A DNA stretch of 64,000 bases from the NCBI GenBank assembly GCA_964371245.1, contig CAYJKP010000003.1, forward strand, positions 8,986 through 72,985, written 5' to 3'. The stretch is from an uncultured Gammaproteobacteria bacterium (lineage in GTDB: Bacteria > Patescibacteriota > Patescibacteriia > JAHIZJ01). The translations under genes and the position numbers were made by a program. Under the pieces are notes generated by a model. It saw nothing but the letters and a program-made list of their open reading frames with translations. It was not told where the DNA came from and searched no databases. This document shows positions 1 through 64,000 of the stretch, piece by piece (within the stretch, counting starts at the first letter, position 1; the number at the start of each line of letters is the position of its first letter).

Positions 1-360
1 TTCGACGAACGCCAATGTATCGGTATCGGCTTCGCTGCCTTTGAACCGGGGTCAAAACGGTTCCGCGGCGCCTGGTTCTGGGGCGAAGAAGGACCGGCCG
101 ATCCGCTCGCCCTCGGTCGCGCCTTGGCTATTATCGAGACCTTGCCGCACATTCAGCCAAACACGCTCTGCGGCGCCTACCTGGCCGCCAAGGGAACGAA
201 CGGCGACGGACCGACTTGCGTTCACGGCGTGCTGAGCGAACTTGGCAGTCAAGCCAACGTAATACTCGGGCAACCGCCTGATTGCCTGGAAGGACTGCTA
301 ACCAAACTCCGCCGGCGACACTATCCGATCGATGCGACCGTCTTTGCTCAGTCCGCCTGA
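1..360 (+). CDS. C-terminal fragment of an upstream gene, product unknown
   Basis: Frame 1 is open from base 1 to a TGA at 358-360; no recognisable motif. Confidence 0.35.
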   Translation, partial: FDERQCIGIGFAAFEPGSKRFRGAWFWGEEGPADPLALGRALAIIETLPHIQPNTLCGAYLAAKGTNGDGPTCVHGVLSELGSQANVILGQPPDCLEGLLTKLRRRHYPIDATVFAQSA

Positions 361-439
361 GGGCTTCCCCGCCCTCGTTTTTTACCCTTGAAAAATATTG
401 ACAGGTAGGCTATATTAGTCGAAGTACGTGACAAAGTAC

Positions 440-515
440 GGGCGCATAGCTCAGCTGGTAGAGCAGTTGCCTCTTAAGCAAACGGTCGGGGGTTCGAATC
501 CCTCTGCGCCCACCA
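440..515 (+). tRNA. tRNA-Lys (anticodon CTT), CCA encoded
   Basis: Cloverleaf folded by hand: acceptor GGGCGCA/TGCGCCC, D-arm GCTC..GAGC, anticodon loop CTCTTAA (U33-CTT-A37), T-arm GGGGG-TTCGAAT-CCCTC, 3' ACCA. Confidence 0.85.
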
Positions 516-897
516 TAGAAACCACGGACTGTGCTAAAAATAATAGTCATCGACTTCAAAAGCTAAAGCAGGGATTTGAAGGGCAGCAGTGAGCTAGCCC
601 AAAGGGCGCAGCGAGACGCCGGTGGAGTTGCCGGCGGCAAGTCCGCCGCTGCCCCAGACCCAAGTCCCCCGGGTCAAGCCCAGGGCAGGCCTCTGGGCAC
701 ACCATAAAACAATGGGGTCTATTGAGAAAATAAAAACGCTGAAAAGTCTACTTCCTCCACAGTAACCCACCACATTCCCGGTGGTGTTTTGTTGCCCGCT
801 TGACACATTTTAGTCGCCTGCTATACTGTGCCTATTCCGACGTATCCTACTTGTAGGATTAAGGAAGATATTAAAATAATCGTAATAAAAGGGCTAT

Positions 898-1152
898 ATG
901 ATGTCTCAATCACGTCAACACCACTGCCATTTTTACGGCACTACTATCCTGGGCGAAAAGGGCCAGGTCGTTATCCCGGCTGACGCGCGCCAAAGCTTGG
1001 AATTAGCGAAAGGTGAGCGTCTGATGGTTTTTAGCATGGGTCATAACACGGTGGTACTTATGAAAATGGCCAACGTGGAACGTTTCGCCGCCCACTTGTC
1101 CAGCCAGCTAGCCGGTCTCCAGAATATCCTGAAGAAAACCGGCCGCAAGTAA
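898..1152 (+). CDS. AbrB/MazE/SpoVT-family (swapped-hairpin) DNA-binding protein
   Basis: GEKGQVVIPADARQSLELAKGERLMVF is the typical SpoVT-AbrB looped-hinge-helix motif; 84 aa. Confidence 0.6.
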   Translation: MMSQSRQHHCHFYGTTILGEKGQVVIPADARQSLELAKGERLMVFSMGHNTVVLMKMANVERFAAHLSSQLAGLQNILKKTGRK

Positions 1153-1226
1153 CTGGCGGGTGATATAGATAATAAGCCTGCTCCAAGACTGCCGGCTTGT
1201 CTCATTCTTATTGATTAACGTTTAAA

Positions 1227-3002
1227 ATGAAAAAACTCTTCTCATATTTTAAGCCGTTTATTTGGCAACTACTCGTCCTTATCGCGATGGTTTTTCTGAT
1301 GGTCGCCGCCAATCTGACGTTGCCGGACTACATGGCCAAAATCATCAACGACGGTATTGTCGTCCAGAATTCGCATCTCGTCTGGACCACCGGTGCGCTG
1401 ATGTTGGCTATGGCGCTGGGCGGTGGTTTGGCCAACATCGTCGTCGGCTATTTTGCCGCCCGCATCGCCACCGGCTTCGCCAAAACGATCCGCGAACGGG
1501 TGTTTACGAAAGTCGAGAGTTTTTCCCTGACCGAGTTTAATACCTTTTCCACGGCCTCGCTCATCACCCGCTCGACGAACGATATCCAGCAGATTCAGAC
1601 GGTTCTTGTCATGATCCTTCGTCTCGCGCTCATGGCGCCGATCATGGGTATTTGGGCGATCGCGAAGGCCTACCAAAACGCTCCGTCCATGACCTGGATC
1701 ATGGGACTGGCCGTCGGCGTGCTCCTGACGATTATTGTCGTCCTTTTTTCCATCGCCCTGCCGCGATTTAGACGCCTGCAAAAATTGGTTGACCGACTGA
1801 ACCTCGTGACGCGCGAGATTTTGACGGGACTGCGCGTGATTCGAGCGTTCAATCGCGAGGCCTATGAAGAAAAAAAGTTTGACGCGGCCAATGTCGATCT
1901 AACGAACGTAAATCTATTTGTCAATCGCCTGATGGTAATCATGCAGCCGATCATGATGCTAATTTTAAACGTGACCGCGATTGGTATCGTTTGGGTTGGG
2001 GCGCACCTCATTGAATCGGGCAGCCTGCAGATCGGCGGCATGATGGCCTTTATGATCTACGCCAGCCAGGTTATTTTTGCCTTCTTGATGATTTCGATTA
2101 TTTTTATCATGGTGCCGCGCGCCTCCGTCTCAGCCCAGCGCGTGGCTGAAGTGCTTGAAACCGAAGCGACAATTACTGACCCTGATCAACCCGTAACGCC
2201 AGCGAAAGTCACGGGTCAGGTTGAATTCGACCACGTTACGTTTACGTATCCCGGAGCTGACACAGCGGTTCTCGAAAATATCACCTTTACCGCCCAGCCT
2301 GGACAGACAACGGCTTTTGTCGGCAGCACCGGCAGCGGTAAGTCAACCCTGATTAATCTGATACCGCGTTTTTACGACGTGTCCGACGGCGTTATCCGAG
2401 TTGACGGGGTCGACATCCGACAGATGCGCCAGGAGGATCTCTACGCCAAGATCGGCTATGTGCCGCAGAAAGGCGTCCTTTTTTCCGGCAGCGTGATTTC
2501 GAATTTGAAATACGGAGCGCCCCACGCAACCAATGAAGACGTCAAACGCGCGGTTGATATCGCCCAGGCCAACGAGTTCGTCACTCACCTCCCTGGTGCG
2601 TACGAGGCGCCGATCGCTCAAGGCGGAACAAATATATCCGGCGGTCAAAAACAACGCCTGTCCATCGCCCGGGCATTAATCCGTCGGCCCGAAATCATTA
2701 TTTTTGACGATAGCTTTTCAGCGCTTGACTTTGCCACTGACGCACGTCTGCGCCACGCCCTGAAAGCAGAAACCCGGGGTCAAACCGTTCTGATTGTCGC
2801 CCAACGAATCAGCACAATCATGGATGCCGATAAAATCATCGTTCTTGACGAAGGCCGGATCGTCGGCCAAGGTAGGCATGCCGAGCTGATGAAATCATGT
2901 CCTGTCTATCGGGAAATCGCGCTTTCTCAACTCTCGGAGGAAGAGCTTCGTGGACGCTTCCAGAACTCTAAAAACGGTAACCTCGCACCGGAGGCTCTAT
3001 GA
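1227..3002 (+). CDS. ABC exporter permease/ATPase fusion, subunit with degenerate Walker B (heterodimer partner 1)
   Basis: N-terminal 6-TM domain; Walker A GSTGSGKST; signature ISGGQKQRLSIARA; Walker B IIFDDSFSALD has DS where the catalytic E normally sits. Confidence 0.85.
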   Translation: MKKLFSYFKPFIWQLLVLIAMVFLMVAANLTLPDYMAKIINDGIVVQNSHLVWTTGALMLAMALGGGLANIVVGYFAARIATGFAKTIRERVFTKVESFSLTEFNTFSTASLITRSTNDIQQIQTVLVMILRLALMAPIMGIWAIAKAYQNAPSMTWIMGLAVGVLLTIIVVLFSIALPRFRRLQKLVDRLNLVTREILTGLRVIRAFNREAYEEKKFDAANVDLTNVNLFVNRLMVIMQPIMMLILNVTAIGIVWVGAHLIESGSLQIGGMMAFMIYASQVIFAFLMISIIFIMVPRASVSAQRVAEVLETEATITDPDQPVTPAKVTGQVEFDHVTFTYPGADTAVLENITFTAQPGQTTAFVGSTGSGKSTLINLIPRFYDVSDGVIRVDGVDIRQMRQEDLYAKIGYVPQKGVLFSGSVISNLKYGAPHATNEDVKRAVDIAQANEFVTHLPGAYEAPIAQGGTNISGGQKQRLSIARALIRRPEIIIFDDSFSALDFATDARLRHALKAETRGQTVLIVAQRISTIMDADKIIVLDEGRIVGQGRHAELMKSCPVYREIALSQLSEEELRGRFQNSKNGNLAPEAL

Positions 3003-5038
3003 GTGAACAACCACGGAAAACCTCAACTTCCGGTGATCTTCCGCCAGCGCCACCCAGCCGGTTTGGGCCGATGGGTCGCGGTGGCCCCATGGGCATGATG
3101 GCAGCAGGACCGAAGGCCAAGAATTTCAAACGGACCATGCGCCAGTTGATTTCATACTTGCGTCCGTTTTGGATTCAAATCGTCGTGGTCCTTGTCTTTG
3201 CCATCGCCAGTACCATCTTCGCGATTGTCAGCCCAAAGATTCTCGGCCAAATGACAAACCAGGTAGTGACCGACTTCATTCAGCGCACTGCCTATACCCA
3301 ATTAACTGATAAGTTGCCGCCAGGCACGACGCTGCCGCCAGGCACGACCGGCGAACAACTTATTCAGCGTTTACCATCATCCGTGGTCGATAAAATACCC
3401 TCCAACGCGCTCAACACCATCAAGTCGCTCGACTTGTCCACAAAGCCGGTCTTTCACTACGACAAACTCATTACGATCGCCGAGGAGTTGCTTCTTCTAT
3501 ATGGCTTAAGCGCGCTGTTTAGCTATATCCAGGGTTGGGTTATGACAAACGTATCACAGAAGATTAGTTACCGGTTTCGGCACGATATTTCTACAAAAAT
3601 CGGCCGGATGCCCCTGAAATATTTCGATACGCAGACCCACGGCGAGGTCTTAAGTCGCGTCACCAACGACGTCGATACGGTCAGTCAGACGCTGAATCAG
3701 AGCCTCACCCAAGTGGTCACGTCCGCCACCATGATTATCGGCGTTCTGGCCATGATGTTGTCGATCAGTTGGCAGCTGACGCTGGTTTCTGTCATTGCTC
3801 TGCCGATCAGTTTTGGCGTGATCGCGCTGATCACAAAACGCTCCCAGCGGTATTTTAAAGAGCAGCAAGACACGCTCGGTCATATCAACGGCCATATCGA
3901 AGAAATGTATAGCGGCCATAGCGTCATGAAGGTCTTCAACGGCCAACAACGCTCTATCGCAAAATTCACCGGCATCAATAACGATCTCTACCGAAGCGCC
4001 TGGAAGTCTCAGTTCCTTTCCGGGCTGATGTTTCCGCTGATGAATTTTATCGGCAATTTAAATTTCGTCGCCGTCTCTGTGCTCGGCGGCTGGCTGGCGA
4101 TCAATGGCCGAGTAAACATCGGGGACATACAGGCGTTTATCCAATATCTCAATCTCTTTACTCAGCCGATTGCTCAAACAGCCAATATCGCAAATGTTTT
4201 TCAGTCGACCGCGGCCTCGGCTGAGCGGGTATTCGAGTTTTTGGCCGAGGCTGAAGAAACAACCGATCCAGCCGGCGCTCGTGACATTGCGCAGGTGAAT
4301 GGTGCCGTCGAATTTGATCACGTCGTCTTCGGCTATGATGCGGGCAAGACCGTTATTAAGAATTTCACCGCGAAGATCCATCCCGGCCAGCGCGTGGCCA
4401 TCGTCGGACCGACCGGCGCCGGAAAAACCACCCTCGTTAATCTGCTCATGCGATTCTATGATGTCAACGGCGGCGCGATAAAAATCGACGGCATCGATAC
4501 CCGAACATTGAAGCGTTCGAGTGTCCGTCGGCTTTTCGGCATGGTCCTTCAGGACACTTGGCTTTTTAATGGCACGATCCGCGAGAACCTCGCCTATGGT
4601 AAGCCGGACGCGTCTGAAGCGGAGATCGTTGAGGCGGCCAAGGCGGCGCATGTCGACCATTTTGTCCATTCGCTCCCGCATGGGTATGACATGATGCTCG
4701 GCGAGGAAGCAGATAATATTTCCCAGGGCGAGAAACAGCTCCTGACCATTGCTCGGGCAATGCTCATCAAGACGCCAATGCTTATTCTTGACGAAGCCAC
4801 GAGCTCGGTTGATACCCGCACTGAGGTGTTGATACAGCAAGCCATGGAGCGACTCATGCGCGGCAAGACAAGTTTCGTGATTGCCCACCGACTCTCAACC
4901 ATCCGTCATGCTGACCTCATCCTGGTCATACGCGACGGCAACATTGTCGAGCAGGGTACGCATGAGGACCTGCTCGCTCGGGATGGCTATTATGCCTCCT
5001 TGTATAACAGCCAATTTGCTACGTCAGCGATGGCATAA
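2999..5038 (+). CDS. ABC exporter permease/ATPase fusion, subunit with degenerate signature (heterodimer partner 2)
   Basis: ATGA overlap with upstream gene; Walker A GPTGAGKTT; canonical Walker B LILDEATSSVD; signature ISQGEKQ instead of LSGGQ; long first extracellular loop with a LPPGTT LPPGTT repeat. Confidence 0.85.
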   Translation: MSEQPRKTSTSGDLPPAPPSRFGPMGRGGPMGMMAAGPKAKNFKRTMRQLISYLRPFWIQIVVVLVFAIASTIFAIVSPKILGQMTNQVVTDFIQRTAYTQLTDKLPPGTTLPPGTTGEQLIQRLPSSVVDKIPSNALNTIKSLDLSTKPVFHYDKLITIAEELLLLYGLSALFSYIQGWVMTNVSQKISYRFRHDISTKIGRMPLKYFDTQTHGEVLSRVTNDVDTVSQTLNQSLTQVVTSATMIIGVLAMMLSISWQLTLVSVIALPISFGVIALITKRSQRYFKEQQDTLGHINGHIEEMYSGHSVMKVFNGQQRSIAKFTGINNDLYRSAWKSQFLSGLMFPLMNFIGNLNFVAVSVLGGWLAINGRVNIGDIQAFIQYLNLFTQPIAQTANIANVFQSTAASAERVFEFLAEAEETTDPAGARDIAQVNGAVEFDHVVFGYDAGKTVIKNFTAKIHPGQRVAIVGPTGAGKTTLVNLLMRFYDVNGGAIKIDGIDTRTLKRSSVRRLFGMVLQDTWLFNGTIRENLAYGKPDASEAEIVEAAKAAHVDHFVHSLPHGYDMMLGEEADNISQGEKQLLTIARAMLIKTPMLILDEATSSVDTRTEVLIQQAMERLMRGKTSFVIAHRLSTIRHADLILVIRDGNIVEQGTHEDLLARDGYYASLYNSQFATSAMA

Positions 5039-5138
5039 GCACGGTTTTAGAGTATAGTTATCAACAGGTGAGAATAATATTAATGGCTATTTTTAGCGCT
5101 TTTCTTTACTTTTGTGAGGAATATTTTCCCCTTCGTAG

Positions 5139-5144
5139 TATAAT
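5139..5144 (+). promoter_or_regulatory. candidate -10 hexamer (TATAAT) upstream of the two-component operon
   Basis: Exact TATAAT 40 bp upstream of the ATG at 5184, in AT-rich spacer; -35 unclear (TTGTGA at 5112-5117 is spaced too far). Confidence 0.3.
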
Positions 5145-5183
5145 ATTCAGTAATAATTCAGTATTGTGCAATATTCTTTAAAC

Positions 5184-5858
5184 ATGAGAATTCTTATTAT
5201 CGAAGATGAACATAAAATCGCTCAGGCACTGAAGCGCGGTCTCGAACAAGAATCGTTCGCGGCCGACGCGGTCTTTGACGGTGAACAGGGCATGGCGCGT
5301 GCATTGCGTGGACAATTTGACCTGCTTATCCTCGATCGCATGCTGCCCGGTGTCCGGGATGGCCTGGATATTTGCCAAGCTATGCGGGCCAAGGGCTTAC
5401 ACCAGCCAATTCTCGTTCTAACCGCCCGCGACAAAACAAATGATCGCGTCGAGGGGCTCGATGGCGGCGCTGATGACTATCTCGTTAAACCGTTTTCATT
5501 TGAGGAGTTGCTGGCTCGAATCCGGGCGCTCCTTCGCCGACCGGACAAGACCGTCGGTACTGTGCTGCGTCATGGCGAACTCGAGCTCGATGCCCGTGCC
5601 TTCGAAGTAAAACGCGCCGGCACGCGCATCCCTCTTTCAAAAAAAGAGTTTGCTTTACTTGACTATTTGATGCGGAATGCTGGCCGGATAATCTCGAAAG
5701 ATCAAATCATCCAGCATGTCTGGGATTTTGATTCAGATATTTTACCAAATACGGTCGAGGCGTTTATTGCCTCGCTCAGAAAGAAGATTGACCAGCCATT
5801 TCCGGGCAAACCAATAATCACCACTGTTCGCGGATTCGGCTATCAATTAATTGCCTAA
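5184..5858 (+). CDS. OmpR-family response regulator (receiver + winged helix)
   Basis: MRILIIEDEHKIA...DLLILDRMLPG receiver; C-terminal winged helix VRGFGYQL; ATG at 5184 preferred over the GTG at 5166. Confidence 0.85.
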   Translation: MRILIIEDEHKIAQALKRGLEQESFAADAVFDGEQGMARALRGQFDLLILDRMLPGVRDGLDICQAMRAKGLHQPILVLTARDKTNDRVEGLDGGADDYLVKPFSFEELLARIRALLRRPDKTVGTVLRHGELELDARAFEVKRAGTRIPLSKKEFALLDYLMRNAGRIISKDQIIQHVWDFDSDILPNTVEAFIASLRKKIDQPFPGKPIITTVRGFGYQLIA

Positions 5859-5864
5859 TTTTTT

Positions 5865-6890
5865 ATGAAATTAAACGCCCCGACGCTTCGGTTGGCCGGC
5901 TGGTACACGCTCATCATGATGTGCCTCAGTATTTCCTTCAGCGTCGCCATCTATCAAATATCGCCTGGCCAGATTGGTTCTGGTCTCCGCCACCAAGCCG
6001 AAATTTTTCGATATCGCGACGATGATGCTCCGCCGCTAATGATGTTCAATCCGATCGAGGAAGAATTCCTTCAGGCCCAAATCATCGAGGTAAGAAACCA
6101 GCTTCGCACAACCTTGATCATTTTAAACGGCGCGATTCTTCTGGTGGCCGGCGCAGTCAGCTATTTCCTGGCTCGGCGCGTGTTGAAACCGATCGAGGAC
6201 AACCTCGAAACACAGCGTCAATTCACGGCCGACGCCTCGCATGAGCTTCGGACACCGCTCACGGCTATGCGGACCGAAATCGAGGTGGCATTGCGCGACA
6301 CCGCTGCCGATGATCATGATTTTCGGGACATCTTGCGGAGCAATCTTGAGGAGGTCCAGCGACTTGAGGGTTTGACGACTGGACTATTGCGCCTCGCTCG
6401 ACATGATAATAGCGGGTACACCCGGCCAACCGCGACCGTATCTATTGCTTCTGCCAGCGACGAGGCGATCCAACGCGTGTCCAGTTTAGCCAAGAAGAAG
6501 AATATTACACTCAAACGAAAGGCGCTCGACGGCACCGTTCTCGGTGATAGCCACAGCCTGGTAGAACTTCTCGTTATTTTACTTGATAATGCAATCAAGT
6601 ACAGTCCCGACAAGACGAACGTGGAAATCAGTTCGCAAACCAAGGCTGGCCGGACCACGATCACGATTGCTGACCGCGGCCTCGGCATCCGCGCGACTGA
6701 TTTGCCTCATATTTTCGACCGTTTTTATCGCGCTGACGTCTCACGTTCAAAACACCGCGTCGACGGCTTTGGCCTCGGCCTCCCGATCGCGAAACAAATC
6801 GTCGAGCAGCATTATGGCACGATCGAGGTGAAGAGCGAACTCGACAAAGGCACAGTCGTGACTGTCCGTCTGCCGGCTGGCCGGACCTGA
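5865..6890 (+). CDS. sensor histidine kinase
   Basis: Two N-terminal TM helices; H-box ADASHELRTPLTAM; HATPase motifs DRGLGI, GFGLGLPIAK. Confidence 0.85.
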   Translation: MKLNAPTLRLAGWYTLIMMCLSISFSVAIYQISPGQIGSGLRHQAEIFRYRDDDAPPLMMFNPIEEEFLQAQIIEVRNQLRTTLIILNGAILLVAGAVSYFLARRVLKPIEDNLETQRQFTADASHELRTPLTAMRTEIEVALRDTAADDHDFRDILRSNLEEVQRLEGLTTGLLRLARHDNSGYTRPTATVSIASASDEAIQRVSSLAKKKNITLKRKALDGTVLGDSHSLVELLVILLDNAIKYSPDKTNVEISSQTKAGRTTITIADRGLGIRATDLPHIFDRFYRADVSRSKHRVDGFGLGLPIAKQIVEQHYGTIEVKSELDKGTVVTVRLPAGRT

Positions 6891-7030
6891 TCCGGGCGCG
6901 ACTGTATTTCTGCTCCACCGGCGGACGCTCGTCAATAAGATTCCGTTTCTTTTTGTGCACCGCCTGGCTCAAGGTAAGCCGATAGACCTTCCGATAAATC
7001 GTATTTGAATCATTTTCTATTCATTGCAAT

Positions 7031-7357
7031 ATGAACACCTCACCCACGACAACGCCACATGCTCACTTAAGTCTTGTTATTAACGATTACGGCGACCAGC
7101 TTGGTTTTTCCACGACCGCGAGTTTACCGGATATTATCGTCAACATCATCCGTTATGCCCTCAGTTTTCTCGCGCTTGCCGCCGTGATCATGATAATATT
7201 CGGCGGCTTTCTCTGGTTAGTCTCGGGGGGCGATGAGGAGCGCATCAATTCAGCCAAGCGAACCATTTCTGGCGCGATTGTTGGTCTGATTATTGTTTTG
7301 CTCGCTTGGGCATTCGTCAGTTTCATCGTCGGCGGCGTAACCGGTCAAACTGGCTAG
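7031..7357 (+). CDS. small two-TM membrane protein, hypothetical
   Basis: 108 aa; two hydrophobic helices separated by GGDEERINSAKR. Confidence 0.5.
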   Translation: MNTSPTTTPHAHLSLVINDYGDQLGFSTTASLPDIIVNIIRYALSFLALAAVIMIIFGGFLWLVSGGDEERINSAKRTISGAIVGLIIVLLAWAFVSFIVGGVTGQTG

Positions 7358-7414
7358 CTTCCTTTATTTCTCGTGCGGAACGTAGCGGCGCGCTAATCAT
7401 TAAATGATTTTACT

Positions 7415-8029
7415 ATGCCCTACAACATTCGGCCGAATAAAAAACTGCTCAAGCACACGCTGACAGCCCTGGCCACGCGTGGCATTCAGACTCAATTAAC
7501 CGATACCAGGGATCAGGCGCTTGAAGAATTACGAAAACTTCTTCCCAAAGGTGCCGAACTCATGACGGGCAGCTCGACCACCCTCGAGCAAATTGGGTTT
7601 ACTGATTTATTGAAAAGTGACCAACATCCCTGGAAAAATTTGAAAGCCGCGCTCCTGGCGGAAAAGAATCCGGTCAAACAATCGCTCTTGCGGAAACAAG
7701 CGACGCTGGCCGACTATTATATTGGCAGCGTTCAGGCCATAACGGAAACCGGACAGGTGCTTATTGCCTCGAATACCGGCAGCCAAATACCGGCCTACGC
7801 TTTTTCCAGCCCGCACGTGATCTGGGTGGTCGGAACGCAAAAAATTGTTGCCACACTTGAAGATGGATTACGGCGGATTCGCGACTATTGTTTGCCGCAT
7901 GAGGATCAGCGGATGAAAAAAAACGGCCTCCCGGGAAGTGCGCTTGGTAAAATCTTAATATTTGAGCGAGAAACATCCGCGCGTCGATCACTTCGTATGA
8001 TCTTGGTGAACAAAGTCCTGGGATTCTAA
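7415..8029 (+). CDS. LUD-domain (LutC/YkgG-like) protein
   Basis: 204 aa; overall resemblance to the DUF162/LUD fold (IASNTGSQ... VIWVVGTQKIV); weak assignment. Confidence 0.4.
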   Translation: MPYNIRPNKKLLKHTLTALATRGIQTQLTDTRDQALEELRKLLPKGAELMTGSSTTLEQIGFTDLLKSDQHPWKNLKAALLAEKNPVKQSLLRKQATLADYYIGSVQAITETGQVLIASNTGSQIPAYAFSSPHVIWVVGTQKIVATLEDGLRRIRDYCLPHEDQRMKKNGLPGSALGKILIFERETSARRSLRMILVNKVLGF

Positions 8030-8202
8030 TTCACGTTTCGTTTCATTATTAGACAGAAAAACGTTCTTGCCAGACAGAGCGTTTTTTATATCAATCGTGT
8101 GCTTCTTCAGCGTTGTTTCAGTTTTGCTGTATACACTTATCCACAGCCACCCTTCATTTATCACGTTGAAATATTCATTTCTGATTTATTACTACCACCC
8201 AC

Positions 8203-9828
8203 ATGTTTGTTCTTCGTTACTTGAAAGGCGAACTTTTGCACCGGCCAGGTAAGACAATCACCGTATCGCTGGGACTGGCCGTGGCCGGCGCTATCATCAT
8301 CGCAATCATTTCCGTCTCACAGAGTCTCTCGGCCGCCCAAAAGACTGTTTTAAATCCTCTTTCGAGTGTTGGCACCGACATCATGATCAGTCGGACCGTG
8401 ACGCAAGATGAGCTCAGTAAATTGGATGACGCCACGCGAGAAGAGGCCCTGGTTGATAACCGGGTGATGACGGATTTCGCGAAGCTCGGGGAGCCCGGCG
8501 AAGCGTTTACAAACGACACGCTCATGCCCGGCAGCATGCTAACCTTTGCCGCCGCTGACACGCAAAAGATCGATGCGTCTTTGGTAAAAGCCTATGCGGG
8601 CGGGCTTGTTTTAAACGTCGTCCATCAAGAAGGGACAATTCCAAAACTGGCGGCTGACATCGAAGTCGGCGGCCAGAGCATTGGCTTCCGGCAAGAATTT
8701 CAAATGAGCGACGCGGATCGCGAGGCCTTTATGGAGGCGCAGCAAAAAGCCATGGCCGATCTGAAAGCGAAAGGCATTGACCCAAACTCCGAAGAAGGCC
8801 GCCAGCTATTACGCGACTCAATGCCAAAGCCAACACAGAGCGTCAGCGGCGAGGTCGTTGTTCCGAAAGAAACCATTCATCAGGAAATCGGTTCATTTTC
8901 AACCGATGTGAAAACAGAAAATTTCACACTCGGCGGCGTTGACACGAACAAAACCGATATCGGCCTAATTCTGCCAAACCAAATAGTCGAAGGCCGCTAT
9001 CTCGAACAATCAAGTGAAGTCGTCGCCACGCGTGCATTTGCTCAGAAAAAGAATTTCGCCCTCAACGGGACGATTGACATCGGTGGTAAAAAATTCACTC
9101 TCGTCGGCATTGTCGATCCGAAGCTCTACACCTTGTCAGCCGATTTATACATGTCACTGGCTGATGCGCAGTCGCTGGCAGGCCGTGATGGCCGGATCAA
9201 CGTCCTGCTTGTGAAAGCAAATAATGCTGACCAGGTGACTGCGACTGGCGCCAGCGTGGCTGCGCTTTTTTCGGGCGCCAAGGTAACCGACGCGTCTGAA
9301 ACTGCCAATCAAGTCTCTGGCAGTTTAGTCAGCGCTTCGAACCTGACAAATAAATTTATCGGCATCACCAGTATTGTGGTTGTCGGCGCTGCCCTAGTGA
9401 TTGTCAGTCTCTTGACGGTGTTGTCGGTCAATAAACGAGTGCGTGAGCTTGGGACACTCAAGGCGATCGGCTGGAGCAATGGGAAAATTATCCGGCAGAT
9501 TGCTCTGGAAAATCTCGTGGTCGGGATTATCGGCGCCGGACTCGGGGTCGGTCTCGGTGTGCTTGGTTTGTGGCTTGTGAATCATTTCGATATCACCTTG
9601 TCGGCGACTTTTGAAACCACGCAAAACGGGATGAATATGATGCGGCGTTTTCTCGAAGGAACTAAACCTGAGGTGTCGGCCACGGTTCCGCTGCAAGTCA
9701 ATCTCTCGGCCATGGTCCTTGGTCTTGGTGCCGGGGTTGCACTTCTCGGCGCGGTCGTGGCCGGCTTTTTTGCTTCGCTTAAGGCTTCCCGGATGAAACC
9801 GCAAGAAGCGCTCCGTAACATTGAATAA
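8203..9828 (+). CDS. MacB/FtsX-type ABC transporter permease with large extracytoplasmic domain
   Basis: N-terminal TM, then ~350 aa soluble region, then three C-terminal TM helices (FtsX topology); 8-nt overlap with downstream ATPase gene. Confidence 0.75.
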   Translation: MFVLRYLKGELLHRPGKTITVSLGLAVAGAIIIAIISVSQSLSAAQKTVLNPLSSVGTDIMISRTVTQDELSKLDDATREEALVDNRVMTDFAKLGEPGEAFTNDTLMPGSMLTFAAADTQKIDASLVKAYAGGLVLNVVHQEGTIPKLAADIEVGGQSIGFRQEFQMSDADREAFMEAQQKAMADLKAKGIDPNSEEGRQLLRDSMPKPTQSVSGEVVVPKETIHQEIGSFSTDVKTENFTLGGVDTNKTDIGLILPNQIVEGRYLEQSSEVVATRAFAQKKNFALNGTIDIGGKKFTLVGIVDPKLYTLSADLYMSLADAQSLAGRDGRINVLLVKANNADQVTATGASVAALFSGAKVTDASETANQVSGSLVSASNLTNKFIGITSIVVVGAALVIVSLLTVLSVNKRVRELGTLKAIGWSNGKIIRQIALENLVVGIIGAGLGVGLGVLGLWLVNHFDITLSATFETTQNGMNMMRRFLEGTKPEVSATVPLQVNLSAMVLGLGAGVALLGAVVAGFFASLKASRMKPQEALRNIE

Positions 9829-10495
9829 CCATATGACGATTATTATCACAAAAAACCTCAAAAAACACTATCAGCAGGGCAATAAATCAATTCGGGCAGT
9901 TGATGGCGTTGATTTGTCAATCGAATCAGAAGATTTTGCGGTGGTCGTCGGTCCGTCAGGCTGCGGTAAATCGACCTTGCTTCAGCTCATCGGCGGACTC
10001 GACCGGCCGACTGAGGGCACGATTGTCGTGAATAACGTTGATGTCACTCGGGTGAATGACCGAAAATTAACCCAGCTTCGGCGGGAATCGATTGGTTTTG
10101 TCTTTCAAAATTTCAATCTAATTCCGACCCTCACCGCCAGTGAAAACGTCGAAGCCGCCATCGCCAAACACTCTGGCAACGACCGGAAACGAGTAACGGA
10201 ACTTCTCGCCAGCGTCGGTCTGGGGCAACGGATCAATCATCTGCCGACGAAGCTCTCGGGCGGCGAGCAACAGCGCGTTGCTCTCGCGCGCGCCTTAATC
10301 AATGAACCCGCCCTGATCCTGGCTGACGAGCCAACCGGAAATCTCGATAGTGCGACCGGAGAAGAAATATTAAATCTCCTGAAAACGCTGAATCGGGAAA
10401 AGAAGAAAACGATCATGCTGATCACGCACAATGATTACGCAAAGAAATTCGCCACCACCGTCTATCACATGAAAGACGGACAGATACGACAATAA
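9821..10495 (+). CDS. ABC transporter ATP-binding protein (MacB/LolD-like)
   Basis: [38 protein letters not shown]. Confidence 0.9.
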
Positions 10496-10520
10496 CAACC
10501 GAATTAGAAATATATCAAAA

Positions 10521-10547
10521 GCACCGCCCTTTGAGGCGGTGCTTTTT
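10521..10547. terminator. bidirectional rho-independent terminator
   Basis: GCACCGCC-CTTTGA-GGCGGTGC hairpin followed by TTTTT, A-run on the other side; sits between convergent genes. Confidence 0.7.
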
Positions 10548-10564
10548 ATCGATGCGGTTTGTGT

Positions 10565-11650
10565 TTAACTTAGCATTTCCGGCTCTACCATGTAGTTCAA
10601 GGCCGTTTCGCGAGTAACAAATCCTTCTTTATATAATTGCCGGATATTTTGATCCATGGTGTACATGCCGAGGTCGGCGCTCGTCTGAATCACGGCTTTT
10701 ATCTGCGGGATTTTGTTTTCACGTATAAGGTTGGCAATGGCTGGCGTGTTGATCAATACTTCGCGGGCGGAAACTCGACCCATCGAAATCGGATCAAGCT
10801 TTGGGTTCCCGAGGACTCCATGTTTGGTCCGGATGCGCGGCAGAAGCTGCTGAGAGATAATTCCTTTCAAGAACAATGACAGCTGGAGCCGCACTTGGGA
10901 TTGCTGGTTTGGCGGGAAGACGTCGATAATACGATCCACGGTTTGAGCCGCATTATAGGTATGGAGGGTGGCAAAGACCAGATGGCCTGTTTCAGCCATT
11001 GTGATCGTTGTGCCGATGGTTTCGAGGTCGCGCATCTCACCCACGAGAATGACATTGGGGTCTTGCCGGACCACGTGTTTCAGGGCTTGGCCAAATGAGA
11101 GCATGTCCGTGCCAAGCTGGCGCTGCCGGATAATGCTTTTCTTCGGTTGATAGATAAACTCGATCGGATCCTCAAGTGTGATAATATTGCACCGTCGCTC
11201 GCTGTTGATGAGGTCGATCATGGCAGCCAAGGTGGTGGATTTGCCGCAGCCCGTCGGCCCGGTAACCAATATTAAACCTTGTTTTAGGCGGAGGAGTTCG
11301 TAAACAACCGGCGGGATCATTAATTGTTCCAGCGTCGGGGTGATGGAAGAGATAACGCGCGCCGCCAAACTGACGCGTTCCTTTTCCCAGTGGATATTTA
11401 CACGAAAACGGGAGACGCCCCGAATTTCATATGAAATATCCAGCTCGCGCTCACGGTTCAACACTTCCTGGGCCCTCGGGTCAAGCATGGCAAAGATCAT
11501 TTCATGCAGTTCCTCGGGAGAAATTGGATTATATCCCTCGATCTCGACCAGCTCTCCATCAACACGTAGGATGGGTGGCATATCGGCGACTAAATGGAGA
11601 TCAGACGCCTCTTTTTCAACGGCAATTTGAAGTAATTCTTTTACAGTCAT
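10565..11650 (-). CDS. pilT: type IV pilus retraction ATPase PilT
   Basis: 361 aa; Walker A GPTGCGKST; PilT/PilU-type secretion ATPase core; lacks the GspE N-domain. Confidence 0.8.
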   Translation of the reverse strand: MTVKELLQIAVEKEASDLHLVADMPPILRVDGELVEIEGYNPISPEELHEMIFAMLDPRAQEVLNRERELDISYEIRGVSRFRVNIHWEKERVSLAARVISSITPTLEQLMIPPVVYELLRLKQGLILVTGPTGCGKSTTLAAMIDLINSERRCNIITLEDPIEFIYQPKKSIIRQRQLGTDMLSFGQALKHVVRQDPNVILVGEMRDLETIGTTITMAETGHLVFATLHTYNAAQTVDRIIDVFPPNQQSQVRLQLSLFLKGIISQQLLPRIRTKHGVLGNPKLDPISMGRVSAREVLINTPAIANLIRENKIPQIKAVIQTSADLGMYTMDQNIRQLYKEGFVTRETALNYMVEPEMLS

Positions 11651-11975
11651 AATGAAAAAAGTTAGGCCGGCCTAACTCAAATCTTTACCTTATATTAGCC
11701 AAATAATGTCTTTTGATTTGAGTTACGGTCGTTTTGTTATTACTAATATTATTCTATCATAAGCAAATATATTTGTCAAGTTGTTCTTTTTTTTGTGTTC
11801 CATAATGTACCGTTGGAAATTTTTGACAAATGCTAACATTAGTGCTAAAATCCATGGTGACAATTTATTAAAAATCTTTTTCGAAAAGCTAAATTATTTA
11901 GCTAATTTTGGCACTTTTTGTGGTTTTAGGTATTATTGTGGATAAATATCCAGAAAGATTACTAAAAAATAAAAA

Positions 11976-14900
11976 TTGAAGAGCGGAAAGAGATCGCATC
12001 TCCTCAAAAAAACTAGAGTAACCGCAACACAGCGCACGACGCGGAAGAAGGTTTTAATATCACGAAAACAAGGTTGGAAGCAGTTGCATTCAGGGCAGCG
12101 ACTCCAAAAGGCTTTTGCCGGGGTCGCTGTTTTTGTACTCCTTGGTCTGGTCGTTTTCCTCGGCTGGAAAATGCTGCTCGTCCAAGCGGCCAGCGACACA
12201 GTTACATTAAATACCCGGGCGCAATGGGAAGCTGGTGAATTTTATCCCAACACAATCGACACAAAATCAACCGCCGACAGCCTGAAAATCCAATCCGGTT
12301 ATGTTGGCGACTGGGACAAAGGTACTCCTGGTTTCTATACCGATACGGCCGGATATGATTATTGGACCTATGACGGCGCTTCATACGGCGCGGACATGAC
12401 TACGGACGGCACTTATATTTACATGATTCCAGGCAACCGTCGGCCGTATCTTATCCGCTACAATCCCGAACTAAACACCTGGAAACAGCTGGCTAATGCG
12501 CCGACGGCTTTCTTTTACGGCGGTTCGATTGCCTACGACGCTTCCACCAAATCCATCTTCGCCATCGACGGCGGCGAACAGGTGGAAACCGGTACCGCCG
12601 GCAAACACATGTACAAATACGACATCGCGGCTGATGCCTGGAGCCGGGTCACTGATGCACCCGATGCTTGGGGATTGGGTTCTTCGATTGTCGCCGACGG
12701 GAACGGAACAATTTACGCTGTCCGCGGACGAAGTACGGACTCGCTCTGGGCATATGACATTAGCGAAGACGAGTGGGACGTTACTTTGCCAGCCCTGCCG
12801 ACGCCATATTTCGTTTATACGACCAATGGCCAGCCGCTGGAATATGTGAATGAACCGTATTCCGACGGCAACGGCGATCATTGCCTTTCTGGGTGTCTCT
12901 TTACGTTATATGGAAATAATAATCGGCAATTTTTCCGGTATGATATCGCCGAACGCCAATGGTATTACAATTCGCCGACCGATCTGACTATCCCGGCGGC
13001 CCTCGGTGGTGTCGGATACGGATCTTCGTTTGCCTACGATTCGACCAACGGAAATCTCTATTTACTGCACGGCAATCAGACCGCTTATTTTTCCAAATAT
13101 GACGTATCGGCATCGGATTGGGATGATGCCGCAGCCGATACCGCCGAAGCGCCCGGACCGGTGTACAACGGCGGAGTGGCCCTATATCTGGATGGATACG
13201 TTTACGCCCTCAAGGGTTATGGCGTACCTGATATGTGGCGCTACAAAGCTGATGACCCGGGCGGCAATGCCTGGGAGTCGATCTCTACTCCGGTCGCCAC
13301 CGGCAATGCCGGCGAAAACGGCCACATGGTGTTGGTTGATACGGATGCGAAGTGCGGCGGCGATGCTCCCTGTCTGTATATGCTCCGCGGCGCCAACACG
13401 AACACGTTCTGGATGTACACAGTCGACACAAAAACTTGGACCACCAATCTCAGCACTACAAACCTGGGCACGCTTCAGGCCGGGTCGTCGATGTGTTGGG
13501 ACGGGGATAATACGCTCTTTGTCCTGCGTGGCAACAATACTCTGAACTTTTACAGCTATAGTATTAGCGGCAACGCCTGGACCGCCCTGACCGATATTCC
13601 GAGTGACCATAGCGGGCCGGGCGACTACCCGGCTGGCGCCCAGACCGCTTATTACGGTGGCGGCCTGACCTGCGTCGGCACGACTGTCTATGCCATGAAG
13701 GGCGGCGCGAACGCCAATGGCTCAAACCATTTCTTCAAGTATTCAGCCGGCGCCTGGACACACCTGACTGTTCTGCCGCAGCGCGCCTATACCGGCGCCA
13801 AGCTGATCGGCGTTCCATATGATGCCGCCCACACCGAATACTGCGCCGACACGAACGGCTGCGTGTTCGCGCTAATGGGCAACCAGCGCGGTGATTTTTA
13901 CCGGTACGACGCCACGGCCAATGCCTGGACTATCCGTACCAGCCTGCCCACTGCAACCATCTACACCGCCTCCAGCGTCTATGATGAGAGCGGCCAGATC
14001 TATACCCTGTCATCCGACTACGACACGAGGATGTGGCGGTATGACATCGTGACCGATGTCTGGACCCGAACGGCTGATTTTCCGATGCGCAACGGATACA
14101 ACACTGCCATGGCTTATGACGCCGCGAACAACATTCTTTACGCCCAATTTGGCATGGCCACTTACCAAATTGCACGTTTTACTCCATCAAATGACAATTA
14201 TATATCATCCGCCACCTGGATCTCCGCGACCCAGGATCTCGACTATGTCTCAGCTTGGGAACAACTCACGGCCACACACGCAACCCCGGGCGGGTCGAGC
14301 GTTTCATTCGCCCTCCGCTCGAGTACGGACGAAGTGACCTGGTCGGATTGGGAAACGGTCGTGGACGGCGCGACCGGGGAATCAACCACCCAGGATCTGT
14401 CAGCTATTGCTACCACCGAGGCTCGGTATATCCAAATCAAAGTGACACTTACCTCTGACGGCACAAACACGCCGACCGTGAGCGACCTAGCTGCCACCTA
14501 TACAAAAGACGGAACCGCACCCTCAAATCCAACCATCACCGGCTACACGGACAGTTCGAAAGCAACCGGTATTACGAGCGGCACCACCTATTACTATACC
14601 AATCCATATTTTGAACTCTCGGGCGCCGCTGACGCGCATTCCGGCGTCGCCGGGTACTATGTGCGATGGTCAACCGAAGGTGACGATGATCCGGCGGCAA
14701 GCGAAGATTATTACCAAACCGGCGCTACCTTCGAAGTAAATACCGAGCTGACACCCGAGGAAACATATTACCTGCTGGTAAAAACCAAGGATAACGCCGG
14801 CAACGTATCGGCTGCTTCAGCCAGCTTCACGTATATATATTTCGGGATCCTCATTGCCGATGAAACACGGCAGATCTGGACGGCTGAAGCTGACTTTGAA

Positions 14901-17900
14901 ACACCCGGAACAACTGAGACAAACATCAATACTGAGGCCGGAACCGGAACATCAATGACGCTTGACGGGGTATCGCCGGGCACCTGGATGGATCTGCCGG
15001 CCACATATGGCATTGCGCCAGACAACCTGACCGCATACAATGATACCTCTATGACATATGACGGTGATGATACGATCTACGTGCTGCGGGCGGTAAATAG
15101 CAAGAAATTCTATTCCTATACGATCTCAAGTAAAACGTGGACAAATTTAACAGACATCGCCAGTACAAATAACGCCTATTACGGTGCCGTAATAGAGTAC
15201 GCCAGTGGTGCCGCGTATTGCCGAGATGATGACGACGATGTGACTGGAACAACAAAATGCGTTTATGCTTTACCCGGATCGAGTGTTAATCCGCCTTCCG
15301 GTGATACGTCGAAAGAATTCCTGCGGTATGATATCGACGGTACCGATGCGAATTCCTGGACCAGCCGGGCAGCTATTTCAGGTACTCTTTTATACGGTGC
15401 TGGCCTGGTCTGGAACGGCGGCGATTATCTGTTTGCCGAACGCGGATACAATCAGTCAAATTTTTACCGCTACAGCATCTCAACCAATACCTGGTCTGAC
15501 CGTGCCACACCGGATAACGCTTTTTATTACGGGTCCACGCTTGCTTTCGTACCGAACGGAACATACTGCGCTGACAGCCAGGGGTGCATTTTTGCCACCC
15601 GCGGCGCGGGTTCAGACCATTTCTGGCGATATGACGTCAACGCTAACTCATGGAGCTATCTGACCGCACCGCCCAACGCTTCAAGTTCAAAAGGGAATTA
15701 CGGCGCCACTTCCGTTTATCATGATGGCTATATTTATTTATCCGGCGGATACGCGGCCACTGACTTCATGAAATACAATATTTTGACTGATACGTGGACG
15801 CTGCTGGCCGATCTACCAGCCACTCATTATTTCGGATCGACTGGTGGTATGAGTTATTGCAGCGATACTGACACAATTTACATGCTGCGCGGCTACAGTG
15901 AATATAGTTTTTTCAGTTATGATGCGGTGAATGATAAATGGCGCAATCCGACCCTGCCACACGGCATGAGCTCGGCTGGTTTTAACTATGGCGGCCTTAC
16001 CCATGACAACGACGACACGCTCTATGTGGCACGCGGCGGGAATAACAACGACTTTTACCAATACACCGTCTCCACCCAAACCTGGAAACGACTGGCCAAT
16101 GTGCCGATGCGGATGTACTACACCTCGGACCTTGTGTATGTCGACGGATATGTCTACGCCCTAACGGGAACACCGCCCTACGCCGAGGGTGTGTCGCGCT
16201 TTTATCGCTATGATCCGACAACCGATTTATGGACGAGACTGAACGATACGCCAGCCACGGTCGGGTATGGAACAAGGCTCGTCTACGACGGTGATCATAC
16301 TATTTATACGGCGAGGGGTGCCGGTACAACAACCTATTATTCTTATGATCTTGACAATCCGGGCTGGTCGACACAGGCATCGACCGTGCCAGGTACGCTC
16401 ACCAACGGCGCCTGTGCCGTCATGACCGAAATCAGCGGCACAAAATATATTTACCAGATACGCTCGTCCAATACCTTAAACGTCTATCGTTGCACGCTCG
16501 ATCCTGATGAAGGGACGTGTACCTGGACAGCGCAGGGTCAGCCTGGCGACCCAACCGATGCGCCGGCCGGAACCGGGAGCATTAATGTCTATTATGGCGC
16601 CGCCTGTACGGTTAGCGACGGCAACATTTTTGTCCCGCGCGGCAATACGAATAATCTTGATTTCCTGGTGTATAACATCACCGGCGACTCCTGGACCACG
16701 CGATCGCTGAATAGTTTTTACTACGATGGCCGGATGGTGACCGGACCCGATGATATTCTGTATGGTTTTCGGGGTTACAATACCTCATCACTGGAACGAT
16801 ACGTTCAACAATCAGACACGACCAGTTTCGAACGCGTCGGCACCTGGACCTCGCAAATCATCGATGCTGGAAATATCTATGGTTTCAGCGGACTGACCGT
16901 CAATGATTCGACGGAAACAAATACCGCTCTGAAATACGAAACCCGAACCTGCGCTGACGCCGACTGCGCTGACGATGCCGACGATGAACACTGGTCTGAC
17001 TGGGACGAAGCGTCAAACGAAAAAACTGTAGGCTCGACCGACTACTATGCGGTTGATTCGACGCCGGCTCAGTATATCCAGGTAAAGATCACCTTTACCT
17101 CAGACCGCATTTACACCCCAACCCTCAACGACCTCACTCTAAGCTATTACTCAGACGGTGAAGCGCCGACAAACCCCGATAGTCTGACCGCAAAATCTCA
17201 AGCGGCGGGCGGGGTGGATATCACCACCGGCAATTGGTACGGCCATGCCGCGCCATACTTCTCGTGGTCTGGCGCGGCCGACAATGCCGGCGGTATCGGC
17301 ATCAAAGGCTATTGCGTGTATTTTGGCACGGACGACGACGCTGATCCGGCCGACGGCTGTACGCCCCAGACCGCTGCCACCTATACCGCCTCGGGTCTCG
17401 AAACCGGCCAGACGTATTATCTCCGCCTCAAGACCGTCGACCACATGGACAATACGACTGACGATATCTGGGCGCCCTTTACCTATAGTTATGACAGTGT
17501 TGCTCCGTCACGTCCGACGAACCTCCAGGCCAGCCCAGCCGTCCCCTCGGCCACCAACAGTTTCAATTTTACCTGGACCGCGGCCTCAGACTCCGGCGGC
17601 TCGCCCGCTTTTGAATATTGTTATCGACGCTACGTCAGCGAGGACGTGAAAGACGCCAACGACACATGCATTGCCAGCACAAATACCTCGCTGGCTGGCA
17701 TCGAAGCGCTCCAGGAGGGAACCAACTATCTGCAAATTCGTTCGAAGGATACGGCTAATAATTACTCAAACAACGGGGAATATGAGTCCGTCGCCTTCCG
17801 CTGGGCCCAGACCCCGCCGACGCTGCCCCAAAACGTCGAACACGGCGCTGTCGAGGGCGATGCCTATTCACACACTTTTGCCTGGGCAGAACCCGCCGAG

Positions 17901-20600
17901 CATGCTTTTGACATCAGTGCCTACTGCTATCAAATAAATGAGATACCGACCGCCAGTTATTGCAATAATAGCACCTATGGCCGCTGGACCACCTCGATCG
18001 AAACCAGCGCTCGTTTCTTAGCGGCTTTCCGCACGCCCAATACGCAGCCCGGCACGAATTATTTCTATATCGTCGCAAAAGACGAGGCCGGACTGGTTGA
18101 TTGGAACGCGACCTTTGACTGCGAGACTGGGCTGGGCTGCCTGGCATTTGAATCGGACACCATCTCGCCGAATACGCCACAGAGTTTTTCCCTCTCTGAC
18201 GCGTCAAATCGGGACGCCGAAAGCTATCGTTTGACGCTCGGCTGGACAAAGCCGGCGGATAACGAGGGCTCGGTCCTCTACAAATATAACATCTATCGCT
18301 CGACGGACGACGTCACCTATAGCCTCCGTGAAAGCATTCTCCATGTCGACGGTCAGGACGAGTACGCCTACACCGATGTCAGCCTCGACAATACGACCAC
18401 TTATTATTATAAAGTGACGGCGGCTGATTTAGCTGGGGCTGAATCTGATTATACGACCACCCTGTCACAGAAGCCGGAAGGAAAATACACCGAACCGCCC
18501 GACCTCGTCGGCAATCCATCAATTCAGCCGCGAATCCGTTCAGCCCTGATCGAATGGCTGACCGAGCCGTCAACCCACCCAGCCAGTTCGTTCGTCCAAT
18601 ACGGAACGACCACCGAGTACGGGGGCGAGCAAGGATCGTCCGATCTTGTCTCCAGCCATTCGGTGACGATTATCGATCTCGAGCCGGCAACAACGTATCA
18701 TTTTCGGCTGAAATGGGTCGACCAAGATGGTAATGTCGGCTATTCACCCGACTACACCTTTACCACGAACGATGCGCCGTCGCCACCGATCAATCTCACT
18801 GTTGATCCCGAATCAAACACGACAAATCGGTTTACTTTCGATTGGGATCCGCCAACTGACGAAGGCGTGACCATCAGCGGGTATTTCTATAGCATTAACA
18901 ATATTCCAACGGAAGAGAATACGAGCTTTGTTAGCGACTCGACCGTCGGTCCGATCGCAGCCGCCACTCAACAGGGCGTGAATACGTTCTACGTGATTGC
19001 CGTCGATGACGCCGGCAATACCAGCTACAGCAACTACGCCTCGACCGAGTTTGAAGTACACACCGCCGCGCCGGATCAACCACGTAACATCACAATTGTT
19101 GATTCCTCAGACCGGAATGCGCAGCGATATAATATCACGCTTACCTGGGATCCACCCCTGACCGCCGCCAGCGCAGACGAAGAAACCACTATCTACTATA
19201 CGATTTACCGCTCTGGAAACGGCGGCCGCTATTCCGAGATTGCTCGGGTCACGTCGACTGGCTATCTCGACACCGGATTAGACAATAGTGTCACTTATTC
19301 CTATAAAATTGTTGCTTCAGACAAGGCTGGCGCGACTTCAAAAGCCACCAATCCGGTGTCCGAAATACCCGAGGGCCGCTACACGGAACCGCCGGAGATT
19401 ACAAAAGATCCTGTTGCCGCCCCGGATTCCTATAGCGCCATCATTAGTTGGCGGACAGATCGTATTGCCTCTTCTTTTGTAGAATTTGGCCTGACGGAAA
19501 AACTCGGCGAGGAACAAGGTACTGCTGAGCAACTCGTCGACCACGATGTAACCGTTACCGGCCTGAAGCCGCTCACAAAATACTATTTTCGAATAAAAAG
19601 CATTGACGTCGACGAAAACGCCGCCTATTCAGAAACTGAATCGTTCACAACTCTTGAGGCGCCGCGCGTGGCTGAAGTCGTTATTACTGACGTTCGTCTT
19701 TTCGACGCCGTGATCACCTGGAAGACAAACAAAGAAACAACCACAATTATTGATTATGGAACGACGACGGACTACGGCCAAACCTATACCGATACCGGCG
19801 GTTCTTATACTTTCACCCACACCGTGAAGCTCGAACGGCTGACCGACGGCACCACCTACCACCTCCGGATGGCCGGTACGGATTCAAATAGTAATCCCGT
19901 CCAGTCCGACGATTACAGTTTTGCCACCCTGACGTTCCCGAAGATATCTGACGTCAGTTTCCAGAACAAGGCCGAGGGTGAGACCGAGGTTACCTGGAAG
20001 ACAAACGTACCGACCACCTCGACCGTCGAATATTGGGGCGATGTTATTCCTCCAAAAACACAGGGAAATACCGCGCTCGTTACCGAACACTCCGTCCTGC
20101 TCTTCGGTCTCGAGGACGCCACGGTCTACCAGGTGAAAATTCACGGCACCGACCAATTCAGCTATGAGGCGTTGAGTAACCAGCTCACCTTTACCACCCT
20201 TGAAGATACGACTCCGCCGATCATATCAAATGTTAAATCTGAATCAAACACCATCGGTTCGGGTGAAGCGTCAACGATTCAGATTGTTATTTCCTGGGTA
20301 ACCAACGAGAAATGCACTTCCAAAGTCGAATACGGAGAAGGGTTCTCTGACGCCTACAGCGGCGCCACGGATGAAAACGCCGAGCTCGTTTCTGAACATC
20401 TCATGGTCGTGACGAAACTGGCGCCGGCCCGGACGTACCATTTTCGGGTGGTTTCAACGGATAAGGCGGGGAACGAATCGAAGTCCGACGCTTATTCCGT
20501 CTTAACTTCCGTTAAGCGCCCTTCATTCCTCACTCAAATAGTTGATAATCTGGCGCAAACCTTCTCCTGGATAGGAAATATCGCTGATGTTTTCCGTTAA
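11976..20600 (+). CDS. giant cell-surface protein (2874 aa): N-terminal membrane anchor, many Kelch-type propeller blades, jelly-roll modules, FN3 and PAP-N-like FN3 tandem repeats
   Basis: TTG start; hydrophobic anchor AFAGVAVFVLLGLVVFLGW; >20 repeats of the Kelch pattern FxRYDxxxxxWT...P; two copies of a module ending AxYIQxKxTxTSDxxxTPTxxDL; FN3-like segments; five C-terminal YGTTTEYG...TYHFRL repeats. Confidence 0.8.
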   Translation: MKSGKRSHLLKKTRVTATQRTTRKKVLISRKQGWKQLHSGQRLQKAFAGVAVFVLLGLVVFLGWKMLLVQAASDTVTLNTRAQWEAGEFYPNTIDTKSTADSLKIQSGYVGDWDKGTPGFYTDTAGYDYWTYDGASYGADMTTDGTYIYMIPGNRRPYLIRYNPELNTWKQLANAPTAFFYGGSIAYDASTKSIFAIDGGEQVETGTAGKHMYKYDIAADAWSRVTDAPDAWGLGSSIVADGNGTIYAVRGRSTDSLWAYDISEDEWDVTLPALPTPYFVYTTNGQPLEYVNEPYSDGNGDHCLSGCLFTLYGNNNRQFFRYDIAERQWYYNSPTDLTIPAALGGVGYGSSFAYDSTNGNLYLLHGNQTAYFSKYDVSASDWDDAAADTAEAPGPVYNGGVALYLDGYVYALKGYGVPDMWRYKADDPGGNAWESISTPVATGNAGENGHMVLVDTDAKCGGDAPCLYMLRGANTNTFWMYTVDTKTWTTNLSTTNLGTLQAGSSMCWDGDNTLFVLRGNNTLNFYSYSISGNAWTALTDIPSDHSGPGDYPAGAQTAYYGGGLTCVGTTVYAMKGGANANGSNHFFKYSAGAWTHLTVLPQRAYTGAKLIGVPYDAAHTEYCADTNGCVFALMGNQRGDFYRYDATANAWTIRTSLPTATIYTASSVYDESGQIYTLSSDYDTRMWRYDIVTDVWTRTADFPMRNGYNTAMAYDAANNILYAQFGMATYQIARFTPSNDNYISSATWISATQDLDYVSAWEQLTATHATPGGSSVSFALRSSTDEVTWSDWETVVDGATGESTTQDLSAIATTEARYIQIKVTLTSDGTNTPTVSDLAATYTKDGTAPSNPTITGYTDSSKATGITSGTTYYYTNPYFELSGAADAHSGVAGYYVRWSTEGDDDPAASEDYYQTGATFEVNTELTPEETYYLLVKTKDNAGNVSAASASFTYIYFGILIADETRQIWTAEADFETPGTTETNINTEAGTGTSMTLDGVSPGTWMDLPATYGIAPDNLTAYNDTSMTYDGDDTIYVLRAVNSKKFYSYTISSKTWTNLTDIASTNNAYYGAVIEYASGAAYCRDDDDDVTGTTKCVYALPGSSVNPPSGDTSKEFLRYDIDGTDANSWTSRAAISGTLLYGAGLVWNGGDYLFAERGYNQSNFYRYSISTNTWSDRATPDNAFYYGSTLAFVPNGTYCADSQGCIFATRGAGSDHFWRYDVNANSWSYLTAPPNASSSKGNYGATSVYHDGYIYLSGGYAATDFMKYNILTDTWTLLADLPATHYFGSTGGMSYCSDTDTIYMLRGYSEYSFFSYDAVNDKWRNPTLPHGMSSAGFNYGGLTHDNDDTLYVARGGNNNDFYQYTVSTQTWKRLANVPMRMYYTSDLVYVDGYVYALTGTPPYAEGVSRFYRYDPTTDLWTRLNDTPATVGYGTRLVYDGDHTIYTARGAGTTTYYSYDLDNPGWSTQASTVPGTLTNGACAVMTEISGTKYIYQIRSSNTLNVYRCTLDPDEGTCTWTAQGQPGDPTDAPAGTGSINVYYGAACTVSDGNIFVPRGNTNNLDFLVYNITGDSWTTRSLNSFYYDGRMVTGPDDILYGFRGYNTSSLERYVQQSDTTSFERVGTWTSQIIDAGNIYGFSGLTVNDSTETNTALKYETRTCADADCADDADDEHWSDWDEASNEKTVGSTDYYAVDSTPAQYIQVKITFTSDRIYTPTLNDLTLSYYSDGEAPTNPDSLTAKSQAAGGVDITTGNWYGHAAPYFSWSGAADNAGGIGIKGYCVYFGTDDDADPADGCTPQTAATYTASGLETGQTYYLRLKTVDHMDNTTDDIWAPFTYSYDSVAPSRPTNLQASPAVPSATNSFNFTWTAASDSGGSPAFEYCYRRYVSEDVKDANDTCIASTNTSLAGIEALQEGTNYLQIRSKDTANNYSNNGEYESVAFRWAQTPPTLPQNVEHGAVEGDAYSHTFAWAEPAEHAFDISAYCYQINEIPTASYCNNSTYGRWTTSIETSARFLAAFRTPNTQPGTNYFYIVAKDEAGLVDWNATFDCETGLGCLAFESDTISPNTPQSFSLSDASNRDAESYRLTLGWTKPADNEGSVLYKYNIYRSTDDVTYSLRESILHVDGQDEYAYTDVSLDNTTTYYYKVTAADLAGAESDYTTTLSQKPEGKYTEPPDLVGNPSIQPRIRSALIEWLTEPSTHPASSFVQYGTTTEYGGEQGSSDLVSSHSVTIIDLEPATTYHFRLKWVDQDGNVGYSPDYTFTTNDAPSPPINLTVDPESNTTNRFTFDWDPPTDEGVTISGYFYSINNIPTEENTSFVSDSTVGPIAAATQQGVNTFYVIAVDDAGNTSYSNYASTEFEVHTAAPDQPRNITIVDSSDRNAQRYNITLTWDPPLTAASADEETTIYYTIYRSGNGGRYSEIARVTSTGYLDTGLDNSVTYSYKIVASDKAGATSKATNPVSEIPEGRYTEPPEITKDPVAAPDSYSAIISWRTDRIASSFVEFGLTEKLGEEQGTAEQLVDHDVTVTGLKPLTKYYFRIKSIDVDENAAYSETESFTTLEAPRVAEVVITDVRLFDAVITWKTNKETTTIIDYGTTTDYGQTYTDTGGSYTFTHTVKLERLTDGTTYHLRMAGTDSNSNPVQSDDYSFATLTFPKISDVSFQNKAEGETEVTWKTNVPTTSTVEYWGDVIPPKTQGNTALVTEHSVLLFGLEDATVYQVKIHGTDQFSYEALSNQLTFTTLEDTTPPIISNVKSESNTIGSGEASTIQIVISWVTNEKCTSKVEYGEGFSDAYSGATDENAELVSEHLMVVTKLAPARTYHFRVVSTDKAGNESKSDAYSVLTSVKRPSFLTQIVDNLAQTFSWIGNIADVFR

Positions 20601-20650
20601 TACTCAGGTGTTAAATAATAATGGTATAATACAGACGGTTCCATCATCCT

Positions 20651-21484
20651 TTGCCATGTCGCTTTATGCCCGAACTTGCCACATCAACGCCAGTCGCTAA
20701 ACCCGAATCCGCGCCCGTCGCTTCAGAGGACAAAGTCGCTTTGAGCGACCTTGGCGGTGACTCCGGCGAATCGCTGGCCGATCAATCATCGTTTAAAAAA
20801 CCGATCATTAAGCTCGAAAACGTAACCAAGAGCTTTCGGGTCGGCAACGAGTGGGTAAAAATCATAAAAAATATCAGCCTGGAAATTTTTCCGCGGGAGT
20901 TTGTTGTCATCCTCGGCCCGTCGGGCTGCGGCAAATCGACTCTCTTAAACACCCTCCTGGGCCTCGAGAAGCCGACCTCGGGAAAAGTCATCGTCCGCGG
21001 CCACGACATTACCAACTACAGCCTTGACCAGCTGGCTCAGTTCCGTTTAAAGAAGTATGGCGTCGTCTACCAGCGCCCGGATTGGATACGCTCGATGAAT
21101 GTCATTGAGAATGTGGCCCTACCTCTGGCGATTACCGATATTCCTCGAAAATACCGCCTGGCGCGTGCGATGGAGCTTCTCCGCAAGCTGAAAATCGACC
21201 ACCGCGCCTACTATAACCCGACTGAACTGTCCGGCGGGCAGCAGCAGCGCGCCGTCATTGCCCGTGCGCTGATCAATAATCCCTGGATTGTCGTGACTGA
21301 CGAGCCAACCGGAAATCTCGATAGCGAATCGGCCGAAAACGTGATTAGTATTTTTAAATCGTTAAACGAAGATTCAAAACGGACGATCATTATGGTTACG
21401 CATAATATTGAATACGTCCATGTCGCTTCCCGGACAATCTACATGCGCGACGGTGAAATCCTGAATCAGAAAATTAATATCTAA
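20651..21484 (+). CDS. ABC transporter ATP-binding protein (FtsE/MacB-like) with acidic N-terminal extension
   Basis: [37 protein letters not shown]; ~45-aa low-complexity N-terminus. Confidence 0.85.
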   Translation: MPCRFMPELATSTPVAKPESAPVASEDKVALSDLGGDSGESLADQSSFKKPIIKLENVTKSFRVGNEWVKIIKNISLEIFPREFVVILGPSGCGKSTLLNTLLGLEKPTSGKVIVRGHDITNYSLDQLAQFRLKKYGVVYQRPDWIRSMNVIENVALPLAITDIPRKYRLARAMELLRKLKIDHRAYYNPTELSGGQQQRAVIARALINNPWIVVTDEPTGNLDSESAENVISIFKSLNEDSKRTIIMVTHNIEYVHVASRTIYMRDGEILNQKINI

Positions 21485-21486
21485 CC

Positions 21487-22683
21487 ATGCGCTTTAGTTA
21501 CATTGTCTTTCTCGCCACTAATAGCCTGCGAAAACGAAAACTGCGAAGTTTCTTGACGATCGGCGGAATGGTCGTCGGCATTAGCGCGATTGTTTTTCTC
21601 GTCTCGCTTGGCTTCGGTTTGCAGAAACTTCTGAAAGAGCGGGTGACGAACATCGAAGCGCTGACGATTCTCGAAGTCAGTACTGGCGAATCGACCTTGC
21701 TCAAGATAGATAAGCGGGCAACTGATGGCTTCAAATCGATTCCGAACGTTATCGACGTCAGTCCGTCGGTCAGTATTTCCGGCCAAGCGCTATTCAAAAA
21801 CGCCGGCACGGACATTGCCGTCTTTGGCGTCAATCCCAGCTATGTCGGCATTGAAGGGATCCGGTTAGTCGATTCTGGCCGCACGCTCAACGAAGACGCG
21901 AAAGACGAAGCGCTTCTGACTACCACCGCGCTCGAACTGCTTGGCATCACAAACAATCAGGATGTGCTCGGGCAAACCATTCGTCTCAAGGTATTTGTCA
22001 CCGACCCCGAGTCTGAAACCGGCGAGCAGATTTCAGAAGACGTCAGCGTTAAAGTTGTCGGAGTGATTGAAGACGCCGAACTCAGCATCGCGTACGTTCC
22101 GTTGAGCCTGATCGAGCCGTTTGGCATCAAGCAGTATAATACCGCCAAGGTGAAAGTGACGGAACGGTCCAAACTCGAAGATGTTCGCATCCGCATTGAA
22201 AACCTGGGTTATCAGGTTGATTCGCTCGCCGATACGGTCGGCCAAATTGATCAAATTTTCATCGTCTTCCAGATTATCATGGGTGGCTTCGGATTAATCG
22301 CCATGTTTGTCGCGTCACTCGGCGCTTTTAATACCTTAACCGTTTCCTTGTTAGAACGTACCCGTGAAGTCGGTATTATGAAAGCGCTTGGTTCAACCCG
22401 GAAAGATATCTATCGGCTTTTTTTGACTGAGTCGTGGCTGATCGCCGTGACTGGCGGTCTGCTCGGCGTTACGGTCGGCTGGGCCAGCGGGGCGCTGGCG
22501 AACGTCGGCTTGAATTATCTGGCACAACGGTTTGGTGGCGAGCCAGTGAGCGTTTTCTATACGCCCTGGCTCTTCGTGGCTGGGATGATTGTACTGGCTC
22601 TTCTGATCGGTTTCCTGACTGGTGTCTATCCCGCCCGACGCGCCTCGAGCTTGAATCCGCTCGACGCCCTGCGGTACGAATAA
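21487..22683 (+). CDS. MacB/FtsX-type ABC transporter permease
   Basis: N-terminal TM, ~230-aa extracytoplasmic domain, C-terminal FtsX three-helix bundle (GIMKALGSTRKDI). Confidence 0.75.
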   Translation: MRFSYIVFLATNSLRKRKLRSFLTIGGMVVGISAIVFLVSLGFGLQKLLKERVTNIEALTILEVSTGESTLLKIDKRATDGFKSIPNVIDVSPSVSISGQALFKNAGTDIAVFGVNPSYVGIEGIRLVDSGRTLNEDAKDEALLTTTALELLGITNNQDVLGQTIRLKVFVTDPESETGEQISEDVSVKVVGVIEDAELSIAYVPLSLIEPFGIKQYNTAKVKVTERSKLEDVRIRIENLGYQVDSLADTVGQIDQIFIVFQIIMGGFGLIAMFVASLGAFNTLTVSLLERTREVGIMKALGSTRKDIYRLFLTESWLIAVTGGLLGVTVGWASGALANVGLNYLAQRFGGEPVSVFYTPWLFVAGMIVLALLIGFLTGVYPARRASSLNPLDALRYE

Positions 22684-22726
22684 TCCGGCATATTTAAAAA
22701 ATCAGCCGCCAAAGCTGTTTTTTATT

Positions 22727-22801
22727 TGGTAGCCCCACGGGGAATCGAACCCCGATTATCGGCTTGAAAAGCCGGTGTCCTAACCGTTAGACGATAGGGC
22801 C
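22727..22801 (-). tRNA. tRNA-Glu (anticodon TTC), CCA encoded
   Basis: Reverse complement GGCCCTATCGTCTAACGGTTAGGACACCGGCTTTTCAAGCCGATAATCGGGGTTCGATTCCCCGTGGGGCTACCA folds as a cloverleaf; anticodon loop TTTTCAA; very similar to bacterial tRNA-Glu. Confidence 0.85.
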
Positions 22802-22890
22802 AGGCAATGATAGAAATTTGTAATTCAGTTTCTACAATAGCGTTTCAAAAGAATTTTGTCAATCATGGCGAACTACGTTAGAATACACAT

Positions 22891-23880
22891 ATGAAAATCC
22901 TCGCCCTCGAAACATCCTGCGACGACACCGCGGTCAGCGTTGTTGAGATAACACCACGAGCGACACGCGTGTTATTTGAAGTGGCCTCGTCCCAAGTAAC
23001 TACGCACGCGAAATACGGCGGGATCGTGCCCGAGGTGGCTGCCCGTATGCATTGCGAAAACATCGGACCGATTATCAGAGAGGCCTTGCAATGGCATTCA
23101 CCCGACACCATCGATCGGATCGCTGTCACCGCCGGCCCGGGACTCATCACGTCGCTCCTGATCGGTGTTGAAACCGCTAAAACGCTCGCCTACGCTCTCC
23201 GGAAGCCAATTATTGCTGTCCATCACGTTGAGGGGCATATATACTCGTCGCTCATCAAGAATCGGCGGGTTCGGTTTCCGGCTCTCGCCCTGATCGTCTC
23301 CGGTGGCCACACTGACATTATTCTGATGACTGGCTTTGGCCAATACCAGATCGTCGGCCGAACCCAAGACGACGCGGCCGGTGAAGCGTTTGATAAGGTC
23401 GCCAAACTCCTTCGCCTCGGCTACCCGGGTGGCCCGATCATTCAAGCGCGCGCCCGGCGCGGCCGGCCAGCGGCTTTCGCCCTCCCGCGTCCGATGCTGG
23501 AGCAAAAGAATTTCGATTTTAGTTTTGCTGGTCTAAAAACAGCGGTTCTCTATCTCTATCAATCGGGAAAAATTCCGAGCTCGAAAATCAATAATCTCTG
23601 CGCTTCTTTTCAGCAAGCCGTGGTTGACGTTTTGGTGACAAAAACGCTACGGGCAGCGGAGAAATATGGCGTCAAAACAATCCTCTTGGGTGGTGGCGTT
23701 GCCGCAAACACGCTTCTGCGCGCAACCCTGACAAAAGAAGCAAATCGACGGGGATACGCTTTCCGTATGCCCACGCTGTTTCATTCAACCGATAACGCCA
23801 CGATGATCGCTCAGGCAGCCTACTACCGAAAACCAACGCCGTGGCAGCGTATAAAAGCTGATCCGAACCTTCCGCTGTAA
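22891..23880 (+). CDS. tsaD: tRNA N6-adenosine threonylcarbamoyltransferase TsaD (Kae1/Gcp family)
   Basis: MKILALETSCDDTAVSVV..., metal-binding HHVEGH, ASKH-fold length 329 aa. Confidence 0.9.
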   Translation: MKILALETSCDDTAVSVVEITPRATRVLFEVASSQVTTHAKYGGIVPEVAARMHCENIGPIIREALQWHSPDTIDRIAVTAGPGLITSLLIGVETAKTLAYALRKPIIAVHHVEGHIYSSLIKNRRVRFPALALIVSGGHTDIILMTGFGQYQIVGRTQDDAAGEAFDKVAKLLRLGYPGGPIIQARARRGRPAAFALPRPMLEQKNFDFSFAGLKTAVLYLYQSGKIPSSKINNLCASFQQAVVDVLVTKTLRAAEKYGVKTILLGGGVAANTLLRATLTKEANRRGYAFRMPTLFHSTDNATMIAQAAYYRKPTPWQRIKADPNLPL

Positions 23881-24033
23881 TAATCTACAAACACCCGGGC
23901 AATTATTACCGCTCCAGAAATCCCCTAAAGCGATTTGCTAACTGGGGTGGCCAATGTTTGCGCTTTACGCGCTCATCAAGTACAATAAAAGCGCCTGAAA
24001 ATGGTGTTTTTTACTAGTCCGGACAAAAGTTTT

Positions 24034-26706
24034 ATGCCGACCGAAATCCCAAAAGCCTACGATCCAAAAACAGTCGAGCAGGATTTGTATAAAGCCTGGA
24101 AAGAATCAGGGTATTTTAATCCTGACAAGCTCCCGGGCAAGCGGACAGAGGCATACTCAATTGCCATGCCTCCTTTTAACGTCACCGGCATCCTTCATAT
24201 TGGCCACGCGGTTTTGCTGGCGCTCCAAGATATTATGATTCGTTTCGAACGTATGCGCGGGAAAAAAACGCTCTGGTTGCCCGGCACCGATCACGCCGCT
24301 ATCGCCACCCAGAATGTCGTCGAACAAGAATTGAAAGAGGAGGGGAAAACAAAATATGATCTCGGACGCGAACAGTTTTTCGAACGCGTGACGCGTTTCG
24401 CCGATTCGCAGCACGGCCGTATCGTCGAACAGATTTCCCGGATGGGTGCGAGCTGCGACTGGTCGCGGGAACGGTTTACTCTCGATGCCGGACTGTCTAC
24501 AGCTGTCACTTCGGCCTTTACGACGCTATACGACGACGGTCTGATTTACCGTGGTGACCGGATTGTAAACTGGTGTCCGCGCTGCCAGTCCACGCTGGCC
24601 GACGATGAAGTGGAATACAAAGAAAAAAAGACACCCTTCTACTATTTCAAATACGGGCCGGTTATTATCGGCACCGCCCGACCGGAAACAAAATTCGGCG
24701 ATAAGGTCATTGTCGTCCATCCCGACGACAAACGATACGCAAAACTGGTTGGTACTTCTTTCGAGGTCGAGTGGATCCTCGGACCAATCACCGCCCGCGT
24801 CATCGCCGATCCGGTTGTTGACCCGGAGCTGGGCACCGGCGCCATGACGATTACGCCCGGACACAGTTTTGAGGATTTTGCGCTGGCGCAAAAATACGGC
24901 CTGCCGATTGAAAAAATAATAGATGAAAGCGGACACCTGACCGAGGCCGCTGGCCCGATGAAGGGCTTGCCTGTCAAAGAAGCTCGGAAAAAGGTGGTCG
25001 AGGCTCTTGAGAAAAAGGGCTTGCTTGATCATATCGACGAAAATTATACTCATAACCTTTCGGTCTGCTATCGTTGCGGCACGCCCATCGAGCCCCTGGT
25101 CTCACGCCAATGGTTTCTGGCCGTCGATAAACCGGCTAAGCGACTTGGGAATAAGACCCTGAAGCAGCGCGCCTTGGAAGTGGTTGAAAATAATGAGATT
25201 GCGTTTGTACCCGACCGTTTTACGAAAGTGTACCGGCACTGGATGGAGAATCTCCACGACTGGTGCATCTCGCGCCAGATCTGGTACGGACACAAGATAC
25301 CAATTTGGTATTGCGAAGATTGCCACAAGGATCCGAAAAAATACCAGTCTGGTGAATATTATTGGCTGCCAGAAGAAAATACCCCGACCGCCTGTCCGCG
25401 CTGCCACGGCCAAGACATCCATCAGGACCACGATACTCTCGACACCTGGTTTTCTTCGGGCTTATGGACGTTTTCCACGCTCGGCTGGCCGATAACTAAA
25501 GACATGGGCTTTGACGCGTCATTAGTTGAACTGGTGAAATCCGGGAAAAAGACAAAAACGTTTCGTCTGCGTGACCATAATCTGTCGGCTGGAGAAACAT
25601 GTCTGACGCACGACAGTAAAACGAAAAATAAGTTCGGCTATTTGCGCATTGTTAGTTCGATCAAAATTTCGTTCAGCGAAATTGCGCTCCAAGCAGCCGG
25701 ACACGAACCGTATAAAAGCCAAGCGGAATTGAAAAAAACGTTTCAAAAATACTACCCGGACACGGTAATAACGCCGGAAACGCCGGTCTGGGTGTATGAA
25801 TTTGTCTTTCAAAAAGAATCTGATTTGGAGCAATTCCACCCTACCTCAATCCTGGAAACTGCTTACGACATTATCTTTTTCTGGGTGGCGCGAATGATCC
25901 TCATGTCCACCTATCTGGTCGGCAAGATCCCGTTCAAAACCGTGTATCTCCACGGCTTGGTGCGTGACAAAAAGGGACGGAAGATGTCTAAATCGCTCGG
26001 CAATGGCATTGACCCACTGGAGATGGCCGACAAATACGGGGCAGACGCGGTGCGACTCGCGCTCGTCATCGGTACGACGCCAGGGAACGATCAAAAACTC
26101 GACGAACAGAAGATTGCCGGCTTTCGCAACTACGTTAATAAGGTCTGGAATATCGGCCGGTTCATTGCCCTTCAGAGCGCGGATAAAAAACCCGGGAAAC
26201 CAAAAACGGAAACACTGGCCGACAAATGGATTATCAGCCGTTTGCATACTATTATTCGTGACCATTCAACGCATCTGGAAAAATTCGAGTTTTCCCAGGC
26301 GGGTGAAAAAATATACGACTTTGCCTGGCATGAATTCGCCGATTGGTACCTGGAAATAACGAAACTAGAGGGCAATGTGGCCCTGGCCCATCAGGTGTTT
26401 GGTGAAATCTTAAAACTTCTTCATCCCTATATGCCCTTTGTCACGGAAGTGCTCTGGCAACAGCTTGATTACGATAAAGATTTGCTCATGATTCAGAAGT
26501 GGCCGACGTCCGACCAGTCAAAATACAATCCTGAGGCGGAGAAAAAGTTTGCCGAACTCCAACAGACTATCACCGAATACCGCCGGCAGCGGAAGGAGTC
26601 AGGTGCCCCGGCCGGGCAAGCCATATCCGTACCTGTGCCGACTGGCTTAGCCGAAGAGCTTAAACCGATTATTGAGCGCCTGGCAAAAGTAACATTTACG
26701 ACTTAG
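24034..26706 (+). CDS. valS: valine--tRNA ligase with an inserted ASCH (YqfB-like) domain
   Basis: [20 protein letters not shown] start; HIGH as HIGHA; [8 protein letters not shown]; ~110-aa insertion between TLGWP and [20 protein letters not shown] (alt. start ATG 24001). Confidence 0.85.
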   Translation: [890 protein letters not shown]

Positions 26707-26707
26707 T

Positions 26708-27880
26708 ATGTCCTATCGTGGCGAACATGGATTTCCGCACTTAAGCATTGAGGCGATGGAACGCGACCTGTCTGATGTTGAGTATGACGTATCTAATGTC
26801 CTGGCTTCCCCGTATAAAAAACGGCAGCCGCAGCATGACCGCCTCGTTCAGGAACATGGCGGTCTGTCTCCGTATGAACCGGAAGAGCTCGCTGCGGACC
26901 GCCGCACCATCATTGATCTGGGACGCCGCGATCAGACTGAAGATACCGTCCGCGGGCGTATTCTGGAAGCGTTTCTGGCTGAACACGCTCCCACGCTGGG
27001 CTGGTTTGGGCCTGAGTCTCATGCGGTAACCACCTGCGAATACGACAATCGGTGCAACGCCACAGACATGGTATTGACTTTGCCGGGGAAAGACGGCCAA
27101 CCGGCGCACCTGGCGATTGACGTTACGACGGCCACCAGCGGGGGCGCCCTGTCAGAAAAGCAACACTGGCTGAAGCAGTCGCTTGAAACCGGGGAACTGA
27201 CGAGTTTGAAGTATTACTTTGACGCCACCGAACCGGTGATCGGCGTCCGGCGCCTGGAACATATCCCGCGGGTGGTCATCGGCTTGCCGGCGGATGCGGT
27301 CGGCGAATTATGTAAGCTGTTGGAGCCTTATTTGAAATCCGGCCAGCGCCATACCGGGGAAGTAAATCTGCGCGAACACCCGCTCAAAGAAGAATTAATC
27401 AGTTCAACGGTGTCACAGCTGGAGCAACAGATTCTTTTCCTTGTGGTCCATTATTTTGAGCTCATTTCCAAACGCGATCCGCACGGAACCTGCGTGTATA
27501 TCACAAAAACGCGACTGCCTGAACAATTTGAGCAGTTTTCCAAATTGATCCATTCCCTTACTGAAGTAATGTTAACATCCGATCCTGCCAGCGTAACCAA
27601 GCGCCTGCCACTACTAACGCAATCGGTCGAAGTATTGGAATCGCTCGGCAAACGTTTTCAGGTAGATTTTCCCCTGGGGCAATGCGTACGTAAAATTAGT
27701 GAGATTCGCGACTTGCTGGCTTCCTCCCGGCCAAATGAAAAAGGTTCCGAAAAACGCATTAGCGATCCCGGAACCGAGGCGGTCCGTTTGTCGGACCGTG
27801 AATGGACACGTGCTGATGATCATGGCTTTACCCCCTGGTTTCGTCGCGCCGCAGAACTCGTAGAGCTCGAGCAGCGATAG
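26708..27880 (+). CDS. hypothetical acidic protein, no recognisable domain
   Basis: 390-aa ORF, GC-richer than neighbours, no TM segments or known motifs. Confidence 0.55.
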   Translation: MSYRGEHGFPHLSIEAMERDLSDVEYDVSNVLASPYKKRQPQHDRLVQEHGGLSPYEPEELAADRRTIIDLGRRDQTEDTVRGRILEAFLAEHAPTLGWFGPESHAVTTCEYDNRCNATDMVLTLPGKDGQPAHLAIDVTTATSGGALSEKQHWLKQSLETGELTSLKYYFDATEPVIGVRRLEHIPRVVIGLPADAVGELCKLLEPYLKSGQRHTGEVNLREHPLKEELISSTVSQLEQQILFLVVHYFELISKRDPHGTCVYITKTRLPEQFEQFSKLIHSLTEVMLTSDPASVTKRLPLLTQSVEVLESLGKRFQVDFPLGQCVRKISEIRDLLASSRPNEKGSEKRISDPGTEAVRLSDREWTRADDHGFTPWFRRAAELVELEQR

Positions 27881-28068
27881 AAACGAGGATGATCCACCAG
27901 CTCATCCGCGTTAGCTTACGCTGAGTCTCTCGGAACAGAAATTCGTCGGTTCTGGCCATCGGCTTTCTCCCTTCCTTCGTTTGCAGCAATACGGTATGCC
28001 CGATCCTACCACGGGTCTGGCGCGTTGTCAAGACAGGGCAAAGTAACTCTAATATCTATTTTGGAAAT

Positions 28069-28092
28069 TAAAAAAACCCTTGTCGGGTTTTT
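28069..28092. terminator. bidirectional rho-independent terminator
   Basis: AAAAAACCC-TTGTC-GGGTTTTT then ATTTTT; sits between convergent genes. Confidence 0.65.
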
Positions 28093-28104
28093 ATTTTTGT
28101 CTAC

Positions 28105-29811
28105 TTATTCGGCCACTCGAAAGACTTCGTCGAGACTGGTAATACCATCCAGGGCTTTGAGCAGGCCATCTTGAACGATGGTAATCATGCCGTTTTTCAC
28201 CGCCGCATCTTGAATGGCATATTCCGAGACCTGACCGCTGAGAATTATTTTCTCAATGTCAGGATTCATCATCATGACTTCGTAAATACCCGTCCGGCCT
28301 TTTAAGCCGAGGTGATGACACGCGTCGCAGCCCGTGCCCTTATAGAATTTAAGGGAGTTAAGATCAACGCGATATCCTGAATTTTCAGGTATTTTGCCTA
28401 AATTGTCCTTTGCTTTGGCCAGCTCTTCTTCAGTCGGTGTATATTCAGCCTTGCACTTATCGCATACCCGTCGGACCAGCCGTTGGGCCATAATCGCATT
28501 CAGTGCTGGCGCTAAGAGAAATGGTCGGGCGTCGAGGGCCATAAACCGAGGAATTGTCCCGGCGGCACCATTGGTATGGACGGTCGATAACACTAAATGG
28601 CCGGTGAGCGCGGCTTGGATCGCGATCTCGGTCGTTTCAGCGTCCCGGATTTCACCAACCATGACGATATCGGGGTCTTGCCGGAGAATCGCCCGCAAAC
28701 CCTTGGCGAACGTATACTCCCGGCTGGAATCAATCTGGCTTTGGCTGATGCCGGGGAGTTTGTACTCGACCGGGTCTTCTAAGGTAATAATTTTCGTTTC
28801 CGGACGATTGAGAAGATTGAGAATGGCATAAAGGGTGGTGGTTTTACCGGAACCAGTCGGACCGGTCGTGATGATCATTCCGTTCGGGCGTTTCACCTCT
28901 TTTTTCAGTTGCTCGTAGGCTATGCCTCGGATACCGAGCTGATCAAAGGCCAGCGCGGTCGCTGACGAATGGAGGAGGCGCATTACCACGCTTTCGCCAT
29001 AGGCGGTGGGCAGAGTCGAAACGCGGATATCAATTTTTTCGTCTTGCATCGCCACGGTAATTCGGCCATCCTGCGGCACGGTCGTGATATTCATCTTCAG
29101 TTTCGCCATGAGCTTAATTCGACTGATAATCTTCGGCCAGCGCTCCGGCGGCATTGCGGCCACGTCATATAATACGCCGTCAATCCGAAAGCGGACTTTT
29201 ATCTCATGCTCTTGCGCCTCGACGTGGATATCCGATGAGCCGGCGTTAATAGCCGAGGCAAGAATCATGGTAAACACCTCAGTCAGCGAGCCAGACTTTA
29301 TCTGGGCGTCAAGCGTCTGAAAATCTGTTATCCGCTGCTTAAACTGGTCAATGTCAGCTTGGCTGATTTCGAGATCGCGCGATACCATCTTCACCTTCAC
29401 CACGCGATCGTAGTGTTTTAAGGCCCACTGCCAGCTATCTTCTGAAATAAGGTAGAGTTCGACCTTGCCCTGGAATTTCTGGGCGAGCCGCTGGAGAATC
29501 TGATCAAGGCCGGCCGCTTGCGGCTCGACAACACCCACTCGTACGCCGCTCGACCCCTGATAAAATGCTATGATCCGGCAATCTTTTGCCTCGGTTTCTG
29601 TTATCAGGGAAATGATATCCGGGCTGATCGGATAGCCCCGCAGGCTGATATACGGCAAACCTAAATCCTGGGCCCGTTGTCGGGTCGCTCGTTCTTGCTC
29701 CCGGACGTCGATTTCTTTCATTTTGTCCTGGAGCTTGTCGGTCGCCGTTACTTTTTTCTGGGCGGCCTTTGATTGACGCAATAAATCTTCGATCGATTGG
29801 GTATCAGCCAT
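28105..29811 (-). CDS. pilB: type IV pilus assembly ATPase PilB (GspE family)
   Basis: 568 aa; GspE N-terminal domain; Walker A GPTGSGKTT; tetracysteine zinc motif CDKCK...CDAC. Confidence 0.85.
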   Translation of the reverse strand: MADTQSIEDLLRQSKAAQKKVTATDKLQDKMKEIDVREQERATRQRAQDLGLPYISLRGYPISPDIISLITETEAKDCRIIAFYQGSSGVRVGVVEPQAAGLDQILQRLAQKFQGKVELYLISEDSWQWALKHYDRVVKVKMVSRDLEISQADIDQFKQRITDFQTLDAQIKSGSLTEVFTMILASAINAGSSDIHVEAQEHEIKVRFRIDGVLYDVAAMPPERWPKIISRIKLMAKLKMNITTVPQDGRITVAMQDEKIDIRVSTLPTAYGESVVMRLLHSSATALAFDQLGIRGIAYEQLKKEVKRPNGMIITTGPTGSGKTTTLYAILNLLNRPETKIITLEDPVEYKLPGISQSQIDSSREYTFAKGLRAILRQDPDIVMVGEIRDAETTEIAIQAALTGHLVLSTVHTNGAAGTIPRFMALDARPFLLAPALNAIMAQRLVRRVCDKCKAEYTPTEEELAKAKDNLGKIPENSGYRVDLNSLKFYKGTGCDACHHLGLKGRTGIYEVMMMNPDIEKIILSGQVSEYAIQDAAVKNGMITIVQDGLLKALDGITSLDEVFRVAE

Positions 29812-29876
29812 ATCGACTACAGTATATCAGATTCTGGGATAATAAAAAACAGCTGGCCAGGCTATTTTTTCTAATC

Positions 29877-31010
29877 TTACGCGATATGCGGTTGGAGTAT
29901 TTTGAGTATCGTTTGTTCGGCCACGAGCAGATCTTTTTCCGGCAGACGTATTTTTGTAAAATCATGGCTGCCCTCTGCCTGGAAGGCTTTAAAAACCGCC
30001 AGGGCGTCAACGTTGGTTGGAGTTGAAACAATGCCATGAATTTGCTGGGGTTTTTTTTCGTACAGGATGAAGATGGCTTTTGCTTCCGGCGTGTTCACGA
30101 TCAGCTCATCAATAACCCCGGGCAGGTCTTCGGGCCGGGCGCCTGATTTTGTGAAGTCCTCGGCGGTCAGCAACGACCAGACAATGGTATTGTTTTTTGT
30201 TGACCGAAGCCGGGCCAGCGTCCGACCCCAGAGCTTGAGCGTTTCGATCGATTTCGTTTGATACAAGTTCTTGATAATCTCTTCGCGCCGGGCGCCCGAA
30301 TCGATGAGATGGCTGGCGATCGCCAACGACTTCGGCGTTACGGCCGGACTCTGGAAGCTTTTCGTCTTTGAAATGATGCCGGTCAATAGATTCGTGGCGA
30401 TGTATTCGTCCAAGAGCTCGCCGCCGAGCGATTTCGCGAGTTCAAAAACGATTTCAGAAATCGAGGTGGCGGTGACGTCGACCAGATTGACCTGGCCGAA
30501 ATTTTCATTCGCCGCTTCGTGGTCAATATTGAGGATCGGCGTCCGGTAGAAAAACTCGGTTTGGTCATCGTACATCTTGCCGAGCGATTCGAGATCGGGC
30601 GCGCCAAGGATAATGATGAGGTTGTACGCGAAATTCCCGTAGGCCAGCGTAACATCCTTTTCTTCAAAATATCCGTTCCGTGGTGTAATATAGATATTGA
30701 GCTTCTTGTTTTGAATATCATAGCTAAGCTCCTCCACGCTGGTCCGGCTGACGTCGAGCGAGATAATGAATTGGCGCAAACTCGAGAGCTCGGTGTGAAT
30801 ATCGTCGCTTTTGGCCAAAAAGTTTACGTTCGGTGGCAGCCGAAATTCGTTGCAGACCACCTTGGCGTCTTTCTTCAGTTTTTCCAGGACTAAAAAAAGG
30901 CCGAGTCCAGAGGCAACGGCATCGACTGATGGATTTCGCGGGAGGACAATGATAATGCTGCTGGACTTTTTAATGATATCTTGCGCTTGTTGAAGTGGGG
31001 TTAAAGCCAT
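29877..31010 (-). CDS. DHH/DHHA1 phosphoesterase (NrnA-like) with substituted catalytic motifs
   Basis: 377 aa, DHH then DHHA1 architecture; motif I reads NPSVDAVAS (canonical NPDGDAxGS), motif III reads IDHE (canonical DHH). Confidence 0.6.
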   Translation of the reverse strand: MALTPLQQAQDIIKKSSSIIIVLPRNPSVDAVASGLGLFLVLEKLKKDAKVVCNEFRLPPNVNFLAKSDDIHTELSSLRQFIISLDVSRTSVEELSYDIQNKKLNIYITPRNGYFEEKDVTLAYGNFAYNLIIILGAPDLESLGKMYDDQTEFFYRTPILNIDHEAANENFGQVNLVDVTATSISEIVFELAKSLGGELLDEYIATNLLTGIISKTKSFQSPAVTPKSLAIASHLIDSGARREEIIKNLYQTKSIETLKLWGRTLARLRSTKNNTIVWSLLTAEDFTKSGARPEDLPGVIDELIVNTPEAKAIFILYEKKPQQIHGIVSTPTNVDALAVFKAFQAEGSHDFTKIRLPEKDLLVAEQTILKILQPHIA

Positions 31011-31097
31011 GACAAAATATGAGGTATTTTTTGAGAATTCCTTAGCATATCCTACTTATACGAGGCTGTCAAGAATTCCTCGCTATTTCACTCACCG

Positions 31098-31529
31098 ATG
31101 CGTTATCTAAGCCAAAAACCCAAAGAAACGATTGCTTTTGCCAAGCGTGTCGCCTCCCGTTTACGCGGTGGCGACGTGGTGGTATTCTCCGGCGGTCTTG
31201 GCAGCGGAAAAACGACCTTTATGAAGGGGGTTGCGAATTCTTTTGGTATTCGTCAGGTTATCCAGAGTCCGACCTTTGTCATTGCTAAACTCTATCGTCT
31301 CAAAAAAAACACAAGCCGGATTCGAGCCAAATATCTTTTGCATATCGACGCCTACCGGGTAGCTGGTCGTTCGCAGTTGGCTGAGCTCGGCCTCAACGAT
31401 CTAATTGGTTCGCCTGACGTGATCACTTGTATTGAAAACCCGAAACGGTTATTTCGCAAACGCGATTATACCCATCGAATCGCGTTGCGGCTCGTTAATA
31501 CTGAGACGCGCTCGATCATCTTCCAATAA
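31098..31529 (+). CDS. tsaE: tRNA threonylcarbamoyladenosine biosynthesis ATPase TsaE (YjeE)
   Basis: GGLGSGKTTFMKG and SPTFVI motifs, 143 aa. Confidence 0.85.
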   Translation: MRYLSQKPKETIAFAKRVASRLRGGDVVVFSGGLGSGKTTFMKGVANSFGIRQVIQSPTFVIAKLYRLKKNTSRIRAKYLLHIDAYRVAGRSQLAELGLNDLIGSPDVITCIENPKRLFRKRDYTHRIALRLVNTETRSIIFQ

Positions 31530-31585
31530 GGCAACAGAAACTGTATAATAGAAACAGCTGAGAGTCTCAGTTTGATAATTCATCC

Positions 31586-31933
31586 TTGCCTATGTTCGCC
31601 CAGTTTCGTTCGGCGCGCCATTCACTAATGCGTCGGGCAGACAATTTACAGCGGCAGCAAAAGCGTTTTCGCCATAATTTTTCCGGCTTCGCGAAATGGA
31701 CGTGGTTTGAATCGGGCCGGGTTATATTACTCGTTCTTGCCTGCGTGGTATCGTTCCCTGTTTATTTGCTCCAACCGGACAACACTGGCTTTGCCCTCCT
31801 GGCCTGGCGCAGTGGCAGCGGCAAGTTCTCCGAATCATATCGTCAATACACCTTGCTGCGACGAATCACCCTGATCTTTGGTTTTTTGTTCGCGTTTTCG
31901 TTGATTCTCTGGGTGTCCAGTATTTTCATCTAA
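31586..31933 (+). CDS. hypothetical membrane protein
   Basis: 115 aa, two hydrophobic helices. Confidence 0.45.
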   Translation: MPMFAQFRSARHSLMRRADNLQRQQKRFRHNFSGFAKWTWFESGRVILLVLACVVSFPVYLLQPDNTGFALLAWRSGSGKFSESYRQYTLLRRITLIFGFLFAFSLILWVSSIFI

Positions 31934-31952
31934 AGGTTCTTACCGGAAAACA

Positions 31953-31978
31953 AAAAACGGCTGTCACGCCGTTTTTTT
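31953..31978. terminator. bidirectional rho-independent terminator
   Basis: AAAAAACGGC-TGTCAC-GCCGTTTTTTT. Confidence 0.75.
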
Positions 31979-31982
31979 GCTA

Positions 31983-32279
31983 TTAGGTGTGGCTCGCCGG
32001 CAGCGGCGCTTTGCTTGATACTTGGTCGCGCTCACTCGCGAGTTCTTTTGCCACCAAATCATCGACCACCATTTTTTCACGGTTGATGCTGATCACCTGA
32101 TCGCGCGACACGCAGAGGTGATGCTTAAAAATACCAGTGATTCCGTGTTTTGTCTTCACGAAGTAGCGGGTAATCCGCTGGCTGAGCTCATCAAGCTCAA
32201 AACCGTCGACGGCGCCAAGATGGGTTTCGGACTTGGTGTAGACCGGGAGTTGAATAAGCTCTTTATTGCTGAGTGACAT
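31983..32279 (-). CDS. PRC-barrel domain protein
   Basis: HLGAVDGFELDEL...DQVISINREKMVVDD resembles the PRC barrel; start taken at the internal Met (MSLSNKEL) to limit overlap with yidC (track start 32318). Confidence 0.5.
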   Translation of the reverse strand: MSLSNKELIQLPVYTKSETHLGAVDGFELDELSQRITRYFVKTKHGITGIFKHHLCVSRDQVISINREKMVVDDLVAKELASERDQVSSKAPLPASHT

Positions 32280-33030
32280 CGGTTTTTTCCTGGTGAAGGT
32301 GCCGGCGTAAAAAGACATACTGTTGAAGAACCTGGAACAACGTCGACGCTGCCCAATACAAGGTTAGGCCGGCTGGGAAGCTCACGCCAAAGATAAAAGT
32401 CATAATCGGCATCAAAAACATCATTTGCCGGTTCATGTTTTGCGCGAGATTTCCGCCTTTTGGCTTCGGCTGATGACGGATCATCATCCATGACTGCCAA
32501 TATTGCAGGACGGCGGCGAGCCCCGCTAACACATAGTTCTTTGTCTGCGTTAAATCAACAAAACCGAGAAAATGCGTATGGATCGGCGTGGTCGCATAAA
32601 CATCTCGGAGATAGGTATAAAGGTGTGTCAGTTGATTGGCCGGCAATATGCCGGTAGACGGATCAGTCCGTGAAACAGCGATAAAGACCTGGTATAACGC
32701 AATCAGGATTGGAAACTGGATGAGCAACGGCAGGCAAGATGAGAGCGGGTTTATCTTGTTTTCACGATAGAACTGAACCAGCTGTCGGCTCATTTCCTCT
32801 TTGTTGTTGGCGTATTTTTTTCTCAGGGCATCGAGCTTTGGCTGGATATCCTGCATTTTTTGCTGAGATTTGATCGACGATAGGGAGGGGAGATAGAGAA
32901 CAAGCTTTATAATCGCAGTTACGAGGATGATCGATATTCCCAGGTCATGCGGCGGCAGATAATGATAAATGATCATCAGCAAATTAAAGATTGGCTGAAA
33001 AAGAATGGTATTGAATATTTGTCCGATCAT
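32263..33030 (-). CDS. yidC: membrane protein insertase YidC (short Gram-positive/CPR type)
   Basis: 255 aa, five TM helices, conserved position next to yidD-rnpA-rpmH. Confidence 0.85.
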   Translation of the reverse strand: MIGQIFNTILFQPIFNLLMIIYHYLPPHDLGISIILVTAIIKLVLYLPSLSSIKSQQKMQDIQPKLDALRKKYANNKEEMSRQLVQFYRENKINPLSSCLPLLIQFPILIALYQVFIAVSRTDPSTGILPANQLTHLYTYLRDVYATTPIHTHFLGFVDLTQTKNYVLAGLAAVLQYWQSWMMIRHQPKPKGGNLAQNMNRQMMFLMPIMTFIFGVSFPAGLTLYWAASTLFQVLQQYVFLRRHLHQEKTDVTQQ

Positions 33031-33034
33031 ATTG

Positions 33035-33289
33035 TTACCTTACTGGGTCAATCCCGCCCTTCGAAAACGGGTTGCATTTTAATATTCGTACAAATCCTTT
33101 GTACGCACCGCGAATAAGTCCATGCTTTTCGATCGATTGATAGGCATAATCAGAGCACGTCGGGGAATACCGGCAATAGCCATACGGATGGAGGTGTAAC
33201 AATGGCCCATGATCAGGCGACAGGGTTTTTTGATACACAAATATCCCCTTTAGGACTGATTTCTTTATTATTTTACCTAATTTTAGCAT
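33035..33289 (-). CDS. yidD: membrane protein insertion efficiency factor YidD
   Basis: PYGYCRYSPTCSDYAYQSIEKHGLIRGAYKGFVRILKCNPFSKGGIDPV. Confidence 0.9.
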   Translation of the reverse strand: MLKLGKIIKKSVLKGIFVYQKTLSPDHGPLLHLHPYGYCRYSPTCSDYAYQSIEKHGLIRGAYKGFVRILKCNPFSKGGIDPVR

Positions 33290-33292
33290 ATT

Positions 33293-33631
33293 TTATAGTA
33301 ATGCGCTTCTTTTTAAAATAAATGCTATATCTTGATTTATTTCGCTAAAACTAGCCTTAATAATCGTTTTTTTCACAATAATCGCGCAGTCGTAGCCATT
33401 TTTTATTTTGGCTAGTTTTAGCCTTATTATTTCACTTATTCTTCTTTTTATGAGATTTCTGTCTGTGGCCTTCTTCGCTATCTTCTGAGAAACGACAATG
33501 CCGAATCTCGATGACGGCAAGCCGTTTTCTGCTTTTCGGATGACGGCATACTTCGAAAAAAAATGGGCTCCTTTTATATAGACCCGACGAAAATCACGGT
33601 CGTTCGTTAAGCGATGTGATCGGGGGAGCAT
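33293..33631 (-). CDS. rnpA: ribonuclease P protein component
   Basis: LPRSHRLTNDRDFRRVY...FGIVVSQKIAKKATDRNLIKRRI, 112 aa. Confidence 0.9.
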   Translation of the reverse strand: MLPRSHRLTNDRDFRRVYIKGAHFFSKYAVIRKAENGLPSSRFGIVVSQKIAKKATDRNLIKRRISEIIRLKLAKIKNGYDCAIIVKKTIIKASFSEINQDIAFILKRSALL

Positions 33632-33640
33632 GATGTTTTT

Positions 33641-33775
33641 CTAGACTGACAGCCGGCGTCTTTTCTTTAGCCTTCGACGACGCAAAATCGCTTTACCGTT
33701 TTTTGTGCTCATTCGTTGGCGGAAACCATGTTTTCGCGCGCGGCGTCTTTTTTTTGGCTGATAGGTTCGTTTCGG
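33641..33775 (-). CDS. rpmH: 50S ribosomal protein L34
   Basis: [45 protein letters not shown], 44 aa (the track ORF extends further upstream). Confidence 0.9.
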
Positions 33776-33867
33776 CATAACTAAAAAGAATAATAATTTC
33801 GTGGTTATTCTACCAAGAAGTGTCGGTTTGGTCAACGATTATGTTTATTAGCCATTTCCTCCACCCC

Positions 33868-33876
33868 TCATCCACA
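33868..33876 (+). promoter_or_regulatory. DnaA-box-like 9-mer TCATCCACA in rpmH-dnaA spacer
   Basis: 8/9 match to TTATCCACA, upstream of dnaA. Confidence 0.35.
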
Positions 33877-33975
33877 TGTTATAAACCTTTTTTATTTAGA
33901 CAACCGTTTTATCTTCGGCGATTTCATGGTATAGTCTAGTTCTGAGTTTTTATTTTTTTGCTATATCGACGGGCT

Positions 33976-35358
33976 ATGACAAACGAACAACTCTGGGAAT
34001 CAGTACTTGGAGAATTAGAACTTACCCTAAGTAAAGCAAACTTCACAACCTGGTTTAAAAATACGTTTATTGCTTCGTATGACGAGAATATTGTTGTGAT
34101 CGCGGTACCAAATGCTTTTACAAAAACCTGGTTTGAAAACAAATACAACGCCCCAATTCAAAAAACGCTTCGGCACCTGACAAGCAATGAACATTTAGAG
34201 GTAACCTATAAAATTACCAGCGCCCATAATTACCGGGTGCGCGAACTTCAGTCAAATGATCTGGCTGGGCCATCGGCGGCGGCTCCTGAAACAAGCGCCG
34301 TGCCGGCCGAGGAAATAAACACCGGTCTGAGCGAGGGTGGTTTAAACCCACGCTATTCGTTCGATAATTTCATCGTCGGGAAGGGAAATGAGCTGGCCAA
34401 GGCAGCGGCCGTGGCCGTAGCCAATAAACTCGGGACTGTCTATAACCCGCTTTTTATTTATGGCGGGGTCGGCTTGGGTAAAACCCACCTCATGCAGGCG
34501 ATCGGCAACGAGGTACTGCAGAAGCAAAAAGGGAAACAGACATTGTACGTGACTTGTGAAAAATTTACGAGCGAATTTATCCAGGCGGTTGGACAAGGTA
34601 ATGCAGCTGATTTCAAAAATCGGTATCGCAACGTTGATGTCCTCCTAATTGACGACATTCAATTTCTGGCTGGCAAAGAAGGGACGCAGGAAGAGTTTTT
34701 TCATACGTTTAACGCCCTCCATCACGCCAACAAACAAGTAGTCATTAGCTCTGATCGACCGCCGAAGGCCATCCCAGCGCTCGAAAATAGGCTGATATCG
34801 CGTTTTGAATGGGGGATGATCGTTGATATCTCGCAGCCCGACTTTGAAACGCGTATGGCAATTCTTGAATTAAAATGCTCCAGCAAGAAACGCGTTTTAG
34901 ACCAAAAAATACTGCATTTTATTGCTAATTCTGTCCAAAACAACATTCGCGAACTCGAGGGCGCCCTGAATAGAATCCTCGCCTACCATGAACTTAATAA
35001 CACCGAGCCAACCCTTGATTCGACGCGCGCCCTACTTTCGAACATTACCAGTCGACCAAAGAAAGGAGCGGTCGTCCCAAAACACGTTATTCAAACGGTA
35101 GCGAGTTTTTATGATATTCAGATTGAGGATATTACCGGCGCCAGCCGTAAAAAAGAGCTCGTTGTTCCTCGACAAATGATTATGTTTCTGTTACGCGAAG
35201 AGGTGGGGTGTTCCTACCCGCTGATTGGCCAGGAGCTTGGCGGGCGCGATCACACCACCGCCATGCACGCACACACAAAAATTAAAAACGAATTACAAAC
35301 CAACGAAAAACTCAACCAAGACATACAGCTCATCAAGCAGCGTTTATATAATATGTAA
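33976..35358 (+). CDS. dnaA: chromosomal replication initiator DnaA
   Basis: MTNEQLWESVLGELE N-terminus; AAA+ Walker A GGVGLGKTHL; Walker B LLIDDIQF; C-terminal DNA-binding helix-turn-helix (track start TTG 33958). Confidence 0.95.
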   Translation: MTNEQLWESVLGELELTLSKANFTTWFKNTFIASYDENIVVIAVPNAFTKTWFENKYNAPIQKTLRHLTSNEHLEVTYKITSAHNYRVRELQSNDLAGPSAAAPETSAVPAEEINTGLSEGGLNPRYSFDNFIVGKGNELAKAAAVAVANKLGTVYNPLFIYGGVGLGKTHLMQAIGNEVLQKQKGKQTLYVTCEKFTSEFIQAVGQGNAADFKNRYRNVDVLLIDDIQFLAGKEGTQEEFFHTFNALHHANKQVVISSDRPPKAIPALENRLISRFEWGMIVDISQPDFETRMAILELKCSSKKRVLDQKILHFIANSVQNNIRELEGALNRILAYHELNNTEPTLDSTRALLSNITSRPKKGAVVPKHVIQTVASFYDIQIEDITGASRKKELVVPRQMIMFLLREEVGCSYPLIGQELGGRDHTTAMHAHTKIKNELQTNEKLNQDIQLIKQRLYNM

Positions 35359-35590
35359 GCCTGTGCAGGATGTGTGGGCGGTGTGTGACTCGATTGTGTG
35401 AAAATTCTTGCTCCTTCTATCTCCAATAAAACTTATCCCGCTTGTACGCCCGCATCATGCACGAATCCTCCCTCGCTTGCCCACATGCCAAATCGTTGTT
35501 TCATCAATCTGGGCGGGACGAATGTGATCGCTCGATGAGTTATCAACGTCTCTATATCTATTACTATATTTATTAATCTCCCTAAGCTAT
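35359..35590. promoter_or_regulatory. candidate oriC (degenerate DnaA boxes + AT-rich unwinding element)
   Basis: TGTGTG(G/A) repeats, CTTATCCCG, GTTATCAAC, TTGCCCACA (7/9 matches to the DnaA box) followed by TATATCTATTACTATATTTATTAATCTC. Confidence 0.4.
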
Positions 35591-36694
35591 ATGAAATTCT
35601 CTTGTCTCCAGGAAAATTTAAACAAAGGTCTGGCTCATGTCGGACACCTCGCAAGCAAAAATGTTTCTTTGCCGATTTTGAACAACATCATGATTCAATG
35701 CGAGAACGGAGCTATCAAACTTTCGGCAACGAATCTCGAGGTTGGCGTCAACACGATTATTCGTGGCAAGGTTGAGGCCGAGGGTAAATTAACGATACCA
35801 GCTCGTACCATCTCGGATTATGTTTCGTTGTTGTCTGACTCAAAAGTTGAGGTGGTGAGCGAGGGGCTTGAGCTGAAGATTGCTACCAAGAACGCCCGCA
35901 CAACCATCAAGGGCCAATCCGCCGATGAGTTTCCCTTGATCCCGAAAATAGAGCATAAAAACCCCTACCAAGTTCACACGAAAGACCTCAAAAAGGCTTT
36001 AAATCAAGTGGTTTACGCGGTGGCACAAGATGAATCACGGCCTGAAATAAGTGGTGTTTTTTTCAGTTTTTCGGGTAATTATCTGACGGTTGTGGCGACG
36101 GACAGTTATCGCTTGGCTGAGCGAAAAATTAAACTCGTTCAGCCAGCCAAAGAGACGGTTGAATTAATTGTGCCAACCCGGACGATCCAGGAATTGACAC
36201 GCATTATTGGCGAGGGGGCCGAAACGGTCGAAATGTACTTTACTGAAAATCAAATTCTTTTCGTCTGCGAAGGCATTGAGTTAATCTCTCGGGTGATTGA
36301 GGGGCGCTATCCGGATTATAAACAGATTATTCCGCAAGAACATAAAACACTGGCGACGTTTGATAAAGAAGAAATGATTAAGGCGGTGAAGTCGGCTGCG
36401 TTGTTTTCGAAATCCGGCATCAACGACGTCAGTCTAAAAATCCAACCGGACAAGCATCAGTTGGTTGTGGCTTCAACAAACGCCCAGCTCGGTGAAAGCA
36501 TAACTGAGGTACCAGCCGAAATTGAGGGCGACGCGAACGAGGGTGTATTTAATTATCGTTATCTCATTGACGGTCTTCAGAATCTTGATGTTGACGGCGT
36601 TATGCTGGCGTTAATCGATGGGGCTAATCCCGGCACCCTTCGGGCGAAGAGTGGTACTGACTTTCTCTACATCATTATGCCGATAAAACAGTAG
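35591..36694 (+). CDS. dnaN: DNA polymerase III beta sliding clamp
   Basis: MKFSCLQENLNKGL start, three-domain length 367 aa, position after dnaA. Confidence 0.9.
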   Translation: MKFSCLQENLNKGLAHVGHLASKNVSLPILNNIMIQCENGAIKLSATNLEVGVNTIIRGKVEAEGKLTIPARTISDYVSLLSDSKVEVVSEGLELKIATKNARTTIKGQSADEFPLIPKIEHKNPYQVHTKDLKKALNQVVYAVAQDESRPEISGVFFSFSGNYLTVVATDSYRLAERKIKLVQPAKETVELIVPTRTIQELTRIIGEGAETVEMYFTENQILFVCEGIELISRVIEGRYPDYKQIIPQEHKTLATFDKEEMIKAVKSAALFSKSGINDVSLKIQPDKHQLVVASTNAQLGESITEVPAEIEGDANEGVFNYRYLIDGLQNLDVDGVMLALIDGANPGTLRAKSGTDFLYIIMPIKQ

Positions 36695-36696
36695 GC

Positions 36697-36990
36697 ATGG
36701 AACGGTTGTCCCCTCAGCATCTCAATATCTCGCTCGCCCGCGCAAAAATTAAGCCGCAGGTTGAAGCGTCGCAAGTCCTTGAATATTTTGAAACACTCCT
36801 GATTGAACAGTGGGGCAAAAAAGTAGTGACGAAAGTGAAGCCGCTGTCGCTGATCGACGGAACGCTCCGGGTGGCGGTACTCAGTTCGGTGTTGGCGGGC
36901 GAGGTGCGTCTGCGTGAACACCAGCTATTAAAAAAAATAAACCAGCGCTATTGTCTGGCCAAGGCAAAGAAGATCGTGTTGGAAATATAA
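36697..36990 (+). CDS. DUF721/DciA-like protein (putative replicative-helicase loader/operator)
   Basis: QWGKKVVTKVKPLSLIDGTLRVAVLSSVLAGEVRLREHQLLKKINQ fits the DUF721 pattern W..vG...t.pv.l.dG.L.V.v.s...a.EL; 97 aa, immediately after dnaN. Confidence 0.55.
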   Translation: MERLSPQHLNISLARAKIKPQVEASQVLEYFETLLIEQWGKKVVTKVKPLSLIDGTLRVAVLSSVLAGEVRLREHQLLKKINQRYCLAKAKKIVLEI

Positions 36991-39867
36991 TTATTCGATC
37001 GTGACCGTACGGTAGTCGCTGAGATCGGTTGTGCCGTCCTCGAGTTTCACCTCAAGATAGAGGCGATATGAACCAGCGGGCGGGGCGGCGGCCCAGGTGA
37101 CCTGAAAGCGATTCGAGGTAAGCTCGGTCGTTTTTTGTATTAATTGCGGTTCGGTGCCGAGCAGGTAGACGGCGACCGAGGTAATACTCTTCGGATGGTA
37201 CGCATAGCCAGAGATGGTAAATGGAAAATCAGCCTGTGTGAGAGCGGCGTTTTGTGTTGGGGTGGTGAAGGTGTAGGTTGGGCTTTCGCTCGAGAGGAGT
37301 AGGTTGAGCGTCCGGTCGATTTCGACGACACCACCGCTTTTATCGTAAAACAGCGATTTTAAAGTATAAAAACCGTTCGTTTTTTTTGAGACGTCTGCTT
37401 CAAATGAAAACGGCGACTCAGTCAGGCTACCCAGTTTTGTTGAATCAAGATACAGTTCAACGCGATCAAGCTTGTACGCAGCGTCGACGCGTACGGTAAT
37501 TTTTAGCGGCGAGCTGGTGATAACGGCATTGTCGGCGGGCGAGAGCACGGCGACCGCGTCTTTTTCTTTGCTGCCATCTTTGCGCAGGCTGCAACTTTCT
37601 TTTTCAAGGGGTTTGCTCGAAGTGACATAGCCGGGTTGACCACCTGCCCAGCGCTGAACCCCCTCTTCCCAGCGATTGAATTGAGGGTCCTTCTGCGGAT
37701 CGGAGGGTGCTGGGTCGAGCGGTTTATCTTTATTGACGTAATACAAAATGGTGTGCGTTTCTTTGTAGGTCTTTTCGGCAATGTACTCTTTCGGATAGGT
37801 GTTAAGGCATTCGTCGGGAATAACCCGGCCGGTCAGAGAATCAACCTTCACCGTGTGAACTTCATCAATTTGACCATTGAGCATCATCTTGTCGGTATTG
37901 ATGGATTTCGGCGGTTTAAACGTCTCGGAGGGCGTGCCGGCGAGCAGGGTTTCCATAAATTGATGCCAGATCGGCGCGGCCACAACGACGCCGTCCGCCC
38001 CGCTTTTCATCTCCGTGTTGTCGTTATTGCCCACCCAAACACCGGCGGCCAACGATGGGGTGTAGCCAATTGTCCAGGCGTCTCGGAAATCGTTCGTCGT
38101 ACCGGTTTTTGCGGCCACGACGCGGTCTGAAAGAATCAGCGGACTGCGACCGCCAAAAATAAAGCTCCGGGCGTTATTGTCAGTCAGAATACTGTTTATA
38201 TTTCTGGCTACTTCTTCATCCAAGACGCGCGATTCCTCGGGTTTGGATTCTTCGAGCACCTTCCCGTCTTTGTCCTCAACTTTAAGAATCGCCACGGTCG
38301 GATGCCGCAGGCCTTCGCGAGCGAAGACAGAAAACGCGCTGACATGCTCTAACAATTTAACTTCGCCACCGCCTAAGACCAGAGAAAGGCCGTAGCGTTC
38401 TTCGTCGTTCAGGGTGGAATATCCCATCGCGTGAGCGTTTTCGAGTACGTTTTTGAGGCCGGCTAAATATAATGTTTTCACCGCCGGGATATTTAATGAA
38501 CCAGCCAGCGCTTGGCGCATTGAAACCGGTCCATGCTCGCGGCCGTCGTAGTTGTGGGGCGTATAATTACCGAAGTTTGTCGTTACGTCGAAAAGCATGG
38601 TTTGTGGGCTGTAGCCCTTGCTAAAGGCAGTGGCGTACACAATTGGTTTGAAGGACGAGCCGGGTTGGCGCGGGCGCAGGGCGACATCAACGTTTCCGTC
38701 ATGTTCAGTGTCGAAATAATCAGCCGAACCGACCAAACTTAGAATCTCGCCGGTTTTCGGGTCGAGCGCGACAAGCGAGGCGTTTGAGCCGTTATACTGG
38801 CGCACCTTGGCCATCCCGTCCGTGATCGCTTTTTCGGCAGCGTCTTGCTTGTACATGTCTAACGTGGTTGTTACCTTCAAACCGCCTTGTTCGACAAGTT
38901 TTTCGCCGTATTTTTCAGTCAGCAATTCTTTGACGTAGAAAACGAAATGCGGCGCCTCGATATTTTCGCGAAGCTTTTTGAACTCAAGCTTAGAATCTTT
39001 CGCCTCGGCGGCCTGGTCTTTTGTAATATACCCAAGCTCGGCCATCTGATCGATAATATATTGCTGGCGGCCGATCAACTCATCGACGTGACTGCCAAAC
39101 GGGGAATAGTAGGTTGGCGATTTCGGGAGGGCGGCGATAATTGCCGCCTCGGCCAAATTTAAGTTTTTAGCGCTTTTGCCGAAATAGGTTTGGGCCGCCG
39201 ATTCGACGCCATAGGCAACCGACCCGTACGGAATTTCGTTGAAATACATCTTTAATATCTGGTCTTTTGAAAACTTCCGCTCGATCTGATAGGCTAATAC
39301 CCACTCTTTAATTTTGCGTGTGATTTTTTTATCCGGACCGAGAATGGCATTTTTTACGAGCTGTTGTGTGATCGTTGAACCGCCCGGTCGCCGCTGTCCG
39401 ATTGAGGTGACGTTTATCCATACCGCCCGAATCAAGCCGGTAATTGACACGCCCTTGTGTTCATAGAACTGGCGATCCTCGGCGACAATGGTAGCATTTT
39501 TTAAATTATCCGGAATATCTTCAAGTTGGACAATCGTTCGTTTCTCGTCGCCGTGTATTTCATACAAAATTTGCGTGCCCGTGCGGTCATAGATTCTGGT
39601 GCTCTGGGCGACATTTCGGGTCAAGAGCTTGTTCGGGTCAGGCAGGTCGCGGCTAAACCAGGCAAACGCGCCAACAACAATAATGCCGCCGAGCAGAATC
39701 AGTATCACCGCAACTACCACGGCTCGCCGCCACCACCAAAAACGCGGACGAAGTTTTTTATCTGCTGGTTTGGGCTTCTCTTCCGCGTTCGTGGCCTTCC
39801 AAGTTTTCTGATATGGGGTGAGTTGGGGGATTGGCATAATAGGGCGAAGATAAGACAAAAAATCCAA
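36991..39867 (-). CDS. class A penicillin-binding protein (PBP1A: GT51 transglycosylase + transpeptidase) with C-terminal Ig-like extension
   Basis: GT51 motifs EDRQFYEHKG, transpeptidase SSFKP/SLN/KTGTT; ~230-aa C-terminal beta-rich tail. Confidence 0.9.
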   Translation of the reverse strand: MDFLSYLRPIMPIPQLTPYQKTWKATNAEEKPKPADKKLRPRFWWWRRAVVVAVILILLGGIIVVGAFAWFSRDLPDPNKLLTRNVAQSTRIYDRTGTQILYEIHGDEKRTIVQLEDIPDNLKNATIVAEDRQFYEHKGVSITGLIRAVWINVTSIGQRRPGGSTITQQLVKNAILGPDKKITRKIKEWVLAYQIERKFSKDQILKMYFNEIPYGSVAYGVESAAQTYFGKSAKNLNLAEAAIIAALPKSPTYYSPFGSHVDELIGRQQYIIDQMAELGYITKDQAAEAKDSKLEFKKLRENIEAPHFVFYVKELLTEKYGEKLVEQGGLKVTTTLDMYKQDAAEKAITDGMAKVRQYNGSNASLVALDPKTGEILSLVGSADYFDTEHDGNVDVALRPRQPGSSFKPIVYATAFSKGYSPQTMLFDVTTNFGNYTPHNYDGREHGPVSMRQALAGSLNIPAVKTLYLAGLKNVLENAHAMGYSTLNDEERYGLSLVLGGGEVKLLEHVSAFSVFAREGLRHPTVAILKVEDKDGKVLEESKPEESRVLDEEVARNINSILTDNNARSFIFGGRSPLILSDRVVAAKTGTTNDFRDAWTIGYTPSLAAGVWVGNNDNTEMKSGADGVVVAAPIWHQFMETLLAGTPSETFKPPKSINTDKMMLNGQIDEVHTVKVDSLTGRVIPDECLNTYPKEYIAEKTYKETHTILYYVNKDKPLDPAPSDPQKDPQFNRWEEGVQRWAGGQPGYVTSSKPLEKESCSLRKDGSKEKDAVAVLSPADNAVITSSPLKITVRVDAAYKLDRVELYLDSTKLGSLTESPFSFEADVSKKTNGFYTLKSLFYDKSGGVVEIDRTLNLLLSSESPTYTFTTPTQNAALTQADFPFTISGYAYHPKSITSVAVYLLGTEPQLIQKTTELTSNRFQVTWAAAPPAGSYRLYLEVKLEDGTTDLSDYRTVTIE

Positions 39868-39880
39868 TAACTAACTAGCT

Positions 39881-41110
39881 TTGTCATTATACCAAAAGTC
39901 GACTATAATTATAAGTACTATGGCGACAAAACGAAAAACACCTGAAGACTTGCTTAGCCGCGGGGTTGAGGAGATAATCCAGCGTTCGAGCCTGGAGGAG
40001 AAACTCCGCAGCGGGCGGCCGTTGCGCATCAAGCACGGCGTCGACCCGACGACCCAAGACCTTCATTTGGGCTATGCGACGGTCTACCAGAAACTCCGGG
40101 CGTTTCAAGAACTTGGCCACACCATTATTTTTTTAGTCGGCGATTTTACCGCTCGATTTGGCGATCCGACGGATCGCGTTCAACAACGACAGCTTCGTGC
40201 CAAAGACGACATTGAGGCCAAAGCGCAAAGCTACATCAATCAAATTGGAAAAATACTAGATATCAAGAAAACGGAAATCCGCCGAAACTCTGAATGGTAC
40301 GAGAAAATGTCAGCCGAAGAACTTCTCCAGCTGCTGTCCCGGTTTACCGTCTCCCGCCTGTTGGAGCGGGACATGTTTGAAAAACGGCTCAAGGCGAAAA
40401 AAGAAATTGGCTACCACGAACCCGTTTACCCGATTCTCCAGGCCTACGACTCGGTTCAGCTGCAATCAGATTTTACGGTCATTGGCACGGACCAAAAGTT
40501 TAACGAACTCCAGGGCCGGATTTTGCAGAAAGAATTCGGCCAGGCGCCGCAGGACGTCATGACAATGAAGCTGCTGGTCGGCACCGACGGACAGCGCAAG
40601 ATGAGCCAGAGCCTCGGCAACTACATCGGCATCACCGAATCGGGAAATGAAATGTACGGCAAGGTCATGTCGATACCGGACTCAGTCATCCTTCATTATT
40701 TTGAACTAGCCACCCAGGTGCCGCTCAGCGAGTTAAAAACGATCAAGGAATCAATCGCGGGCGGCGAGAATCCCAGAAACATCAAGGCGCGCCTGGCCAA
40801 GGAGATTGTCCAGCAATACCACGGCGCGGCCGAAGCCAAGAGGGCGGCGGCTGAATTTGACCGTGTGTTCCGGGACAAGCAAACGCCTAAAGAAACCATC
40901 GCCTACGCGGCGCCTAAGCGCCCCGTCACCCTTTCGGACGTGCTGGTTGAGACAAAACAGGTGTCCAGCAAGTCCGAGGCGCGCCGTTTGATAGAACAAG
41001 GCGGCGTTAAGATAGACGGCCGGCCGCACCTCGACTGGCAGCGCCCGGTAAGCCTAAAAAAGGGAATGGTTGTCCAGGCCGGGAAGCGGAAGTTTATAAA
41101 GATTCAATAG
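39881..41110 (+). CDS. tyrS: tyrosine--tRNA ligase
   Basis: HLGY (HIGH), KMSQSLGN (KMSKS), C-terminal S4 domain; alt. start 39920. Confidence 0.85.
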   Translation: MSLYQKSTIIISTMATKRKTPEDLLSRGVEEIIQRSSLEEKLRSGRPLRIKHGVDPTTQDLHLGYATVYQKLRAFQELGHTIIFLVGDFTARFGDPTDRVQQRQLRAKDDIEAKAQSYINQIGKILDIKKTEIRRNSEWYEKMSAEELLQLLSRFTVSRLLERDMFEKRLKAKKEIGYHEPVYPILQAYDSVQLQSDFTVIGTDQKFNELQGRILQKEFGQAPQDVMTMKLLVGTDGQRKMSQSLGNYIGITESGNEMYGKVMSIPDSVILHYFELATQVPLSELKTIKESIAGGENPRNIKARLAKEIVQQYHGAAEAKRAAAEFDRVFRDKQTPKETIAYAAPKRPVTLSDVLVETKQVSSKSEARRLIEQGGVKIDGRPHLDWQRPVSLKKGMVVQAGKRKFIKIQ

Positions 41111-41121
41111 ACTTTCAATAT

Positions 41122-41156
41122 AAATAACGCGGACAAGAGGATGCCGCGTTATTTAT
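41122..41156 (+). terminator. rho-independent terminator after tyrS
   Basis: ATAACGCGG-ACAAGAGGATG-CCGCGTTAT then TTATAT. Confidence 0.6.
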
Positions 41157-41175
41157 ATAGTCAGAATATTATGCC

Positions 41176-41261
41176 ATATAACGTTTGCGTATATCTGATG
41201 TCGCGCTAGCGATATGTGTGGAGGCTCCAGAAGAGCCGTAACCAGATATACGCTGTTAGCT
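41176..41261. repeat. attC-like site 1 (terminal, abuts tyrS terminator)
   Basis: ATATAAC-GTTTGCGTAT...ATACGCT-GTTAGCT. Confidence 0.7.
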
Positions 41262-41325
41262 GATCGTATTCCTTTTCTTTTGTTCTCTAGCAAGAGAACG
41301 TGTGAAAAAAATCTTTCAAATTTCT

Positions 41326-41601
41326 TTAATTTTTACTAGTTGCCACTAATATTGCAATAACTGAAACAACTAGAGAAGCAAACGCAATAAAAGTGGAAAT
41401 GAAAGTTAATCTGAGAGTCCGATTGAGATTCTTCAGTTCTGACAACTGCATCGCCTCAGACGCGCTTAGAGTCATTTTACATTTGCTGCATTGAAACACT
41501 GCTGGAACCATTTCACCACCATGACCAGTATTAGTGTTGGGCGATGCCTCTCTTAGTGTTTGCCAATCATGTTTGCATTTAAGTGCTTCCATGGGGTCCA
41601 C
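41326..41601 (-). CDS. cassette ORF: small protein with CxH...CxxC zinc-ribbon-like motif and C-terminal TM helix
   Basis: 91 aa, CKHD...CSKCK, hydrophobic tail. Confidence 0.45.
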   Translation of the reverse strand: MDPMEALKCKHDWQTLREASPNTNTGHGGEMVPAVFQCSKCKMTLSASEAMQLSELKNLNRTLRLTFISTFIAFASLVVSVIAILVATSKN

Positions 41602-41604
41602 GAG

Positions 41605-42588
41605 TTATTTATTAGTTGATATCTTCTCCCAGTCGAAACCAGAATTGAATATATTCTGGAACGGTTGAATAATACCCAAGGTTGTTAAATCACCAATTGT
41701 GCCCCAGGTAGGGATACCAAAAAGGCAAGCCTGATTATTCTGCTTCATTACTGCGAGCCCACCGGAGCTACCTGTATCAATAAGTGCAGTAGTGAAATAA
41801 TTATCTCGTTCCTTGCCCGAAATGATCCCCTCAGTAACAACCATGTGACGCCCCATTCGATACTGGGAATATGCTTCAAATCTTGCCAACATTATATATT
41901 TTTCTAAGTATTCAGCTGTAGGCGAAGGAAATTCTGCGGTGTCCGCTGAACTCGGATAACCAAATACATAAACCTTTTCCCCTATCGGATTCCTAAAATT
42001 ACAAATTGGAAATGATTTCGAATTGTTTTTTAACAAACGTGATTCCAGAATACTTAACAAATCGTCTTTTGTAGGTTTCCCCGTATTTTGTTCCTCTTCG
42101 TTAAGGTAATCGTTTATATCATTTATTTCGTCTGGTATCAGTATTGCCAAGTCAACAATATCACCCCTTCTTACAGAGTCGGAGGAGTATGAGAAACCAA
42201 TTCGATTAGCACCCTGAGAATCACTTTTTTGTATTTTACCTTCCTGTGCGAAATCAACAGAGCAATTATCTAAGTAGGATTTATCGGGATCGTGTAGTTG
42301 AGCAACGTGTTCATTTGTAATAACCACTCTTCTCATTTGCTCACCAGTCTCAAGTAATAGATAGGTTCCAGATCCAGCGACAATACCCTGATATTCCCCG
42401 TCAATGGTTTTACCAGGACAGATAATTGATCCAATTGACTTTGAAACATTTTTGACTTCGTCCACCGTTAATTCACTACTTACGATAACATATCGGAAAA
42501 TTGCAATATGAAAGAAATAGTCAGCAATAACGAATAAACTTGCAAGTAAAGCTAGTAGAATGTACTTATTTCTAGATAAGGATTTCAT
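41605..42588 (-). CDS. cassette ORF: membrane-anchored trypsin-like (S1) serine protease
   Basis: N-terminal TM; catalytic-triad contexts TNEHV, DLAIL, DTGSSGG. Confidence 0.6.
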   Translation of the reverse strand: MKSLSRNKYILLALLASLFVIADYFFHIAIFRYVIVSSELTVDEVKNVSKSIGSIICPGKTIDGEYQGIVAGSGTYLLLETGEQMRRVVITNEHVAQLHDPDKSYLDNCSVDFAQEGKIQKSDSQGANRIGFSYSSDSVRRGDIVDLAILIPDEINDINDYLNEEEQNTGKPTKDDLLSILESRLLKNNSKSFPICNFRNPIGEKVYVFGYPSSADTAEFPSPTAEYLEKYIMLARFEAYSQYRMGRHMVVTEGIISGKERDNYFTTALIDTGSSGGLAVMKQNNQACLFGIPTWGTIGDLTTLGIIQPFQNIFNSGFDWEKISTNK

Positions 42589-42656
42589 AGAGAAAGAAAT
42601 TTGATAGATTTTTTACACACTACGGGCGATAGCCCAGAAAAGAAAAGGAATATGCC

Positions 42657-42713
42657 ATATAACGTTTGCGTATCATACGACGTACTAGATATGTCGTATA
42701 TACGCTGTTAGCT
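42657..42713. repeat. attC-like site 2
   Basis: ATATAAC-GTTTGCGTAT-...-ATATACGCT-GTTAGCT; centre is an imperfect palindrome. Confidence 0.75.
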
Positions 42714-42785
42714 GATCGTATTCCTTTTCTTTTGTTCTCTAGCAAGAGAACGTGTGTAAAAAATCTTTCAAATTTCTTTTCGCCT

Positions 42786-44069
42786 TCATTTCAGTAAATC
42801 ATCAAGCTCACAAGAGAGTAATGCCGACTTATTAAGCACGATCTGCTCTTTTGGATTTAGTTTATCTGACGTCATGCGTATAAGCTTTGTTGTGATCGTA
42901 TCACCGAGCATGATTCGGTTAGTTTTCTTGAAATAATTTTCCGTCTTCTGATAAAAAAGCGTGGCATACTGTCTCAATTTATCTTCAGACGGCGGATGAC
43001 TTGTCGCCCCATTGCTTGTAAATTCAATCTTACCTTTTATTTTCTCGCTTTCTTTGGTTGGCAAATTACCTTCGTTAAAATCAATCCAGTAATCGCTCAT
43101 CAAATACATAACGCGAACAAACCCGCCATCTTCTGTTTTGTAGGTATAAATGAAATAGAAATTATCAGGCATTAAGTCGTGGTGCACTCTGATATGCTCT
43201 AATTCTGTAACAGTACGTATTTTGTAATCATCAAGCATCCGCAGATAGCTTTCTCGCCAATTCTGAAGCCAGTTCTCAACGTACATGCGATTTGTAAAAA
43301 GTGGCATAAGGTCCTGCTTGAGATTTTCATCGCTCACTTTATTCATCTGCAGTGTTAGCTTGTCAAAAATCGCCCGTGGATCGTTTACATTAATACCTTT
43401 GGCAACAAGATAATCAATATCAGGAACCACTTTTTTATTCATATACCAAAGAAGGTCGTAGATATCCCTTCCCTTTTCCTCGTACACTGCTTCACCCACA
43501 CCGCGAGTGCCACGCAAAAAAATGGCGGCTATCTTGCTTGCCATCAAAGCAGACATGTTGTAGGTCAAAATAACGAAAGAGAGCTGATCACGGTTCATTG
43601 GTCGACGCTCAGTAACCGTTTTAGGAGCGACAAAATGATTAAGATCTATTTTTACATGGACCTGATTGGACGCGTGACCAAATCCTAATGCTTCGCCAAC
43701 ATGGAATTTTAAAAGGAGCCCTCTGCCGGTCGTTATTTTTATTGTCAGGAAATTTGGATCAGTACCATACGTATCTTTAAAGTGATCCTCTAGCTCCTTT
43801 TTTAGATCTGCTAAAAATGATCCCGTTACAGTATGGGATACTTCAAAATCCAAATCCACTGACATGCGGTCAAGGCCGTGAATGATCCGAAGTGCCGAAC
43901 CCCCATACATCACCCATTTGCGGTATTCAGTATGATGATAAACAAAATTGAGAATGTAAAACTGCAAAGCTTCTTTCAGCTTGTTTCTGCGGGTTTCGGC
44001 ATCAAGATCGCCATAAACGGAGAGCTCATCAAGCTCTCTTTTAAGAATAGTTAGGATTTGTTCACTCAT
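42786..44069 (-). CDS. cassette ORF: AbiEii-family nucleotidyltransferase toxin (type IV TA)
   Basis: MYGGSALRIIHGLDRMSVDLDFEV matches the DUF1814/AbiEii motif GGTAL...RxSxDxDF. Confidence 0.7.
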   Translation of the reverse strand: MSEQILTILKRELDELSVYGDLDAETRRNKLKEALQFYILNFVYHHTEYRKWVMYGGSALRIIHGLDRMSVDLDFEVSHTVTGSFLADLKKELEDHFKDTYGTDPNFLTIKITTGRGLLLKFHVGEALGFGHASNQVHVKIDLNHFVAPKTVTERRPMNRDQLSFVILTYNMSALMASKIAAIFLRGTRGVGEAVYEEKGRDIYDLLWYMNKKVVPDIDYLVAKGINVNDPRAIFDKLTLQMNKVSDENLKQDLMPLFTNRMYVENWLQNWRESYLRMLDDYKIRTVTELEHIRVHHDLMPDNFYFIYTYKTEDGGFVRVMYLMSDYWIDFNEGNLPTKESEKIKGKIEFTSNGATSHPPSEDKLRQYATLFYQKTENYFKKTNRIMLGDTITTKLIRMTSDKLNPKEQIVLNKSALLSCELDDLLK

Positions 44070-44679
44070 GAATATGTCTTTTAATCATGGTATAAAAATT
44101 TTCTCGTTCGTGTGTTTCCATTTCATCAATATCTATTCTTAGTTCCTTGACGAGTACATTAATGTTTTTCAGTCTCATGCCTCGGAGTTGTCGAGTCTTG
44201 AAATACAGCAGATCAAACAGTGCCTTTGAGGGTGAGGCGATAAAAAAATCAAATGGGCCCTTAATCAGTGAGAAGCCTGAAAATAAATCCTTCTTGATGG
44301 ACTGATAGGCAAAGTTTCCTGCTTTTGTCTGGTACTCTCTTGTAACCTTTGGCGTTACTGAGGTTACAGAATGTATAGCTTCCGTTGTGAGATTATAATA
44401 CTGAAGTGCTGCCCATGAACTCACATACGACGGAGTTCGAATAACGTTAGCGAGATAAAACGAATAGGAAACCTTGCCCTTGTTTTTATTATAGATATCC
44501 GAGGATACATATAATGCCCTCTTTAGCTGGAGAATTTCCTTGAATTTTAAGTAGCGGCTGATGTAGGTATCAACCGTAGTGTCCTTAAGCCCTAACTGCA
44601 TACCAAGCTGGTATACAGTGCTTTTACTAAAATAGGGCAAGGTTTTTAGCTGTTCTAAGAGATTTTTTCGGCTTTTCAT
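44062..44679 (-). CDS. cassette ORF: AbiEi-family antitoxin/transcriptional regulator
   Basis: N-terminal wHTH, LKRALYVSSD motif, 8-nt overlap with toxin gene in antitoxin-then-toxin order. Confidence 0.65.
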   Translation of the reverse strand: MKSRKNLLEQLKTLPYFSKSTVYQLGMQLGLKDTTVDTYISRYLKFKEILQLKRALYVSSDIYNKNKGKVSYSFYLANVIRTPSYVSSWAALQYYNLTTEAIHSVTSVTPKVTREYQTKAGNFAYQSIKKDLFSGFSLIKGPFDFFIASPSKALFDLLYFKTRQLRGMRLKNINVLVKELRIDIDEMETHERENFYTMIKRHIHE

Positions 44680-44823
44680 AAATATGACAATAGTGTATCA
44701 GATGTGAAACGTAATGTCAATTCAATGAATACTGAAATCTCCCTACTTGAATGATGTGGGGAAAGAAATTTGAAAGTTTTTTACACATCCCGGGCATCAG
44801 CCCGAAAAGAAAAGGAATATGTC

Positions 44824-44876
44824 AGCTAACGTTTGCGTGTATGCGATGTGATAATATCGTATACACGCTGTTATCG
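44824..44876. repeat. attC-like site 3
   Basis: AGCTAAC-GTTTGCGTGT...ATACACGCT-GTTATCG. Confidence 0.75.
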
Positions 44877-44899
44877 GATGTATCAAATAATTTTCGTCT

Positions 44900-45468
44900 T
44901 CATTGCTGAATGACAAAGAATTTTTCTTCCGGGATTTTGTAGACAGGTAGTTTTTCGCCACGCTTTTCAAGCTCTTCCAAGTCATTTTGTTTTTCTTCCG
45001 TGTAGTGAACAAAAGCTTTGATTCGGAGTATACCGAGGCCATTTCTGACAGTTGTGCCATGGGTGCCTGTGTGGAAATATGAAGAAAGAGCACATGCGCC
45101 CGCTGATGAGCCACTGACGACCTTGCCTTTGATAAGTGCATTAAGGTTTTCAATCGATCTTAGGACGTTGAGTAGCATGTCTGTGTCACCACCACGCATG
45201 TACACCACATGAGTTTCTTGTAGCTGCTCCTGGAAGATTTTAATATCACTGTCTGCACAGATGAACTTCAAGCTCTTTTTGGGCGAAGCGGAAGAAAAAC
45301 GGTCTTTGTCTTGAGCTAAAAGTTTATCCCACTGGTCTCTCTGCCTTGCGAAATAGATACAGAGAATCGTAACAGGATCAGGAAGTCCTTTTGTCATCTC
45401 AATGAAAAATTGTTTGTTGTCCTCTGTGGGTCTGCCAGTTTCACCACCATGGAGGATATACTTTGTCA
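44900..45468 (-). CDS. cassette ORF: S51 peptidase (dipeptidase E / cyanophycinase-like)
   Basis: MTKYILHGGETG N-terminus and nucleophile context SGSSAGA; start taken at the internal Met so the ORF does not run through attC site 4 (track start 45634). Confidence 0.65.
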
Positions 45469-45496
45469 TCACAAGTAGAAAATTATTTGATATTTC

Positions 45497-45586
45497 CGAT
45501 AACGTTTGCGTATATCTGATGCCCCGCTCAGCGGGGTGTGGGTGGATCCGCCTCTGGCGGAGTAACCAGATATACGCTGTTATATG
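45497..45586. repeat. attC-like site 4
   Basis: CGATAAC-GTTTGCGTAT...ATATACGCT-GTTATAT; centre carries CCCCGCTCAGCGGGG and CCGCCTCTGGCGG hairpins. Confidence 0.75.
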
Positions 45587-45696
45587 GTGTATGCTTTTCT
45601 TTTCCCAACGTCTAGTCGGGCTACTTTTCTGCAATGGACAAATTTAATTTTCATGTTGGCAAGGGCGACGTTGGATGTAGCAACCCGTATTGTTTC

Positions 45697-46626
45697 TTAG
45701 GTACTGGTAAAATACTCGGTCAGCACGAAGGTGATCCAAATAAGAAATAAGATAACGCCTTCTTTTTTAGATATTGTTTTTCCTGTACGCATGAAATACG
45801 AAAGGACAAATGAGGCCAGGAGCATGAACGCGCCGGTGACGTAAATAATTTTCTGCGGAAAGGCGAATGGATTGATCATTGAAAGCAGTCCAACCACGAT
45901 TGTTGCGTCGGCCAGCACTGTACCTAAAATATCTCCGACTGCCAGAGAATCGTCGTGCTTTCGGACGGCCTGCAATGAAAACAGCAGTTCTGGTATGGTT
46001 GTGCCAATCCCGACAACGAGCATGCCAACGAGGACGGGCGTAATCCCCAAACTCTGCGCCAGATTCTCGGCTGATGTCACGGTAAAATGTGCACCGACGA
46101 GCAACACGGCCATGCTCGCAAGCAACAACAGGGTATTTCTAAGCCGATCACCTTGACCATCTGCAATCGATTTTGCGTCATGGCCATTCTTGAACGAAAA
46201 GAGATAGAATCCGACGCCGGCAATAATGAGTGCCGCCCCCTCCCAGCGCGAATAGTACCCGTCGAAGCCGAGGAGAATCGGGATCAGAAATAAGAACGGG
46301 TAGAGAATGTTATTTTTCAACACCTTGCTTTCGATTTTAATCCTCCGTCCTGATATGGCGATGATGATGGCGAAGACGAGCGTCAAGTCGGCGACGTTCG
46401 AGCCGAACAACGTCCCCAGGCCAAACGCCGGAATACCCTCAAAGGACGAGTTGATGGCAATAAACGTCTCCGGAAGAATAGAGATGACGGCGACAATGAT
46501 CATGCCGACGGCGTATTTGGATAGGTGAAAGTTTTCCGCCAGACGGACGGCGTATTTGGTTGCAAGGATTGCACCTTTGATGACCAAAAACAGCGAAACC
46601 GACAAAATAAATATGTTTTGTATCAT
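45697..46626 (-). CDS. cassette ORF: Ca2+/cation antiporter (CaCA/YrbG family)
   Basis: Two alpha-repeats (ILPETFIAINS, GTTIPELLFSL), 10 TM, 309 aa. Confidence 0.75.
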   Translation of the reverse strand: MIQNIFILSVSLFLVIKGAILATKYAVRLAENFHLSKYAVGMIIVAVISILPETFIAINSSFEGIPAFGLGTLFGSNVADLTLVFAIIIAISGRRIKIESKVLKNNILYPFLFLIPILLGFDGYYSRWEGAALIIAGVGFYLFSFKNGHDAKSIADGQGDRLRNTLLLLASMAVLLVGAHFTVTSAENLAQSLGITPVLVGMLVVGIGTTIPELLFSLQAVRKHDDSLAVGDILGTVLADATIVVGLLSMINPFAFPQKIIYVTGAFMLLASFVLSYFMRTGKTISKKEGVILFLIWITFVLTEYFTST

Positions 46627-46742
46627 GCGCCGCCCTTCATGTTCATTCCAAGGATGAGAATAGTAACTCTATCCATCATACAATAAATTTGTTCATTGCA
46701 GAAAAGTATTAGGCGTCAGCCGTGAAAAGAAAAGCATATGCT

Positions 46743-46799
46743 ATATAACGTTTGCGTCTCATACGACGTACTTACTATGTCGTATAGACGCTGTTGTCA
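46743..46799. repeat. attC-like site 5
   Basis: ATATAAC-GTTTGCGTCT...ATAGACGCT-GTTGTCA. Confidence 0.75.
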
Positions 46800-46852
46800 G
46801 ATCGTACATTTTTATCTTCAAAGTGAAATTTCTCACGCTAATTACCAAAATT

Positions 46853-48274
46853 TTATTCAGCCGTAGGTTGGAATGTTGAAAGAATTTTACTGTATTCAGG
46901 ATGATCTTGCTCAAAACCCTTAGCCCAAGAAAAAGTGATAAAATTTAATCCAACGGGACAATATGTGGCAAGATATTCAGCAAAACAACTTTCGGTCTGA
47001 CGGGTTACTGCTATCCCGTTTATTTCTAATGACTGCTGGTCGTGATTACAATTATATTTCTCTGCAATATCCGCTGAAGAGGCATTAGCGGGAGCCACAT
47101 CGGGGATCGCGTTGGTTACCGTTACAGCTATTTCAGGGCCAAGTTCGATGCTCGATGTTTCACCTGAATTGGGGGGAATAATAGCCACAAGGTTTGTCTC
47201 GCCATCATTAATAGTCCAATCTGGTGGGTATTGAAACGTAAAATGATAATCTTGGTTTATATATATCTTCCAATCTGAAGCTATTGAGTTCGTATTCAGA
47301 TTTTCAGAGCGATGTTGGTAAATTGGGAGATTGTCCCCATAATCCATTTTTACGTCCGCATGGATGCCATTCCATAATGTCTCCAGCGTGTCATCATGAA
47401 TGCTGTGGTCATATTGGAGAATCAAATTCTGGCCGGTTTTCGAAAGAGGATAAATCTCCTTTGTGATCGTCCCCTGCCACCCAATGGTCGTTTCCGTTTT
47501 CTCCACCTGGCGATGATAGACATACCTGTCACCTTGGAGCGTACCCCAATTCATCATTGTTTTTAAAGCATCTTCTGGAATATCAGCCTTGGGGTCATCT
47601 TCCGATTGCACGGACAAGTTCAACGGAATGGACAACCCGATACTCGAGGTGTCAGGGACCGTATTGCCCTCAGCGTAGAAGCTAAACCTATACACATTTT
47701 CACTCGGATAAGCGTTTTGCGCATGAAAAATATGCTCAGGAATATGAAAGCGCAGACCCGCTTCGTTGAATTCGCGACTGGACGATTGGGCGTACTCGCG
47801 TTCCCAGCGCTCAAGTGCCTGCTCAGTTCTTTCACAGCCAATCAGTATCGTTTGCCAGGTGCAGCTGTTTTTCCAGAGCAGCTTATCCGGATACGCCCGA
47901 ACCGGGATAAAATCCTCACTCGTCCGGCATTGGGAAAGGGGGAAGTAGTAGTAATCGCGAAACTCGGAGTTTCTCCAATGCAACGGGTTGTCCGTGGCAA
48001 TCAAGGTGAGTCCGTTATCCAGAGTTAGGGAAGTCCTGGGTTGGGCATTGATCGCTTCGACTATCGTGGCAAATTGCGTATCTTGGCACACACCCTCTCC
48101 GAGAGTCTTGCTTGTAGATTTGTACTCACCCCATGCTTCAACTTTCGTGTCAATCGCCACATCAAACATGCCAAAGACATCTTTAACGAATCCAACGTAA
48201 TATGTGCCAAGAAATACAGCAATGATTGCCAACGCGACGAGGCCGTACTTTAAAATATGTTTAGGGGTATTCAT
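46853..48274 (-). CDS. cassette ORF: hypothetical secreted/membrane-anchored protein (473 aa)
   Basis: N-terminal TM/signal anchor, W/Y-rich, no known motif. Confidence 0.5.
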   Translation of the reverse strand: MNTPKHILKYGLVALAIIAVFLGTYYVGFVKDVFGMFDVAIDTKVEAWGEYKSTSKTLGEGVCQDTQFATIVEAINAQPRTSLTLDNGLTLIATDNPLHWRNSEFRDYYYFPLSQCRTSEDFIPVRAYPDKLLWKNSCTWQTILIGCERTEQALERWEREYAQSSSREFNEAGLRFHIPEHIFHAQNAYPSENVYRFSFYAEGNTVPDTSSIGLSIPLNLSVQSEDDPKADIPEDALKTMMNWGTLQGDRYVYHRQVEKTETTIGWQGTITKEIYPLSKTGQNLILQYDHSIHDDTLETLWNGIHADVKMDYGDNLPIYQHRSENLNTNSIASDWKIYINQDYHFTFQYPPDWTINDGETNLVAIIPPNSGETSSIELGPEIAVTVTNAIPDVAPANASSADIAEKYNCNHDQQSLEINGIAVTRQTESCFAEYLATYCPVGLNFITFSWAKGFEQDHPEYSKILSTFQPTAE

Positions 48275-48335
48275 ACTCTACTTATTATATGTATACATTG
48301 TGTGGAAATGAACGAAATAAGATAAAAATGTATGT

Positions 48336-48444
48336 CTGACAACGTTCTGGTATCATGCGACGTGGTGAGTGAGCGCAGGCGGTAGAATTGTGCGGAGCAC
48401 ACCGCCGGAGCGAACGAATCCATGTAGCATATACCGTGTTGTGC
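48336..48444. repeat. attC-like site 6 (long variable centre)
   Basis: TGACAAC-GTTCTGGTAT...ATATACCGT-GTTGTGC. Confidence 0.7.
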
Positions 48445-48449
48445 GGAGT

Positions 48450-49061
48450 TTACCCGAACGATGTCTGAAGTTCGGACCAAGTAATAACCTTTGCCCAATT
48501 GTGCAGAGGGTAATTATTGAGAATCATCTCTTTCTCTTCGGGCTTGCCGGAATAGACATCAACGCCTTCCTTTAGCACCTTAACATTGTATGCGCGAAAC
48601 GTAAGCTCTTGTGCCGTACAGAAAACACAGCAATCGATTGTGAGTCCGATCAAGACAACCTCGTCTACCTCCTGAGGTGTTCCAATAGTAGAATTAAGCC
48701 AGTTCGTGAACGCTTGAGGATCTTGATATGGCAAGCCGGGTTCTTTCGTGGAATCACCGATATTGTCTCTTGTCCAAATCGGAGAATTCATGCATTTAAT
48801 CCAAATATTCTCCAATTTCACATCAGCAGGAAGCTCTGAAGTGTATCCCTCCTCCCCCGGACGCGTGGAATCATCCAAATCGCCAGGACGAGGTTGTCGA
48901 TAATCCGAAATGATCTCTGCGACTTTAATATTGCGCTCACGCAAGTACGGCACAAGAGTTTGCTTGATAAAAGCAACATTCGGGTGTGGTCGATAATGCT
49001 TGCCACCTTCCGCGCTGAACTCTTTTTGCAAGTCTACAGAGATGATTTTAATAGTCGACAT
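48450..49061 (-). CDS. cassette ORF: isochorismatase-family cysteine hydrolase
   Basis: IISVDLQKEF start and catalytic-Cys context VLIGLTIDCCVFCTAQE. Confidence 0.65.
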   Translation of the reverse strand: MSTIKIISVDLQKEFSAEGGKHYRPHPNVAFIKQTLVPYLRERNIKVAEIISDYRQPRPGDLDDSTRPGEEGYTSELPADVKLENIWIKCMNSPIWTRDNIGDSTKEPGLPYQDPQAFTNWLNSTIGTPQEVDEVVLIGLTIDCCVFCTAQELTFRAYNVKVLKEGVDVYSGKPEEKEMILNNYPLHNWAKVITWSELQTSFG

Positions 49062-49113
49062 TTATTAACGTGAAATTAAGTGATATTGAATTGGAATAGC
49101 GAGGGTAAATTTC

Positions 49114-49176
49114 GCACAACGTTTGCGTATCATGCGCCGTGGAGCGAAGTGGAATGGCGTATATACGCTGTTGTAC
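49114..49176. repeat. attC-like site 7
   Basis: GCACAAC-GTTTGCGTAT...ATATACGCT-GTTGTAC. Confidence 0.75.
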
Positions 49177-49282
49177 GCTGTTCAAAAAATATTTTTCTTT
49201 AGGTATTTAAAACACGCGAAACCAAACCATGACAGTAGGTAACATTTCGGTGGCATTATTTCGTGCTGGAGCCGTGATGCTG

Positions 49283-49813
49283 CTACTGCGCGTTGACCGT
49301 AGAACGATAAAGGTTTTTCGTTAATGCCCACCAGAAGGAGGTTTGAGTAATATTGGGTTGCGAATTAGCATCCTCTTGGAGAGTAATCACATCATCACTG
49401 ATATCTACAACAGTCCATTTACCAGGACTGAATATGTAGGCACCATATTTAGCACTGGACTTTGGAACGCGTAATACCTTTAGTGCGCCATTCTCTTTGT
49501 ATGCTTCAAACGTAGCAAGAACAGATCCGTACCCCCCTTCGGCAATATCAAACGGCTCTTGCTGGGGGGCTAAAGCCGAGTATGCATAGAACTTGAAGGA
49601 TCCGGCAAATGTTTCGCTGGTATTATAGTAGACGCCAAGCAGCACAAAAGCGAATCCGATGAATGCAAATAATCCCGCGACAGCAAGTCCGGTACGCTTC
49701 CAGGGAGTAACGTGTGTTTTAATAACGAGCCACACTATGACAGCTGCGGCGATAACTAGGATCGGTAAAATTACGAACCAGGTAACCATGTTTGTTCCAA
49801 TTTGTTCATTCAT
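49283..49813 (-). CDS. cassette ORF: hypothetical membrane protein
   Basis: 176 aa, two N-terminal TM helices. Confidence 0.45.
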   Translation of the reverse strand: MNEQIGTNMVTWFVILPILVIAAAVIVWLVIKTHVTPWKRTGLAVAGLFAFIGFAFVLLGVYYNTSETFAGSFKFYAYSALAPQQEPFDIAEGGYGSVLATFEAYKENGALKVLRVPKSSAKYGAYIFSPGKWTVVDISDDVITLQEDANSQPNITQTSFWWALTKNLYRSTVNAQ

Positions 49814-49903
49814 AGGTATTTTGTTAAAAATATTGACATATTAAATTTAGAAAAGATGCTCTGGCTACTTTCATAGGTCGCCAGAGCGTGTCAGCCGCTT
49901 CAC

Positions 49904-50275
49904 TTACGGACAGCTTCCACTCCACGGCTCGGGCTCGCCGTCATAGCCGAATTGCAGACAGCCGAGGTGAGTGGTTCCACTCACACACTTCGATGGCCAG
50001 GTATGCGACTCGACGCCGATCCCGTTTACCCAGGCATTTGCGATGTAGCCGCAGCCGGACGAAAGACCGGTGAACGAAATGGTTCTGTAGCCGAAAGGAA
50101 GCGAGACGTTGGTGTCCTCTGCCATCTTCTGACCGTTCTGCCAGATCTGCACGGTGTACGAGACAGACGTCGGCCCCCTGAGCGTGACCTGAGCGGTGTC
50201 GGCCAGAGCGGGAGTGACCTCCCCCGCGATGAAGAATGCTGCGAGAAGCAGGAGCAACACGACTTTCGTTTTCAT
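49904..50275 (-). CDS. cassette ORF: small secreted Cys-containing protein, GC-rich
   Basis: Signal peptide MKTKVVLLLLLAAFFIAGEVTPALA; local GC clearly above neighbours; 8-bp-stem hairpin terminator just downstream (49866-49895). Confidence 0.5.
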   Translation of the reverse strand: MKTKVVLLLLLAAFFIAGEVTPALADTAQVTLRGPTSVSYTVQIWQNGQKMAEDTNVSLPFGYRTISFTGLSSGCGYIANAWVNGIGVESHTWPSKCVSGTTHLGCLQFGYDGEPEPWSGSCP

Positions 50276-50469
50276 TTCAGCCCTCCAAGTTCAACCTGAA
50301 CAGACGACCACTGAGTTTCCGAACAGCTAAAATAACCGTGCCTCCTTTCTCGGCGTTACTCAGCCGATGATGGCCTAGGTTCGAAAGAGCATACTACTTT
50401 AATACTTATTATACTCTGCTAATTCTAGCCAGTCCAGCGGATATTAAAGAAAAATATTTTTTGAATGGC

Positions 50470-50526
50470 GCACAACGTCCGGGTATCATACGCCTGTACT
50501 CGTATGGCGTATATACCCTGTTATCG
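50470..50526. repeat. attC-like site 8
   Basis: GCACAAC-GTCCGGGTAT...ATATACCCT-GTTATCG. Confidence 0.75.
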
Positions 50527-50548
50527 GATGTTAAGAAAATTTTTCCGT

Positions 50549-50872
50549 TTACTCCAGGCGAACATCATCTTCCTTCTTAAACTCTGGCGAGCAAACAAGA
50601 AAAATTTTCATTTTACCCACAAAGTTGTAGGCGGTATTTATAGGTATAAATACAACATCGTCTCTTTTGACAGAATATTTTTCTTCTTCAATAAAAAAGT
50701 CACCAGATCCTTCAGCAATATAGTAAATTCTGTCTTCATTCAAACACTTCACTTTTCCATGATTACCGTTTATCTCAATTAGCGCACCACTATATTGCTG
50801 CGTGAGTTTATACTCCTTAATATTCATTGGGCCGACTTTTTTGTTGTTTGTTAGTTCGCTAGCAATATACAT
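50549..50872 (-). CDS. cassette ORF: cupin-domain protein
   Basis: 107 aa, double-stranded beta-helix pattern (...YYIAEGSGDF...DVVFIP...). Confidence 0.5.
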   Translation of the reverse strand: MYIASELTNNKKVGPMNIKEYKLTQQYSGALIEINGNHGKVKCLNEDRIYYIAEGSGDFFIEEEKYSVKRDDVVFIPINTAYNFVGKMKIFLVCSPEFKKEDDVRLE

Positions 50873-50902
50873 ATGAATTGATTTATAATATTTTCTTAAT
50901 TT

Positions 50903-50985
50903 CCGATAACGGGCCGCGGCTGATGCGACGTGGCCGGAGCCCCGCTTTGCGGGGTGACGGACATGTTCGCATAGGCGCTGTTGTG
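50903..50985. repeat. attC-like site 9 (between first cassette and recombinase; GC-rich centre)
   Basis: CGATAAC-GGGCCGCGG...GCATAGGCGCT-GTTGTGC; centre has a CCCCGCTTTGCGGGG hairpin. Confidence 0.6.
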
Positions 50986-51032
50986 CGATGTCGCAGCAGC
51001 GACGAGCAGAACAGCGACGGTAGGCGCGGCCC

Positions 51033-51173
51033 GTTGTGGCGAGGAGCGAAGCGATTTCGCCACAACTAGTTATTATGCGTACTTAAGGCCTATTATGCCC
51101 CTATTATTGCATGTTTTGCGTAATAGTGCTAGTTTATTAGCGACGGGAATATTTTATCCGTTATTTTTATTTT
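51033..51173. promoter_or_regulatory. candidate attI / cassette promoter region
   Basis: Perfect 10-bp inverted repeat GTTGTGGCGA...TCGCCACAAC (51033-51066), then two direct TGCGTA repeats (51076-51081, 51117-51122) resembling the attC L-box, in AT-rich DNA abutting the recombinase start. Confidence 0.35.
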
Positions 51174-51992
51174 ATGACCGTTCAAACCCACATTGACCAG
51201 ACAGTCAGAGAGCTGAAAATACGCAACTACAGTCCGAAAACCGTCAAAGCCTATGTCTACGGAATTCGGGAATACCTGATTTACAAAAATACGGATTTTC
51301 ATGTGTACAGCGAAGAAAGCGTTAAAGATTACCTCCATATGCTGGAACAGAGGGGCGTGTCGGCGCAAACCAGAAATGTGTGCCTAAACGCGATAAAATT
51401 CTTTTACTGTGCCGTTGTGCGCTCCGTGTCCGGCGTCGAGGTGCGTTCGGCGAAAAAAAGTAGGAGCCTGCCGGTCGTGCTTTCCCGGGATGAAATAAAG
51501 ACTATAGTTGATAGCACGCGAAACGCCAAGCATCGGCTGCTGATCTCTCTGGCTTACGGCGCCGGCTTGCGGGTCAGCGAGGCGGTGAATCTGCGAACGG
51601 GCGACATCGATACGAATGAGCTGACGGTGCGGGTTCAGGGAGGCAAGGGCAATAAAGACCGGCTGACGCTGTTTCCTGGCCGCCTGGCGGATGATATGAG
51701 AAATATGCAGGCCGGAAAAAGCGCTGATGATTTTGTGTTTGCCAGCGAACGCGGTGGCCCCTTGACCGCGAGAACCGCTCAGAAAATATTCGAACAGGCG
51801 CTGGCCAGATCCGGCATTAAAAAAAACGCGACCTTCCACAGCCTGCGGCACAGTTTTGCCACGCACCTGCTGGAAAACGGCGTTGATATACGGTACGTTC
51901 AGGAATTACTCGGCCATAGTAATATCAGGACGACGCAGCTGTACACACAGGTTACAAATCCGATGTTGAGAAACATAAAAAGCCCGCTGTAA
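51174..51992 (+). CDS. tyrosine site-specific recombinase, IntI-like N-terminal half but without the IntI-specific extra domain (Xer-length catalytic half)
   Basis: 272 aa; YSPKTVKAYVYGIREYL, SRSLPVVLSRDEI, KHRLLISLAYGAGLRVSEAVNLR, GKGNKDR, LRHSFATHLL, LLGHSNIRTTQLYT (catalytic Y); ~60 aa between GKG..R and HxLRH. Confidence 0.75.
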   Translation: MTVQTHIDQTVRELKIRNYSPKTVKAYVYGIREYLIYKNTDFHVYSEESVKDYLHMLEQRGVSAQTRNVCLNAIKFFYCAVVRSVSGVEVRSAKKSRSLPVVLSRDEIKTIVDSTRNAKHRLLISLAYGAGLRVSEAVNLRTGDIDTNELTVRVQGGKGNKDRLTLFPGRLADDMRNMQAGKSADDFVFASERGGPLTARTAQKIFEQALARSGIKKNATFHSLRHSFATHLLENGVDIRYVQELLGHSNIRTTQLYTQVTNPMLRNIKSPL

Positions 51993-52029
51993 TCGGGCAT
52001 CGCACGCGGAAATAGTTTTTAATGGAAGG

Positions 52030-52401
52030 TTAATCAGAAAAATATTCATGCCCCAGACTCACCTCGTTCAGGCTCATCGCCCGCTGGTGTTCCGGCGGAT
52101 AGATTTTGATGATGATAAACCTGCCGGATGTTGTTTTCGTCTCCGCGTGGATAGTCTGCTCAACGATCAGACAGTGGCCCCAGTACAGCCACTTATCGTC
52201 AATATTGTGCACCAGAAAAACGCGGCAGGGCGGGGAATGATATACCCGCATATTCGGCTTGTCATGAAAATCAAAAACGCGGCCTTTGAAATCATCGGCC
52301 GTGAATGGTTTCTTCAGGTGCGCCTCCAGCGTCAGCTCAGGCGGAAACCCCTGGGCGGTCGTAATCTGGAGCGTGTCGTTAAATTCAATATAGCTGCCCA
52401 T
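52030..52401 (-). CDS. hypothetical protein
   Basis: 123-aa ORF, no recognisable motif. Confidence 0.45.
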   Translation of the reverse strand: MGSYIEFNDTLQITTAQGFPPELTLEAHLKKPFTADDFKGRVFDFHDKPNMRVYHSPPCRVFLVHNIDDKWLYWGHCLIVEQTIHAETKTTSGRFIIIKIYPPEHQRAMSLNEVSLGHEYFSD

Positions 52402-52410
52402 GGGTTGACG

Positions 52411-53343
52411 TTACTTCTTCCGGCGGTAAAATCGGGCCGCCTCCTCGGGCGAAACGGTATTGACGATCAGACGGGAGCCAAGCTCGAGACCGGCCCAGGT
52501 GTCGCGTCTTGGGCAGATGCGGATATAGAAGTGCTCATCTTTATAATGCACCACTTGATGGACATAAAAATTGTACGGAAAGTTTATGGCGTTTAGCTTC
52601 GAGAGGATCGGTTTCAAGGCGAGGGCCACCGAACGACGCTCCCGATCATTCAGATCGGCGAGATTGTCGATATGCCGGCGGGTCAGAATCATTACCTCGT
52701 AATTATAGGTTGAGGCGTAGGGGGTGAGTACGGCCACGTTCTTGTCGTGCCAAACCCAGCGTGGCCCGCCCTGTTCCCGCTTGATCAGGCGGCAATAATA
52801 GCAGCGGCCGTTGCGAATTTCATATTCCTCGGCGCGGGCCAGTTTTTCCAGCACGTGGGGCGGAATGAATTCAGCGGCGAAAATCTGGGAATGGGCGTGA
52901 TCAATCGAGGCGCCGGCTTTACCGCCGTCATTCTTGAAGACAAGGACATAGTTAATGCGCGGGTCCTTAGCAAGCACCCTGATCCGCTGACCGAATGTCT
53001 TGAGCACGGTGATCAGCTGGTCAAGCGACAATTCGGCCAACTCAACATCGTGCTCCGGCGTTTCTATCACGACTTCCTGATGGCCGTAGACGGCCTGATT
53101 TGTTTCCTCAACGATCGGAAACTTGTTTTTTATCACCTTCACCTGCCACGGCCGTTTCCCAACCGTCGCAATGGCTTTCACCTTATCAACCACTTCGGGG
53201 CAAAAGGGACAGTCTTTCTTGTGAATCATCGGCGGAATATGCTGGCTGAAGTTGTGCGGCCGCTTTGATCGTCCCGGCGCGATGATGACCTGGCGGTTAT
53301 GGATGTAGTCCTCTCGTATTTCGGCTTTGGGTGTCGGCTTCAT
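52411..53343 (-). CDS. GalT-like HIT-family nucleotidyltransferase (hexose-1-phosphate uridylyl/adenylyltransferase-like)
   Basis: Zinc knuckle CPFCPE; H-x-H-x-Q active-site motif DHAHSQ; 310 aa. Confidence 0.65.
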   Translation of the reverse strand: MKPTPKAEIREDYIHNRQVIIAPGRSKRPHNFSQHIPPMIHKKDCPFCPEVVDKVKAIATVGKRPWQVKVIKNKFPIVEETNQAVYGHQEVVIETPEHDVELAELSLDQLITVLKTFGQRIRVLAKDPRINYVLVFKNDGGKAGASIDHAHSQIFAAEFIPPHVLEKLARAEEYEIRNGRCYYCRLIKREQGGPRWVWHDKNVAVLTPYASTYNYEVMILTRRHIDNLADLNDRERRSVALALKPILSKLNAINFPYNFYVHQVVHYKDEHFYIRICPRRDTWAGLELGSRLIVNTVSPEEAARFYRRKK

Positions 53344-53347
53344 ACGC

Positions 53348-54808
53348 TTACTTTACCAATTTCTTATAGAGTTGTACATATTCTTTTGCCGCCGTGGTCC
53401 AGGTTGAGTCGTGAGCCAGAGCTGTTCGAATGAGAGATTTCCAGGCGTCTGGTTTGTGCCGGTAGACGTCAGTGGCTCGCTCAATTGATTGAATGAGCGC
53501 GGTCGTGGAGTATTCGCTGAAGACAAAGCCGTCGCCGGCGCCGGTGGCCGGGTTGTAATCCTCAACCGTGTCTTTCAGTCCGCCCGTAGCGCGGACGATC
53601 GGCACGGTGCCATAACGCATGGCAATAAGCTGGCCTAGACCGCAAGGTTCAAAACGCGACGGCATCAGAAAGATGTCTGAACCGGCGTAGATGGCTTGCG
53701 CGAGGCTGGCGTCAAAACCGATCGTAACCGAGACGTGTTTCGGGTATTTTTTCTGGGCTTCCTGGAGCATTGTTTCATATTCCGTGGCACCCTGGCCCAA
53801 AATGATCAATTGAGCGCCCAGCTCGACGATTTTCGGGATTGCCTCTGCAATCAGCTCGATGCCTTTCTGGTTCGTCAGGCGCGAAATCAAGCCGAAGACG
53901 AGCGTCTCGGGATTAACCGCTAGGCCAACCTTTTCCTGAAGTGCCTTTTTGTTGTCGGTCTTCTTCTCGATTGTCTCGCTGGTGTAGTGGACGGCGATAT
54001 CAGGATCAGTGGCCGGATTGAAACGGTCTTGATCAATTCCATTGACGATACCAAAGAGCGCCGAGCGCCGTTTTTGGATATCTGATTCAAGTTTTTCCCC
54101 GTATTCCGAGGTGAGAATTTCTTGGGCGTAGGTTTGGCTAACCGCGTTCAGGAGGTCGCTTGAGCGAATACCCTGCTGGATTAGGTTGATATCGCCCGAT
54201 TCGAGGGGCAACGGCAATTCAGCCTCTTTGAGACCGAGAAAATCGAGCACGTCAGCCTTGTTCCACAATCCCTGGTTGGCCAGATTGTGGATGGTAAAAA
54301 GCGTTTTAATCGATTGGAGCGCCGGTTCGGATCGCTGTTTGAGTTTCAGCAGAGTTGGGAGAAGGCCGACGTGCCAATCTTGGCAATGGATGATATCCGG
54401 CGACCAGCGGATGCCGCCAAATATTTCAAGAATCGCTTTCGAGAAGAAGACAAAACGGTGGACCTCGCTGATCGAGTCGACAAAAGCGGTTTTTGAAAAA
54501 TAAATTCCGTTCCGGCCAAGATACTTCTCATTGTCGATCAGATAGACGATAACATTTGTGTTCGGAATGGTGGTCGAATAGACATTGATGTATTGGGTTT
54601 CAGCGCCGAGCGTAACCGGAATGTTAGAGGCGACCAATCGGCTGTTGTATTTTGCATCGTCAATGACGTCGTATTTCGGTAAGACGACGCGGACGTCGAC
54701 GCCGAGCGTTGCTAAGACTGGCGGCAAGGCACCGGCGACATCGGCCAAGCCCCCGACTTTAGCGATTGGCGTCAATTCAGCGGTAGCGAATAGGACTCGT
54801 AGACTCAT
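53348..54808 (-). CDS. glgA: glycogen/starch synthase (GT5), copy 1
   Basis: N-terminal AKVGGLADVAGALP (KxGGL motif); GT-B length 486 aa. Confidence 0.85.
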   Translation of the reverse strand: MSLRVLFATAELTPIAKVGGLADVAGALPPVLATLGVDVRVVLPKYDVIDDAKYNSRLVASNIPVTLGAETQYINVYSTTIPNTNVIVYLIDNEKYLGRNGIYFSKTAFVDSISEVHRFVFFSKAILEIFGGIRWSPDIIHCQDWHVGLLPTLLKLKQRSEPALQSIKTLFTIHNLANQGLWNKADVLDFLGLKEAELPLPLESGDINLIQQGIRSSDLLNAVSQTYAQEILTSEYGEKLESDIQKRRSALFGIVNGIDQDRFNPATDPDIAVHYTSETIEKKTDNKKALQEKVGLAVNPETLVFGLISRLTNQKGIELIAEAIPKIVELGAQLIILGQGATEYETMLQEAQKKYPKHVSVTIGFDASLAQAIYAGSDIFLMPSRFEPCGLGQLIAMRYGTVPIVRATGGLKDTVEDYNPATGAGDGFVFSEYSTTALIQSIERATDVYRHKPDAWKSLIRTALAHDSTWTTAAKEYVQLYKKLVK

Positions 54809-54818
54809 GGGTAGTGTG

Positions 54819-55799
54819 TTAATAAGGATGAAATTTTCCGGCGAGAATATTCAGTACGACTTTTCGGAAAAAGGGCAGCGCTTTCACGGCGTATTTTTTT
54901 TCGGTCGGATTTGTCGTCAAGATAAAATAATCAATATTATTAATGCTTTGCAATAGGACTTCGACCGTAAAGAGCTCCCAAAAATGTTTCTTGAAGAGCG
55001 TCTGTCGATAGAATGATCGGAGCAGGGCTTTTTGCCAGGCTGGATGAAGGCGACCGCGGCACCAGAGAACGGAAAGGTCGTGGGCGGCTGTGCCCCAATC
55101 GACATTTTCCCAATCGATGATGAAGAATTTATTCGGTCCGTGCTTGAAGAAATGACTGGCGTACGGCTCATAATGCGTCAAGGCGTTCTGGTTGGTATCG
55201 AAGATGCGGCTCCGTTCAAGTAAAAAGCGTTGGGTTCGCTCGATAATCTGAGGTGAGTCGATCAGCTGAGGCAATTTATACCAGCCGATCAAGGCCATGT
55301 TCGTTTCCAAATTGTGCCCGGTATAGACGCGGCGCAAGTGCGGCGGAAATCGATGCGACAGACGATGCACGCGTCCAAAAAAAGTCGTATACCATCGGAT
55401 CGTACCGGCGGTGAAGAAGGAGGGTTTAAAAATGAAGTTGCTGTCCTTGATATTCTGCACTTCGCCGGATAATTGCTCGCGGATGTACCAGCGCCGGCCG
55501 ATCAGCCCATAGGCGTAGATACGACCGGTCCGGCCTTGGAAGAAGCGCGGGTCGCGTTGCGAAAAGTAGCTTAGGAGCAGCGCCTCTTTTTTTAGTCCGT
55601 GGTTTGGGAAGGGATCGGTTTTTGGCGGCTTGAAGCACATTTTAAAGATGACGCGCCGGTCACCCATTTGGCACGCTGCCACAAAAAACCTCGGACCATT
55701 GCGATAGACGTCAAGAACGGTCAACTGATAGGCAGTGATGATCCGTTTGATATGCTGTTCGCCGTCGTGGCGCTCTTTAGCGGTGAGACGCGGTTCCAT
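54819..55799 (-). CDS. APH-fold phosphotransferase (maltokinase/sugar-kinase-like)
   Basis: Kinase-like IDWE motif (FFIIDWENVDWGTAAHDL); 326 aa; embedded in the glucan cluster. Confidence 0.5.
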   Translation of the reverse strand: MEPRLTAKERHDGEQHIKRIITAYQLTVLDVYRNGPRFFVAACQMGDRRVIFKMCFKPPKTDPFPNHGLKKEALLLSYFSQRDPRFFQGRTGRIYAYGLIGRRWYIREQLSGEVQNIKDSNFIFKPSFFTAGTIRWYTTFFGRVHRLSHRFPPHLRRVYTGHNLETNMALIGWYKLPQLIDSPQIIERTQRFLLERSRIFDTNQNALTHYEPYASHFFKHGPNKFFIIDWENVDWGTAAHDLSVLWCRGRLHPAWQKALLRSFYRQTLFKKHFWELFTVEVLLQSINNIDYFILTTNPTEKKYAVKALPFFRKVVLNILAGKFHPY

Positions 55800-57177
55800 G
55801 TTTTTTCGTTAAGAGGGTTTTTTTCTCCTCCAGTTCGCTGATCCGGTTTCTGATCTGGGCGGCGCGTTCATACTCCTTGCTTCGGGCGGCTTGATACATT
55901 TGACGGGTGAGATTACCCACGATCCGATTATATTCACGGATCGGAATATACGGCATTTCCACGGTAATCCGCTGGGTGACGTCTTCGTCGGCTAGTTTCG
56001 CCATGGTTTCAACCTTGCCGGTCCGTTGCCAGTCAAAAGCCGTAAAAACAATCGTTTGATATAAATCCTGGGCTTGGCGAGCGACGGCCGGGGACTGTCG
56101 CGGTATCGCGAGGATGACGTCGCGGAGTTCTTTGGCGCCCGCCTCAATCATCTCAATGCTCCACCAAGGCATAGCTGAAGCCCACCAGTATTGATCGCTG
56201 TGCAAGGAACGGTCGAGCGCGGGCCGTATTTTGGCATAGGCGGAGGAGGTCGCTGGCAGGCGATGAACTTGCCCGATTGCCAAATTTGTCAGTTTCCACT
56301 GGGCGCGATGGATTTCGTTGTGGACGTCGTTCCAGCGTGAGTAGGGCGTATTTTCTTCTATGTCGCGCTGCATGAGCGCCCAGCTTGACGGTCTAGGAAC
56401 GACCGGCTCGCGTTTAGAAAAGTGCTGCGGCAGCTCAGACAACGTCACGCTCTTAATCTGCGGTACGCGATAGAGATCGAAGAGCAGCTGCTCCAAACCA
56501 GGACGATGATGGCCGAATGTTTCTCCATCCATGGCCGTGACGAGAAAGGAGTGACTTCTCAGGCGGTCACCGAGTAAATTGACAAGCATCCGGCTGGAAA
56601 AGACGCTCACGCCGATCTGAGCAGACAGAATACGGAAACTGATGTCACGTTCTCGGAAAAAGAAAAAGAAGTCTTTGTCTCCGCGCAAATGGCAAATCGT
56701 TTCATGATCGGCGGCATGATGGTTGGGGTGGGCCAGCTCATCGATAATAATCCACTGATAACCCAGTTTTTTTGCCACGCGGGTTAGTTTTGCCGCGTAC
56801 CCCATTTCAGTCGGGAAGAGGCCTTTGGGCTGGTACGCCTTTCCGAAAACACGCCGGTTGGTTTGATGATTGAGCTGGATCTGGCGGATAATCTCTGATT
56901 CCGGCAGGAGCGGAAGGAAGGGATGGTATTTTGCCGTGTCAGTAAATTCGATTTGACCCCGTTCGGCCAATTTCCGGATGTTTGCTAGCACATCCTGGAA
57001 GCCATCGCGCTGGAGCAGCTCGACGAGAATAGCGTTGATATTCAAAGTCAAACGGGCCTGGCGGTTTTTTAAGAAGCCGGCAAAAAGCTTGCGGTAGCAT
57101 TCGTTGGCGATTTTTTTCACCCAAAATGGCTTCTGCGTCGGTGGCTGATAAATGTGGAGAAAGTTTGCCCAATACAT
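55777..57177 (-). CDS. GH57-family alpha-glucan enzyme (branching enzyme/amylase-like), copy 1
   Basis: MYWANFLHIYQPP N-terminus is the GH57 signature (hxHxHQP). Confidence 0.7.
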   Translation of the reverse strand: MYWANFLHIYQPPTQKPFWVKKIANECYRKLFAGFLKNRQARLTLNINAILVELLQRDGFQDVLANIRKLAERGQIEFTDTAKYHPFLPLLPESEIIRQIQLNHQTNRRVFGKAYQPKGLFPTEMGYAAKLTRVAKKLGYQWIIIDELAHPNHHAADHETICHLRGDKDFFFFFRERDISFRILSAQIGVSVFSSRMLVNLLGDRLRSHSFLVTAMDGETFGHHRPGLEQLLFDLYRVPQIKSVTLSELPQHFSKREPVVPRPSSWALMQRDIEENTPYSRWNDVHNEIHRAQWKLTNLAIGQVHRLPATSSAYAKIRPALDRSLHSDQYWWASAMPWWSIEMIEAGAKELRDVILAIPRQSPAVARQAQDLYQTIVFTAFDWQRTGKVETMAKLADEDVTQRITVEMPYIPIREYNRIVGNLTRQMYQAARSKEYERAAQIRNRISELEEKKTLLTKKHGTASHR

Positions 57178-57181
57178 AGTT

Positions 57182-58414
57182 TTAGGTTACTGTTTTTCCT
57201 CCGAAGACGCGCGTAAACGCTTCGGTATTTAGATATGCTTGACGGATATTTCGAGCGAGGCCGCTTCGTTGCCAGCGGCGCGCTTCCGTGACGATGCCAG
57301 TATAGAGCCGCTGGGCTTGCCGGCACGTCGCTTTCGGACAGTTCAGGAGGGCGAGCACGGCCAGATATTTTCGAGCGGCGGCTGACACGAGTTCTACGCT
57401 CCACCAGGGTGAGGCTGAGGCCCACCAGTACTGGTCAGAGGCCAGGGCTTTATCAAGAAGTTGCCGTGCGCCCGTCTGTTGGGCGTATGGCTGACTCGAT
57501 GATTTGACTGCGCGAATCGTCAGTTCGGTCAGCTTCCATTGGAGCCGGTGGATGGAATTTTGTTTATTTTTCCAGAGGTAATATGGATGACCATGGAGGA
57601 GCTCTGATTCGCGTGATGCCCAATTCGAGGCGACCGGATGAGCGCTTTCCCAACGGCGATAGGTTCGGAGTAATTCAGACAAAGTCAACAAACGAAAGCG
57701 TCGCGATCGAGCGAGAGCAAACCAGGTTTTTAGAAGTCGCGGATTATGGTGGCCAAGGTTTTCGATGTCAACGCCAGTAATTAAGCGGTCATGCACCCGC
57801 GGGTCGCGCTGGACAACGGTCAGGAATACGTCGGGTGACTTCAAGGCGTCCATGAAAAAGAGATCGCTGATGGTACGGTTGCGGAAGATCAGTTTCAGTG
57901 GCGTCTTGTTCAAGCGGTACCCGCGTTCGAAATCGACGGCGCCGAGGGTCCCAGTCAACGAAATTTCATCAAGAATCGTCCAGGCATAACCAAGATTCGC
58001 GAGCATCCGGCCGGTGCGTTCGCTGTAGCACATCTCCGGGAGATAAAAACCGCGAGGAGAGTAGGCTGAGCCAAAGGCAGACCGGTGACAATCGTCGTTT
58101 AAGGCAATCTGCCGCTCGATTTCAGTTTCGGGCAGGAGCGGCACGAGCGGGTGATACTTCACGGTGGCGGTAACTTCGATCTGTTTCCGCTCAAGCAGCT
58201 GACGAATATCAGCCACCACATCGCCCGCATCAAGCGATTCCATTTGTTCCGTCACTGAGCCGCACAGGTTAAGCGTCAGCCGAATGGACGGCTGTCGTTT
58301 CAAGAGTCGAAAGAACGGTCGATAGCATTCACGAATCACTCGTTTGACCACCCGACGATTCCAATCGGGTGGCTGGTACATATGAAAAAAGTTTGCCCAG
58401 AGAACGCGTGACAT
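57182..58414 (-). CDS. GH57-family alpha-glucan enzyme, copy 2 (tandem paralogue)
   Basis: MSRVLWANFFHMYQPPDW; start taken at the internal Met to remove overlap with glgA2 (track start 58537). Confidence 0.65.
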   Translation of the reverse strand: MSRVLWANFFHMYQPPDWNRRVVKRVIRECYRPFFRLLKRQPSIRLTLNLCGSVTEQMESLDAGDVVADIRQLLERKQIEVTATVKYHPLVPLLPETEIERQIALNDDCHRSAFGSAYSPRGFYLPEMCYSERTGRMLANLGYAWTILDEISLTGTLGAVDFERGYRLNKTPLKLIFRNRTISDLFFMDALKSPDVFLTVVQRDPRVHDRLITGVDIENLGHHNPRLLKTWFALARSRRFRLLTLSELLRTYRRWESAHPVASNWASRESELLHGHPYYLWKNKQNSIHRLQWKLTELTIRAVKSSSQPYAQQTGARQLLDKALASDQYWWASASPWWSVELVSAAARKYLAVLALLNCPKATCRQAQRLYTGIVTEARRWQRSGLARNIRQAYLNTEAFTRVFGGKTVT

Positions 58415-58422
58415 AGCCTTAA

Positions 58423-59901
58423 TTATACCCGGTGTTGAGCATAGCGTAAAGCCAAACGGAAGAGTTTGACGTATTTTTTCGCCGGTATTTCCCAGGAATA
58501 ACTCTGTTGCATTCCGCGGCCGACTAAATCGCGCCAAGCATCGTCGTATTTGAAATTTACCAGGGCGCGCGTAATCGCCACCAAGAGATCACGCGAGTCG
58601 TATTTCCGGAAAACAAAGCCGTTGCCATGACGGGTTTTGGGATTAAAATCCGTGATCGTATCGACCAGGCCGCCGACCGCGTGGACAATCGGCACCGAAC
58701 CGTACCGCAAACTGATGAGTTGCCCGATCCCGCATGGTTCGAAACGCGAGGGCATGAGAAACATGTCCGAGCCGGCATAAATCTGGCTGGCCTTGGTGGT
58801 ATCAAACTGAAGGTGAGCGGCAATCTTTTTCGGATGTTTTTTTGAAATTTTTCTGAAGAAACTTTCATACCGCTTATCGCCACCGCCCACGACGACGAGC
58901 TGCAGTTCTTGGCGCATCAGCGGCTCGATGATATCCATAATAAGGTCGACCCCTTTTTGCTCAGTGATTCGGGAGACCATCCCAATGAGCGGTACCTCAA
59001 GGGTTTTTGGCAGGCCAAATAATTTTTGAAGAAACAGCTTATTTTTTATTTTTAACGGAATAGAATTAAAATCGTAATTTACTTCCAAACCCGGATCGGT
59101 GGCCGGATTGAAATCAAAATAATCAATGCCGTTGATAATACCAAAAACTCGATCCCTGCGATTGAGCAGAATACGATGTAGATCCTGCCCGAATTCTTTT
59201 GTCAGAATCTCTTGGGCGTATTGTTCCGAAACCGTGTTGATGATGTCAGCGTGCAGGATCGCCCGTTTGGCATAATTGATATGCTCAATTTCCTCGCGCT
59301 CCGAAAAGCGCGGCAAGCGAGCGTGCCCATTATCTTTCTTATCCGGCGGTACTTGCCACCAGTCATGGCCCATTTGGAAAGCTAGGTTGTGGATTGTGTA
59401 GAGCGTTGCGGTCGATCGGAACAGATCATTATCTTGAAATCGACGCTTCAAGAAATATGGAATCAAACCGGTGTGCCATTCGTGGCATTGGATAACATCG
59501 GGTTTGAAGTTTATCAGCGTTAACAGTTTTAAGGTTGCCAGATTGAACAGAAAAAAGCGTCGGTTGTCATGCCGGGAACCATAGATTTCCTTGCGACTGC
59601 CGAAGTATTGATAAAAGTCGATAAAATACACCGGCAGCCCTTTCATCAATTCACCTTCCCAGAAATTAACATGGCGAACTTCGTTCTCGTCGAGCTGGAT
59701 CGGAACGTCGGCCGCAATCTGCTTCAGATGGTTTTTGGCCGGGTCGACAAAGCCATAGAGCGGCGTAATAACAATCACCCGGTGGCCGAGGCGCCGGAGA
59801 GCTTTGGGTAGGGAACGGGCAACATCGGCCTGGCCGCCGGCCTTTGAAAAGGGGGCGACTTCGGCCGAAACACTGACTATCGATAAGGGGCGAAGAACCA
59901 T
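58423..59901 (-). CDS. glgA: glycogen/starch synthase (GT5), copy 2
   Basis: SKAGGQADVARSLP N-terminal motif; 492 aa. Confidence 0.8.
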   Translation of the reverse strand: MVLRPLSIVSVSAEVAPFSKAGGQADVARSLPKALRRLGHRVIVITPLYGFVDPAKNHLKQIAADVPIQLDENEVRHVNFWEGELMKGLPVYFIDFYQYFGSRKEIYGSRHDNRRFFLFNLATLKLLTLINFKPDVIQCHEWHTGLIPYFLKRRFQDNDLFRSTATLYTIHNLAFQMGHDWWQVPPDKKDNGHARLPRFSEREEIEHINYAKRAILHADIINTVSEQYAQEILTKEFGQDLHRILLNRRDRVFGIINGIDYFDFNPATDPGLEVNYDFNSIPLKIKNKLFLQKLFGLPKTLEVPLIGMVSRITEQKGVDLIMDIIEPLMRQELQLVVVGGGDKRYESFFRKISKKHPKKIAAHLQFDTTKASQIYAGSDMFLMPSRFEPCGIGQLISLRYGSVPIVHAVGGLVDTITDFNPKTRHGNGFVFRKYDSRDLLVAITRALVNFKYDDAWRDLVGRGMQQSYSWEIPAKKYVKLFRLALRYAQHRV

Positions 59902-59910
59902 ATGAAGTAT

Positions 59911-60399
59911 TTAGGGATGAAGTTTGTGGGTGAGAATATGTTGAGCGGCGCAATAGGCGCAGGCCACGGCGTCGGCCGCGTCGTCAGGACCGGGCAAAGT
60001 TTTTACTTTCAGAAGCAGCTTGAGAATTTTTTCAACCTGGCCTTTCGGCGCTTGGCCGTATCCAGTCACCGCTTGTTTGATCTGGAGCGGCGTCAATTCG
60101 ATGATTGGCAGAGCCGCGGTGGTGACGGTAAATGTTATCACGCCCCAGGCCTGACCAACACTGAAGGCCGTTTTCGCATTTTTAAAAAAGAATAACCGTT
60201 CGATGGCGACGTGATCAGGCTTGTGGCGTTGGAGTATTTTTTTCAGCGAGCGGTTGATAACGATCAGCCGTTGCGCAAACGGCATCGTGGCAGACGTCGT
60301 GATGCAGCCAGCGTCGATATAGCTAAGGGCTGATCCCTGTTTCCGGATGACCCCATAGCCGATTCGCGCCAGACCCGGATCAATGCCGAGAATAATCAT
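59911..60399 (-). CDS. ruvC: Holliday junction resolvase RuvC
   Basis: MIILGIDPGLARIGYGVI catalytic-Asp N-terminus; 162 aa. Confidence 0.9.
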   Translation of the reverse strand: MIILGIDPGLARIGYGVIRKQGSALSYIDAGCITTSATMPFAQRLIVINRSLKKILQRHKPDHVAIERLFFFKNAKTAFSVGQAWGVITFTVTTAALPIIELTPLQIKQAVTGYGQAPKGQVEKILKLLLKVKTLPGPDDAADAVACAYCAAQHILTHKLHP

Positions 60400-61130
60400 G
60401 GTTGATTGTTCGTATAGACGGCGTGGACGTCCTGGAGGTCCTCGAGATCACTAATGAGTTGATCGAGTTTTTCGCGCACCGCCGACTCAAGTTGCACCGG
60501 ATTTTGTGGCACAAGGACAAGTTCCGCGGCGGCCACGGGTATATGGAGTGAGAGTATTTTTTCTTGCACCGCTTTTAATTGATTTGGCGGTGTTGTAATT
60601 TCAATGCCTTCGGGATTCTCGCGGACGTCGTCTGCCCCGGCGTCAATCAGTTGAAGCTCGAGTTCGTCGCGCGGGATAGTCGGGACATCCTTCTTTGCGA
60701 TTAAGATCAGCCCGGCTGATGAAAACTGCCATTTGACGGAATTCGGCGTGCCCAGTGTGCCGCTGTGCTTACTGAAAATTGACCGTATATCATTTGAAGT
60801 ACGGTTTTTATTGTCCGTCATTGTTTCGATGACGATGGCTGCGCCGCCTGGCCCGAAACCTTCATAATAGACAAGGTCGATTACGGCATCGCTGCCTTCC
60901 CCGGCGCCGCGGGCAATCGCCCGTTCAATGCTCTGGTTTGGCATGTTTACTGCTTTGGCTCGCTCAATTGCTAAACGGAGCTTGAAATTCATCTCCGGAT
61001 TTTTGCCGCCGTCTCGAACCGCCACCGTAATCGCGTTGCTCATCTTGGTGAAAACGCCACTCCGCTTCACGTCGGCCGCGCCCTTCTGCCTTTTAATTTG
61101 TGCCCACTTAGAATGGCCAGACATAGCCAC
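60396..61130 (-). CDS. YebC/PmpR-family transcriptional regulator
   Basis: SGHSKWAQIKRQKGAADVKRSGVFTK N-terminus; 244 aa; overlaps ruvC by 4 nt. Confidence 0.9.
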   Translation of the reverse strand: MAMSGHSKWAQIKRQKGAADVKRSGVFTKMSNAITVAVRDGGKNPEMNFKLRLAIERAKAVNMPNQSIERAIARGAGEGSDAVIDLVYYEGFGPGGAAIVIETMTDNKNRTSNDIRSIFSKHSGTLGTPNSVKWQFSSAGLILIAKKDVPTIPRDELELQLIDAGADDVRENPEGIEITTPPNQLKAVQEKILSLHIPVAAAELVLVPQNPVQLESAVREKLDQLISDLEDLQDVHAVYTNNQP

Positions 61131-61194
61131 GATTTAATCAAAAAATACAAGCGTATCACTTGCCACTATACCAAAAAATAGTCCGCTGGTCAAT

Positions 61195-62322
61195 TTGCCT
61201 AAACCGCTAAGACCAGGTATGATTATAGGCGTTATGTTGATTTCCGAACAAAAAAAATACCGCCAGCGACTCGATCATGCTCCCAGAATTGATACCAATC
61301 GCTTCCTTGAATCGATCGAGGCGTTTCCGGCACAGGCGCGCCAAGCGTGGAGTGAAGCGCGCCATGTTCATATTCCGTCCAATTACCGCACCGTAAAAAC
61401 AATCCTCGCGCTTGGCATGGGCGGATCAGGCTGGCCAGCGCGCATTGTTCGGACGCTATTTGCGAATGATCTAAAAATACCCATGACCGTGCTCGGCGAC
61501 TATCAGCTGCCGGGCTGGGTGGACAGGAATACGCTGGTTATCGTTTCAAGCTATTCCGGGACAACCGAAGAACCGCTAACAGCTGCCAAGAGCGCCCGGA
61601 CTCGAGGTTCAAAAATGATGGCGATAACTCTTGGCGGACCGCTGGTTGCCCTTGTTCAGAAGTGGCGCATACCGGCGTACGTTTTTACGGAAACATATAA
61701 TCCATCGCGTCAGCCGCGTATGGGCGCCGGCTATATGATTTTTGGGATCGCTGGGCTTCTGGCCGCTGCCGGGCAGCTTCGACTTGCTGACCGACAAATA
61801 ATTAGTGCCCTAAGCCGGACCATCCGGAAAACGCGAATCTGGCGGTCGGCAAGCCCACTTTCGAAGAATTTATCGAAGCAATGGGCGGTCCAGATGAAAG
61901 GCCGAATTCCGATTATCATGGCGAGCGAACACCTGGAAGCAACAGCGGAAGCGTTCCGAAATCGGATTAATGAAAATGCCAAGCAGTTCTCCGCTTATTA
62001 TCCTATCCCAGACCTGAATCACCACCTCCTTGAAGGGTTGGCAAATCCGACTGCGGCTCGGCGATTGCTCGGCGTATTTTTAACCTCAGATTTATATGAT
62101 CGCCGAAATCAAAAGCGTCATGAAATTACGCGGAAAGTATTTGAACACAATCGCGTACCAACGGTAATGTTCCGGGCTGGTGGGAATGATCGGGTTGAAG
62201 ACGCCTTGAACTCCCTCGCGTTCAGCGGGTACGCAACCTACTGGCTCTCGATTTTAAACCAGGTTGATGCTTCGGTAATTCCTTGGGTTGACTATTTTAA
62301 AGATAGGTTGGCGCGACGCTAA
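61195..62322 (+). CDS. SIS-domain bifunctional phosphoglucose/phosphomannose isomerase (start uncertain)
   Basis: Two SIS-like halves (LGMGGSG..., VIVSSYSGTTEE); real start probably an internal Met (MIIGV or MLISEQ). Confidence 0.6.
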   Translation: MPKPLRPGMIIGVMLISEQKKYRQRLDHAPRIDTNRFLESIEAFPAQARQAWSEARHVHIPSNYRTVKTILALGMGGSGWPARIVRTLFANDLKIPMTVLGDYQLPGWVDRNTLVIVSSYSGTTEEPLTAAKSARTRGSKMMAITLGGPLVALVQKWRIPAYVFTETYNPSRQPRMGAGYMIFGIAGLLAAAGQLRLADRQIISALSRTIRKTRIWRSASPLSKNLSKQWAVQMKGRIPIIMASEHLEATAEAFRNRINENAKQFSAYYPIPDLNHHLLEGLANPTAARRLLGVFLTSDLYDRRNQKRHEITRKVFEHNRVPTVMFRAGGNDRVEDALNSLAFSGYATYWLSILNQVDASVIPWVDYFKDRLARR

Positions 62323-62348
62323 GTAACCCTACCATTAATTTTCTTTTC

Positions 62349-63248
62349 ATGAGCATACGTCGCTGGATAACCGAAAACTATCGCTATCGCCAGCTCTTGT
62401 ACCTGGCGTTTTTTGTTTTGATCGCTGTCTATTGGCTGATATATTCACGCCAGATAAGTCCGAAGCTATTGTATCTTCTCGCTCTCGGCGTTGTCGCGGT
62501 CATCCCGCTGAAGGGTTGGTTGAGAGACTGGCGTCCATTTATCCTTTTGCCGCTATCGTACGGAGCCATGCAGGGCATTGGCGGCGTTTTATCGGAACAC
62601 GTCAATATTACAAATATTATCCAATGGGAAAAATCGCTATTTGGAGGCATTCAAACAATCCAGCTGCAGGAACGGTTTCATGCGAATGGATCATATGCCT
62701 GGTACGATGCGGTGTTCATGTCTTTCTACCTAACGCACTACTTTTTCCCCTACTTGGTCGCCATCTTTTTGTATTTTAAAAGGCGCGCCCTGTATCACTT
62801 GTATACCGACGGATTTGTCGTCTTGGCCGTGGCGGGTTTTTTCACCTATGTTCTTTTTCCGGCCATGCCGCCATGGATGGCCAGCGCGCAAGGCTTTCTG
62901 CCCGCCATGCCGCATTTGCTCGTTGAGGTGGCTCAACAGGCGCTGCATGTGTCCTTCCCGTCGCTTTACCAGACACTTGGGGCAAACCAGGTGGCGGCTA
63001 TGCCATCAATGCACGCCGCTTGGCCGCTATTTATCGCTCTCTGTTTGACCCTATTTTTTCGATGGAAGGGTCTTGCCTGGTTTATTATTCCAGCCATGGT
63101 TAGTTTGGCCATTGTCTATTTCGGAGAACACTACATCATTGATGTCGTGATCGGGTACCTCTACGCCCTCGCGGCGTTTGGCATAGCCGTGTGTTTCCGG
63201 CCAAAGAAAATTGAAAATCCCAGCCATGCCCCGCCAACGGTTTCCTAG
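62349..63248 (+). CDS. PAP2-superfamily membrane protein
   Basis: Polytopic; PSMH and FGEHYIIDVV match PAP2 motifs PSGH and SRxxxxxHxxxD. Confidence 0.6.
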   Translation: MSIRRWITENYRYRQLLYLAFFVLIAVYWLIYSRQISPKLLYLLALGVVAVIPLKGWLRDWRPFILLPLSYGAMQGIGGVLSEHVNITNIIQWEKSLFGGIQTIQLQERFHANGSYAWYDAVFMSFYLTHYFFPYLVAIFLYFKRRALYHLYTDGFVVLAVAGFFTYVLFPAMPPWMASAQGFLPAMPHLLVEVAQQALHVSFPSLYQTLGANQVAAMPSMHAAWPLFIALCLTLFFRWKGLAWFIIPAMVSLAIVYFGEHYIIDVVIGYLYALAAFGIAVCFRPKKIENPSHAPPTVS

Positions 63249-64000
63249 AGCCACGCCATACTTAATTTTATTCGGCTTGGCGTTTATTTTCTTTTTTGCG
63301 CTGCAGTACAGCAATGTCCTGGCCGATCCCGATTCTTTTTATCACGCCAAGATGGCCATGCTCATGCGCGATCATGGGATAATCAGGACATTCCCTTGGC
63401 TAGGAAATTTTACGGTGCTCGGCCAGGCCTATACCGATCAACACTTTCTCTATCATATCTTTCTCATTCCGTTCGTCAGCTTCCTTCAGCCGATTATTGG
63501 TTTAAAATTAGCGACGGTCATATTGGCCAGCGCTTTCATCGTTACGTTTTACTGGCTGCTGCGGCGCTTCCGAATACGGTTTGCCTTTTTCTTTTCACTC
63601 CTGCCCCTGCTCATGGGTCCGTTTATCTTTCGGGTGAGTTTGGCAAAGGCCCCCAGCCTCTCGCTGATTTTACTTTTTCTCGGGCTCTGGATGATTATTG
63701 AGGGGCGCTGGAAATTGTTATTTATTTTTTCGTTTTTCTACGTCTGGGCGTACGGCGGCTTTTCGCTCATCGTTATGGTGAGCGGCCTCTATCTCGGCGT
63801 TGAAATCGTTCTCAATATCATTCAGAAAATACGCCGGCGCCAGCTGTCGTGGCGGCAAATGATGTATCCAAAAACCGCCTGGCTGACTTTTCTGAGCGCC
63901 GGTACGGGCGTAGCCGCCGGTTTATTAATTAATCCCTACTTCCCCCACAATATAACTTTTTATTGGTATCAGCTTTTTGAGATTGGCATCAAAAATTACC
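63226..64000 (+). CDS. polytopic membrane protein, 5' part (open at window end); not in the supplied ORF track
   Basis: Frame 1 open from ATG 63226 to the window end with no stop; translation MPRQRFPRATPYLILFGLAFIFFFALQY... has many hydrophobic helices. Confidence 0.5.
   Translation, partial: MPRQRFPRATPYLILFGLAFIFFFALQYSNVLADPDSFYHAKMAMLMRDHGIIRTFPWLGNFTVLGQAYTDQHFLYHIFLIPFVSFLQPIIGLKLATVILASAFIVTFYWLLRRFRIRFAFFFSLLPLLMGPFIFRVSLAKAPSLSLILLFLGLWMIIEGRWKLLFIFSFFYVWAYGGFSLIVMVSGLYLGVEIVLNIIQKIRRRQLSWRQMMYPKTAWLTFLSAGTGVAAGLLINPYFPHNITFYWYQLFEIGIKNY

What the first reader, a model, noticed from the sequence alone, without database searches (positions are those of the whole stretch)
25491..25836. 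ASCH (YqfB-like) domain inserted inside valyl-tRNA synthetase
Between the conserved TLGWP and [20 protein letters not shown] segments, ValS has a ~110-aa insertion where bacterial enzymes normally have about 10 residues. The insert ([18 protein letters not shown]...AGETCL...[23 protein letters not shown]...[12 protein letters not shown]...[10 protein letters not shown]) aligns well by eye to E. coli YqfB. YqfB is an ASCH-domain RNA-binding protein and N4-acetylcytidine amidohydrolase. The matches run [12 protein letters not shown] to [39 protein letters not shown] to [14 protein letters not shown]...[10 protein letters not shown], and so on. The insert is also more AT-rich than the rest of valS. 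I do not know of an ASCH/PUA-like domain having been described embedded in a class I aminoacyl-tRNA synthetase. It could act on modified cytidines in tRNA-Val or provide an extra tRNA contact.
Basis: partly seen in the sequence, partly recalled or inferred. Interest (0 to 1): 0.6.

Follow-up and report, generated by a model that had tools for sequence, protein, structure and literature searches.

The report
ASCH deacetylase-like domain inside ValRS
A valyl-tRNA synthetase from an ultra-small (Patescibacteria/CPR) bacterium carries, in the middle of its catalytic domain, a complete extra 106-residue domain that looks like the E. coli enzyme YqfB, which removes acetyl groups from cytidine. The same domain turns up repeatedly in other translation proteins of these organisms, and I found no published description of this arrangement.

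Summary
valS (window 24001-26706, 901 aa) has a clean 318-nt in-frame insertion at 25493-25810, between TLGWP and FHPTS, where most of the 120 closest ValRS have 8 residues.

- **Identity.** The insert matches Pfam ASCH above threshold (35 bits against a cut-off of 21). It folds confidently (pLDDT 92.5). Its best solved-structure match is YqfB (Foldseek E 4e-8; profile search E 7e-9).
- **Catalytic residues.** It keeps YqfB's Lys, Thr, Glu, Arg and substrate Tyr (K517, T520, E569, R522, Y585).
- **Selection.** It is under strong purifying selection (dN/dS 0.06-0.09).
- **Wider pattern.** The same ASCH subfamily sits at two different sites in many CPR ValRS. It also occurs in LeuRS, FtsY, archaeal ribosomal protein L32e, and NUDIX and histidine-phosphatase proteins.
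- **Accessory status.** Insert-bearing and insert-free ValRS can be 85-90% identical, and the insert's genealogy disagrees with the host gene's. It behaves as an exchangeable accessory cassette.

The most likely function is an N4-acylcytidine (ac4C) amidohydrolase tethered to the synthetase and acting on tRNA. This is inferred, not shown. Most ValRS-embedded copies counted here, mainly those at the other ValRS site, have lost the Glu and often the Tyr, so a purely RNA-binding role remains a serious rival. I rate it a new variant of a known kind.

The parts
24001..26706 (+). valS: valine--tRNA ligase, 901 aa, host gene of the insertion
   Evidence: ORF listing. NCBIfam valine--tRNA ligase equivalogs score 932 and 890 bits, above their cut-offs. 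Pfam tRNA-synt_1 is split into two stretches, plus Anticodon_1. It is the only valS in the window.
24196..24207 (+). HIGH signature (aa 66-69) of the class I active site
   Evidence: Motif positions. Invariant columns H66, G68 and H69 in the 71-sequence ValRS alignment.
25312..25404 (+). ValRS zinc knuckle (CEDC aa 438-441 ... CPRC aa 465-468). This is 'site A', where other CPR ValRS carry an ASCH or His_Phos_1 domain; it is not occupied here.
   Evidence: Motif positions. Alignment of homologues showing ASCH or His_Phos_1 inserted after WY(C) and before the second CxxC.
25432..25491 (+). Conserved helix [20 protein letters not shown] immediately upstream of the insertion point
   Evidence: Helices at 482-486 and 489-492 in the full-length model.
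25493..25810 (+). ASCH (YqfB-like) domain cassette: a 318-nt, 106-codon in-frame insertion ('site B')
   Evidence: Clean 318-nt gap against the insert-free orthologue L034. Pfam ASCH 35.2 bits. AlphaFold2 model pLDDT 92.5. Foldseek top hit is YqfB 9kyf, E 3.9e-8, TM 0.71-0.82. Profile search against PDB hits YqfB at E 7e-9. dN/dS 0.06-0.09.
25543..25566 (+). ASCH octapeptide GKKTKTFR (aa 515-522): K517, T520 and R522 correspond to YqfB Lys21 (base), Thr24 (nucleophile) and Arg26 (oxyanion hole)
   Evidence: Alignments. Thr and Arg are invariant in 51/51 ValRS-embedded copies and Lys is present in 48/51. Residue roles come from PMC6972931.
25702..25707 (+). H568-E569 (GHEPY loop); E569 aligns with the YqfB catalytic acid Glu74
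   Evidence: hhalign and hmmsearch alignments. Glu is kept in all 7 members of the window's clade and in 65/79 standalone relatives, but in only 10/51 ValRS-embedded copies overall.
25753..25758 (+). Y585-P586 (KYYPD); Y585 aligns with the YqfB substrate-binding Tyr89
   Evidence: Tyr is present in 76/79 standalone relatives and 22/51 ValRS-embedded copies.
25811..25872 (+). Native loop remnant (K)ESDLEQ plus [12 protein letters not shown], the Rossmann beta-strand that follows the insertion
   Evidence: Strand 615-621 in the full-length model.
25981..25995 (+). KMSKS signature (aa 661-665)
   Evidence: Invariant K661, S663, K664 and S665.

Best explanation
A functional, single-copy Patescibacteria (CPR) valyl-tRNA synthetase carries a complete 106-residue YqfB-type ASCH domain. 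The domain is spliced into the surface loop between the DTWFSS...TLGWP helix and the next Rossmann beta-strand (FHPTS...GYD).

It is an accessory, exchangeable module rather than part of the aminoacylation machinery. In this clade it keeps the full YqfB catalytic set: Lys517 (base), Thr520 (nucleophile), Glu569 (acid), Arg522 (oxyanion hole) and Tyr585 (substrate binding).

The most likely function is a metal-independent N4-acylcytidine (ac4C-type) amidohydrolase. Because it is tethered to ValRS, it would act on cytidines of tRNA that the synthetase binds, or on tRNA fragments and nucleosides nearby. That makes it a built-in 'eraser' or repair activity coupled to charging.

What is shown: the insertion, its fold, residue conservation, purifying selection, and recurrence in other translation proteins. 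What is inferred: catalytic activity, the substrate, and action on tRNA.
For: **Identity and fold**
- Pfam ASCH above threshold.
- High-confidence model alone and in context.
- YqfB is the best structural match (E 3.9e-8, rmsd 2.4 A) and the best PDB sequence match with the clade-plus-standalone profile (E 7e-9; hhalign 95.4%).

**Catalytic residues**
- K, T, R, E and Y all align with YqfB K21, T24, R26, E74 and Y89. In YqfB the K21A, T24A and R26A variants are inactive, and E74A lowers the turnover number 100- to 1000-fold (PMC6972931).
- Thr and Arg are the two most invariant positions of all embedded copies.

**Selection**
- dN/dS is 0.06 (against L001) and 0.09 (against L002) in the insert.
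- The insert is better conserved than the host core in distant comparisons (77% against 71% aa identity with L002).

**Published activity of the family**
- A 2026 preprint reports that all 19 tested ASCH proteins removed ac4C from tRNA, with Lys plus Thr/Glu essential (10.64898/2026.02.27.708502).

**Guilt by fusion**
- The same subfamily is embedded in ValRS at two sites, in LeuRS next to the editing domain, in FtsY, and in archaeal ribosomal protein L32e and an S4-domain protein. All of these partners bind RNA.
- Embedded or fused copies are more basic (median pI 8.7) than standalone ones (5.9) or YqfB (4.5).

**Accessory nature**
- Syntenic orthologues 85-90% identical in the host core differ only by the cassette.
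Against: - No activity was measured.
- NCBIfam's YqfB equivalog model scores only 24 bits against a cut-off of 93, so this is not an orthologue of YqfB.
- Across all 51 ValRS-embedded copies the acid Glu is kept in only 10 and Tyr89 in 22, and three copies have Met in place of the catalytic Lys. Many sister insertions are therefore probably poor catalysts yet are retained, which argues that binding alone can be enough.
- From my own knowledge, ac4C in bacteria is known only at C34 of elongator tRNA-Met, not in tRNA-Val. Whether these genomes encode any RNA acetyltransferase could not be tested.
- By Rossmann topology the insertion loop lies on the side of the sheet opposite the active site. 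Access to the acceptor end of a tRNA being charged is therefore not obvious.
- YqfB itself is treated as a protein that does not bind nucleic acid in the preprint.
- A 2026 preprint title and abstract assigns the human ASCH protein EOLA1 to salvage of free ac4C.
Confidence: 0.5

Rival explanations
1. Non-catalytic RNA-binding module. The PUA-like ASCH barrel has been recruited as an extra tRNA (or general structured-RNA) contact. Its former active-site pocket may hold a flipped-out cytidine (for example C74/C75 or a D/T-loop base), raising tRNA affinity or specificity in organisms with reduced translation machinery.
For: - Most ValRS-embedded copies have lost the acid Glu (41/51) and many have lost Tyr89 (29/51). 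Three have Met for the catalytic Lys, yet the domain is retained.
- Embedded copies gained conserved basic or aromatic residues that are absent from standalone relatives: K23, R28, H30 and Y103 (Y103 in 51/51).
- Embedded copies have a higher pI.
- The fusion partners are RNA-binding proteins (ValRS, LeuRS, L32e, S4, FtsY).
- PUA/ASCH domains are generally described as RNA-binding and translation-associated (PMC7641849).
Against: - In the window's own clade every YqfB catalytic residue is kept.
- Thr24 and Arg26, the nucleophile and oxyanion hole, are the most invariant positions.
- Close relatives work without the insert and show no compensating change in length.
- Presence of the insert does not correlate with loss of the C-terminal tRNA-binding coiled coil: by my count about 8 of 18 ASCH-bearing ValRS keep PF10458 (Pfam columns).
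- The preprint found that ASCH domains alone did not bind tRNA and needed an added HTH domain.
Confidence: 0.25
2. Nucleoside or nucleotide salvage enzyme riding in an essential gene. The domain deacetylates free ac4C or other N4-acylcytidines scavenged from host RNA, as YqfB (and reportedly EOLA1) does. Insertion in valS merely secures its expression in a tiny genome. tRNA is not the substrate.
For: - YqfB's best substrate is the free nucleoside ac4C (kcat/Km about 2.8e6 M-1 s-1; PMC6972931).
- A 2026 preprint title and abstract assigns EOLA1 to salvage of free ac4C.
- The same ASCH subfamily is fused to NUDIX (P0122) and to His_Phos_1 (P0131), and lies directly downstream of a His_Phos_1 gene in L031. 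These are typical nucleotide-processing partners.
- From my own knowledge, CPR bacteria depend on nucleotide scavenging.
- The cassette is dispensable among close relatives.
Against: - This does not explain why the domain is repeatedly placed inside RNA-binding translation proteins (ValRS at two sites, LeuRS, L32e, FtsY, S4) rather than inside any highly expressed gene.
- It does not explain why embedded copies become more basic and acquire new conserved surface residues.
- Internal insertion into a catalytic fold is a costly route to co-expression compared with a terminal fusion or an operon.
Confidence: 0.15
3. Single-stranded-RNA ribonuclease, as reported for the Zymomonas mobilis ASCH protein, acting on tRNA 3' ends or fragments.
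For: ZmASCH structures are significant Foldseek matches (5y6b/5guq, E 2e-5 to 5e-4, TM about 0.63). The ribonuclease activity is cited in PMC7641849 reference 14.
Against: - YqfB is a clearly better match in both fold and sequence.
- The insert is about 106 aa, like YqfB, and lacks the roughly 40 extra residues of ZmASCH.
- The conserved motif is the Thr-type GxKTxTxR of the YqfB amidohydrolases.
- A nuclease fused to an essential tRNA-binding enzyme would be hazardous.
Confidence: 0.03
4. Functionless or selfish insertion, an assembly or frameshift artefact, or simply the ordinary ValRS zinc-knuckle or loop region.
For: - Patchy presence and absence among close relatives.
- Somewhat lower GC.
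- Genealogy discordant with the host gene.
Against: - The insertion is in frame, with an identical 114-residue motif spacing in five other proteins drawn from independent assemblies (JGI, NCBI, ENA, Logan).
- dN/dS is 0.06-0.09.
- The fold is confident.
- There are no terminal repeats or mobile-element signatures.
- The zinc knuckle is a separate upstream element.
Confidence: 0.03

Closest known systems
E. coli YqfB, N4-acetylcytidine amidohydrolase (ASCH; PDB 9KYF/1TE7; NCBIfam NF003443)
   Same: - Same size (about 103-106 aa) and the same beta-barrel fold. It is the best Foldseek hit (TM 0.71-0.82, rmsd 2.4 A).
- It is the best PDB sequence hit with profile A4 (E 7e-9).
- Thr-type octapeptide GxKTxTxR, with Lys, Thr, Arg, the catalytic Glu and Tyr89-Pro90 all aligned.
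   Different: - Only about 18-19% identical, and far below the NCBIfam equivalog cut-off (24 bits against 93).
- YqfB His70 is not at the aligned position; a His lies two residues later.
- The insert is basic (pI 8.6) whereas YqfB is acidic (pI 4.5).
- It is embedded inside another enzyme rather than being a free monomer.
- Its activity is unknown.
Standalone ~113-aa ASCH proteins of CPR/DPANN metagenomes (e.g. P0121, P0123, P0132, P0234-P0244)
   Same: They are the closest sequence relatives of the insert (up to 43% identity; E down to 4e-14 with the single sequence and 1e-40 with the profile). They share the K-T-x-T-x-R motif, the GHE loop and YYP.
   Different: - They are free proteins and more acidic (median pI 5.9).
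- They lack the ValRS-specific conserved K23, R28, H30 and Y103.
- Two that were examined lie next to dnaK-dnaJ, and one lies directly after a His_Phos_1 gene.
Class Ia synthetases with extra inserted or appended catalytic domains (the CP1 editing domain; NCBIfam NF040702 'isoleucine--tRNA ligase, N-acetyltransferase domain-containing')
   Same: An additional hydrolytic or acyl-chemistry domain is built into a class Ia synthetase polypeptide. The NCBIfam list shows that an IleRS with a GNAT acetyltransferase domain is a recognised architecture.
   Different: - The domain here is ASCH, not CP1 or GNAT.
- It sits in the helix-to-strand loop of the second half of the Rossmann fold, or in the zinc knuckle in other CPR ValRS.
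- It is present or absent among close relatives instead of being universal.
Archaeal ASCH-HTH tRNA ac4C deacetylases (Afu3ASCH, Pku4ASCH; preprint 10.64898/2026.02.27.708502)
   Same: An ASCH catalytic domain is coupled in one polypeptide to a separate tRNA-binding element that supplies substrate affinity.
   Different: There the tRNA binder is a small C-terminal HTH domain. Here it would be a whole aminoacyl-tRNA synthetase, with ASCH as an internal insertion. Those archaeal proteins were among the ASCH proteins the preprint tested; this one has not been tested.

Membership tests
ASCH domain superfamily (Pfam PF04266, PUA-like clan) | Profile match at or above the Pfam gathering score | tested here: met
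   35.2 bits (segment alone) and 30.8 bits (whole protein) against a gathering score of 21.2, covering profile positions 1-99 of 103.
ASCH domain superfamily (Pfam PF04266, PUA-like clan) | Small beta-barrel fold with a helix after strand 1, superposable on solved ASCH structures | tested here: met
   AlphaFold2 model pLDDT 92.5, secondary-structure order E-H-E-E-E-H-E. Seventeen PDB chains with E<=1e-3, all ASCH proteins: 9kyf, 1t62, 3s9x, 5y6b, 2z0t, 5guq, 1s04 and others.
ASCH domain superfamily (Pfam PF04266, PUA-like clan) | N-terminal octapeptide motif GxKxxT/ExR | tested here: met
   GKKTKTFR at aa 515-522. Thr and Arg are invariant in 51/51 embedded copies. The motif definition comes from the preprint.
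YqfB-type N4-acetylcytidine amidohydrolase | NCBIfam equivalog NF003443 score at or above the cut-off (93 bits) | tested here: not met
   24.4 bits (segment) and 19.7 bits (whole protein). The insert is not an orthologue of YqfB.
YqfB-type N4-acetylcytidine amidohydrolase | Catalytic Lys21, Thr24 and Arg26 | tested here: met
   K517, T520 and R522 align in register in three independent profile alignments.
YqfB-type N4-acetylcytidine amidohydrolase | Catalytic acid Glu74, and substrate residues His70 and Tyr89 | tested here: inconclusive
   E569 aligns with Glu74 and Y585 with Tyr89. An alignment built from a different profile shifts the loop by one residue. His70 aligns with Ala, and a His lies two residues later. 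Coordinates to check the geometry were not available.
YqfB-type N4-acetylcytidine amidohydrolase | Hydrolysis of N4-acetylcytidine to cytidine plus acetate | not testable with these tools
   Needs an enzyme assay.
Valine--tRNA ligase (class Ia aaRS) | Equivalog-level profile match, HIGH and KMSKS motifs, CP1 editing region and anticodon-binding domain | tested here: met
   NF004349 at 932 bits (cut-off 704) and TIGR00422 at 890 bits (cut-off 612). HIGH at 66-69 and KMSKS at 661-665. PF08264 at aa 741-877. All invariant columns of a 71-sequence ValRS alignment are present. Full-length model pLDDT 90.8, pTM 0.87.
Valine--tRNA ligase (class Ia aaRS) | C-terminal coiled-coil tRNA-binding arm (PF10458) | tested here: not met
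   No PF10458 hit in the window protein. It is also absent from many insert-free CPR ValRS and present in some ASCH-bearing ones, so its absence is unrelated to the insert.
Mobile elements that interrupt coding sequences (inteins, transposons, introns) | Terminal repeats or target duplications, splicing-junction residues, or an encoded endonuclease or transposase | tested here: not met
   No repeats bracket 25493 and 25810. The whole insert is accounted for by one ASCH domain. The junctions, WP|ITKD and VF(Q)|K, carry no intein-type Cys/Ser/Thr...His-Asn residues (direct reading of the sequence).

The most novel reading that the evidence does not exclude
ASCH (and, at the neighbouring site, a histidine-phosphatase domain) may be interchangeable 'tRNA repair or anti-toxin' cassettes. 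They would spread between valS and leuS alleles of CPR bacteria by homologous recombination through the highly conserved flanks. Once built into the synthetase, the ASCH cassette would reverse acyl damage on the synthetase's own tRNA. That damage could be ac4C, or N-acetyl-aminoacyl-tRNA made by GNAT-type toxins of hosts, phages or competitors. Reversal would occur just before or after charging. This would be a new kind of cis-acting quality control in an aminoacyl-tRNA synthetase, distinct from CP1 editing.
Probability: 0.12. Interest if true: 0.85.

Novelty: new variant of a known kind. Interest (0 to 1): 0.64.

Why it matters
ASCH proteins have only recently been proposed as the missing erasers of the RNA mark N4-acetylcytidine. 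How such small enzymes find their RNA substrates is still open. A natural chimera that wires an apparently catalysis-competent ASCH domain into a tRNA synthetase would be a ready-made test case for substrate targeting by tethering. The same applies to the sister chimeras in LeuRS, ribosomal protein L32e and FtsY.

It would also add a new class of accessory activity to bacterial aminoacyl-tRNA synthetases. CPR ValRS appears to be a hot spot where whole enzyme domains (ASCH, histidine phosphatase) are gained, lost and swapped between close relatives. That makes it a tractable system for studying how essential enzymes tolerate and exploit domain insertion.

Tried and rejected
**Searches that gave little or nothing**
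- The word-indexed homology search with the insert alone found nothing. With the 19-sequence profile it returned only short standalone proteins, so it gave no census of architectures. The exhaustive phmmer search and the full-length ValRS search were what revealed the family.
- A single-sequence PDB search gave only PH0355 at E 0.03. The profile of ValRS-embedded copies gave YqfB at a non-significant E of 0.15. Only the profile of the window's clade plus standalone relatives reached E 7e-9.
- The first genome scan failed because alignment A1 had no stretch conserved enough. It was redone with A2 and the motif KTKT[FY]RLRD. That scan therefore finds only copies with this exact motif, so the counts are lower bounds.
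- Six literature searches found no description of ASCH in a synthetase. One relevant preprint (EOLA1) could not be opened.

**Readings rejected**
- Mobile-element signatures: no flanking direct or inverted repeats at the junctions.
- Compensation for loss of the C-terminal coiled coil: no correlation.
- Compensation for any other loss: the insert-free sisters have the same length minus the cassette.
- AT-richness as evidence of foreign origin: too weak on its own.

**Not possible with these tools**
- Placing the domain relative to bound tRNA, because model coordinates and PAE are not returned.
- Checking these genomes for TmcA, TmcAL or GNAT genes.


Full report
**1. What is in the sequence**

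The ORF at 24001-26706 (+) encodes a 901-aa protein. It scores as valine--tRNA ligase well above NCBIfam's equivalog cut-offs: NF004349 gives 932 bits against 704, and TIGR00422 gives 890 against 612. HIGH (aa 66-69) and KMSKS (aa 661-665) are present, as are all invariant columns of a 71-sequence ValRS alignment. It is the only valS in the window.

Pfam splits the class I catalytic domain into two stretches and places an ASCH domain (PF04266) between them at aa 502-601. This scores 30.8 bits in context and 35.2 bits (E 2e-8) for the excised segment, against a gathering score of 21.2, and covers profile positions 1-99 of 103.

In most of the 120 closest ValRS the TLGWP and FHPTS motifs are 8 residues apart. 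No other homologue for which both motifs could be located exceeds about 36. Here, and in five homologues, the spacing is exactly 114.

DNA alignment with the nearest insert-free orthologue (L034) shows one clean 318-nt gap at window 25493-25810. Removing it restores [13 protein letters not shown], against WP-KKTKDLET-FHP in the relative. The ValRS zinc knuckle (CEDC 438-441, CPRC 465-468) is a separate element upstream.

**2. What the insert is**

An AlphaFold2 model of the insert, built from 19 embedded homologues, has mean pLDDT 92.5. In the full-length model (pLDDT 90.8, pTM 0.87) the same secondary-structure elements appear. The 10-residue pLDDT blocks across the insert are 88-96. The insert is bracketed by helices 482-492 and the Rossmann strand 615-621, with linkers of only a few residues.

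Foldseek against the PDB ranks E. coli YqfB first (9kyf/9kyh: E 3.9e-8 to 7e-8, TM 0.71-0.82, rmsd 2.4 A). Other ASCH structures follow.

Sequence evidence depends on the profile used:
- The single sequence finds only PH0355, weakly.
- A profile of ValRS-embedded copies finds YqfB at E 0.15.
- A profile of the window's clade plus its closest standalone relatives finds YqfB at E 7e-9 over its full length. hhalign gives 95.4% probability.

NCBIfam's YqfB equivalog model scores only 24 bits against a cut-off of 93. The insert is therefore a YqfB-like ASCH domain but not a YqfB orthologue.

**3. Catalytic residues**

For YqfB, mutagenesis identified Lys21 (base), Thr24 (nucleophile), Glu74 (acid) and Arg26 (oxyanion hole). 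His70 and Tyr89 contribute to substrate binding (PMC6972931).

In the profile alignments K517, T520, R522, E569 and Y585 of the window protein align with Lys21, Thr24, Arg26, Glu74 and Tyr89. His70 aligns with Ala, and a His lies two residues further on. The Glu loop shifts by one residue in the weaker alignment, so that equivalence needs a structural check.

All seven members of the window's clade keep these residues.

The table gives the census of 162 domain copies. Figures are the number of copies keeping each residue.

| Group | n | Lys21 | Thr24 | Arg26 | Glu | Tyr89 |
|---|---|---|---|---|---|---|
| ValRS-embedded | 51 | 48 | 51 | 51 | 10 | 22 |
| Standalone | 79 | 75 | 76 | 78 | 65 | 76 |

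Embedded copies have also gained conserved K23, R28, H30 and Y103. They are more basic, with median pI 8.7 against 5.9 for standalone copies and 4.5 for YqfB.

**4. Selection and evolutionary behaviour**

Against the closely related MAG contig L001 (Patescibacteria SO_2017_LW4_167; 89.6% nt identity over 8.3 kb), dN/dS in the insert is 0.06. Against L002 it is 0.09. The domain is under strong purifying selection.

Its genealogy does not match that of the host gene:

| Pair | Insert nt identity | Rest of valS nt identity |
|---|---|---|
| window vs L001 | 0.777 | 0.899 |
| window vs L002 | 0.780 | 0.669 |
| L001 vs L002 | 0.770 | 0.679 |

Synonymous differences between the window and L001 are enriched in the insert (46.5 of 69 sites against 172 of 532; Fisher p 8e-8). 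The block of low identity coincides with the insert, although shorter divergent patches occur elsewhere in the locus.

On a neighbour-joining tree of the host core, cassette-bearing ValRS are scattered, and several of them (for example P0004, P0002, the window/P0001 pair, P0057, P0025) are sister to an insert-free enzyme. Host-core identities make the point:
- P0004 (insert) against P0010 (no insert): 90%.
- P0002 (insert) against P0005 (no insert): 85%.
- The window against P0003 (no insert): 79%.
- The three insert-bearing hosts against each other: only 65-72%.

P0004 and P0010 lie in the same gene order as the window: ABC, FtsX, tsaD, valS, unknown gene, pilB. No repeats bracket the junctions.

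The simplest reading is exchange of the cassette by homologous recombination through the highly conserved flanks, or repeated precise loss. Either way the domain is an accessory that close relatives do without.

**5. The wider family**

An exhaustive phmmer search of 1.84 billion representatives found 114 relatives at E<=1e-3. Most are standalone proteins of about 110 aa. Others are embedded or fused:
- ValRS at a second site ('site A', inside the zinc knuckle after DWCISRQ...WY).
- LeuRS, immediately before the editing domain (P0151, P0220).
- FtsY (P0192).
- A NUDIX protein (P0122), a His_Phos_1 protein (P0131) and an S4-domain protein (P0159).

Among the 120 closest ValRS, the first screen found 6 with ASCH at the window's site B and 17 with it upstream at site A. 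The stricter count used for the host tree gave 6 and 13. A further 14 carry a His_Phos_1 domain at site A.

A scan of GTDB species representatives for the motif KTKT[FY]RLRD found 30 loci:
- 25 are in ValRS of diverse CPR lineages (Moraniibacteriota, Levybacteria, Roizmanbacteria, Curtissbacteria, Saccharibacteria, Berkelbacteria, Nomurabacteria, Colwellbacteria and others). Ten of these are at site B and about 15 at site A.
- 5 are in DPANN archaea, as ribosomal protein L32e with a C-terminal ASCH.

In a rough domain tree the window's clade is separate. A second site-B group (Levybacteria and others) nests among site-A copies and the other fusions. This suggests movement between sites and hosts. 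These are neighbour-joining trees without support values and should be treated as indicative only.

**6. Mechanism**

The shown facts are:
- a complete, well-folded, YqfB-like domain with the full catalytic set, under purifying selection;
- dispensability for the host enzyme;
- repeated placement inside RNA-binding translation proteins.

A 2026 preprint reports that all 19 ASCH proteins tested remove ac4C from tRNA. It finds Lys and Thr/Glu essential, and reports that substrate affinity can be supplied by a fused tRNA-binding domain.

The best-supported inference is that ValRS plays that targeting role here. The cassette would then be an N4-acylcytidine amidohydrolase acting on tRNA held by, or passing through, the synthetase (confidence about 0.5).

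The main rival is a non-catalytic RNA-binding role (0.25). It is favoured by the decay of Glu and Tyr and the gain of basic residues in most ValRS-embedded copies, mainly those at site A.

A salvage role on free nucleosides (0.15) is suggested by the NUDIX and His_Phos_1 associations and by YqfB's and EOLA1's activity on free ac4C.

By Rossmann topology (established knowledge, not computed here) the helix-to-strand loop lies on the edge of the sheet opposite the active site. The domain is therefore unlikely to touch the 3' end in the synthetic site. Where it lies relative to the rest of the tRNA could not be determined, because model coordinates are not returned.

**7. Novelty**

No paper in the searchable library describes an ASCH domain in an aminoacyl-tRNA synthetase. 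Database records for these proteins are annotated only generically as 'class I tRNA ligase family protein'.

ASCH domains and ValRS are both well known, and domain additions to synthetases are a known theme; NCBIfam, for example, recognises an IleRS with a GNAT domain. This is best rated a new variant of a known kind. It carries an unusual extra: the cassette-like, multi-site, multi-host distribution, shared with a histidine-phosphatase domain.

Noticed in passing
Homologues P0014 (aa 436-585), P0095 (438-601), P0024 (440-578) and 11 more ValRS: Fourteen of the 120 closest CPR ValRS carry a histidine-phosphatase (PF00300, His_Phos_1) domain. In the three examined it is inserted in the zinc-knuckle site, the same site that holds ASCH in other ValRS. 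P0095 is 90-91% identical in its core to insert-free ValRS (P0102, P0120).
   Followed up: partly
P0131 (282 aa); L031 5443-5973 and 6001-6345; L032 785-1129: His_Phos_1 and this ASCH subfamily are linked outside ValRS as well. They occur as a two-domain fusion protein, and as adjacent genes 28 nt apart. Two standalone ASCH genes lie just upstream of dnaK-dnaJ, one of them in a grpE...dnaK heat-shock neighbourhood next to a PCMT-type methyltransferase.
   Followed up: partly
L004 3623-4348, L009 3521-4333, L013 1922-2752 (also L010, L014): DPANN archaea (Aenigmatarchaeota, archaeon GW2011_AR5) encode ribosomal protein L32e with a C-terminal ASCH domain of the same KTKTYRLRDH subfamily. This would place a putative ac4C-eraser-like domain on the ribosome.
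   Followed up: partly
P0151 (aa 243-345), P0220 (277-377); P0192 (172-277); P0122; P0159: The same ASCH subfamily is inserted in LeuRS directly before the CP1 editing domain, lies in the N-terminal region of FtsY, and is fused to NUDIX and to an S4-domain protein.
   Followed up: partly
P0021 aa ~440-570; P0065 aa ~430-595: P0021 has a second domain of about 130 aa (motif GSKTVELR, ASCH-like by eye) in front of its site-A ASCH. P0065 has an unidentified insert of about 150 aa at site A in addition to ASCH at site B. Neither extra segment was identified by Pfam.
   Followed up: no
window 25489-25848, compared with L001: The insert is the longest contiguous block of low nucleotide identity (0.71-0.83) between the window and its close relative L001. 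It is flanked by 0.94-0.96 upstream. Shorter divergent patches (for example 26164-26298, 25264-25398, 28324-28458, 28864-28998) show that the whole locus is mosaic.
   Followed up: partly
window 26708-27880 (+): A 390-aa ORF starts 2 nt after the valS stop and has no Pfam match. A gene of similar size and position follows valS in the syntenic loci L035 (395 aa) and L034 (419 aa). It may be a conserved, uncharacterised operon partner of valS.
   Followed up: no
window 11976-20600 (+): A giant 2874-aa ORF with Kelch repeats and fibronectin-III/Ig-like domains, probably a cell-surface protein. It lies upstream of a MacB-like ABC/FtsX pair (20651-22683), tRNA-Glu (22727-22801, minus strand) and tsaD (22891-23880).
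   Followed up: no
L011, L018, L022 (record titles): Three MAG contigs labelled 'uncultured Gammaproteobacteria' carry CPR-type ValRS with the ASCH cassette. The labels are probably taxonomic misassignments of CPR bins.
   Followed up: no

Follow-up and report, generated by a model that had tools for sequence, protein, structure and literature searches.

Is the series of palindromes and genes found between tyrS and galT in a genome of Patescibacteria (CPR) a system of gene capture, and how is it related to integrons? We have studied this question in a stretch of 64,000 nucleotides, which we will call the window. In the literature we have found no report of integrons in the host phylum. Our main conclusion, to which we give a probability of about 0.78, is that the locus is a chromosomal integron-type gene-capture platform. 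It probably represents the integron principle in a variant form, which is placed here at the tyrS-galT locus and is spread across other uncultured lineages.

Organization of the locus

The platform has a tyrosine recombinase of 272 aa, a docking site without hairpin upstream of it and nine cassettes, whose stack extends away from the recombinase (Table 1). It is bordered by tyrS, whose identity was confirmed, and galT. The genes dnaA-dnaN-dciA are found at a distance of about 6 kb, which corresponds to the origin side and not to the terminus, and the minimum of the cumulative GC-skew is also near. This position argues against a dif site. The array is identical in all contigs of the source strain. 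The preliminary description had proposed an integron-like platform with a minimal recombinase in a CPR-like genome: this proposal is supported, since every point of it survived testing.

Table 1. Features of the locus (window positions; site lengths measured from 7-mer to 7-mer; R1 is the covariance model built from the nine sites)
Feature	Position	Strand	AAC/GTT	Length (nt)	R1 (bits)	Remarks
Hairpin site 1	41176..41261	+	41180/41255	86	83.4	most distal; fold -19 kcal/mol, z -3.9; abuts tyrS terminator; loop long, branched
Hairpin site 2	42657..42713	+	42661/42707	57	65.5	
Hairpin site 3	44824..44876	+	44828/44870	53	63.3	class-1 attC proxy model 16.3 bits
Hairpin site 4	45497..45585	+	45501/45579	89	73.1	loop long, branched
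Hairpin site 5	46743..46799	+	46747/46793	57	60.7	
Hairpin site 6	48337..48444	+	48341/48438	108	62.8	
Hairpin site 7	49114..49176	+	49118/49170	63	64.1	
Hairpin site 8	50470..50526	+	50474/50520	57	52.9	
Hairpin site 9	50904..50986	+	50908/50980	83	54.2	GC-rich, most divergent
Cassette 1	41182..42662	-				91-aa ORF 41326-41601; 327-aa ORF 41605-42588; GC 0.385
Cassette 2	42663..44829	-				AbiEii 42786-44069; AbiEi 44062-44679
Cassette 3	44830..45502	-				peptidase S51 gene 44900-45469, also called in L001
Cassette 4	45503..46748	-				CaCA (Na_Ca_ex) antiporter gene 45697-46626
Cassette 5	46749..48342	-				473-aa protein 46853-48274, matches no family
Cassette 6	48343..49119	-				cysteine hydrolase / isochorismatase-like gene 48450-49061
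Cassette 7	49120..50475	-				176-aa membrane-like ORF 49283-49813; 123-aa secreted-like ORF 49904-50275
Cassette 8	50476..50909	-				small weakly cupin-like ORF 50549-50872 (L001 call: 50549-50827); GC 0.346
Cassette 9	50910..51065	.				no ORF; GC 0.67; start GTTGTGCGATGTCGC pairs with end GCGATTTCGCCACAAC
attI-like junction	51058..51126	+				tenth AAC box (51064-51066), no hairpin, fused to TAGTTATTATGCG
Tyrosine recombinase	51174..51992	+				272 aa, IntI/XerA-like, without IntI-specific insertion

Hairpin sites

The hairpin array extends over positions 41176–50986. Its nine sites are intergenic, lie on the + strand and have a common frame, xxxxAAC-G-TTT-stem...stem-T-GTTxxxx, which may also be written as AAC-G-(3 nt)-stem...stem-T-GTT and is present in 9/9. 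The preliminary description had placed all the palindromes correctly and had recognized a common frame; only two of its lengths, 90 and 109, were measured by us as 89 and 108 nt. When model R1 was run on the 64 kb it matched all nine sites with 53–83 bits and no other locus. The only additional match is a weak one of 23 bits, on the reverse strand of site 3 itself.

The + strand of the sites folds with z-scores between -1.6 and -5.4. There is a 3-nt bulge on the 5' arm, to which a 1-nt C bulge is added on the same arm in five sites. An alignment of the nine sites with four from other genomes has 15 pairs, 97% paired, and compensatory changes are found in 7 of them; the observed value was reached by none of 500 shuffles. 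The sequence of the L-stem changes from site to site, while its self-complementarity is kept, and the 3–4 extra nucleotides on the AAC-G arm are maintained in 82 sites from 31 loci. Both features fit selection on a folded strand rather than a duplex motif for protein binding: selection acts on intrastrand pairing in these sites.

Cassettes and their pairing

Each cassette unit reads C-[hairpin core]-GTTxxxx...cargo ORF(s) on the - strand...xxxxAA, an order which leaves the hairpin 3' of its own ORF. As had been described, the eleven ORFs of the array are all on the - strand, divergent from the recombinase, and the GC content varies between cassettes: it is 0.35–0.48 in the eight cassettes with ORFs and 0.67 in the ninth, which has none. 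The rest of the window has 0.51 and the recombinase gene 0.52. ORF-less units similar to cassette 9 adjoin the recombinase in three other loci (L034, L040 and L020).

The cargo proposed in the preliminary description stands for the most part. The AbiEii and AbiEi genes were assigned by PADLOC (5e-29 and 2e-37), the peptidase by Pfam PF03575 (Peptidase_S51, 7.5e-11) and the antiporter also by Pfam (Na_Ca_ex). The other matches are weak and fall under the Pfam cut-offs: trypsin-like for the 327-aa ORF of cassette 1, isochorismatase-like for cassette 6 and cupin-like for cassette 8. On the docking side, no promoter-like site directed towards the array was found.

The right box of each site (R) pairs with the left box of the next one (L) across the intervening gene. 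Over the 27 nt outside AAC/GTT we find a mean of 16.6 matches between Ri and Li+1 in the window; the two boxes of one site give 10.1 and all the remaining pairs 9.4 (permutation test, 1/100,000). The pairing had been noticed previously in the 7-mers, but its arms of about 27 nt are far longer. In nearly all related arrays Ri also pairs with Li+1 and not with Li. The exception in the window is cassette 1, whose R1 and L2 boxes are unpaired. Sister genomes differ in their most distal left box. A simple model does not predict this variable box, nor the mismatch at the ends of cassette 1. The long arms, the unpaired cassette 1, the ORF-less cassette 9 and the tenth AAC box with its attI-like junction were absent from the preliminary description.

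Recombinase and docking site

The catalytic residues of the recombinase (R133, K158, H222, R225, H248 and Y257) are intact and invariant in its family. It reaches 218.5 bits with the IntI model TIGR02249 (cut-off 265), 151.5 with NF011946 (cut-off 435) and 220.1 with NF040815, the XerA equivalog (cut-off 220). The XerC and XerD models give 188.7 and 183.9 bits: the IntI score is higher than both, in spite of a missing domain of about 40–45 aa. Among proteins of solved structure the integron integrase VchIntIA is its best relative, both in sequence and in fold, and Pyrococcus XerA can be aligned over its full length with 144 bits. Strictly speaking, the window protein is not an IntI, since the IntI-specific domain is missing. 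This domain of about 45 aa (I2 helix) is held to be necessary for attC recombination (PMC9668308, PMC7790495), and proteins of this kind have been filed as a Xer-related subgroup, "Cand", by Smyshlyaev et al. 2021 (PMC8138268). Across CPR the members of the family are 60–66% identical, and with such a strong conservation the recombinase may have an additional housekeeping role.

The attI-like junction precedes the recombinase gene by 108 nt. After TAGTTATTATGCG it contains the repeats CTATTATGCC and CTATTATTGCA and the inverted TGCGTAATAG. In front of the recombinase gene, 16 CPR loci as well as L105 have the conserved motif xxxxAAC|T-N-GTTATTATGCG. In several loci the docking region is a short palindrome of the duplex type.

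Related loci

Recombinase family, docking motif and arrays are linked in many genomes. One or more sites of the same polarity are present in all CPR loci where the sequence upstream of a homologous recombinase extends over 1 kb or more. Such sites are also found with recombinase relatives that lack the insertion in Flavobacteriia, Spirochaetia and Paenibacillaceae. These loci and the "inverted-integrase" integrons of Spirochaetes share with the window the site frame, its polarity with respect to the ORFs and the pairing across cassettes. They differ by the direction of the recombinase gene, which points with the cassettes, whereas in CPR it is divergent.

Cassettes are turned over at this locus and exchanged between genomes. 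In the closest sister (L104) the tyrS and galT flanks are collinear, with 85–92% identity, but there is one other cassette and no recombinase at the locus. L105 has collinear flanks and eight other cassettes; in L106 the tyrS-galT junction is clean, with nothing inserted. A sister genome with the same genes and without the palindromes, which the preliminary description had suggested to look for, was not found: between the flanks there are other cassettes, a single one or none. The CaCA cassette 4 has 87% DNA identity with one in L105, from its left AAC to its right AAC; the flanking housekeeping genes of the window and L105 have 67–71%. The gene of cassette 6 is also a cassette in another array (L092), with 82% amino-acid identity. 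Homologous cassettes may carry different hairpin cores. L034 and L020 contain duplicated units, which match completely from one AAC to the next and are unrelated beyond. The dominant ORF is opposite to the AAC-G strand in 39 of the 41 cassettes which have one. The crossover is placed to within the conserved AAC: since the duplicated and shared cassettes are bounded exactly there, the crossover, the orientation of the ORFs, the site 3' of the ORF and the position of the recombinase are those of a classical integron.

Comparison with known systems

As a classical control we have used a class 1 integron (L090); the Vibrio cholerae superintegron is an example of the sedentary chromosomal ones. As in classical integrons, the window has a divergent tyrosine recombinase, a docking site without hairpin beside its gene and one-directional cassettes, mostly with a single gene. 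An imperfect palindrome bounded by AAC...GTT is found 3' of each ORF, the AA|C crossover is on the antisense strand of the cargo and the start of a cassette is complementary to its end. The control, read in the same orientation, has the same geometry; in both, the base after AAC is G within a site and T at the docking junction. Cargo of the TA/abortive-infection type, foreign GC and fast turnover between relatives are also common features. Together with VchIntIA as the best PDB relative, they might indicate an ordinary classical integron overlooked by annotation tools, which we consider highly improbable. The recombinase is shorter than IntI (about 320–340 aa), it lacks the specific domain with the I2 helix and it remains below the cut-offs of TIGR02249 and NF011946. 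The sites are also different: the extrahelical bases, which had been compared with those of attC, are on the mirror-image arm, the cleaved one, and the R''-L'' arm has none. The two sides of the central spacer are very unequal, 4–6 nt against 1–3 nt, whereas classical attC has about 5 against 5; the conserved G/T extrahelical bases are absent; and the stem continues past the R box and the crossover for about 27 bp, with a conserved 2-nt mismatch. The attC covariance check suggested in the preliminary description went largely against a likeness to classical attC: our home-made proxy model of class-1 attC detects held-out class-1 attCs, but in the window site 3 alone exceeds the noise, by a small margin, and the eight others are at background. 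The model of the window sites does not recognise class-1 attCs. The palindromes could also be REP/MITE-like repeats or terminators unrelated to the recombinase, an explanation of practically negligible probability. They are intergenic and 3' of genes, but none is found outside the array in the 64 kb, a terminator scan detected no terminators among them and the pairing runs across genes, not inside one element. They keep a fixed polarity beside homologous recombinases in dozens of genomes, and the units which they bound, of cassette size, are exchanged between genomes.

It is rather unlikely that the array, although built like an integron, works on duplex DNA, each palindrome being two inverted Xer-type half-sites and both strands being exchanged in the way of Xer-dependent dif modules, with the hairpin idle. 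The score at the XerA cut-off and the duplex-type palindrome of several docking regions would agree with it, as would the lack of the I2 domain, tied to single-strand attC recombination (PMC7790495). However, in a duplex motif one would expect the sequence to be conserved, whereas in the L-stems it varies freely and the self-complementarity is kept, with compensatory changes in 7 pairs. An asymmetry of 3–4 nt, with a polarity fixed with respect to ORFs and recombinase, is meaningless in a duplex, and the excised circle would hold a hairpin of 100–170 nt with a perfect stem. The pdif modules of Acinetobacter and IMEX (CTX phage) are likewise small modules of genes with recombinase sites at their ends, and in CTX a folded single strand serves as Xer substrate. 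But pdif sites are duplexes of 28 bp in alternating orientation, and those of the window are hairpins of 53–108 nt, all in one orientation, in an array which has a dedicated docking site and is not at dif. A housekeeping Xer which has the docking site as its dif, where the cassettes have piled up as IMEX-like elements, appears quite improbable to us. There is a precedent in XerS, where the xer gene is adjacent to dif. The recombinase family is abundant and highly conserved in CPR; the recombinase of the window shares with archaeal XerA and "Cand" (NF040815, matched at its cut-off) the size, a two-domain architecture and the full-length alignment with Pyrococcus XerA, and proteins like it are filed as Xer-related (PMC8138268). 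Yet XerA has one dif site at the terminus, while the window gene is near the origin with an array of 9 hairpin sites and a docking site. The gene has been lost at this locus in the closest sister and is absent from the clean tyrS-galT junction of another relative. As for XerC/D with a dif site, the counter-case raised in the preliminary description, the IntI and XerA scores are both higher than those of XerC/D, and the locus is close to dnaA.

Proposed mechanism

In the integron-type platform that we favour, the cut strand would read xxxxAA|C-G, that is the + strand of the window, antisense to the cargo. The recombinase would act on a site folded as a hairpin and exchange this strand, the partner being either the docking site or a second hairpin site. 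Exchange between two sites would release a circular cassette, whose ends could close into one long hairpin, 100–170 nt in size; the hairpin of the circle is calculated to be 5–19 kcal/mol more stable than the site in the array. Recombination of the circle with the docking site, by a crossover AA|C at 51065/51066, would insert the cassette next to the recombinase gene. We infer that the recombinase of the window is the catalyst, that its substrate is single-stranded and that the exchange is limited to one strand, as we also infer the mode of cargo expression. Since the unpaired bases are on the arm of the cleaved AAC, as a mirror image of classical attC, the choice of strand cannot follow the manner of IntI. 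The same platform design recurs in many other uncultured lineages.

Hairpin sites and pairing between cassettes

The preliminary description of this locus listed nine palindromic sites between the tyrS terminator and the recombinase gene, and all of them are present at the positions it gave. On the + strand they have a common frame, xxxxAAC-G-(3 nt)-stem...loop...stem-T-GTTxxxx. Measured from 7-mer to 7-mer their lengths are, in order, 86, 57, 53, 89, 57, 108, 63, 57 and 83 nt; the AAC and GTT triplets are invariant over this whole range (53–108 nt). The fold of the + strand has a 3-nt bulge (TTT, or TCC/TCT) on the 5' arm, to which five of the nine sites add a single C bulge on the same arm. 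To these nine we have added four similar sites from other genomes for an alignment: in these 13 sequences the 15 stem pairs are 97% paired and seven of them have compensatory double changes, values which were reached in none of 500 shuffles. A covariance model built from this alignment (R1) recovers the nine sites in the 64-kb window with 53–83 bits. Its sole other match there is weak, on the reverse strand, and falls on site 3 itself. The model was used in place of a simple scanner for AAC...GTT stems, which is too permissive (13 matches per strand). A search of the window with Rfam at gathering thresholds gives only two tRNAs, and the sites match none of its families. The eleven ORFs between the sites are also as had been claimed, every one of them on the - strand. 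The positions of all features are given in the following table.

Positions of the features discussed in the text
Feature	Sequence	Position	Strand	Remarks
Very long ORF	Window	11976-20600	+	2874 aa
dnaA	Window	33958-35358		By collinearity with the annotated L104 contig
dnaN	Window	35591-36694		By collinearity with the annotated L104 contig
Nine hairpin sites	Window	41176-50986	+
Direct repeat, right of site 1	Window	41246-41327		82 nt, 99% identical to the next
Direct repeat, right of site 2	Window	42698-42779
Cysteine-hydrolase ORF	Window	48450-49061	-
Docking (attI-like) site	Window	51058-51126
AAC of the tenth left box	Window	51064-51066
Recombinase gene	Window	51174-51992	+	272 aa
ORF between recombinase gene and galT	Window	52030-52401	-	123 aa, no family assignment
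Fossil platform	L104	11251-12315		Methyltransferase cassette and docking remnant, recombinase gene lost
Split hairpin site	L105	5790-6350		Halves about 500 nt apart, 133-aa ORF between them
Single cassette	L014	6876-10000		3.1 kb, several larger ORFs on the cargo strand

The key argument of the preliminary description was a pairing of 7 nt across each cassette. It is real and stronger than claimed: the right flank of one site is the reverse complement of the left flank of the next over 25–32 nt, with a constant 2-nt mismatch at a distance of 9–10 nt from the triplet. When 27 nt are compared, such flanks have 16.6 matches on average, with 10.1 within a site and 9.4 for all other pairs; the observed sum was reached by one in 100,000 permutations. 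In a circularised cassette the two ends and the core are predicted to form a hairpin of -26 to -42 kcal/mol, while the same cores have predicted values of -14 to -35 kcal/mol in the array context. Cassette 1 is an exception, its boxes do not pair. It is anomalous because sites 1 and 2 have identical left boxes and are both followed by the 82-nt direct repeat. The same arm module (about 75 nt) is found in L023, a locus of another genome. The most distal left box of the window differs from that of the syntenic relative L104, though both abut the same chromosomal base. Hairpin cores can also differ between homologous cassettes.

Putative docking site

Beyond site 9 there is a 156-nt unit without ORF, which had been missed. 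At its end stands a tenth left box, GATTTCGCCACAAC; the right box of site 9 pairs with it. No hairpin follows the tenth box: instead we find TAGTTATTATGCG and three further copies of a motif similar to TATTATGC. This junction lies 108 nt before the start codon of the recombinase gene. In 16 CPR loci, in the sister locus L105 and in the window a conserved junction xxxxAAC|T-N-GTTATTATGCG precedes the gene of the homologous recombinase. Its position and form are those expected of an attI site, from which we infer a docking function. In a class 1 integron, in the same orientation, the junction reads GCCTAA|C-TTTGTTTT. As for a promoter into the array, no sigma-70-like match was found on the - strand of the docking region, with a consensus which may not fit CPR promoters; a scan of the region for promoter and terminator consensus sequences gave nothing useful.

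Crossover and mobile unit

In two other CPR arrays, L034 and L020, one unit is present twice. The two copies are identical from AAC through the core, right box and spacer to the next AAC; immediately outside this span they are unrelated. One copy of each pair adjoins the docking motif. Cassette content differs among the sister genomes, but one cassette is shared at an identity above that of the flanks: over 1189 nt the CaCA antiporter cassettes of the window and of L105 have 86.7% identity, whereas the PBP, tyrS, recombinase and galT genes around them are 67–71% identical. The similarity extends from the left site's AAC to the AAC(GTTT) of the right site, and the cassette has different neighbours and a different rank in the two arrays. 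The cysteine-hydrolase cassette recurs with other neighbours in L092, an array in another genome, which has R1-type sites (82% amino-acid and about 80% DNA identity); there the similarity is bounded by the right box GTTGTGCG and the left box GCACAAC. From the boundaries of these duplicated and shared cassettes the mobile unit is therefore C-core-GTTxxxx...cargo...xxxxAA. Exchange would take place at AA|C on the strand which reads AAC-G; its position is resolved no further than the conserved AAC(G).

Each hairpin is on the 3' side of its ORF. Taking all loci together, the ORF is opposite to the AAC-G strand in 39 of the 41 cassettes with a dominant ORF. The locus shares with integrons the order of an ORF followed by its site, the complementarity between the start and the end of a cassette, the common orientation of the ORFs and a crossover confined to a single box, inside its conserved AAC/GTT triplet.

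The recombinase

The recombinase has Phage_integrase and SAM-like N-terminal domains. Its catalytic residues R133, K158, H222, R225, H248 and Y257 are invariant in its family. This family is very large, with over 7,800 homologs (E < 1e-20); its members have about 270 aa and are 60–66% identical across CPR classes. We have placed it by profile scores and by PDB and fold ranks. Among the NCBIfam profiles XerA_Arch (NF040815) gives 220.1 bits, which is borderline (cut-off 220), followed by the integron integrase profile TIGR02249 with 218.5 bits in two pieces (cut-off 265), XerC with 188.7 (cut-off 335), XerD with 183.9 (cut-off 330) and NF011946 with 151.5 (cut-off 435). The cut-offs of both IntI profiles, TIGR02249 and NF011946, are not reached. 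Among solved structures the integron integrase VchIntIA (2a3v) ranks first, by sequence and also by Foldseek with the predicted model as query (pLDDT 84); XerA comes next. Smyshlyaev et al. have classed candidate-phyla recombinases as a Xer-related subgroup, 'Cand' (PMC8138268).

Integron integrases are defined by an additional domain (PMC9668308, PMC4889954), which is held to be the innovation that enables single-strand recombination (PMC7790495). This domain, of about 35 aa, with the I2 helix and near patch III, is absent from the recombinase of the window. In the alignment with VchIntIA there is a gap, residues 172–200 of the query facing IntI residues 174–245. IntI1 spends 311 codons on the span of query residues 7–272, and the AF2 model has a loop alone where the domain would be.

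Comparison with classical attC sites

An attC site is an imperfect palindrome of about 55–140 nt, bounded by AAC...GTT, which folds as a hairpin. The nine sites have this form. The layout is also that of a class 1 integron in a Serratia plasmid: with intI1 on the + strand its cassettes are on the - strand, and the + strand reads GCCTAAC-G...GTTAGAC. By definition the strand of an attC which is recombined also has extrahelical bases, on its R''-L'' arm, and a central spacer which is unpaired and roughly symmetric (PMC2727003); neither is found in the window sites. When class-1 attCs are folded on the equivalent strand, T and G bulge out of the 3' arm and the spacer measures about 5 x 4 nt, in agreement with Bouvier et al. 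(PMC2727003). In the window sites the unpaired bases are on the 5' arm, which carries the cleaved AAC-G, with a spacer of 4 x 1 nt. They also differ from classical attCs by having no conserved G/T extrahelical bases and a stem which extends about 27 bp past the crossover. The preliminary description had expected extrahelical bases as in attC sites; in the predicted folds the unpaired bases are on the arm opposite to the classical one.

The two kinds of site were also compared with covariance models. R1 does not recognise class-1 attCs, its best match having 9 bits. A proxy attC model (R2) was built from eight class-1 attCs; these were loop-trimmed, since MAFFT misaligned the full-length sequences. 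R2 detects class-1 attCs outside its training set at 38–41 bits. In the window this eight-sequence proxy finds site 3 alone, in the same register on the + strand (16.3 bits, E 0.02). Judged by the features which define integrons, the locus is outside the family: the integrase domain is absent and the strand marking differs from that of attC. Its anatomy and its population behaviour are those of an integron.

Sister genomes and alternative explanations

The taxonomy of the window was obtained from homologs of its TyrRS and recombinase; the former place it in Patescibacteria and led us to four syntenic relatives, which are included in the following table. L104 is collinear with the window up to site 1 and from position 52040 on, with 85% and 92% DNA identity. 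The 123-aa ORF next to the recombinase gene is kept in L104 (92% DNA identity) and absent from the empty locus L106; it may belong to the platform. What the sister genomes have is other cassettes, one cassette or none, an outcome which the preliminary description had counted in favour of its reading, and not the same genes without palindromes, which it had given as a refutation. Nine contigs with an identical recombinase (L001-L009) are uninformative on variation, because they come from one population with the same array in all.

Related loci in other genomes
Locus	Relation or group	Observation
L104	Syntenic, TyrRS 87%	One methyltransferase cassette; docking-site remnant with box AAC decayed to AAT; no recombinase gene
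L106	Syntenic, TyrRS 77%	Nothing between; tyrS directly adjoins galT
L105	Syntenic, TyrRS 74%	Six R1 sites and eight other cassettes; recombinase in the corresponding position, 64% identical
L107	Syntenic, TyrRS 72%	Yet other cassettes; contig ends before galT
L030	CPR	6 R1 sites
L089	CPR	5 R1 sites
L034, L026	CPR	4 R1 sites each
L020	CPR, complete Wolfebacteria genome	4 R1 sites
L044, L045, L049, L058, L059	Flavobacteriia	R1-type arrays
L079, L041, L052	Spirochaetia	R1-type arrays
L053, L069	Paenibacillaceae	R1-type arrays

The genes are in the order rnpA-yidC / dnaA-dnaN-dciA-PBP-tyrS, which puts the array close to the origin, at about 6 kb from dnaA. The cumulative GC skew agrees, with a minimum at 24–29 kb of the window; inside 64 kb the skew is dominated by gene orientation and insufficient alone, so that the origin is placed by dnaA synteny. 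With dnaA, dnaN and the skew minimum, the window spans the replication origin. A site for chromosome-dimer resolution belongs at the terminus. A dif site served by a Xer recombinase, which the preliminary description had named as a result that would speak against it, is thus an unlikely identity for the docking site. A single terminus dif site also does not fit a locus with ten boxes. The palindromes might otherwise be repeats of the REP or MITE type. Such repeats should have dispersed copies, yet there are none outside the array in the 64 kb; the two ends of one element should also pair with each other, yet the pairing of boxes within a site is at background level.

The integron-like interpretation is supported overall, with the proxy attC model as the largely contrary test. 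We give a probability of roughly 0.8 to the reading of the locus as a site-specific cassette platform on which this recombinase acts. If it is such a platform, its substrate is likely to be a folded single strand.

Distribution

A scan with the recombinase profile, with one genome per species, gave 80 loci. Among the CPR loci, all those whose sequence extends 1 kb or more upstream of the gene have one or several R1 sites of the same polarity, up to six in the 5–10 kb available. The pairing across cassettes also holds in these arrays. Many CPR MAG contigs end 100–600 nt upstream of the recombinase gene (L010-L013, L018, L019, L021, L024-L029, L031, L035, L037, L038, L040, L043 and L056); in L038 and L040 a hairpin site is found right at the contig end. 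CPR assemblies seem to break in these arrays. The presence of an array would account for a practical nuisance, the tendency of CPR assemblies to break just upstream of this gene. The split site of L105 corresponds either to an insertion into the loop or to a loop which carries a gene.

Outside CPR, R1-type arrays with pairing across cassettes adjoin recombinases without the insertion, 37–41% identical to that of the window, in Flavobacteriia, Spirochaetia and Paenibacillaceae. These loci differ from the window in that the recombinase is co-oriented with the cassettes. Around the best plasmid-borne relative (Persicobacter) R1 gave no match.

Cargo

Of the gene identities proposed earlier, AbiEi/AbiEii, peptidase S51 and Na_Ca_ex are confirmed, while the trypsin-like, isochorismatase-like and cupin matches are weak; for the remaining cargo ORFs no family assignment was found. 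The GC content of the eight cassettes with ORFs is 0.35–0.48, and 0.67 in the ninth, which has none. The rest of the window has 0.51 and the recombinase gene 0.52: by this measure the platform appears to be resident and its cargo of foreign origin. Homologs of the cysteine hydrolase, 72–77% identical, are found in other CPR and in DPANN archaea (Woesearchaeota, Pacearchaeota and Nanoarchaeota; L094 and L096), in ordinary chromosomal contexts without flanking sites. This hints at a flow of the gene between CPR and DPANN.

Significance of the cassette arrays

Integrons are usually described with two pillars: an integrase whose extra domain reads the extrahelical bases of the folded attC strand, and a taxonomic range centred on Proteobacteria. 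The locus in the window has the full logic of an integron, with a docking site, hairpin-bounded cassettes, an AA|C crossover and cassette exchange between genomes, yet its recombinase lacks the extra domain and its sites carry the opposite marking. Classical integrons are, to our knowledge, rare or absent in the phyla of Flavobacteriia, Spirochaetia and Paenibacillaceae. Recombinases of the IntI/XerA type without the insertion, with a kind of hairpin cassette site of their own, could form a second major class of integrons, as yet uncatalogued, near-universal in Patescibacteria and present also in these three groups; we propose this tentatively, at slightly less than even odds. If true, hairpin-cassette recombination needs no I2 domain, and the arrays either preserve the ancestral condition of integrons or are a solution reached independently, with a mirror-image marking of the strand.

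In the part of the literature which we covered neither integrons nor attC arrays are described for Patescibacteria/CPR; an earlier description is possible. The IntegronFinder papers report no integrons in CPR. Archaeal integrons have been defined by IntIs which have the IntI-specific domain (PMC9668308). In a 2026 permafrost study 97% of the contigs with 'integron-type' recombinases were not complete integrons by IntegronFinder (PMC13323075). If the platform is active, a large pool of cassette arrays would be missed by current integron finders.

How the recognition of single-strand sites has evolved is an open question (PMC4792948, PMC7790495); an active platform would be a natural test of its evolution from Xer-like recombinases. 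The host is of a reduced, episymbiotic lineage assumed to be poor in gene acquisition. If active, the locus would give CPR bacteria a dedicated device for gene capture, with defence, transport and hydrolase genes as cargo.

Follow-up and report, generated by a model that had tools for sequence, protein, structure and literature searches.

Gene cassettes in a 64,000-nt stretch of DNA (the window) end in long inverted repeats, which raises the question of where recombination falls relative to these arms and what the arms do. The cassettes form a chromosomal, integron-like array in a Patescibacteria (CPR) genome, with tyrS on one side and a divergent tyrosine recombinase gene on the other.

Array layout and site anatomy

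The array comprises nine attC-like palindromic sites (S1–S9) and nine cassettes at 41.2–51.0 kb (Table 1), with all cassette open reading frames (ORFs) on the - strand and an ORF-less ninth cassette adjoining attI. It lies close to oriC, with dnaA and dnaN 5–7 kb away and the GC-skew minimum nearby. A related genome carries a different cassette content at this locus. In at least eight other CPR loci the covariance model places same-strand sites upstream of homologous recombinases, and genes and sites keep a single orientation relative to each other in every array examined.

All nine sites are imperfect palindromes with R''/R' boxes (RYYYAAC/GTTRRRY), L boxes, a variable centre and unpaired bottom-strand bases, as judged from an alignment and pair table. 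On the + strand, each runs from a 12-nt left box (ATKTCNNNYAAC) through a bulged GTTT spacer, the L-box stem and the variable centre to the L-box partner, one T and a 12-nt right box (GTTRNNNGATGT). The + strand, being complementary to the coding strand, corresponds to the canonical bottom strand. The sites are strand-asymmetric: covariance model scores are 52–77 bits on the + strand versus ≤30 bits on the - strand, in the folds it is the + strand that bears the bulged TTT and C, and across 64 sites in 19 arrays position 11 of the 12-nt box forms a T.G wobble that only the + strand shows, with the asymmetric positions 10–11 conserved.

Table 1 Coordinates of sites, cassette arms, attI-like region and recombinase gene in the window
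Feature	Coordinates	Strand	Details
S1, attC-like	41174–41263	+	AAC 41180, GTT 41255; two-hairpin centre; distal end of array; 60.9 bits
Cassette 1 right arm	41255–41327		Box GTTAGCTGA, inner stem, hairpin GTTCTCTAGCAAGAGAAC, outer stem
Cassette 1 left arm	42593–42663		Outer stem, hairpin GGGCTATCGCCC, inner stem, box CCATATAAC
S2	42655–42715	+	AAC 42661, GTT 42707; 77.2 bits
Cassette 2 (AbiEi/AbiEii) right arm	42707–42796		
Cassette 2 (AbiEi/AbiEii) left arm	44744–44830		Hairpin GGGCTGATGCCC; box TCAGCTAAC
S3	44822–44878	+	AAC 44828, GTT 44870; 66.4 bits
Cassette 3 (peptidase S51) right arm	44870–44921		Solid pairing up to ~44896
Cassette 3 (peptidase S51) left arm	45458–45503		Solid pairing begins ~45477
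S4	45495–45587	+	AAC 45501, GTT 45579; two-hairpin centre; 57.2 bits
Cassette 4 (Na/Ca exchanger) right arm	45579–45659		
Cassette 4 (Na/Ca exchanger) left arm	46673–46749		
S5	46741–46801	+	AAC 46747, GTT 46793; L090 homology stops at AAC
Cassette 5 right arm	46793–46818		
Cassette 5 left arm	48319–48343		
S6	48335–48446	+	AAC 48341, GTT 48438; 55.8 bits
Cassette 6 right arm	48438–48455		Short
Cassette 6 left arm	49103–49120		Short
S7	49112–49178	+	AAC 49118, GTT 49170; 67.7 bits
Cassette 7 right arm	49170–49201		
Cassette 7 left arm	50445–50476		
S8	50468–50528	+	AAC 50474, GTT 50520; 63.8 bits
Cassette 8 right arm	50520–50543		
Cassette 8 left arm	50887–50910		
S9	50902–50988	+	AAC 50908, GTT 50980; 52.6 bits
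Cassette 9, ORF-less	50910–51065		Ends pair in same pattern as other cassettes
attI-like region	51064–51173	+	Putative AA|C crossover 51064–51066
Tyrosine recombinase, 272 aa	51174–51992	+	IntI-related, without IntI-specific domain; divergent from cassettes

Cassette ends pair over tens of nucleotides

The long terminal inverted repeats of the original prediction are present in all eight named cassettes and in the ninth. Measured from the GTT/AAC triplet, the flank to the right of one site pairs with the flank to the left of the next over 16–90 nt in 9/9 cassettes: ~73 nt in cassette 1 (pairing from nt 12 onward), 90 nt in cassette 2, 27 nt solid or 52 nt with gaps in cassette 3, 81 nt in cassette 4 (a non-matching hairpin separating ungapped blocks of 26 and 25 nt), 26, 18, 32 and 24 nt in cassettes 5, 6, 7 and 8, and ~16 nt in cassette 9, whose paired ends are GTTGTGCGA-TG-TCGC (from 50980) and GCGA-TT-TCGCCACAAC (to 51066). 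The 9-nt boxes of cassette 1 (GTTAGCTGA versus CCATATAAC) are non-complementary although its outer arms pair; the boxes of cassette 1 in array L090 are likewise non-complementary.

Chance does not account for this pairing. Local alignments of eight cognate flank pairs scored 55, 71, 48, 65, 40, 26, 49 and 33, whereas non-cognate flanks scored 10–22, save among cassettes with a common arm family. With the first 12 nt of each arm left out, none of 2,000 dinucleotide shuffles matched the real pairing in units 1, 2, 3, 4 and 7, and three did so in unit 5; pairing is marginal in the short-armed units 6, 8 and 9 (8–68/2,000). Additional metagenome arrays showed the same cognate-flank pairing, and the median score of 38 consecutive-site pairs (13 arrays) was 35 versus 16 for non-cognate flanks, with 33 pairs above the non-cognate 95th percentile (24). 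Six class 1 integron cassettes under identical scoring paired over 7–12 nt at their ends, so the 6–7 bp to which canonical complementarity had been confined was set too low.

The two leftmost cassettes do share an arm, as anticipated: their right arms (41246–41327 and 42698–42779) are 99% identical over 82 nt. The differing palindromic hairpins ascribed to the two copies, however, belong to opposite arms of a single cassette, with GTTCTCTAGCAAGAGAAC on the right arms of both cassettes and GGGCTATCGCCC and GGGCTGATGCCC on left arms. At S2 alone, the two flanks of the site itself also pair within the array (score 60).

Homology breaks at the site triplets

The Na/Ca-exchanger cassette is common to the window and the syntenic array L090 (87% identity); the match runs from 45567 to 46753, ending at the S5 AAC, and homology restarts at the attI AAC, exactly at 51064. 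The AbiE cassette occurs in six genomes, where the conserved block always extends from GTTAGCTGA to TCAGCTAAC with the arms inside it, and in L226 the breakpoint lies at the attI junction. Homology therefore breaks at the AAC/GTT triplets and not at the arms' outer ends, which means that arms travel with their gene and that the crossover should lie well inside the palindrome. This runs counter to a crossover at the outer arm ends and agrees with the earlier reading of an attC architecture with long outer arms.

From these breakpoints we infer a crossover at the conserved triplet (G|TT on the top strand, equivalent to AA|C on the bottom), with cassettes as discrete units in different contexts. 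The proposal of a crossover at GTT holds in placing it inside the site, but canonical polarity and the breakpoints favour the AA|C in the + strand's left box as the best-supported position; the arms brought together are the same in either case. A crossover at AA|C would assign all sequence outside the triplets to the neighbouring cassette. Each cassette end consists of the outer 9 nt of a box and 4–80 more nt, the two ends being mutually complementary.

Arm pairs covary between genomes. Both sides changed in 10 of 75 predicted pairs, six of the ten in the outer stem, whose halves are 2 kb apart; in L226 both triplets are altered together to GAT...ATC, and the stems of arm side hairpins are kept through compensatory changes. 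Gene conversion or copying, instead of selection for pairing, could produce such covariation.

Recombinase and attI-like region

The recombinase is a member of a very large family whose ~270-aa proteins come mainly from CPR; its catalytic residues are invariant. Its alignment to VchIntIA (2a3v) is split, with residues 171–201 opposite chain residues 173–246, and alignment to IntI1 leaves gaps of 12, 19 and 11 aa, the ALERKYP...W segment included. The TIGR02249 score (218.5) falls below the cut-off of 265, and the XerA model matches with a score at its cut-off. The I2 helix of canonical IntI holds extrahelical bases, and the I2-containing domain is required for canonical single-strand attC recognition. 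As the recombinase is without the IntI-specific domain, the array is integron-like and not a canonical integron; on the two alignments and the TIGR02249 score, assignment to integrons sensu stricto was rejected. The attI-like region, between the array and the recombinase gene, contains the repeats TTATTATGC (51070), CTATTATGC (51090) and CTATTATTGC (51101).

Folding of rejoined cassette ends

It had been proposed that each circular cassette would reconstitute a long palindrome, and the rejoined ends do fold into hairpins of 97–243 nt, with four-way junctions bearing two small side hairpins in long-armed cassettes. Folding energies are -26 to -73 kcal/mol for rejoined junctions versus -14 to -60 kcal/mol in the array context, z-scores are -6.6 to -11.3, and the + strand fold is more stable than the - strand fold by 2–9 kcal/mol.

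We consider it probable that the locus is an integron-like array with an internal crossover, in which long arms rebuild and stabilise the folded site of the free cassette. Excision as a circle would join the cassette ends into one continuous 97–243-nt hairpin, which in long-armed cassettes would take the form of the four-way junction with its two side hairpins. The arms most likely extend the R-box stem of the circular cassette's folded site, and we infer that they act in recombination, with the folded + strand as substrate. The long stem would stabilise the single-stranded fold of the free cassette and present a fully paired 12-bp box, whereas hybrid sites within the array would pair more poorly; it may matter because the recombinase is without the I2 helix. 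A freed cassette would thus rebuild a far longer hairpin site than in known integrons.

Comparison with known systems

Integrons (class 1 and chromosomal, with IntI) resemble the array in having an adjacent, divergent tyrosine recombinase gene, a repeat-bearing attI, mostly single-ORF cassettes in one orientation and content that differs among related genomes. The attC hallmarks recur here (imperfect palindromes, RYYYAAC/GTTRRRY boxes, L-box stems, a variable centre and bottom-strand bulges), as apparently does the AA|C / G|TT crossover, and in both the complementarity of the cassette ends follows from a crossover inside the R box. Unlike integrons, the array has a recombinase without the I2-helix domain that scores below the integron-integrase cut-off, a 12-nt conserved box with a one-strand T.G wobble, end complementarity of 16–90 nt (7–12 nt in the six class 1 cassettes), arms long enough to give a four-way junction, looser core-to-gene linkage and a CPR host, integrons in CPR not being described in the literature searched.

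The recombinase has Xer size and architecture, and the box length (11–12 bp) and ...AYAA| cleavage context recall Xer arms. Single-recombinase Xer systems include XerA, XerS and XerH, and CTX phage, which exploits Xer through a folded single-stranded attP, offers a precedent for a folded strand and one strand exchange. Xer/dif membership implies a single 28-bp double-stranded site (11-6-11) near the terminus that serves dimer resolution, and was rejected, as the array has repeated palindromic hairpin sites of 60–110 nt beside oriC; its units are single genes and not the phages or islands of Xer-exploiting elements. The pdif modules of Acinetobacter plasmids are also bounded by inversely oriented recombinase-binding sites and have inverted ends, but the pdif site is a 28-bp double-stranded XerC/XerD target that lacks a hairpin core, and the modules are without long arms. 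They are plasmid-borne in either orientation, whereas the units here are chromosomal, all in one orientation and beside a dedicated recombinase gene, and pdif membership was likewise discarded. Miniature inverted-repeat transposable elements (MITEs) and other elements with terminal inverted repeats (TIRs) similarly place tens of bases of inverted repeat around a short mobile segment. Membership of this class was set aside: a domain search found no transposase domain among the cassette ORFs, and the cassette ends adjoin the conserved recombination boxes of the array, with breakpoints at AAC/GTT, and not a duplicated target sequence.

Alternative explanations

It is very improbable that the arms act in RNA, through 5'/3' untranslated-region pairing or local hairpins that control transcript stability, termination or translation. 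They adjoin start and stop codons and their side-hairpin stems are conserved as described, but none of the terminator-like or promoter-like sites lies within the arms, regional counts do not exceed those in shuffles, and the side hairpins, with a T-run before and an A-run after on both strands, are not terminators. The AbiE promoter lies downstream of its cassette's 5' arm, so the AbiE transcript would be without that arm; no Rfam family matched, and wobble pairs favour the non-coding strand. Also unlikely is that box-arm-gene-arm-box forms a TIR-bounded mobile unit with exchangeable cores, recombining at either box through folding of either strand or through an Xer-like enzyme on double-stranded half-sites, a mechanism distinct from that of the canonical integron. 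The original prediction had raised a related but distinct mechanism, which draws some support from a recombinase without the I2-containing domain and from cores not strictly tied to one neighbouring gene. Core-gene linkage is broken in window cassettes 1–2 and at the S3-type core that the window has in common with L097. In both of these genomes the AbiE unit occurs with S3-type and S1-type cores, and homology breaks at S3's GTT box, the non-canonical one. The cores of three different L090 cassettes are identical while boxes and arms differ, and the AbiE unit adjoins several different core types across the six genomes. Judged from such comparisons, linkage is less tight than expected under the canonical model, and one fixed crossover point would not account for it. 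Against exchangeable cores, a given gene has the same core family on its canonical side in several genomes (the two-hairpin core of AbiE in L097, L098 and L101, one core type beside the 327-aa unit in L226 and L098, and one L-box type beside the exchanger in the window and L090), and the exceptions are explicable by homologous recombination of similar arms, such as the 82-nt duplicate. The single orientation of genes and sites in every array is not expected from free inverted half-site recombination, and bulges and wobble are confined to one strand.

We give modest weight to a further, rather unlikely account, in which the arms are historical by-products without a role in recombination. Cassettes might derive from donor arrays with long homogeneous palindromic sites, S2 illustrating how a donor-type site with matching arms looks within an array; or hairpin-primed copying of a flank might have produced the arms when the cassette arose. 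With an internal crossover, a cassette would keep two halves of one palindrome that later decay. Unrelated genes do have arm families in common (type A in the AbiE and 327-aa cassettes, the related type B in the exchanger cassette), and the long arms of these cassettes may represent a conserved long attC type from a donor lineage. Arms range in length from 16 to 90 nt, the L090 copy of the exchanger cassette has five uncompensated changes in one outer arm, and the L098 AbiE copy is still resident in its array with 46 nt of one arm gone. In favour of folded-site stabilisation over by-products, several both-side changes preserve pairing even at the near-invariant triplet, a pattern that gene conversion could mimic; every cassette examined retains at least 16 nt of pairing; and the conserved asymmetric positions 10–11 point to a stem constraint that reaches past the 7-mer.

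Array layout and recombinase

The array is bordered by tyrS and a tyrosine recombinase gene, between which lie nine palindromic attC-like sites (S1–S9) and cassettes that we number 1–9 from the distal end toward an attI-like region. All cassette ORFs are on the minus strand, and the products identified include a trypsin-like protein, AbiEi/AbiEii, a peptidase S51, a Na/Ca exchanger and an isochorismatase-like protein. The G+C content is 38–46% in the array, compared with 50–53% in the flanks. On the + strand, which is the complement of the cassette coding strand, the sites follow the pattern RYYYAAC-GTTT-GCGTAT(C)...centre...ATACGC-T-GTTRRRY, with covariation in pairs joining the two halves. 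Under a covariance model derived from all nine sites, their + strand scores are 52–77 bits and their - strand scores ≤30 bits. The extra bases TTT and C are located in the 5' half of the site, at the same position as the extrahelical bases of the bottom strand in canonical attC sites, and the site pattern and these bottom-strand-like bases therefore give the array the layout of an integron. The distal array end has the word TATTATGCC in common with the attI-like region, and the distal flank of L090, an array in another genome, resembles this end (TTATTTCATGTAAC). The attI-like repeats and distal words are possibly accessory recombinase-binding sites and split halves of an ancestral attI.

The recombinase (272 aa) has intact catalytic residues. 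Its best solved relative is VchIntIA, to which the alignment is split, skipping about 43 VchIntIA residues; relative to IntI1, segments of 12, 19 and 11 aa are absent, including the IntI signature segment. The protein reaches the cut-off of the XerA model (220.1 versus 220) and not that of the integron-integrase model (218.5 versus 265). Judged by its integrase, the system is not a canonical integron, though it is built like one. More than 7,800 homologues of about 270 aa were found, mostly in Patescibacteria, and at least eight other CPR loci, those with enough upstream sequence, carry sites of the same kind upstream and on the same strand. Many public contigs with homologues stop 100–600 nt upstream of the gene, a pattern suggesting that these arrays are routine break points in assembly and hence under-represented in MAGs.

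Features in and around the cassette array (window positions)
Feature	Position	Strand	Remark
ORF of 2874 aa	11976-20600	+	single ORF
yidC, dnaA, dnaN	32263-36694	-, +, +	
tyrS	39881-41110		one border of array
Distal array end	41165-41182		ATATTATGCCATATAAC
82-nt direct repeat	41246-41327, 42698-42779		two copies, 99% identical
AbiE promoter-like element	44692-44720	-	TTGACA-17-TACACT with TG extension
Peptidase S51 cassette ends	44870-44921, 45458-45503		similarity enters coding sequence
Cassette 9	50910-51065		ORF-less, adjoins attI
attI-like region	51064-51173		direct repeats TTATTATGC, CTATTATGC, CTATTATTGC; inverted repeat GCGTAATAG
Tyrosine recombinase gene	51174-51992	+	other border of array

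Pairing of cassette ends

The right flank of each site aligns with the reverse-complemented left flank of the next, in register from the GTT/AAC triplets. These cognate flanks score 55, 71, 48, 65, 40, 26, 49 and 33 for cassettes 1–8, versus 10–22 for non-cognate combinations, with the exception of cassettes of a common arm family. The resulting inverted repeats outside the triplets (arms) measure about 73, 90, 27–52, 81, 26, 18, 32 and 24 nt in the same order, and the ends of cassette 9 pair likewise over about 16 nt. With the first 12 nt left out, five cassettes still exceed 2,000 of 2,000 shuffles, one is beaten by 3 of 2,000 and the three short-armed cassettes are marginal. Chance or AT-richness as the source of the pairing is ruled out by the non-cognate matrix and the shuffles, which bears out the original prediction of inverted repeats at the cassette ends. 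The arms are also unusually long, though the predicted figure of 6–7 bp for canonical cassettes needs correction: six class 1 cassettes (dfrA12, gcuF, aadA2, cmlA1, aadA1 and qacH) scored in the same way pair over 7–12 nt (scores 12–24).

Across 13 arrays with 38 consecutive-site pairs, the cognate median score is 35 versus 16 for non-cognate combinations, with 33 of the 38 pairs above the 95th percentile of non-cognate scores; additional metagenome arrays agree. The majority of arms measure 16–32 nt, while a subset is composite and measures 45–90 nt. A metagenome scan with AACGTTTGCGT-N-CGCTGTT returned mostly chance matches, with true sites at only ~5 of 80 loci. In the peptidase S51 cassette, the sequence of the first four codons, ATGACAAAGTAT, recurs in nearly identical inverted form as ATGACAAAGAAT within the last codons.

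Over 64 sites from 19 arrays (CPR lineages and one Spirochaetia array), the flank consensus is GTTRNNNGATGT on the right and ATKTCNNNYAAC on the left. Positions 4–9 and 12 are complementary, with positions 5–7 cassette-specific, and position 10 is T.T or G.T. At position 11 nearly all sites have G in the right flank and T in the left, a combination that makes a T.G wobble when the + strand folds and a C.A mismatch when the - strand does. This conserved strand-specific feature stretches the recognised element far past the classical 7-mer, to a box of 12 nt; Xer-type sites typically have an 11–12-bp arm. The Spirochaetia contig (L076, 5734–10086) has five sites of this type downstream of a short recombinase (38% identity) and on the opposite strand to the gene, with cassette-end pairing over merely 16–18 nt. 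Thus neither the site type nor the 12-nt box is exclusive to CPR.

Crossover position

The identical recombinase occurs on 23 contigs, among which the cassette order is the same in 23 of 23 and no other order was found; close variants of the cassette proteins, when looked up, led back to the same population. The L090 array is syntenic (tyrS ... recombinase with 64% identity, then galT) and has only the exchanger cassette in common with the window, at 87% identity over 45567–46753, stopping at the S5 AAC; alignment resumes in the attI-recombinase region at 51064, again an AAC. The AbiE cassette recurs in five further genomes (ORF identity 82–97%), in all of which the conserved block spans GTTAGCTGA to TCAGCTAAC with both arms included, and the copies differ in sequence outside the boxes. 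The downstream site of one copy (L092) is degraded and hence uninformative on that boundary. At a further locus, L226, the 327-aa cassette is joined straight to attI, with the junction immediately past ...AACGAG.

Because the homology breakpoints fall at the triplets, the arms lie inside the mobile unit, and the original proposal of a crossover well inside the site is upheld by arms inherited with the gene at L090, in the AbiE copies and at L226. The breakpoints point to the triplets as the exchange point, 16–90 nt inward from the palindrome ends, and the polarity together with the attI and S5 breakpoints places the crossover at AA|C on the + strand. A crossover at the outer arm ends is ruled out, as the gene and its arms are inherited together in every case. 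A transposon reading is likewise ruled out, there being no transposase and no duplication.

Folding and co-evolution of the arms

Rejoined junctions, in which core k lies between the site k+1 left arm and the site k right arm, are predicted to fold as DNA into one long helix (-26 to -73 kcal/mol; z-scores against shuffles -6.6 to -11.3); left in their array context, these cores fold at -14 to -60 kcal/mol. The + strand folds 2–9 kcal/mol more stably than the - strand, the sole exception being the S8 core-only fold. In the long-armed cassettes (AbiE, 327-aa and exchanger), each arm contains a small hairpin of its own, so that their consensus is a four-way junction.

In five rejoined junctions of the arm family that the AbiE and 327-aa cassettes have in common (four AbiE copies and window cassette 1), both sides changed in 10 of 75 predicted pairs; six of these belong to the outer stem, formed by stretches separated by 2 kb of genome, and the other four to a side hairpin. 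The L226 327-aa/88-aa cassette (1–112 and 1373–1460; 86% identical to window cassette 1) ends in GAT...ATC where GTT...AAC is expected, both triplets having changed together, a compensatory change in the conserved triplet. The L090 exchanger cassette carries five uncompensated changes within one arm, one AbiE copy (L098) has lost 46 nt of its 5' arm, and mismatched boxes accompany matched outer arms in cassette 1 of both the window and L090. The pairing constraint on the arms is not strict.

In cassettes 1 and 2, an 82-nt direct repeat covers the core end, the box and the entire right arm, leaving cassette 1 with non-complementary boxes and turning S2 into an in-array palindrome of roughly 190 nt; it looks like the product of recent homologous recombination or conversion between arms. 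Three L090 sites (3842–3909, 7261–7328 and 8474–8541) have nearly identical cores with different boxes and arms; within an array, cores are apparently homogenised separately from the cassettes.

Role of the arms

The most economical and most likely reading is that the arms lengthen the site's R''/R' stem. With an internal crossover, the stem halves would sit at opposite ends of the linear cassette and meet only in the circle, which would present a 12-bp box paired throughout together with a long stem; sites in the array are hybrids, paired at conserved positions only. The arms would then favour folding and recognition of the free cassette, and might compensate for the missing I2 helix, part of the IntI-specific domain.

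In the main rival, each arm is half of a long donor-type palindrome, inherited and without present function, a view supported by arm families common to unrelated genes and by the tolerance of arm decay; in that case the crossover point and true box extent would still be mapped for this lineage. According to another reading, either box is usable and the unit is box-arm-gene-arm-box with exchangeable cores. An S3-type core common to the window and L097, on the non-canonical side, and identical cores in three different L090 cassettes speak for it, but gene and site orientation are constant, the asymmetry lies on one strand, several gene/core pairs have a canonical-side core of the same family, and the exceptions are explicable by homologous recombination of similar arms such as the 82-nt duplicate. 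Action of the arms at the RNA level is unlikely: no terminators or promoters were found in the arms, without enrichment, and there was no match to known RNA families.

Beyond stem extension by the arms, we tentatively entertain a broader reading that we consider rather less probable than its negation: a natural I2-less cassette system, possibly a 'proto-integron', widespread in CPR and also present in Spirochaetota. A Xer-sized recombinase would act on folded attC-like sites, recognised via the 12-bp box with its strand-specific T.G wobble and cassette-supplied long stems rather than extrahelical bases held by IntI I2, with crossover possible at either box. The long arms would then be a structural substitute for a missing protein domain, and might record cassette birth, for example by hairpin-primed inverted duplication.

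By the prevailing view, integron recombination needs the I2 helix acquired by IntI and short structure-specific attC sites. A large natural family of I2-less recombinases beside attC-like arrays, with an asymmetric 12-nt box and long co-evolving cassette-end repeats, provides an intermediate or alternative design that can be tested, and bears on how integron recombination arose from the Xer type and how cassettes and attC sites originate. In a literature search of incomplete coverage, we found no description of integrons in CPR, which is weak evidence of novelty, nor of I2-less integrases beside attC arrays in CPR or of long cassette-end repeats. Integron searches that require the IntI domain would miss this whole class of CPR cassette platforms. 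A study of archaeal integrons found many attC arrays and few IntI genes, an imbalance that would be compatible with I2-less enzymes having been overlooked.

Genomic context

The cumulative GC skew has its minimum at about 26–34 kb, which together with yidC, dnaA and dnaN places oriC 5–15 kb left of the array; with dnaA and dnaN beside the array, a reading of attI as a dif/terminus site is ruled out as well. The site strand that folds better (+) would be the lagging-strand template, with cassette genes head-on to replication. The orientation reported for Vibrio chromosomal integrons is the opposite. The AbiEi/AbiEii toxin-antitoxin cassette has a promoter-like element of its own, which is positioned downstream of the 5' arm and kept in six genomes.
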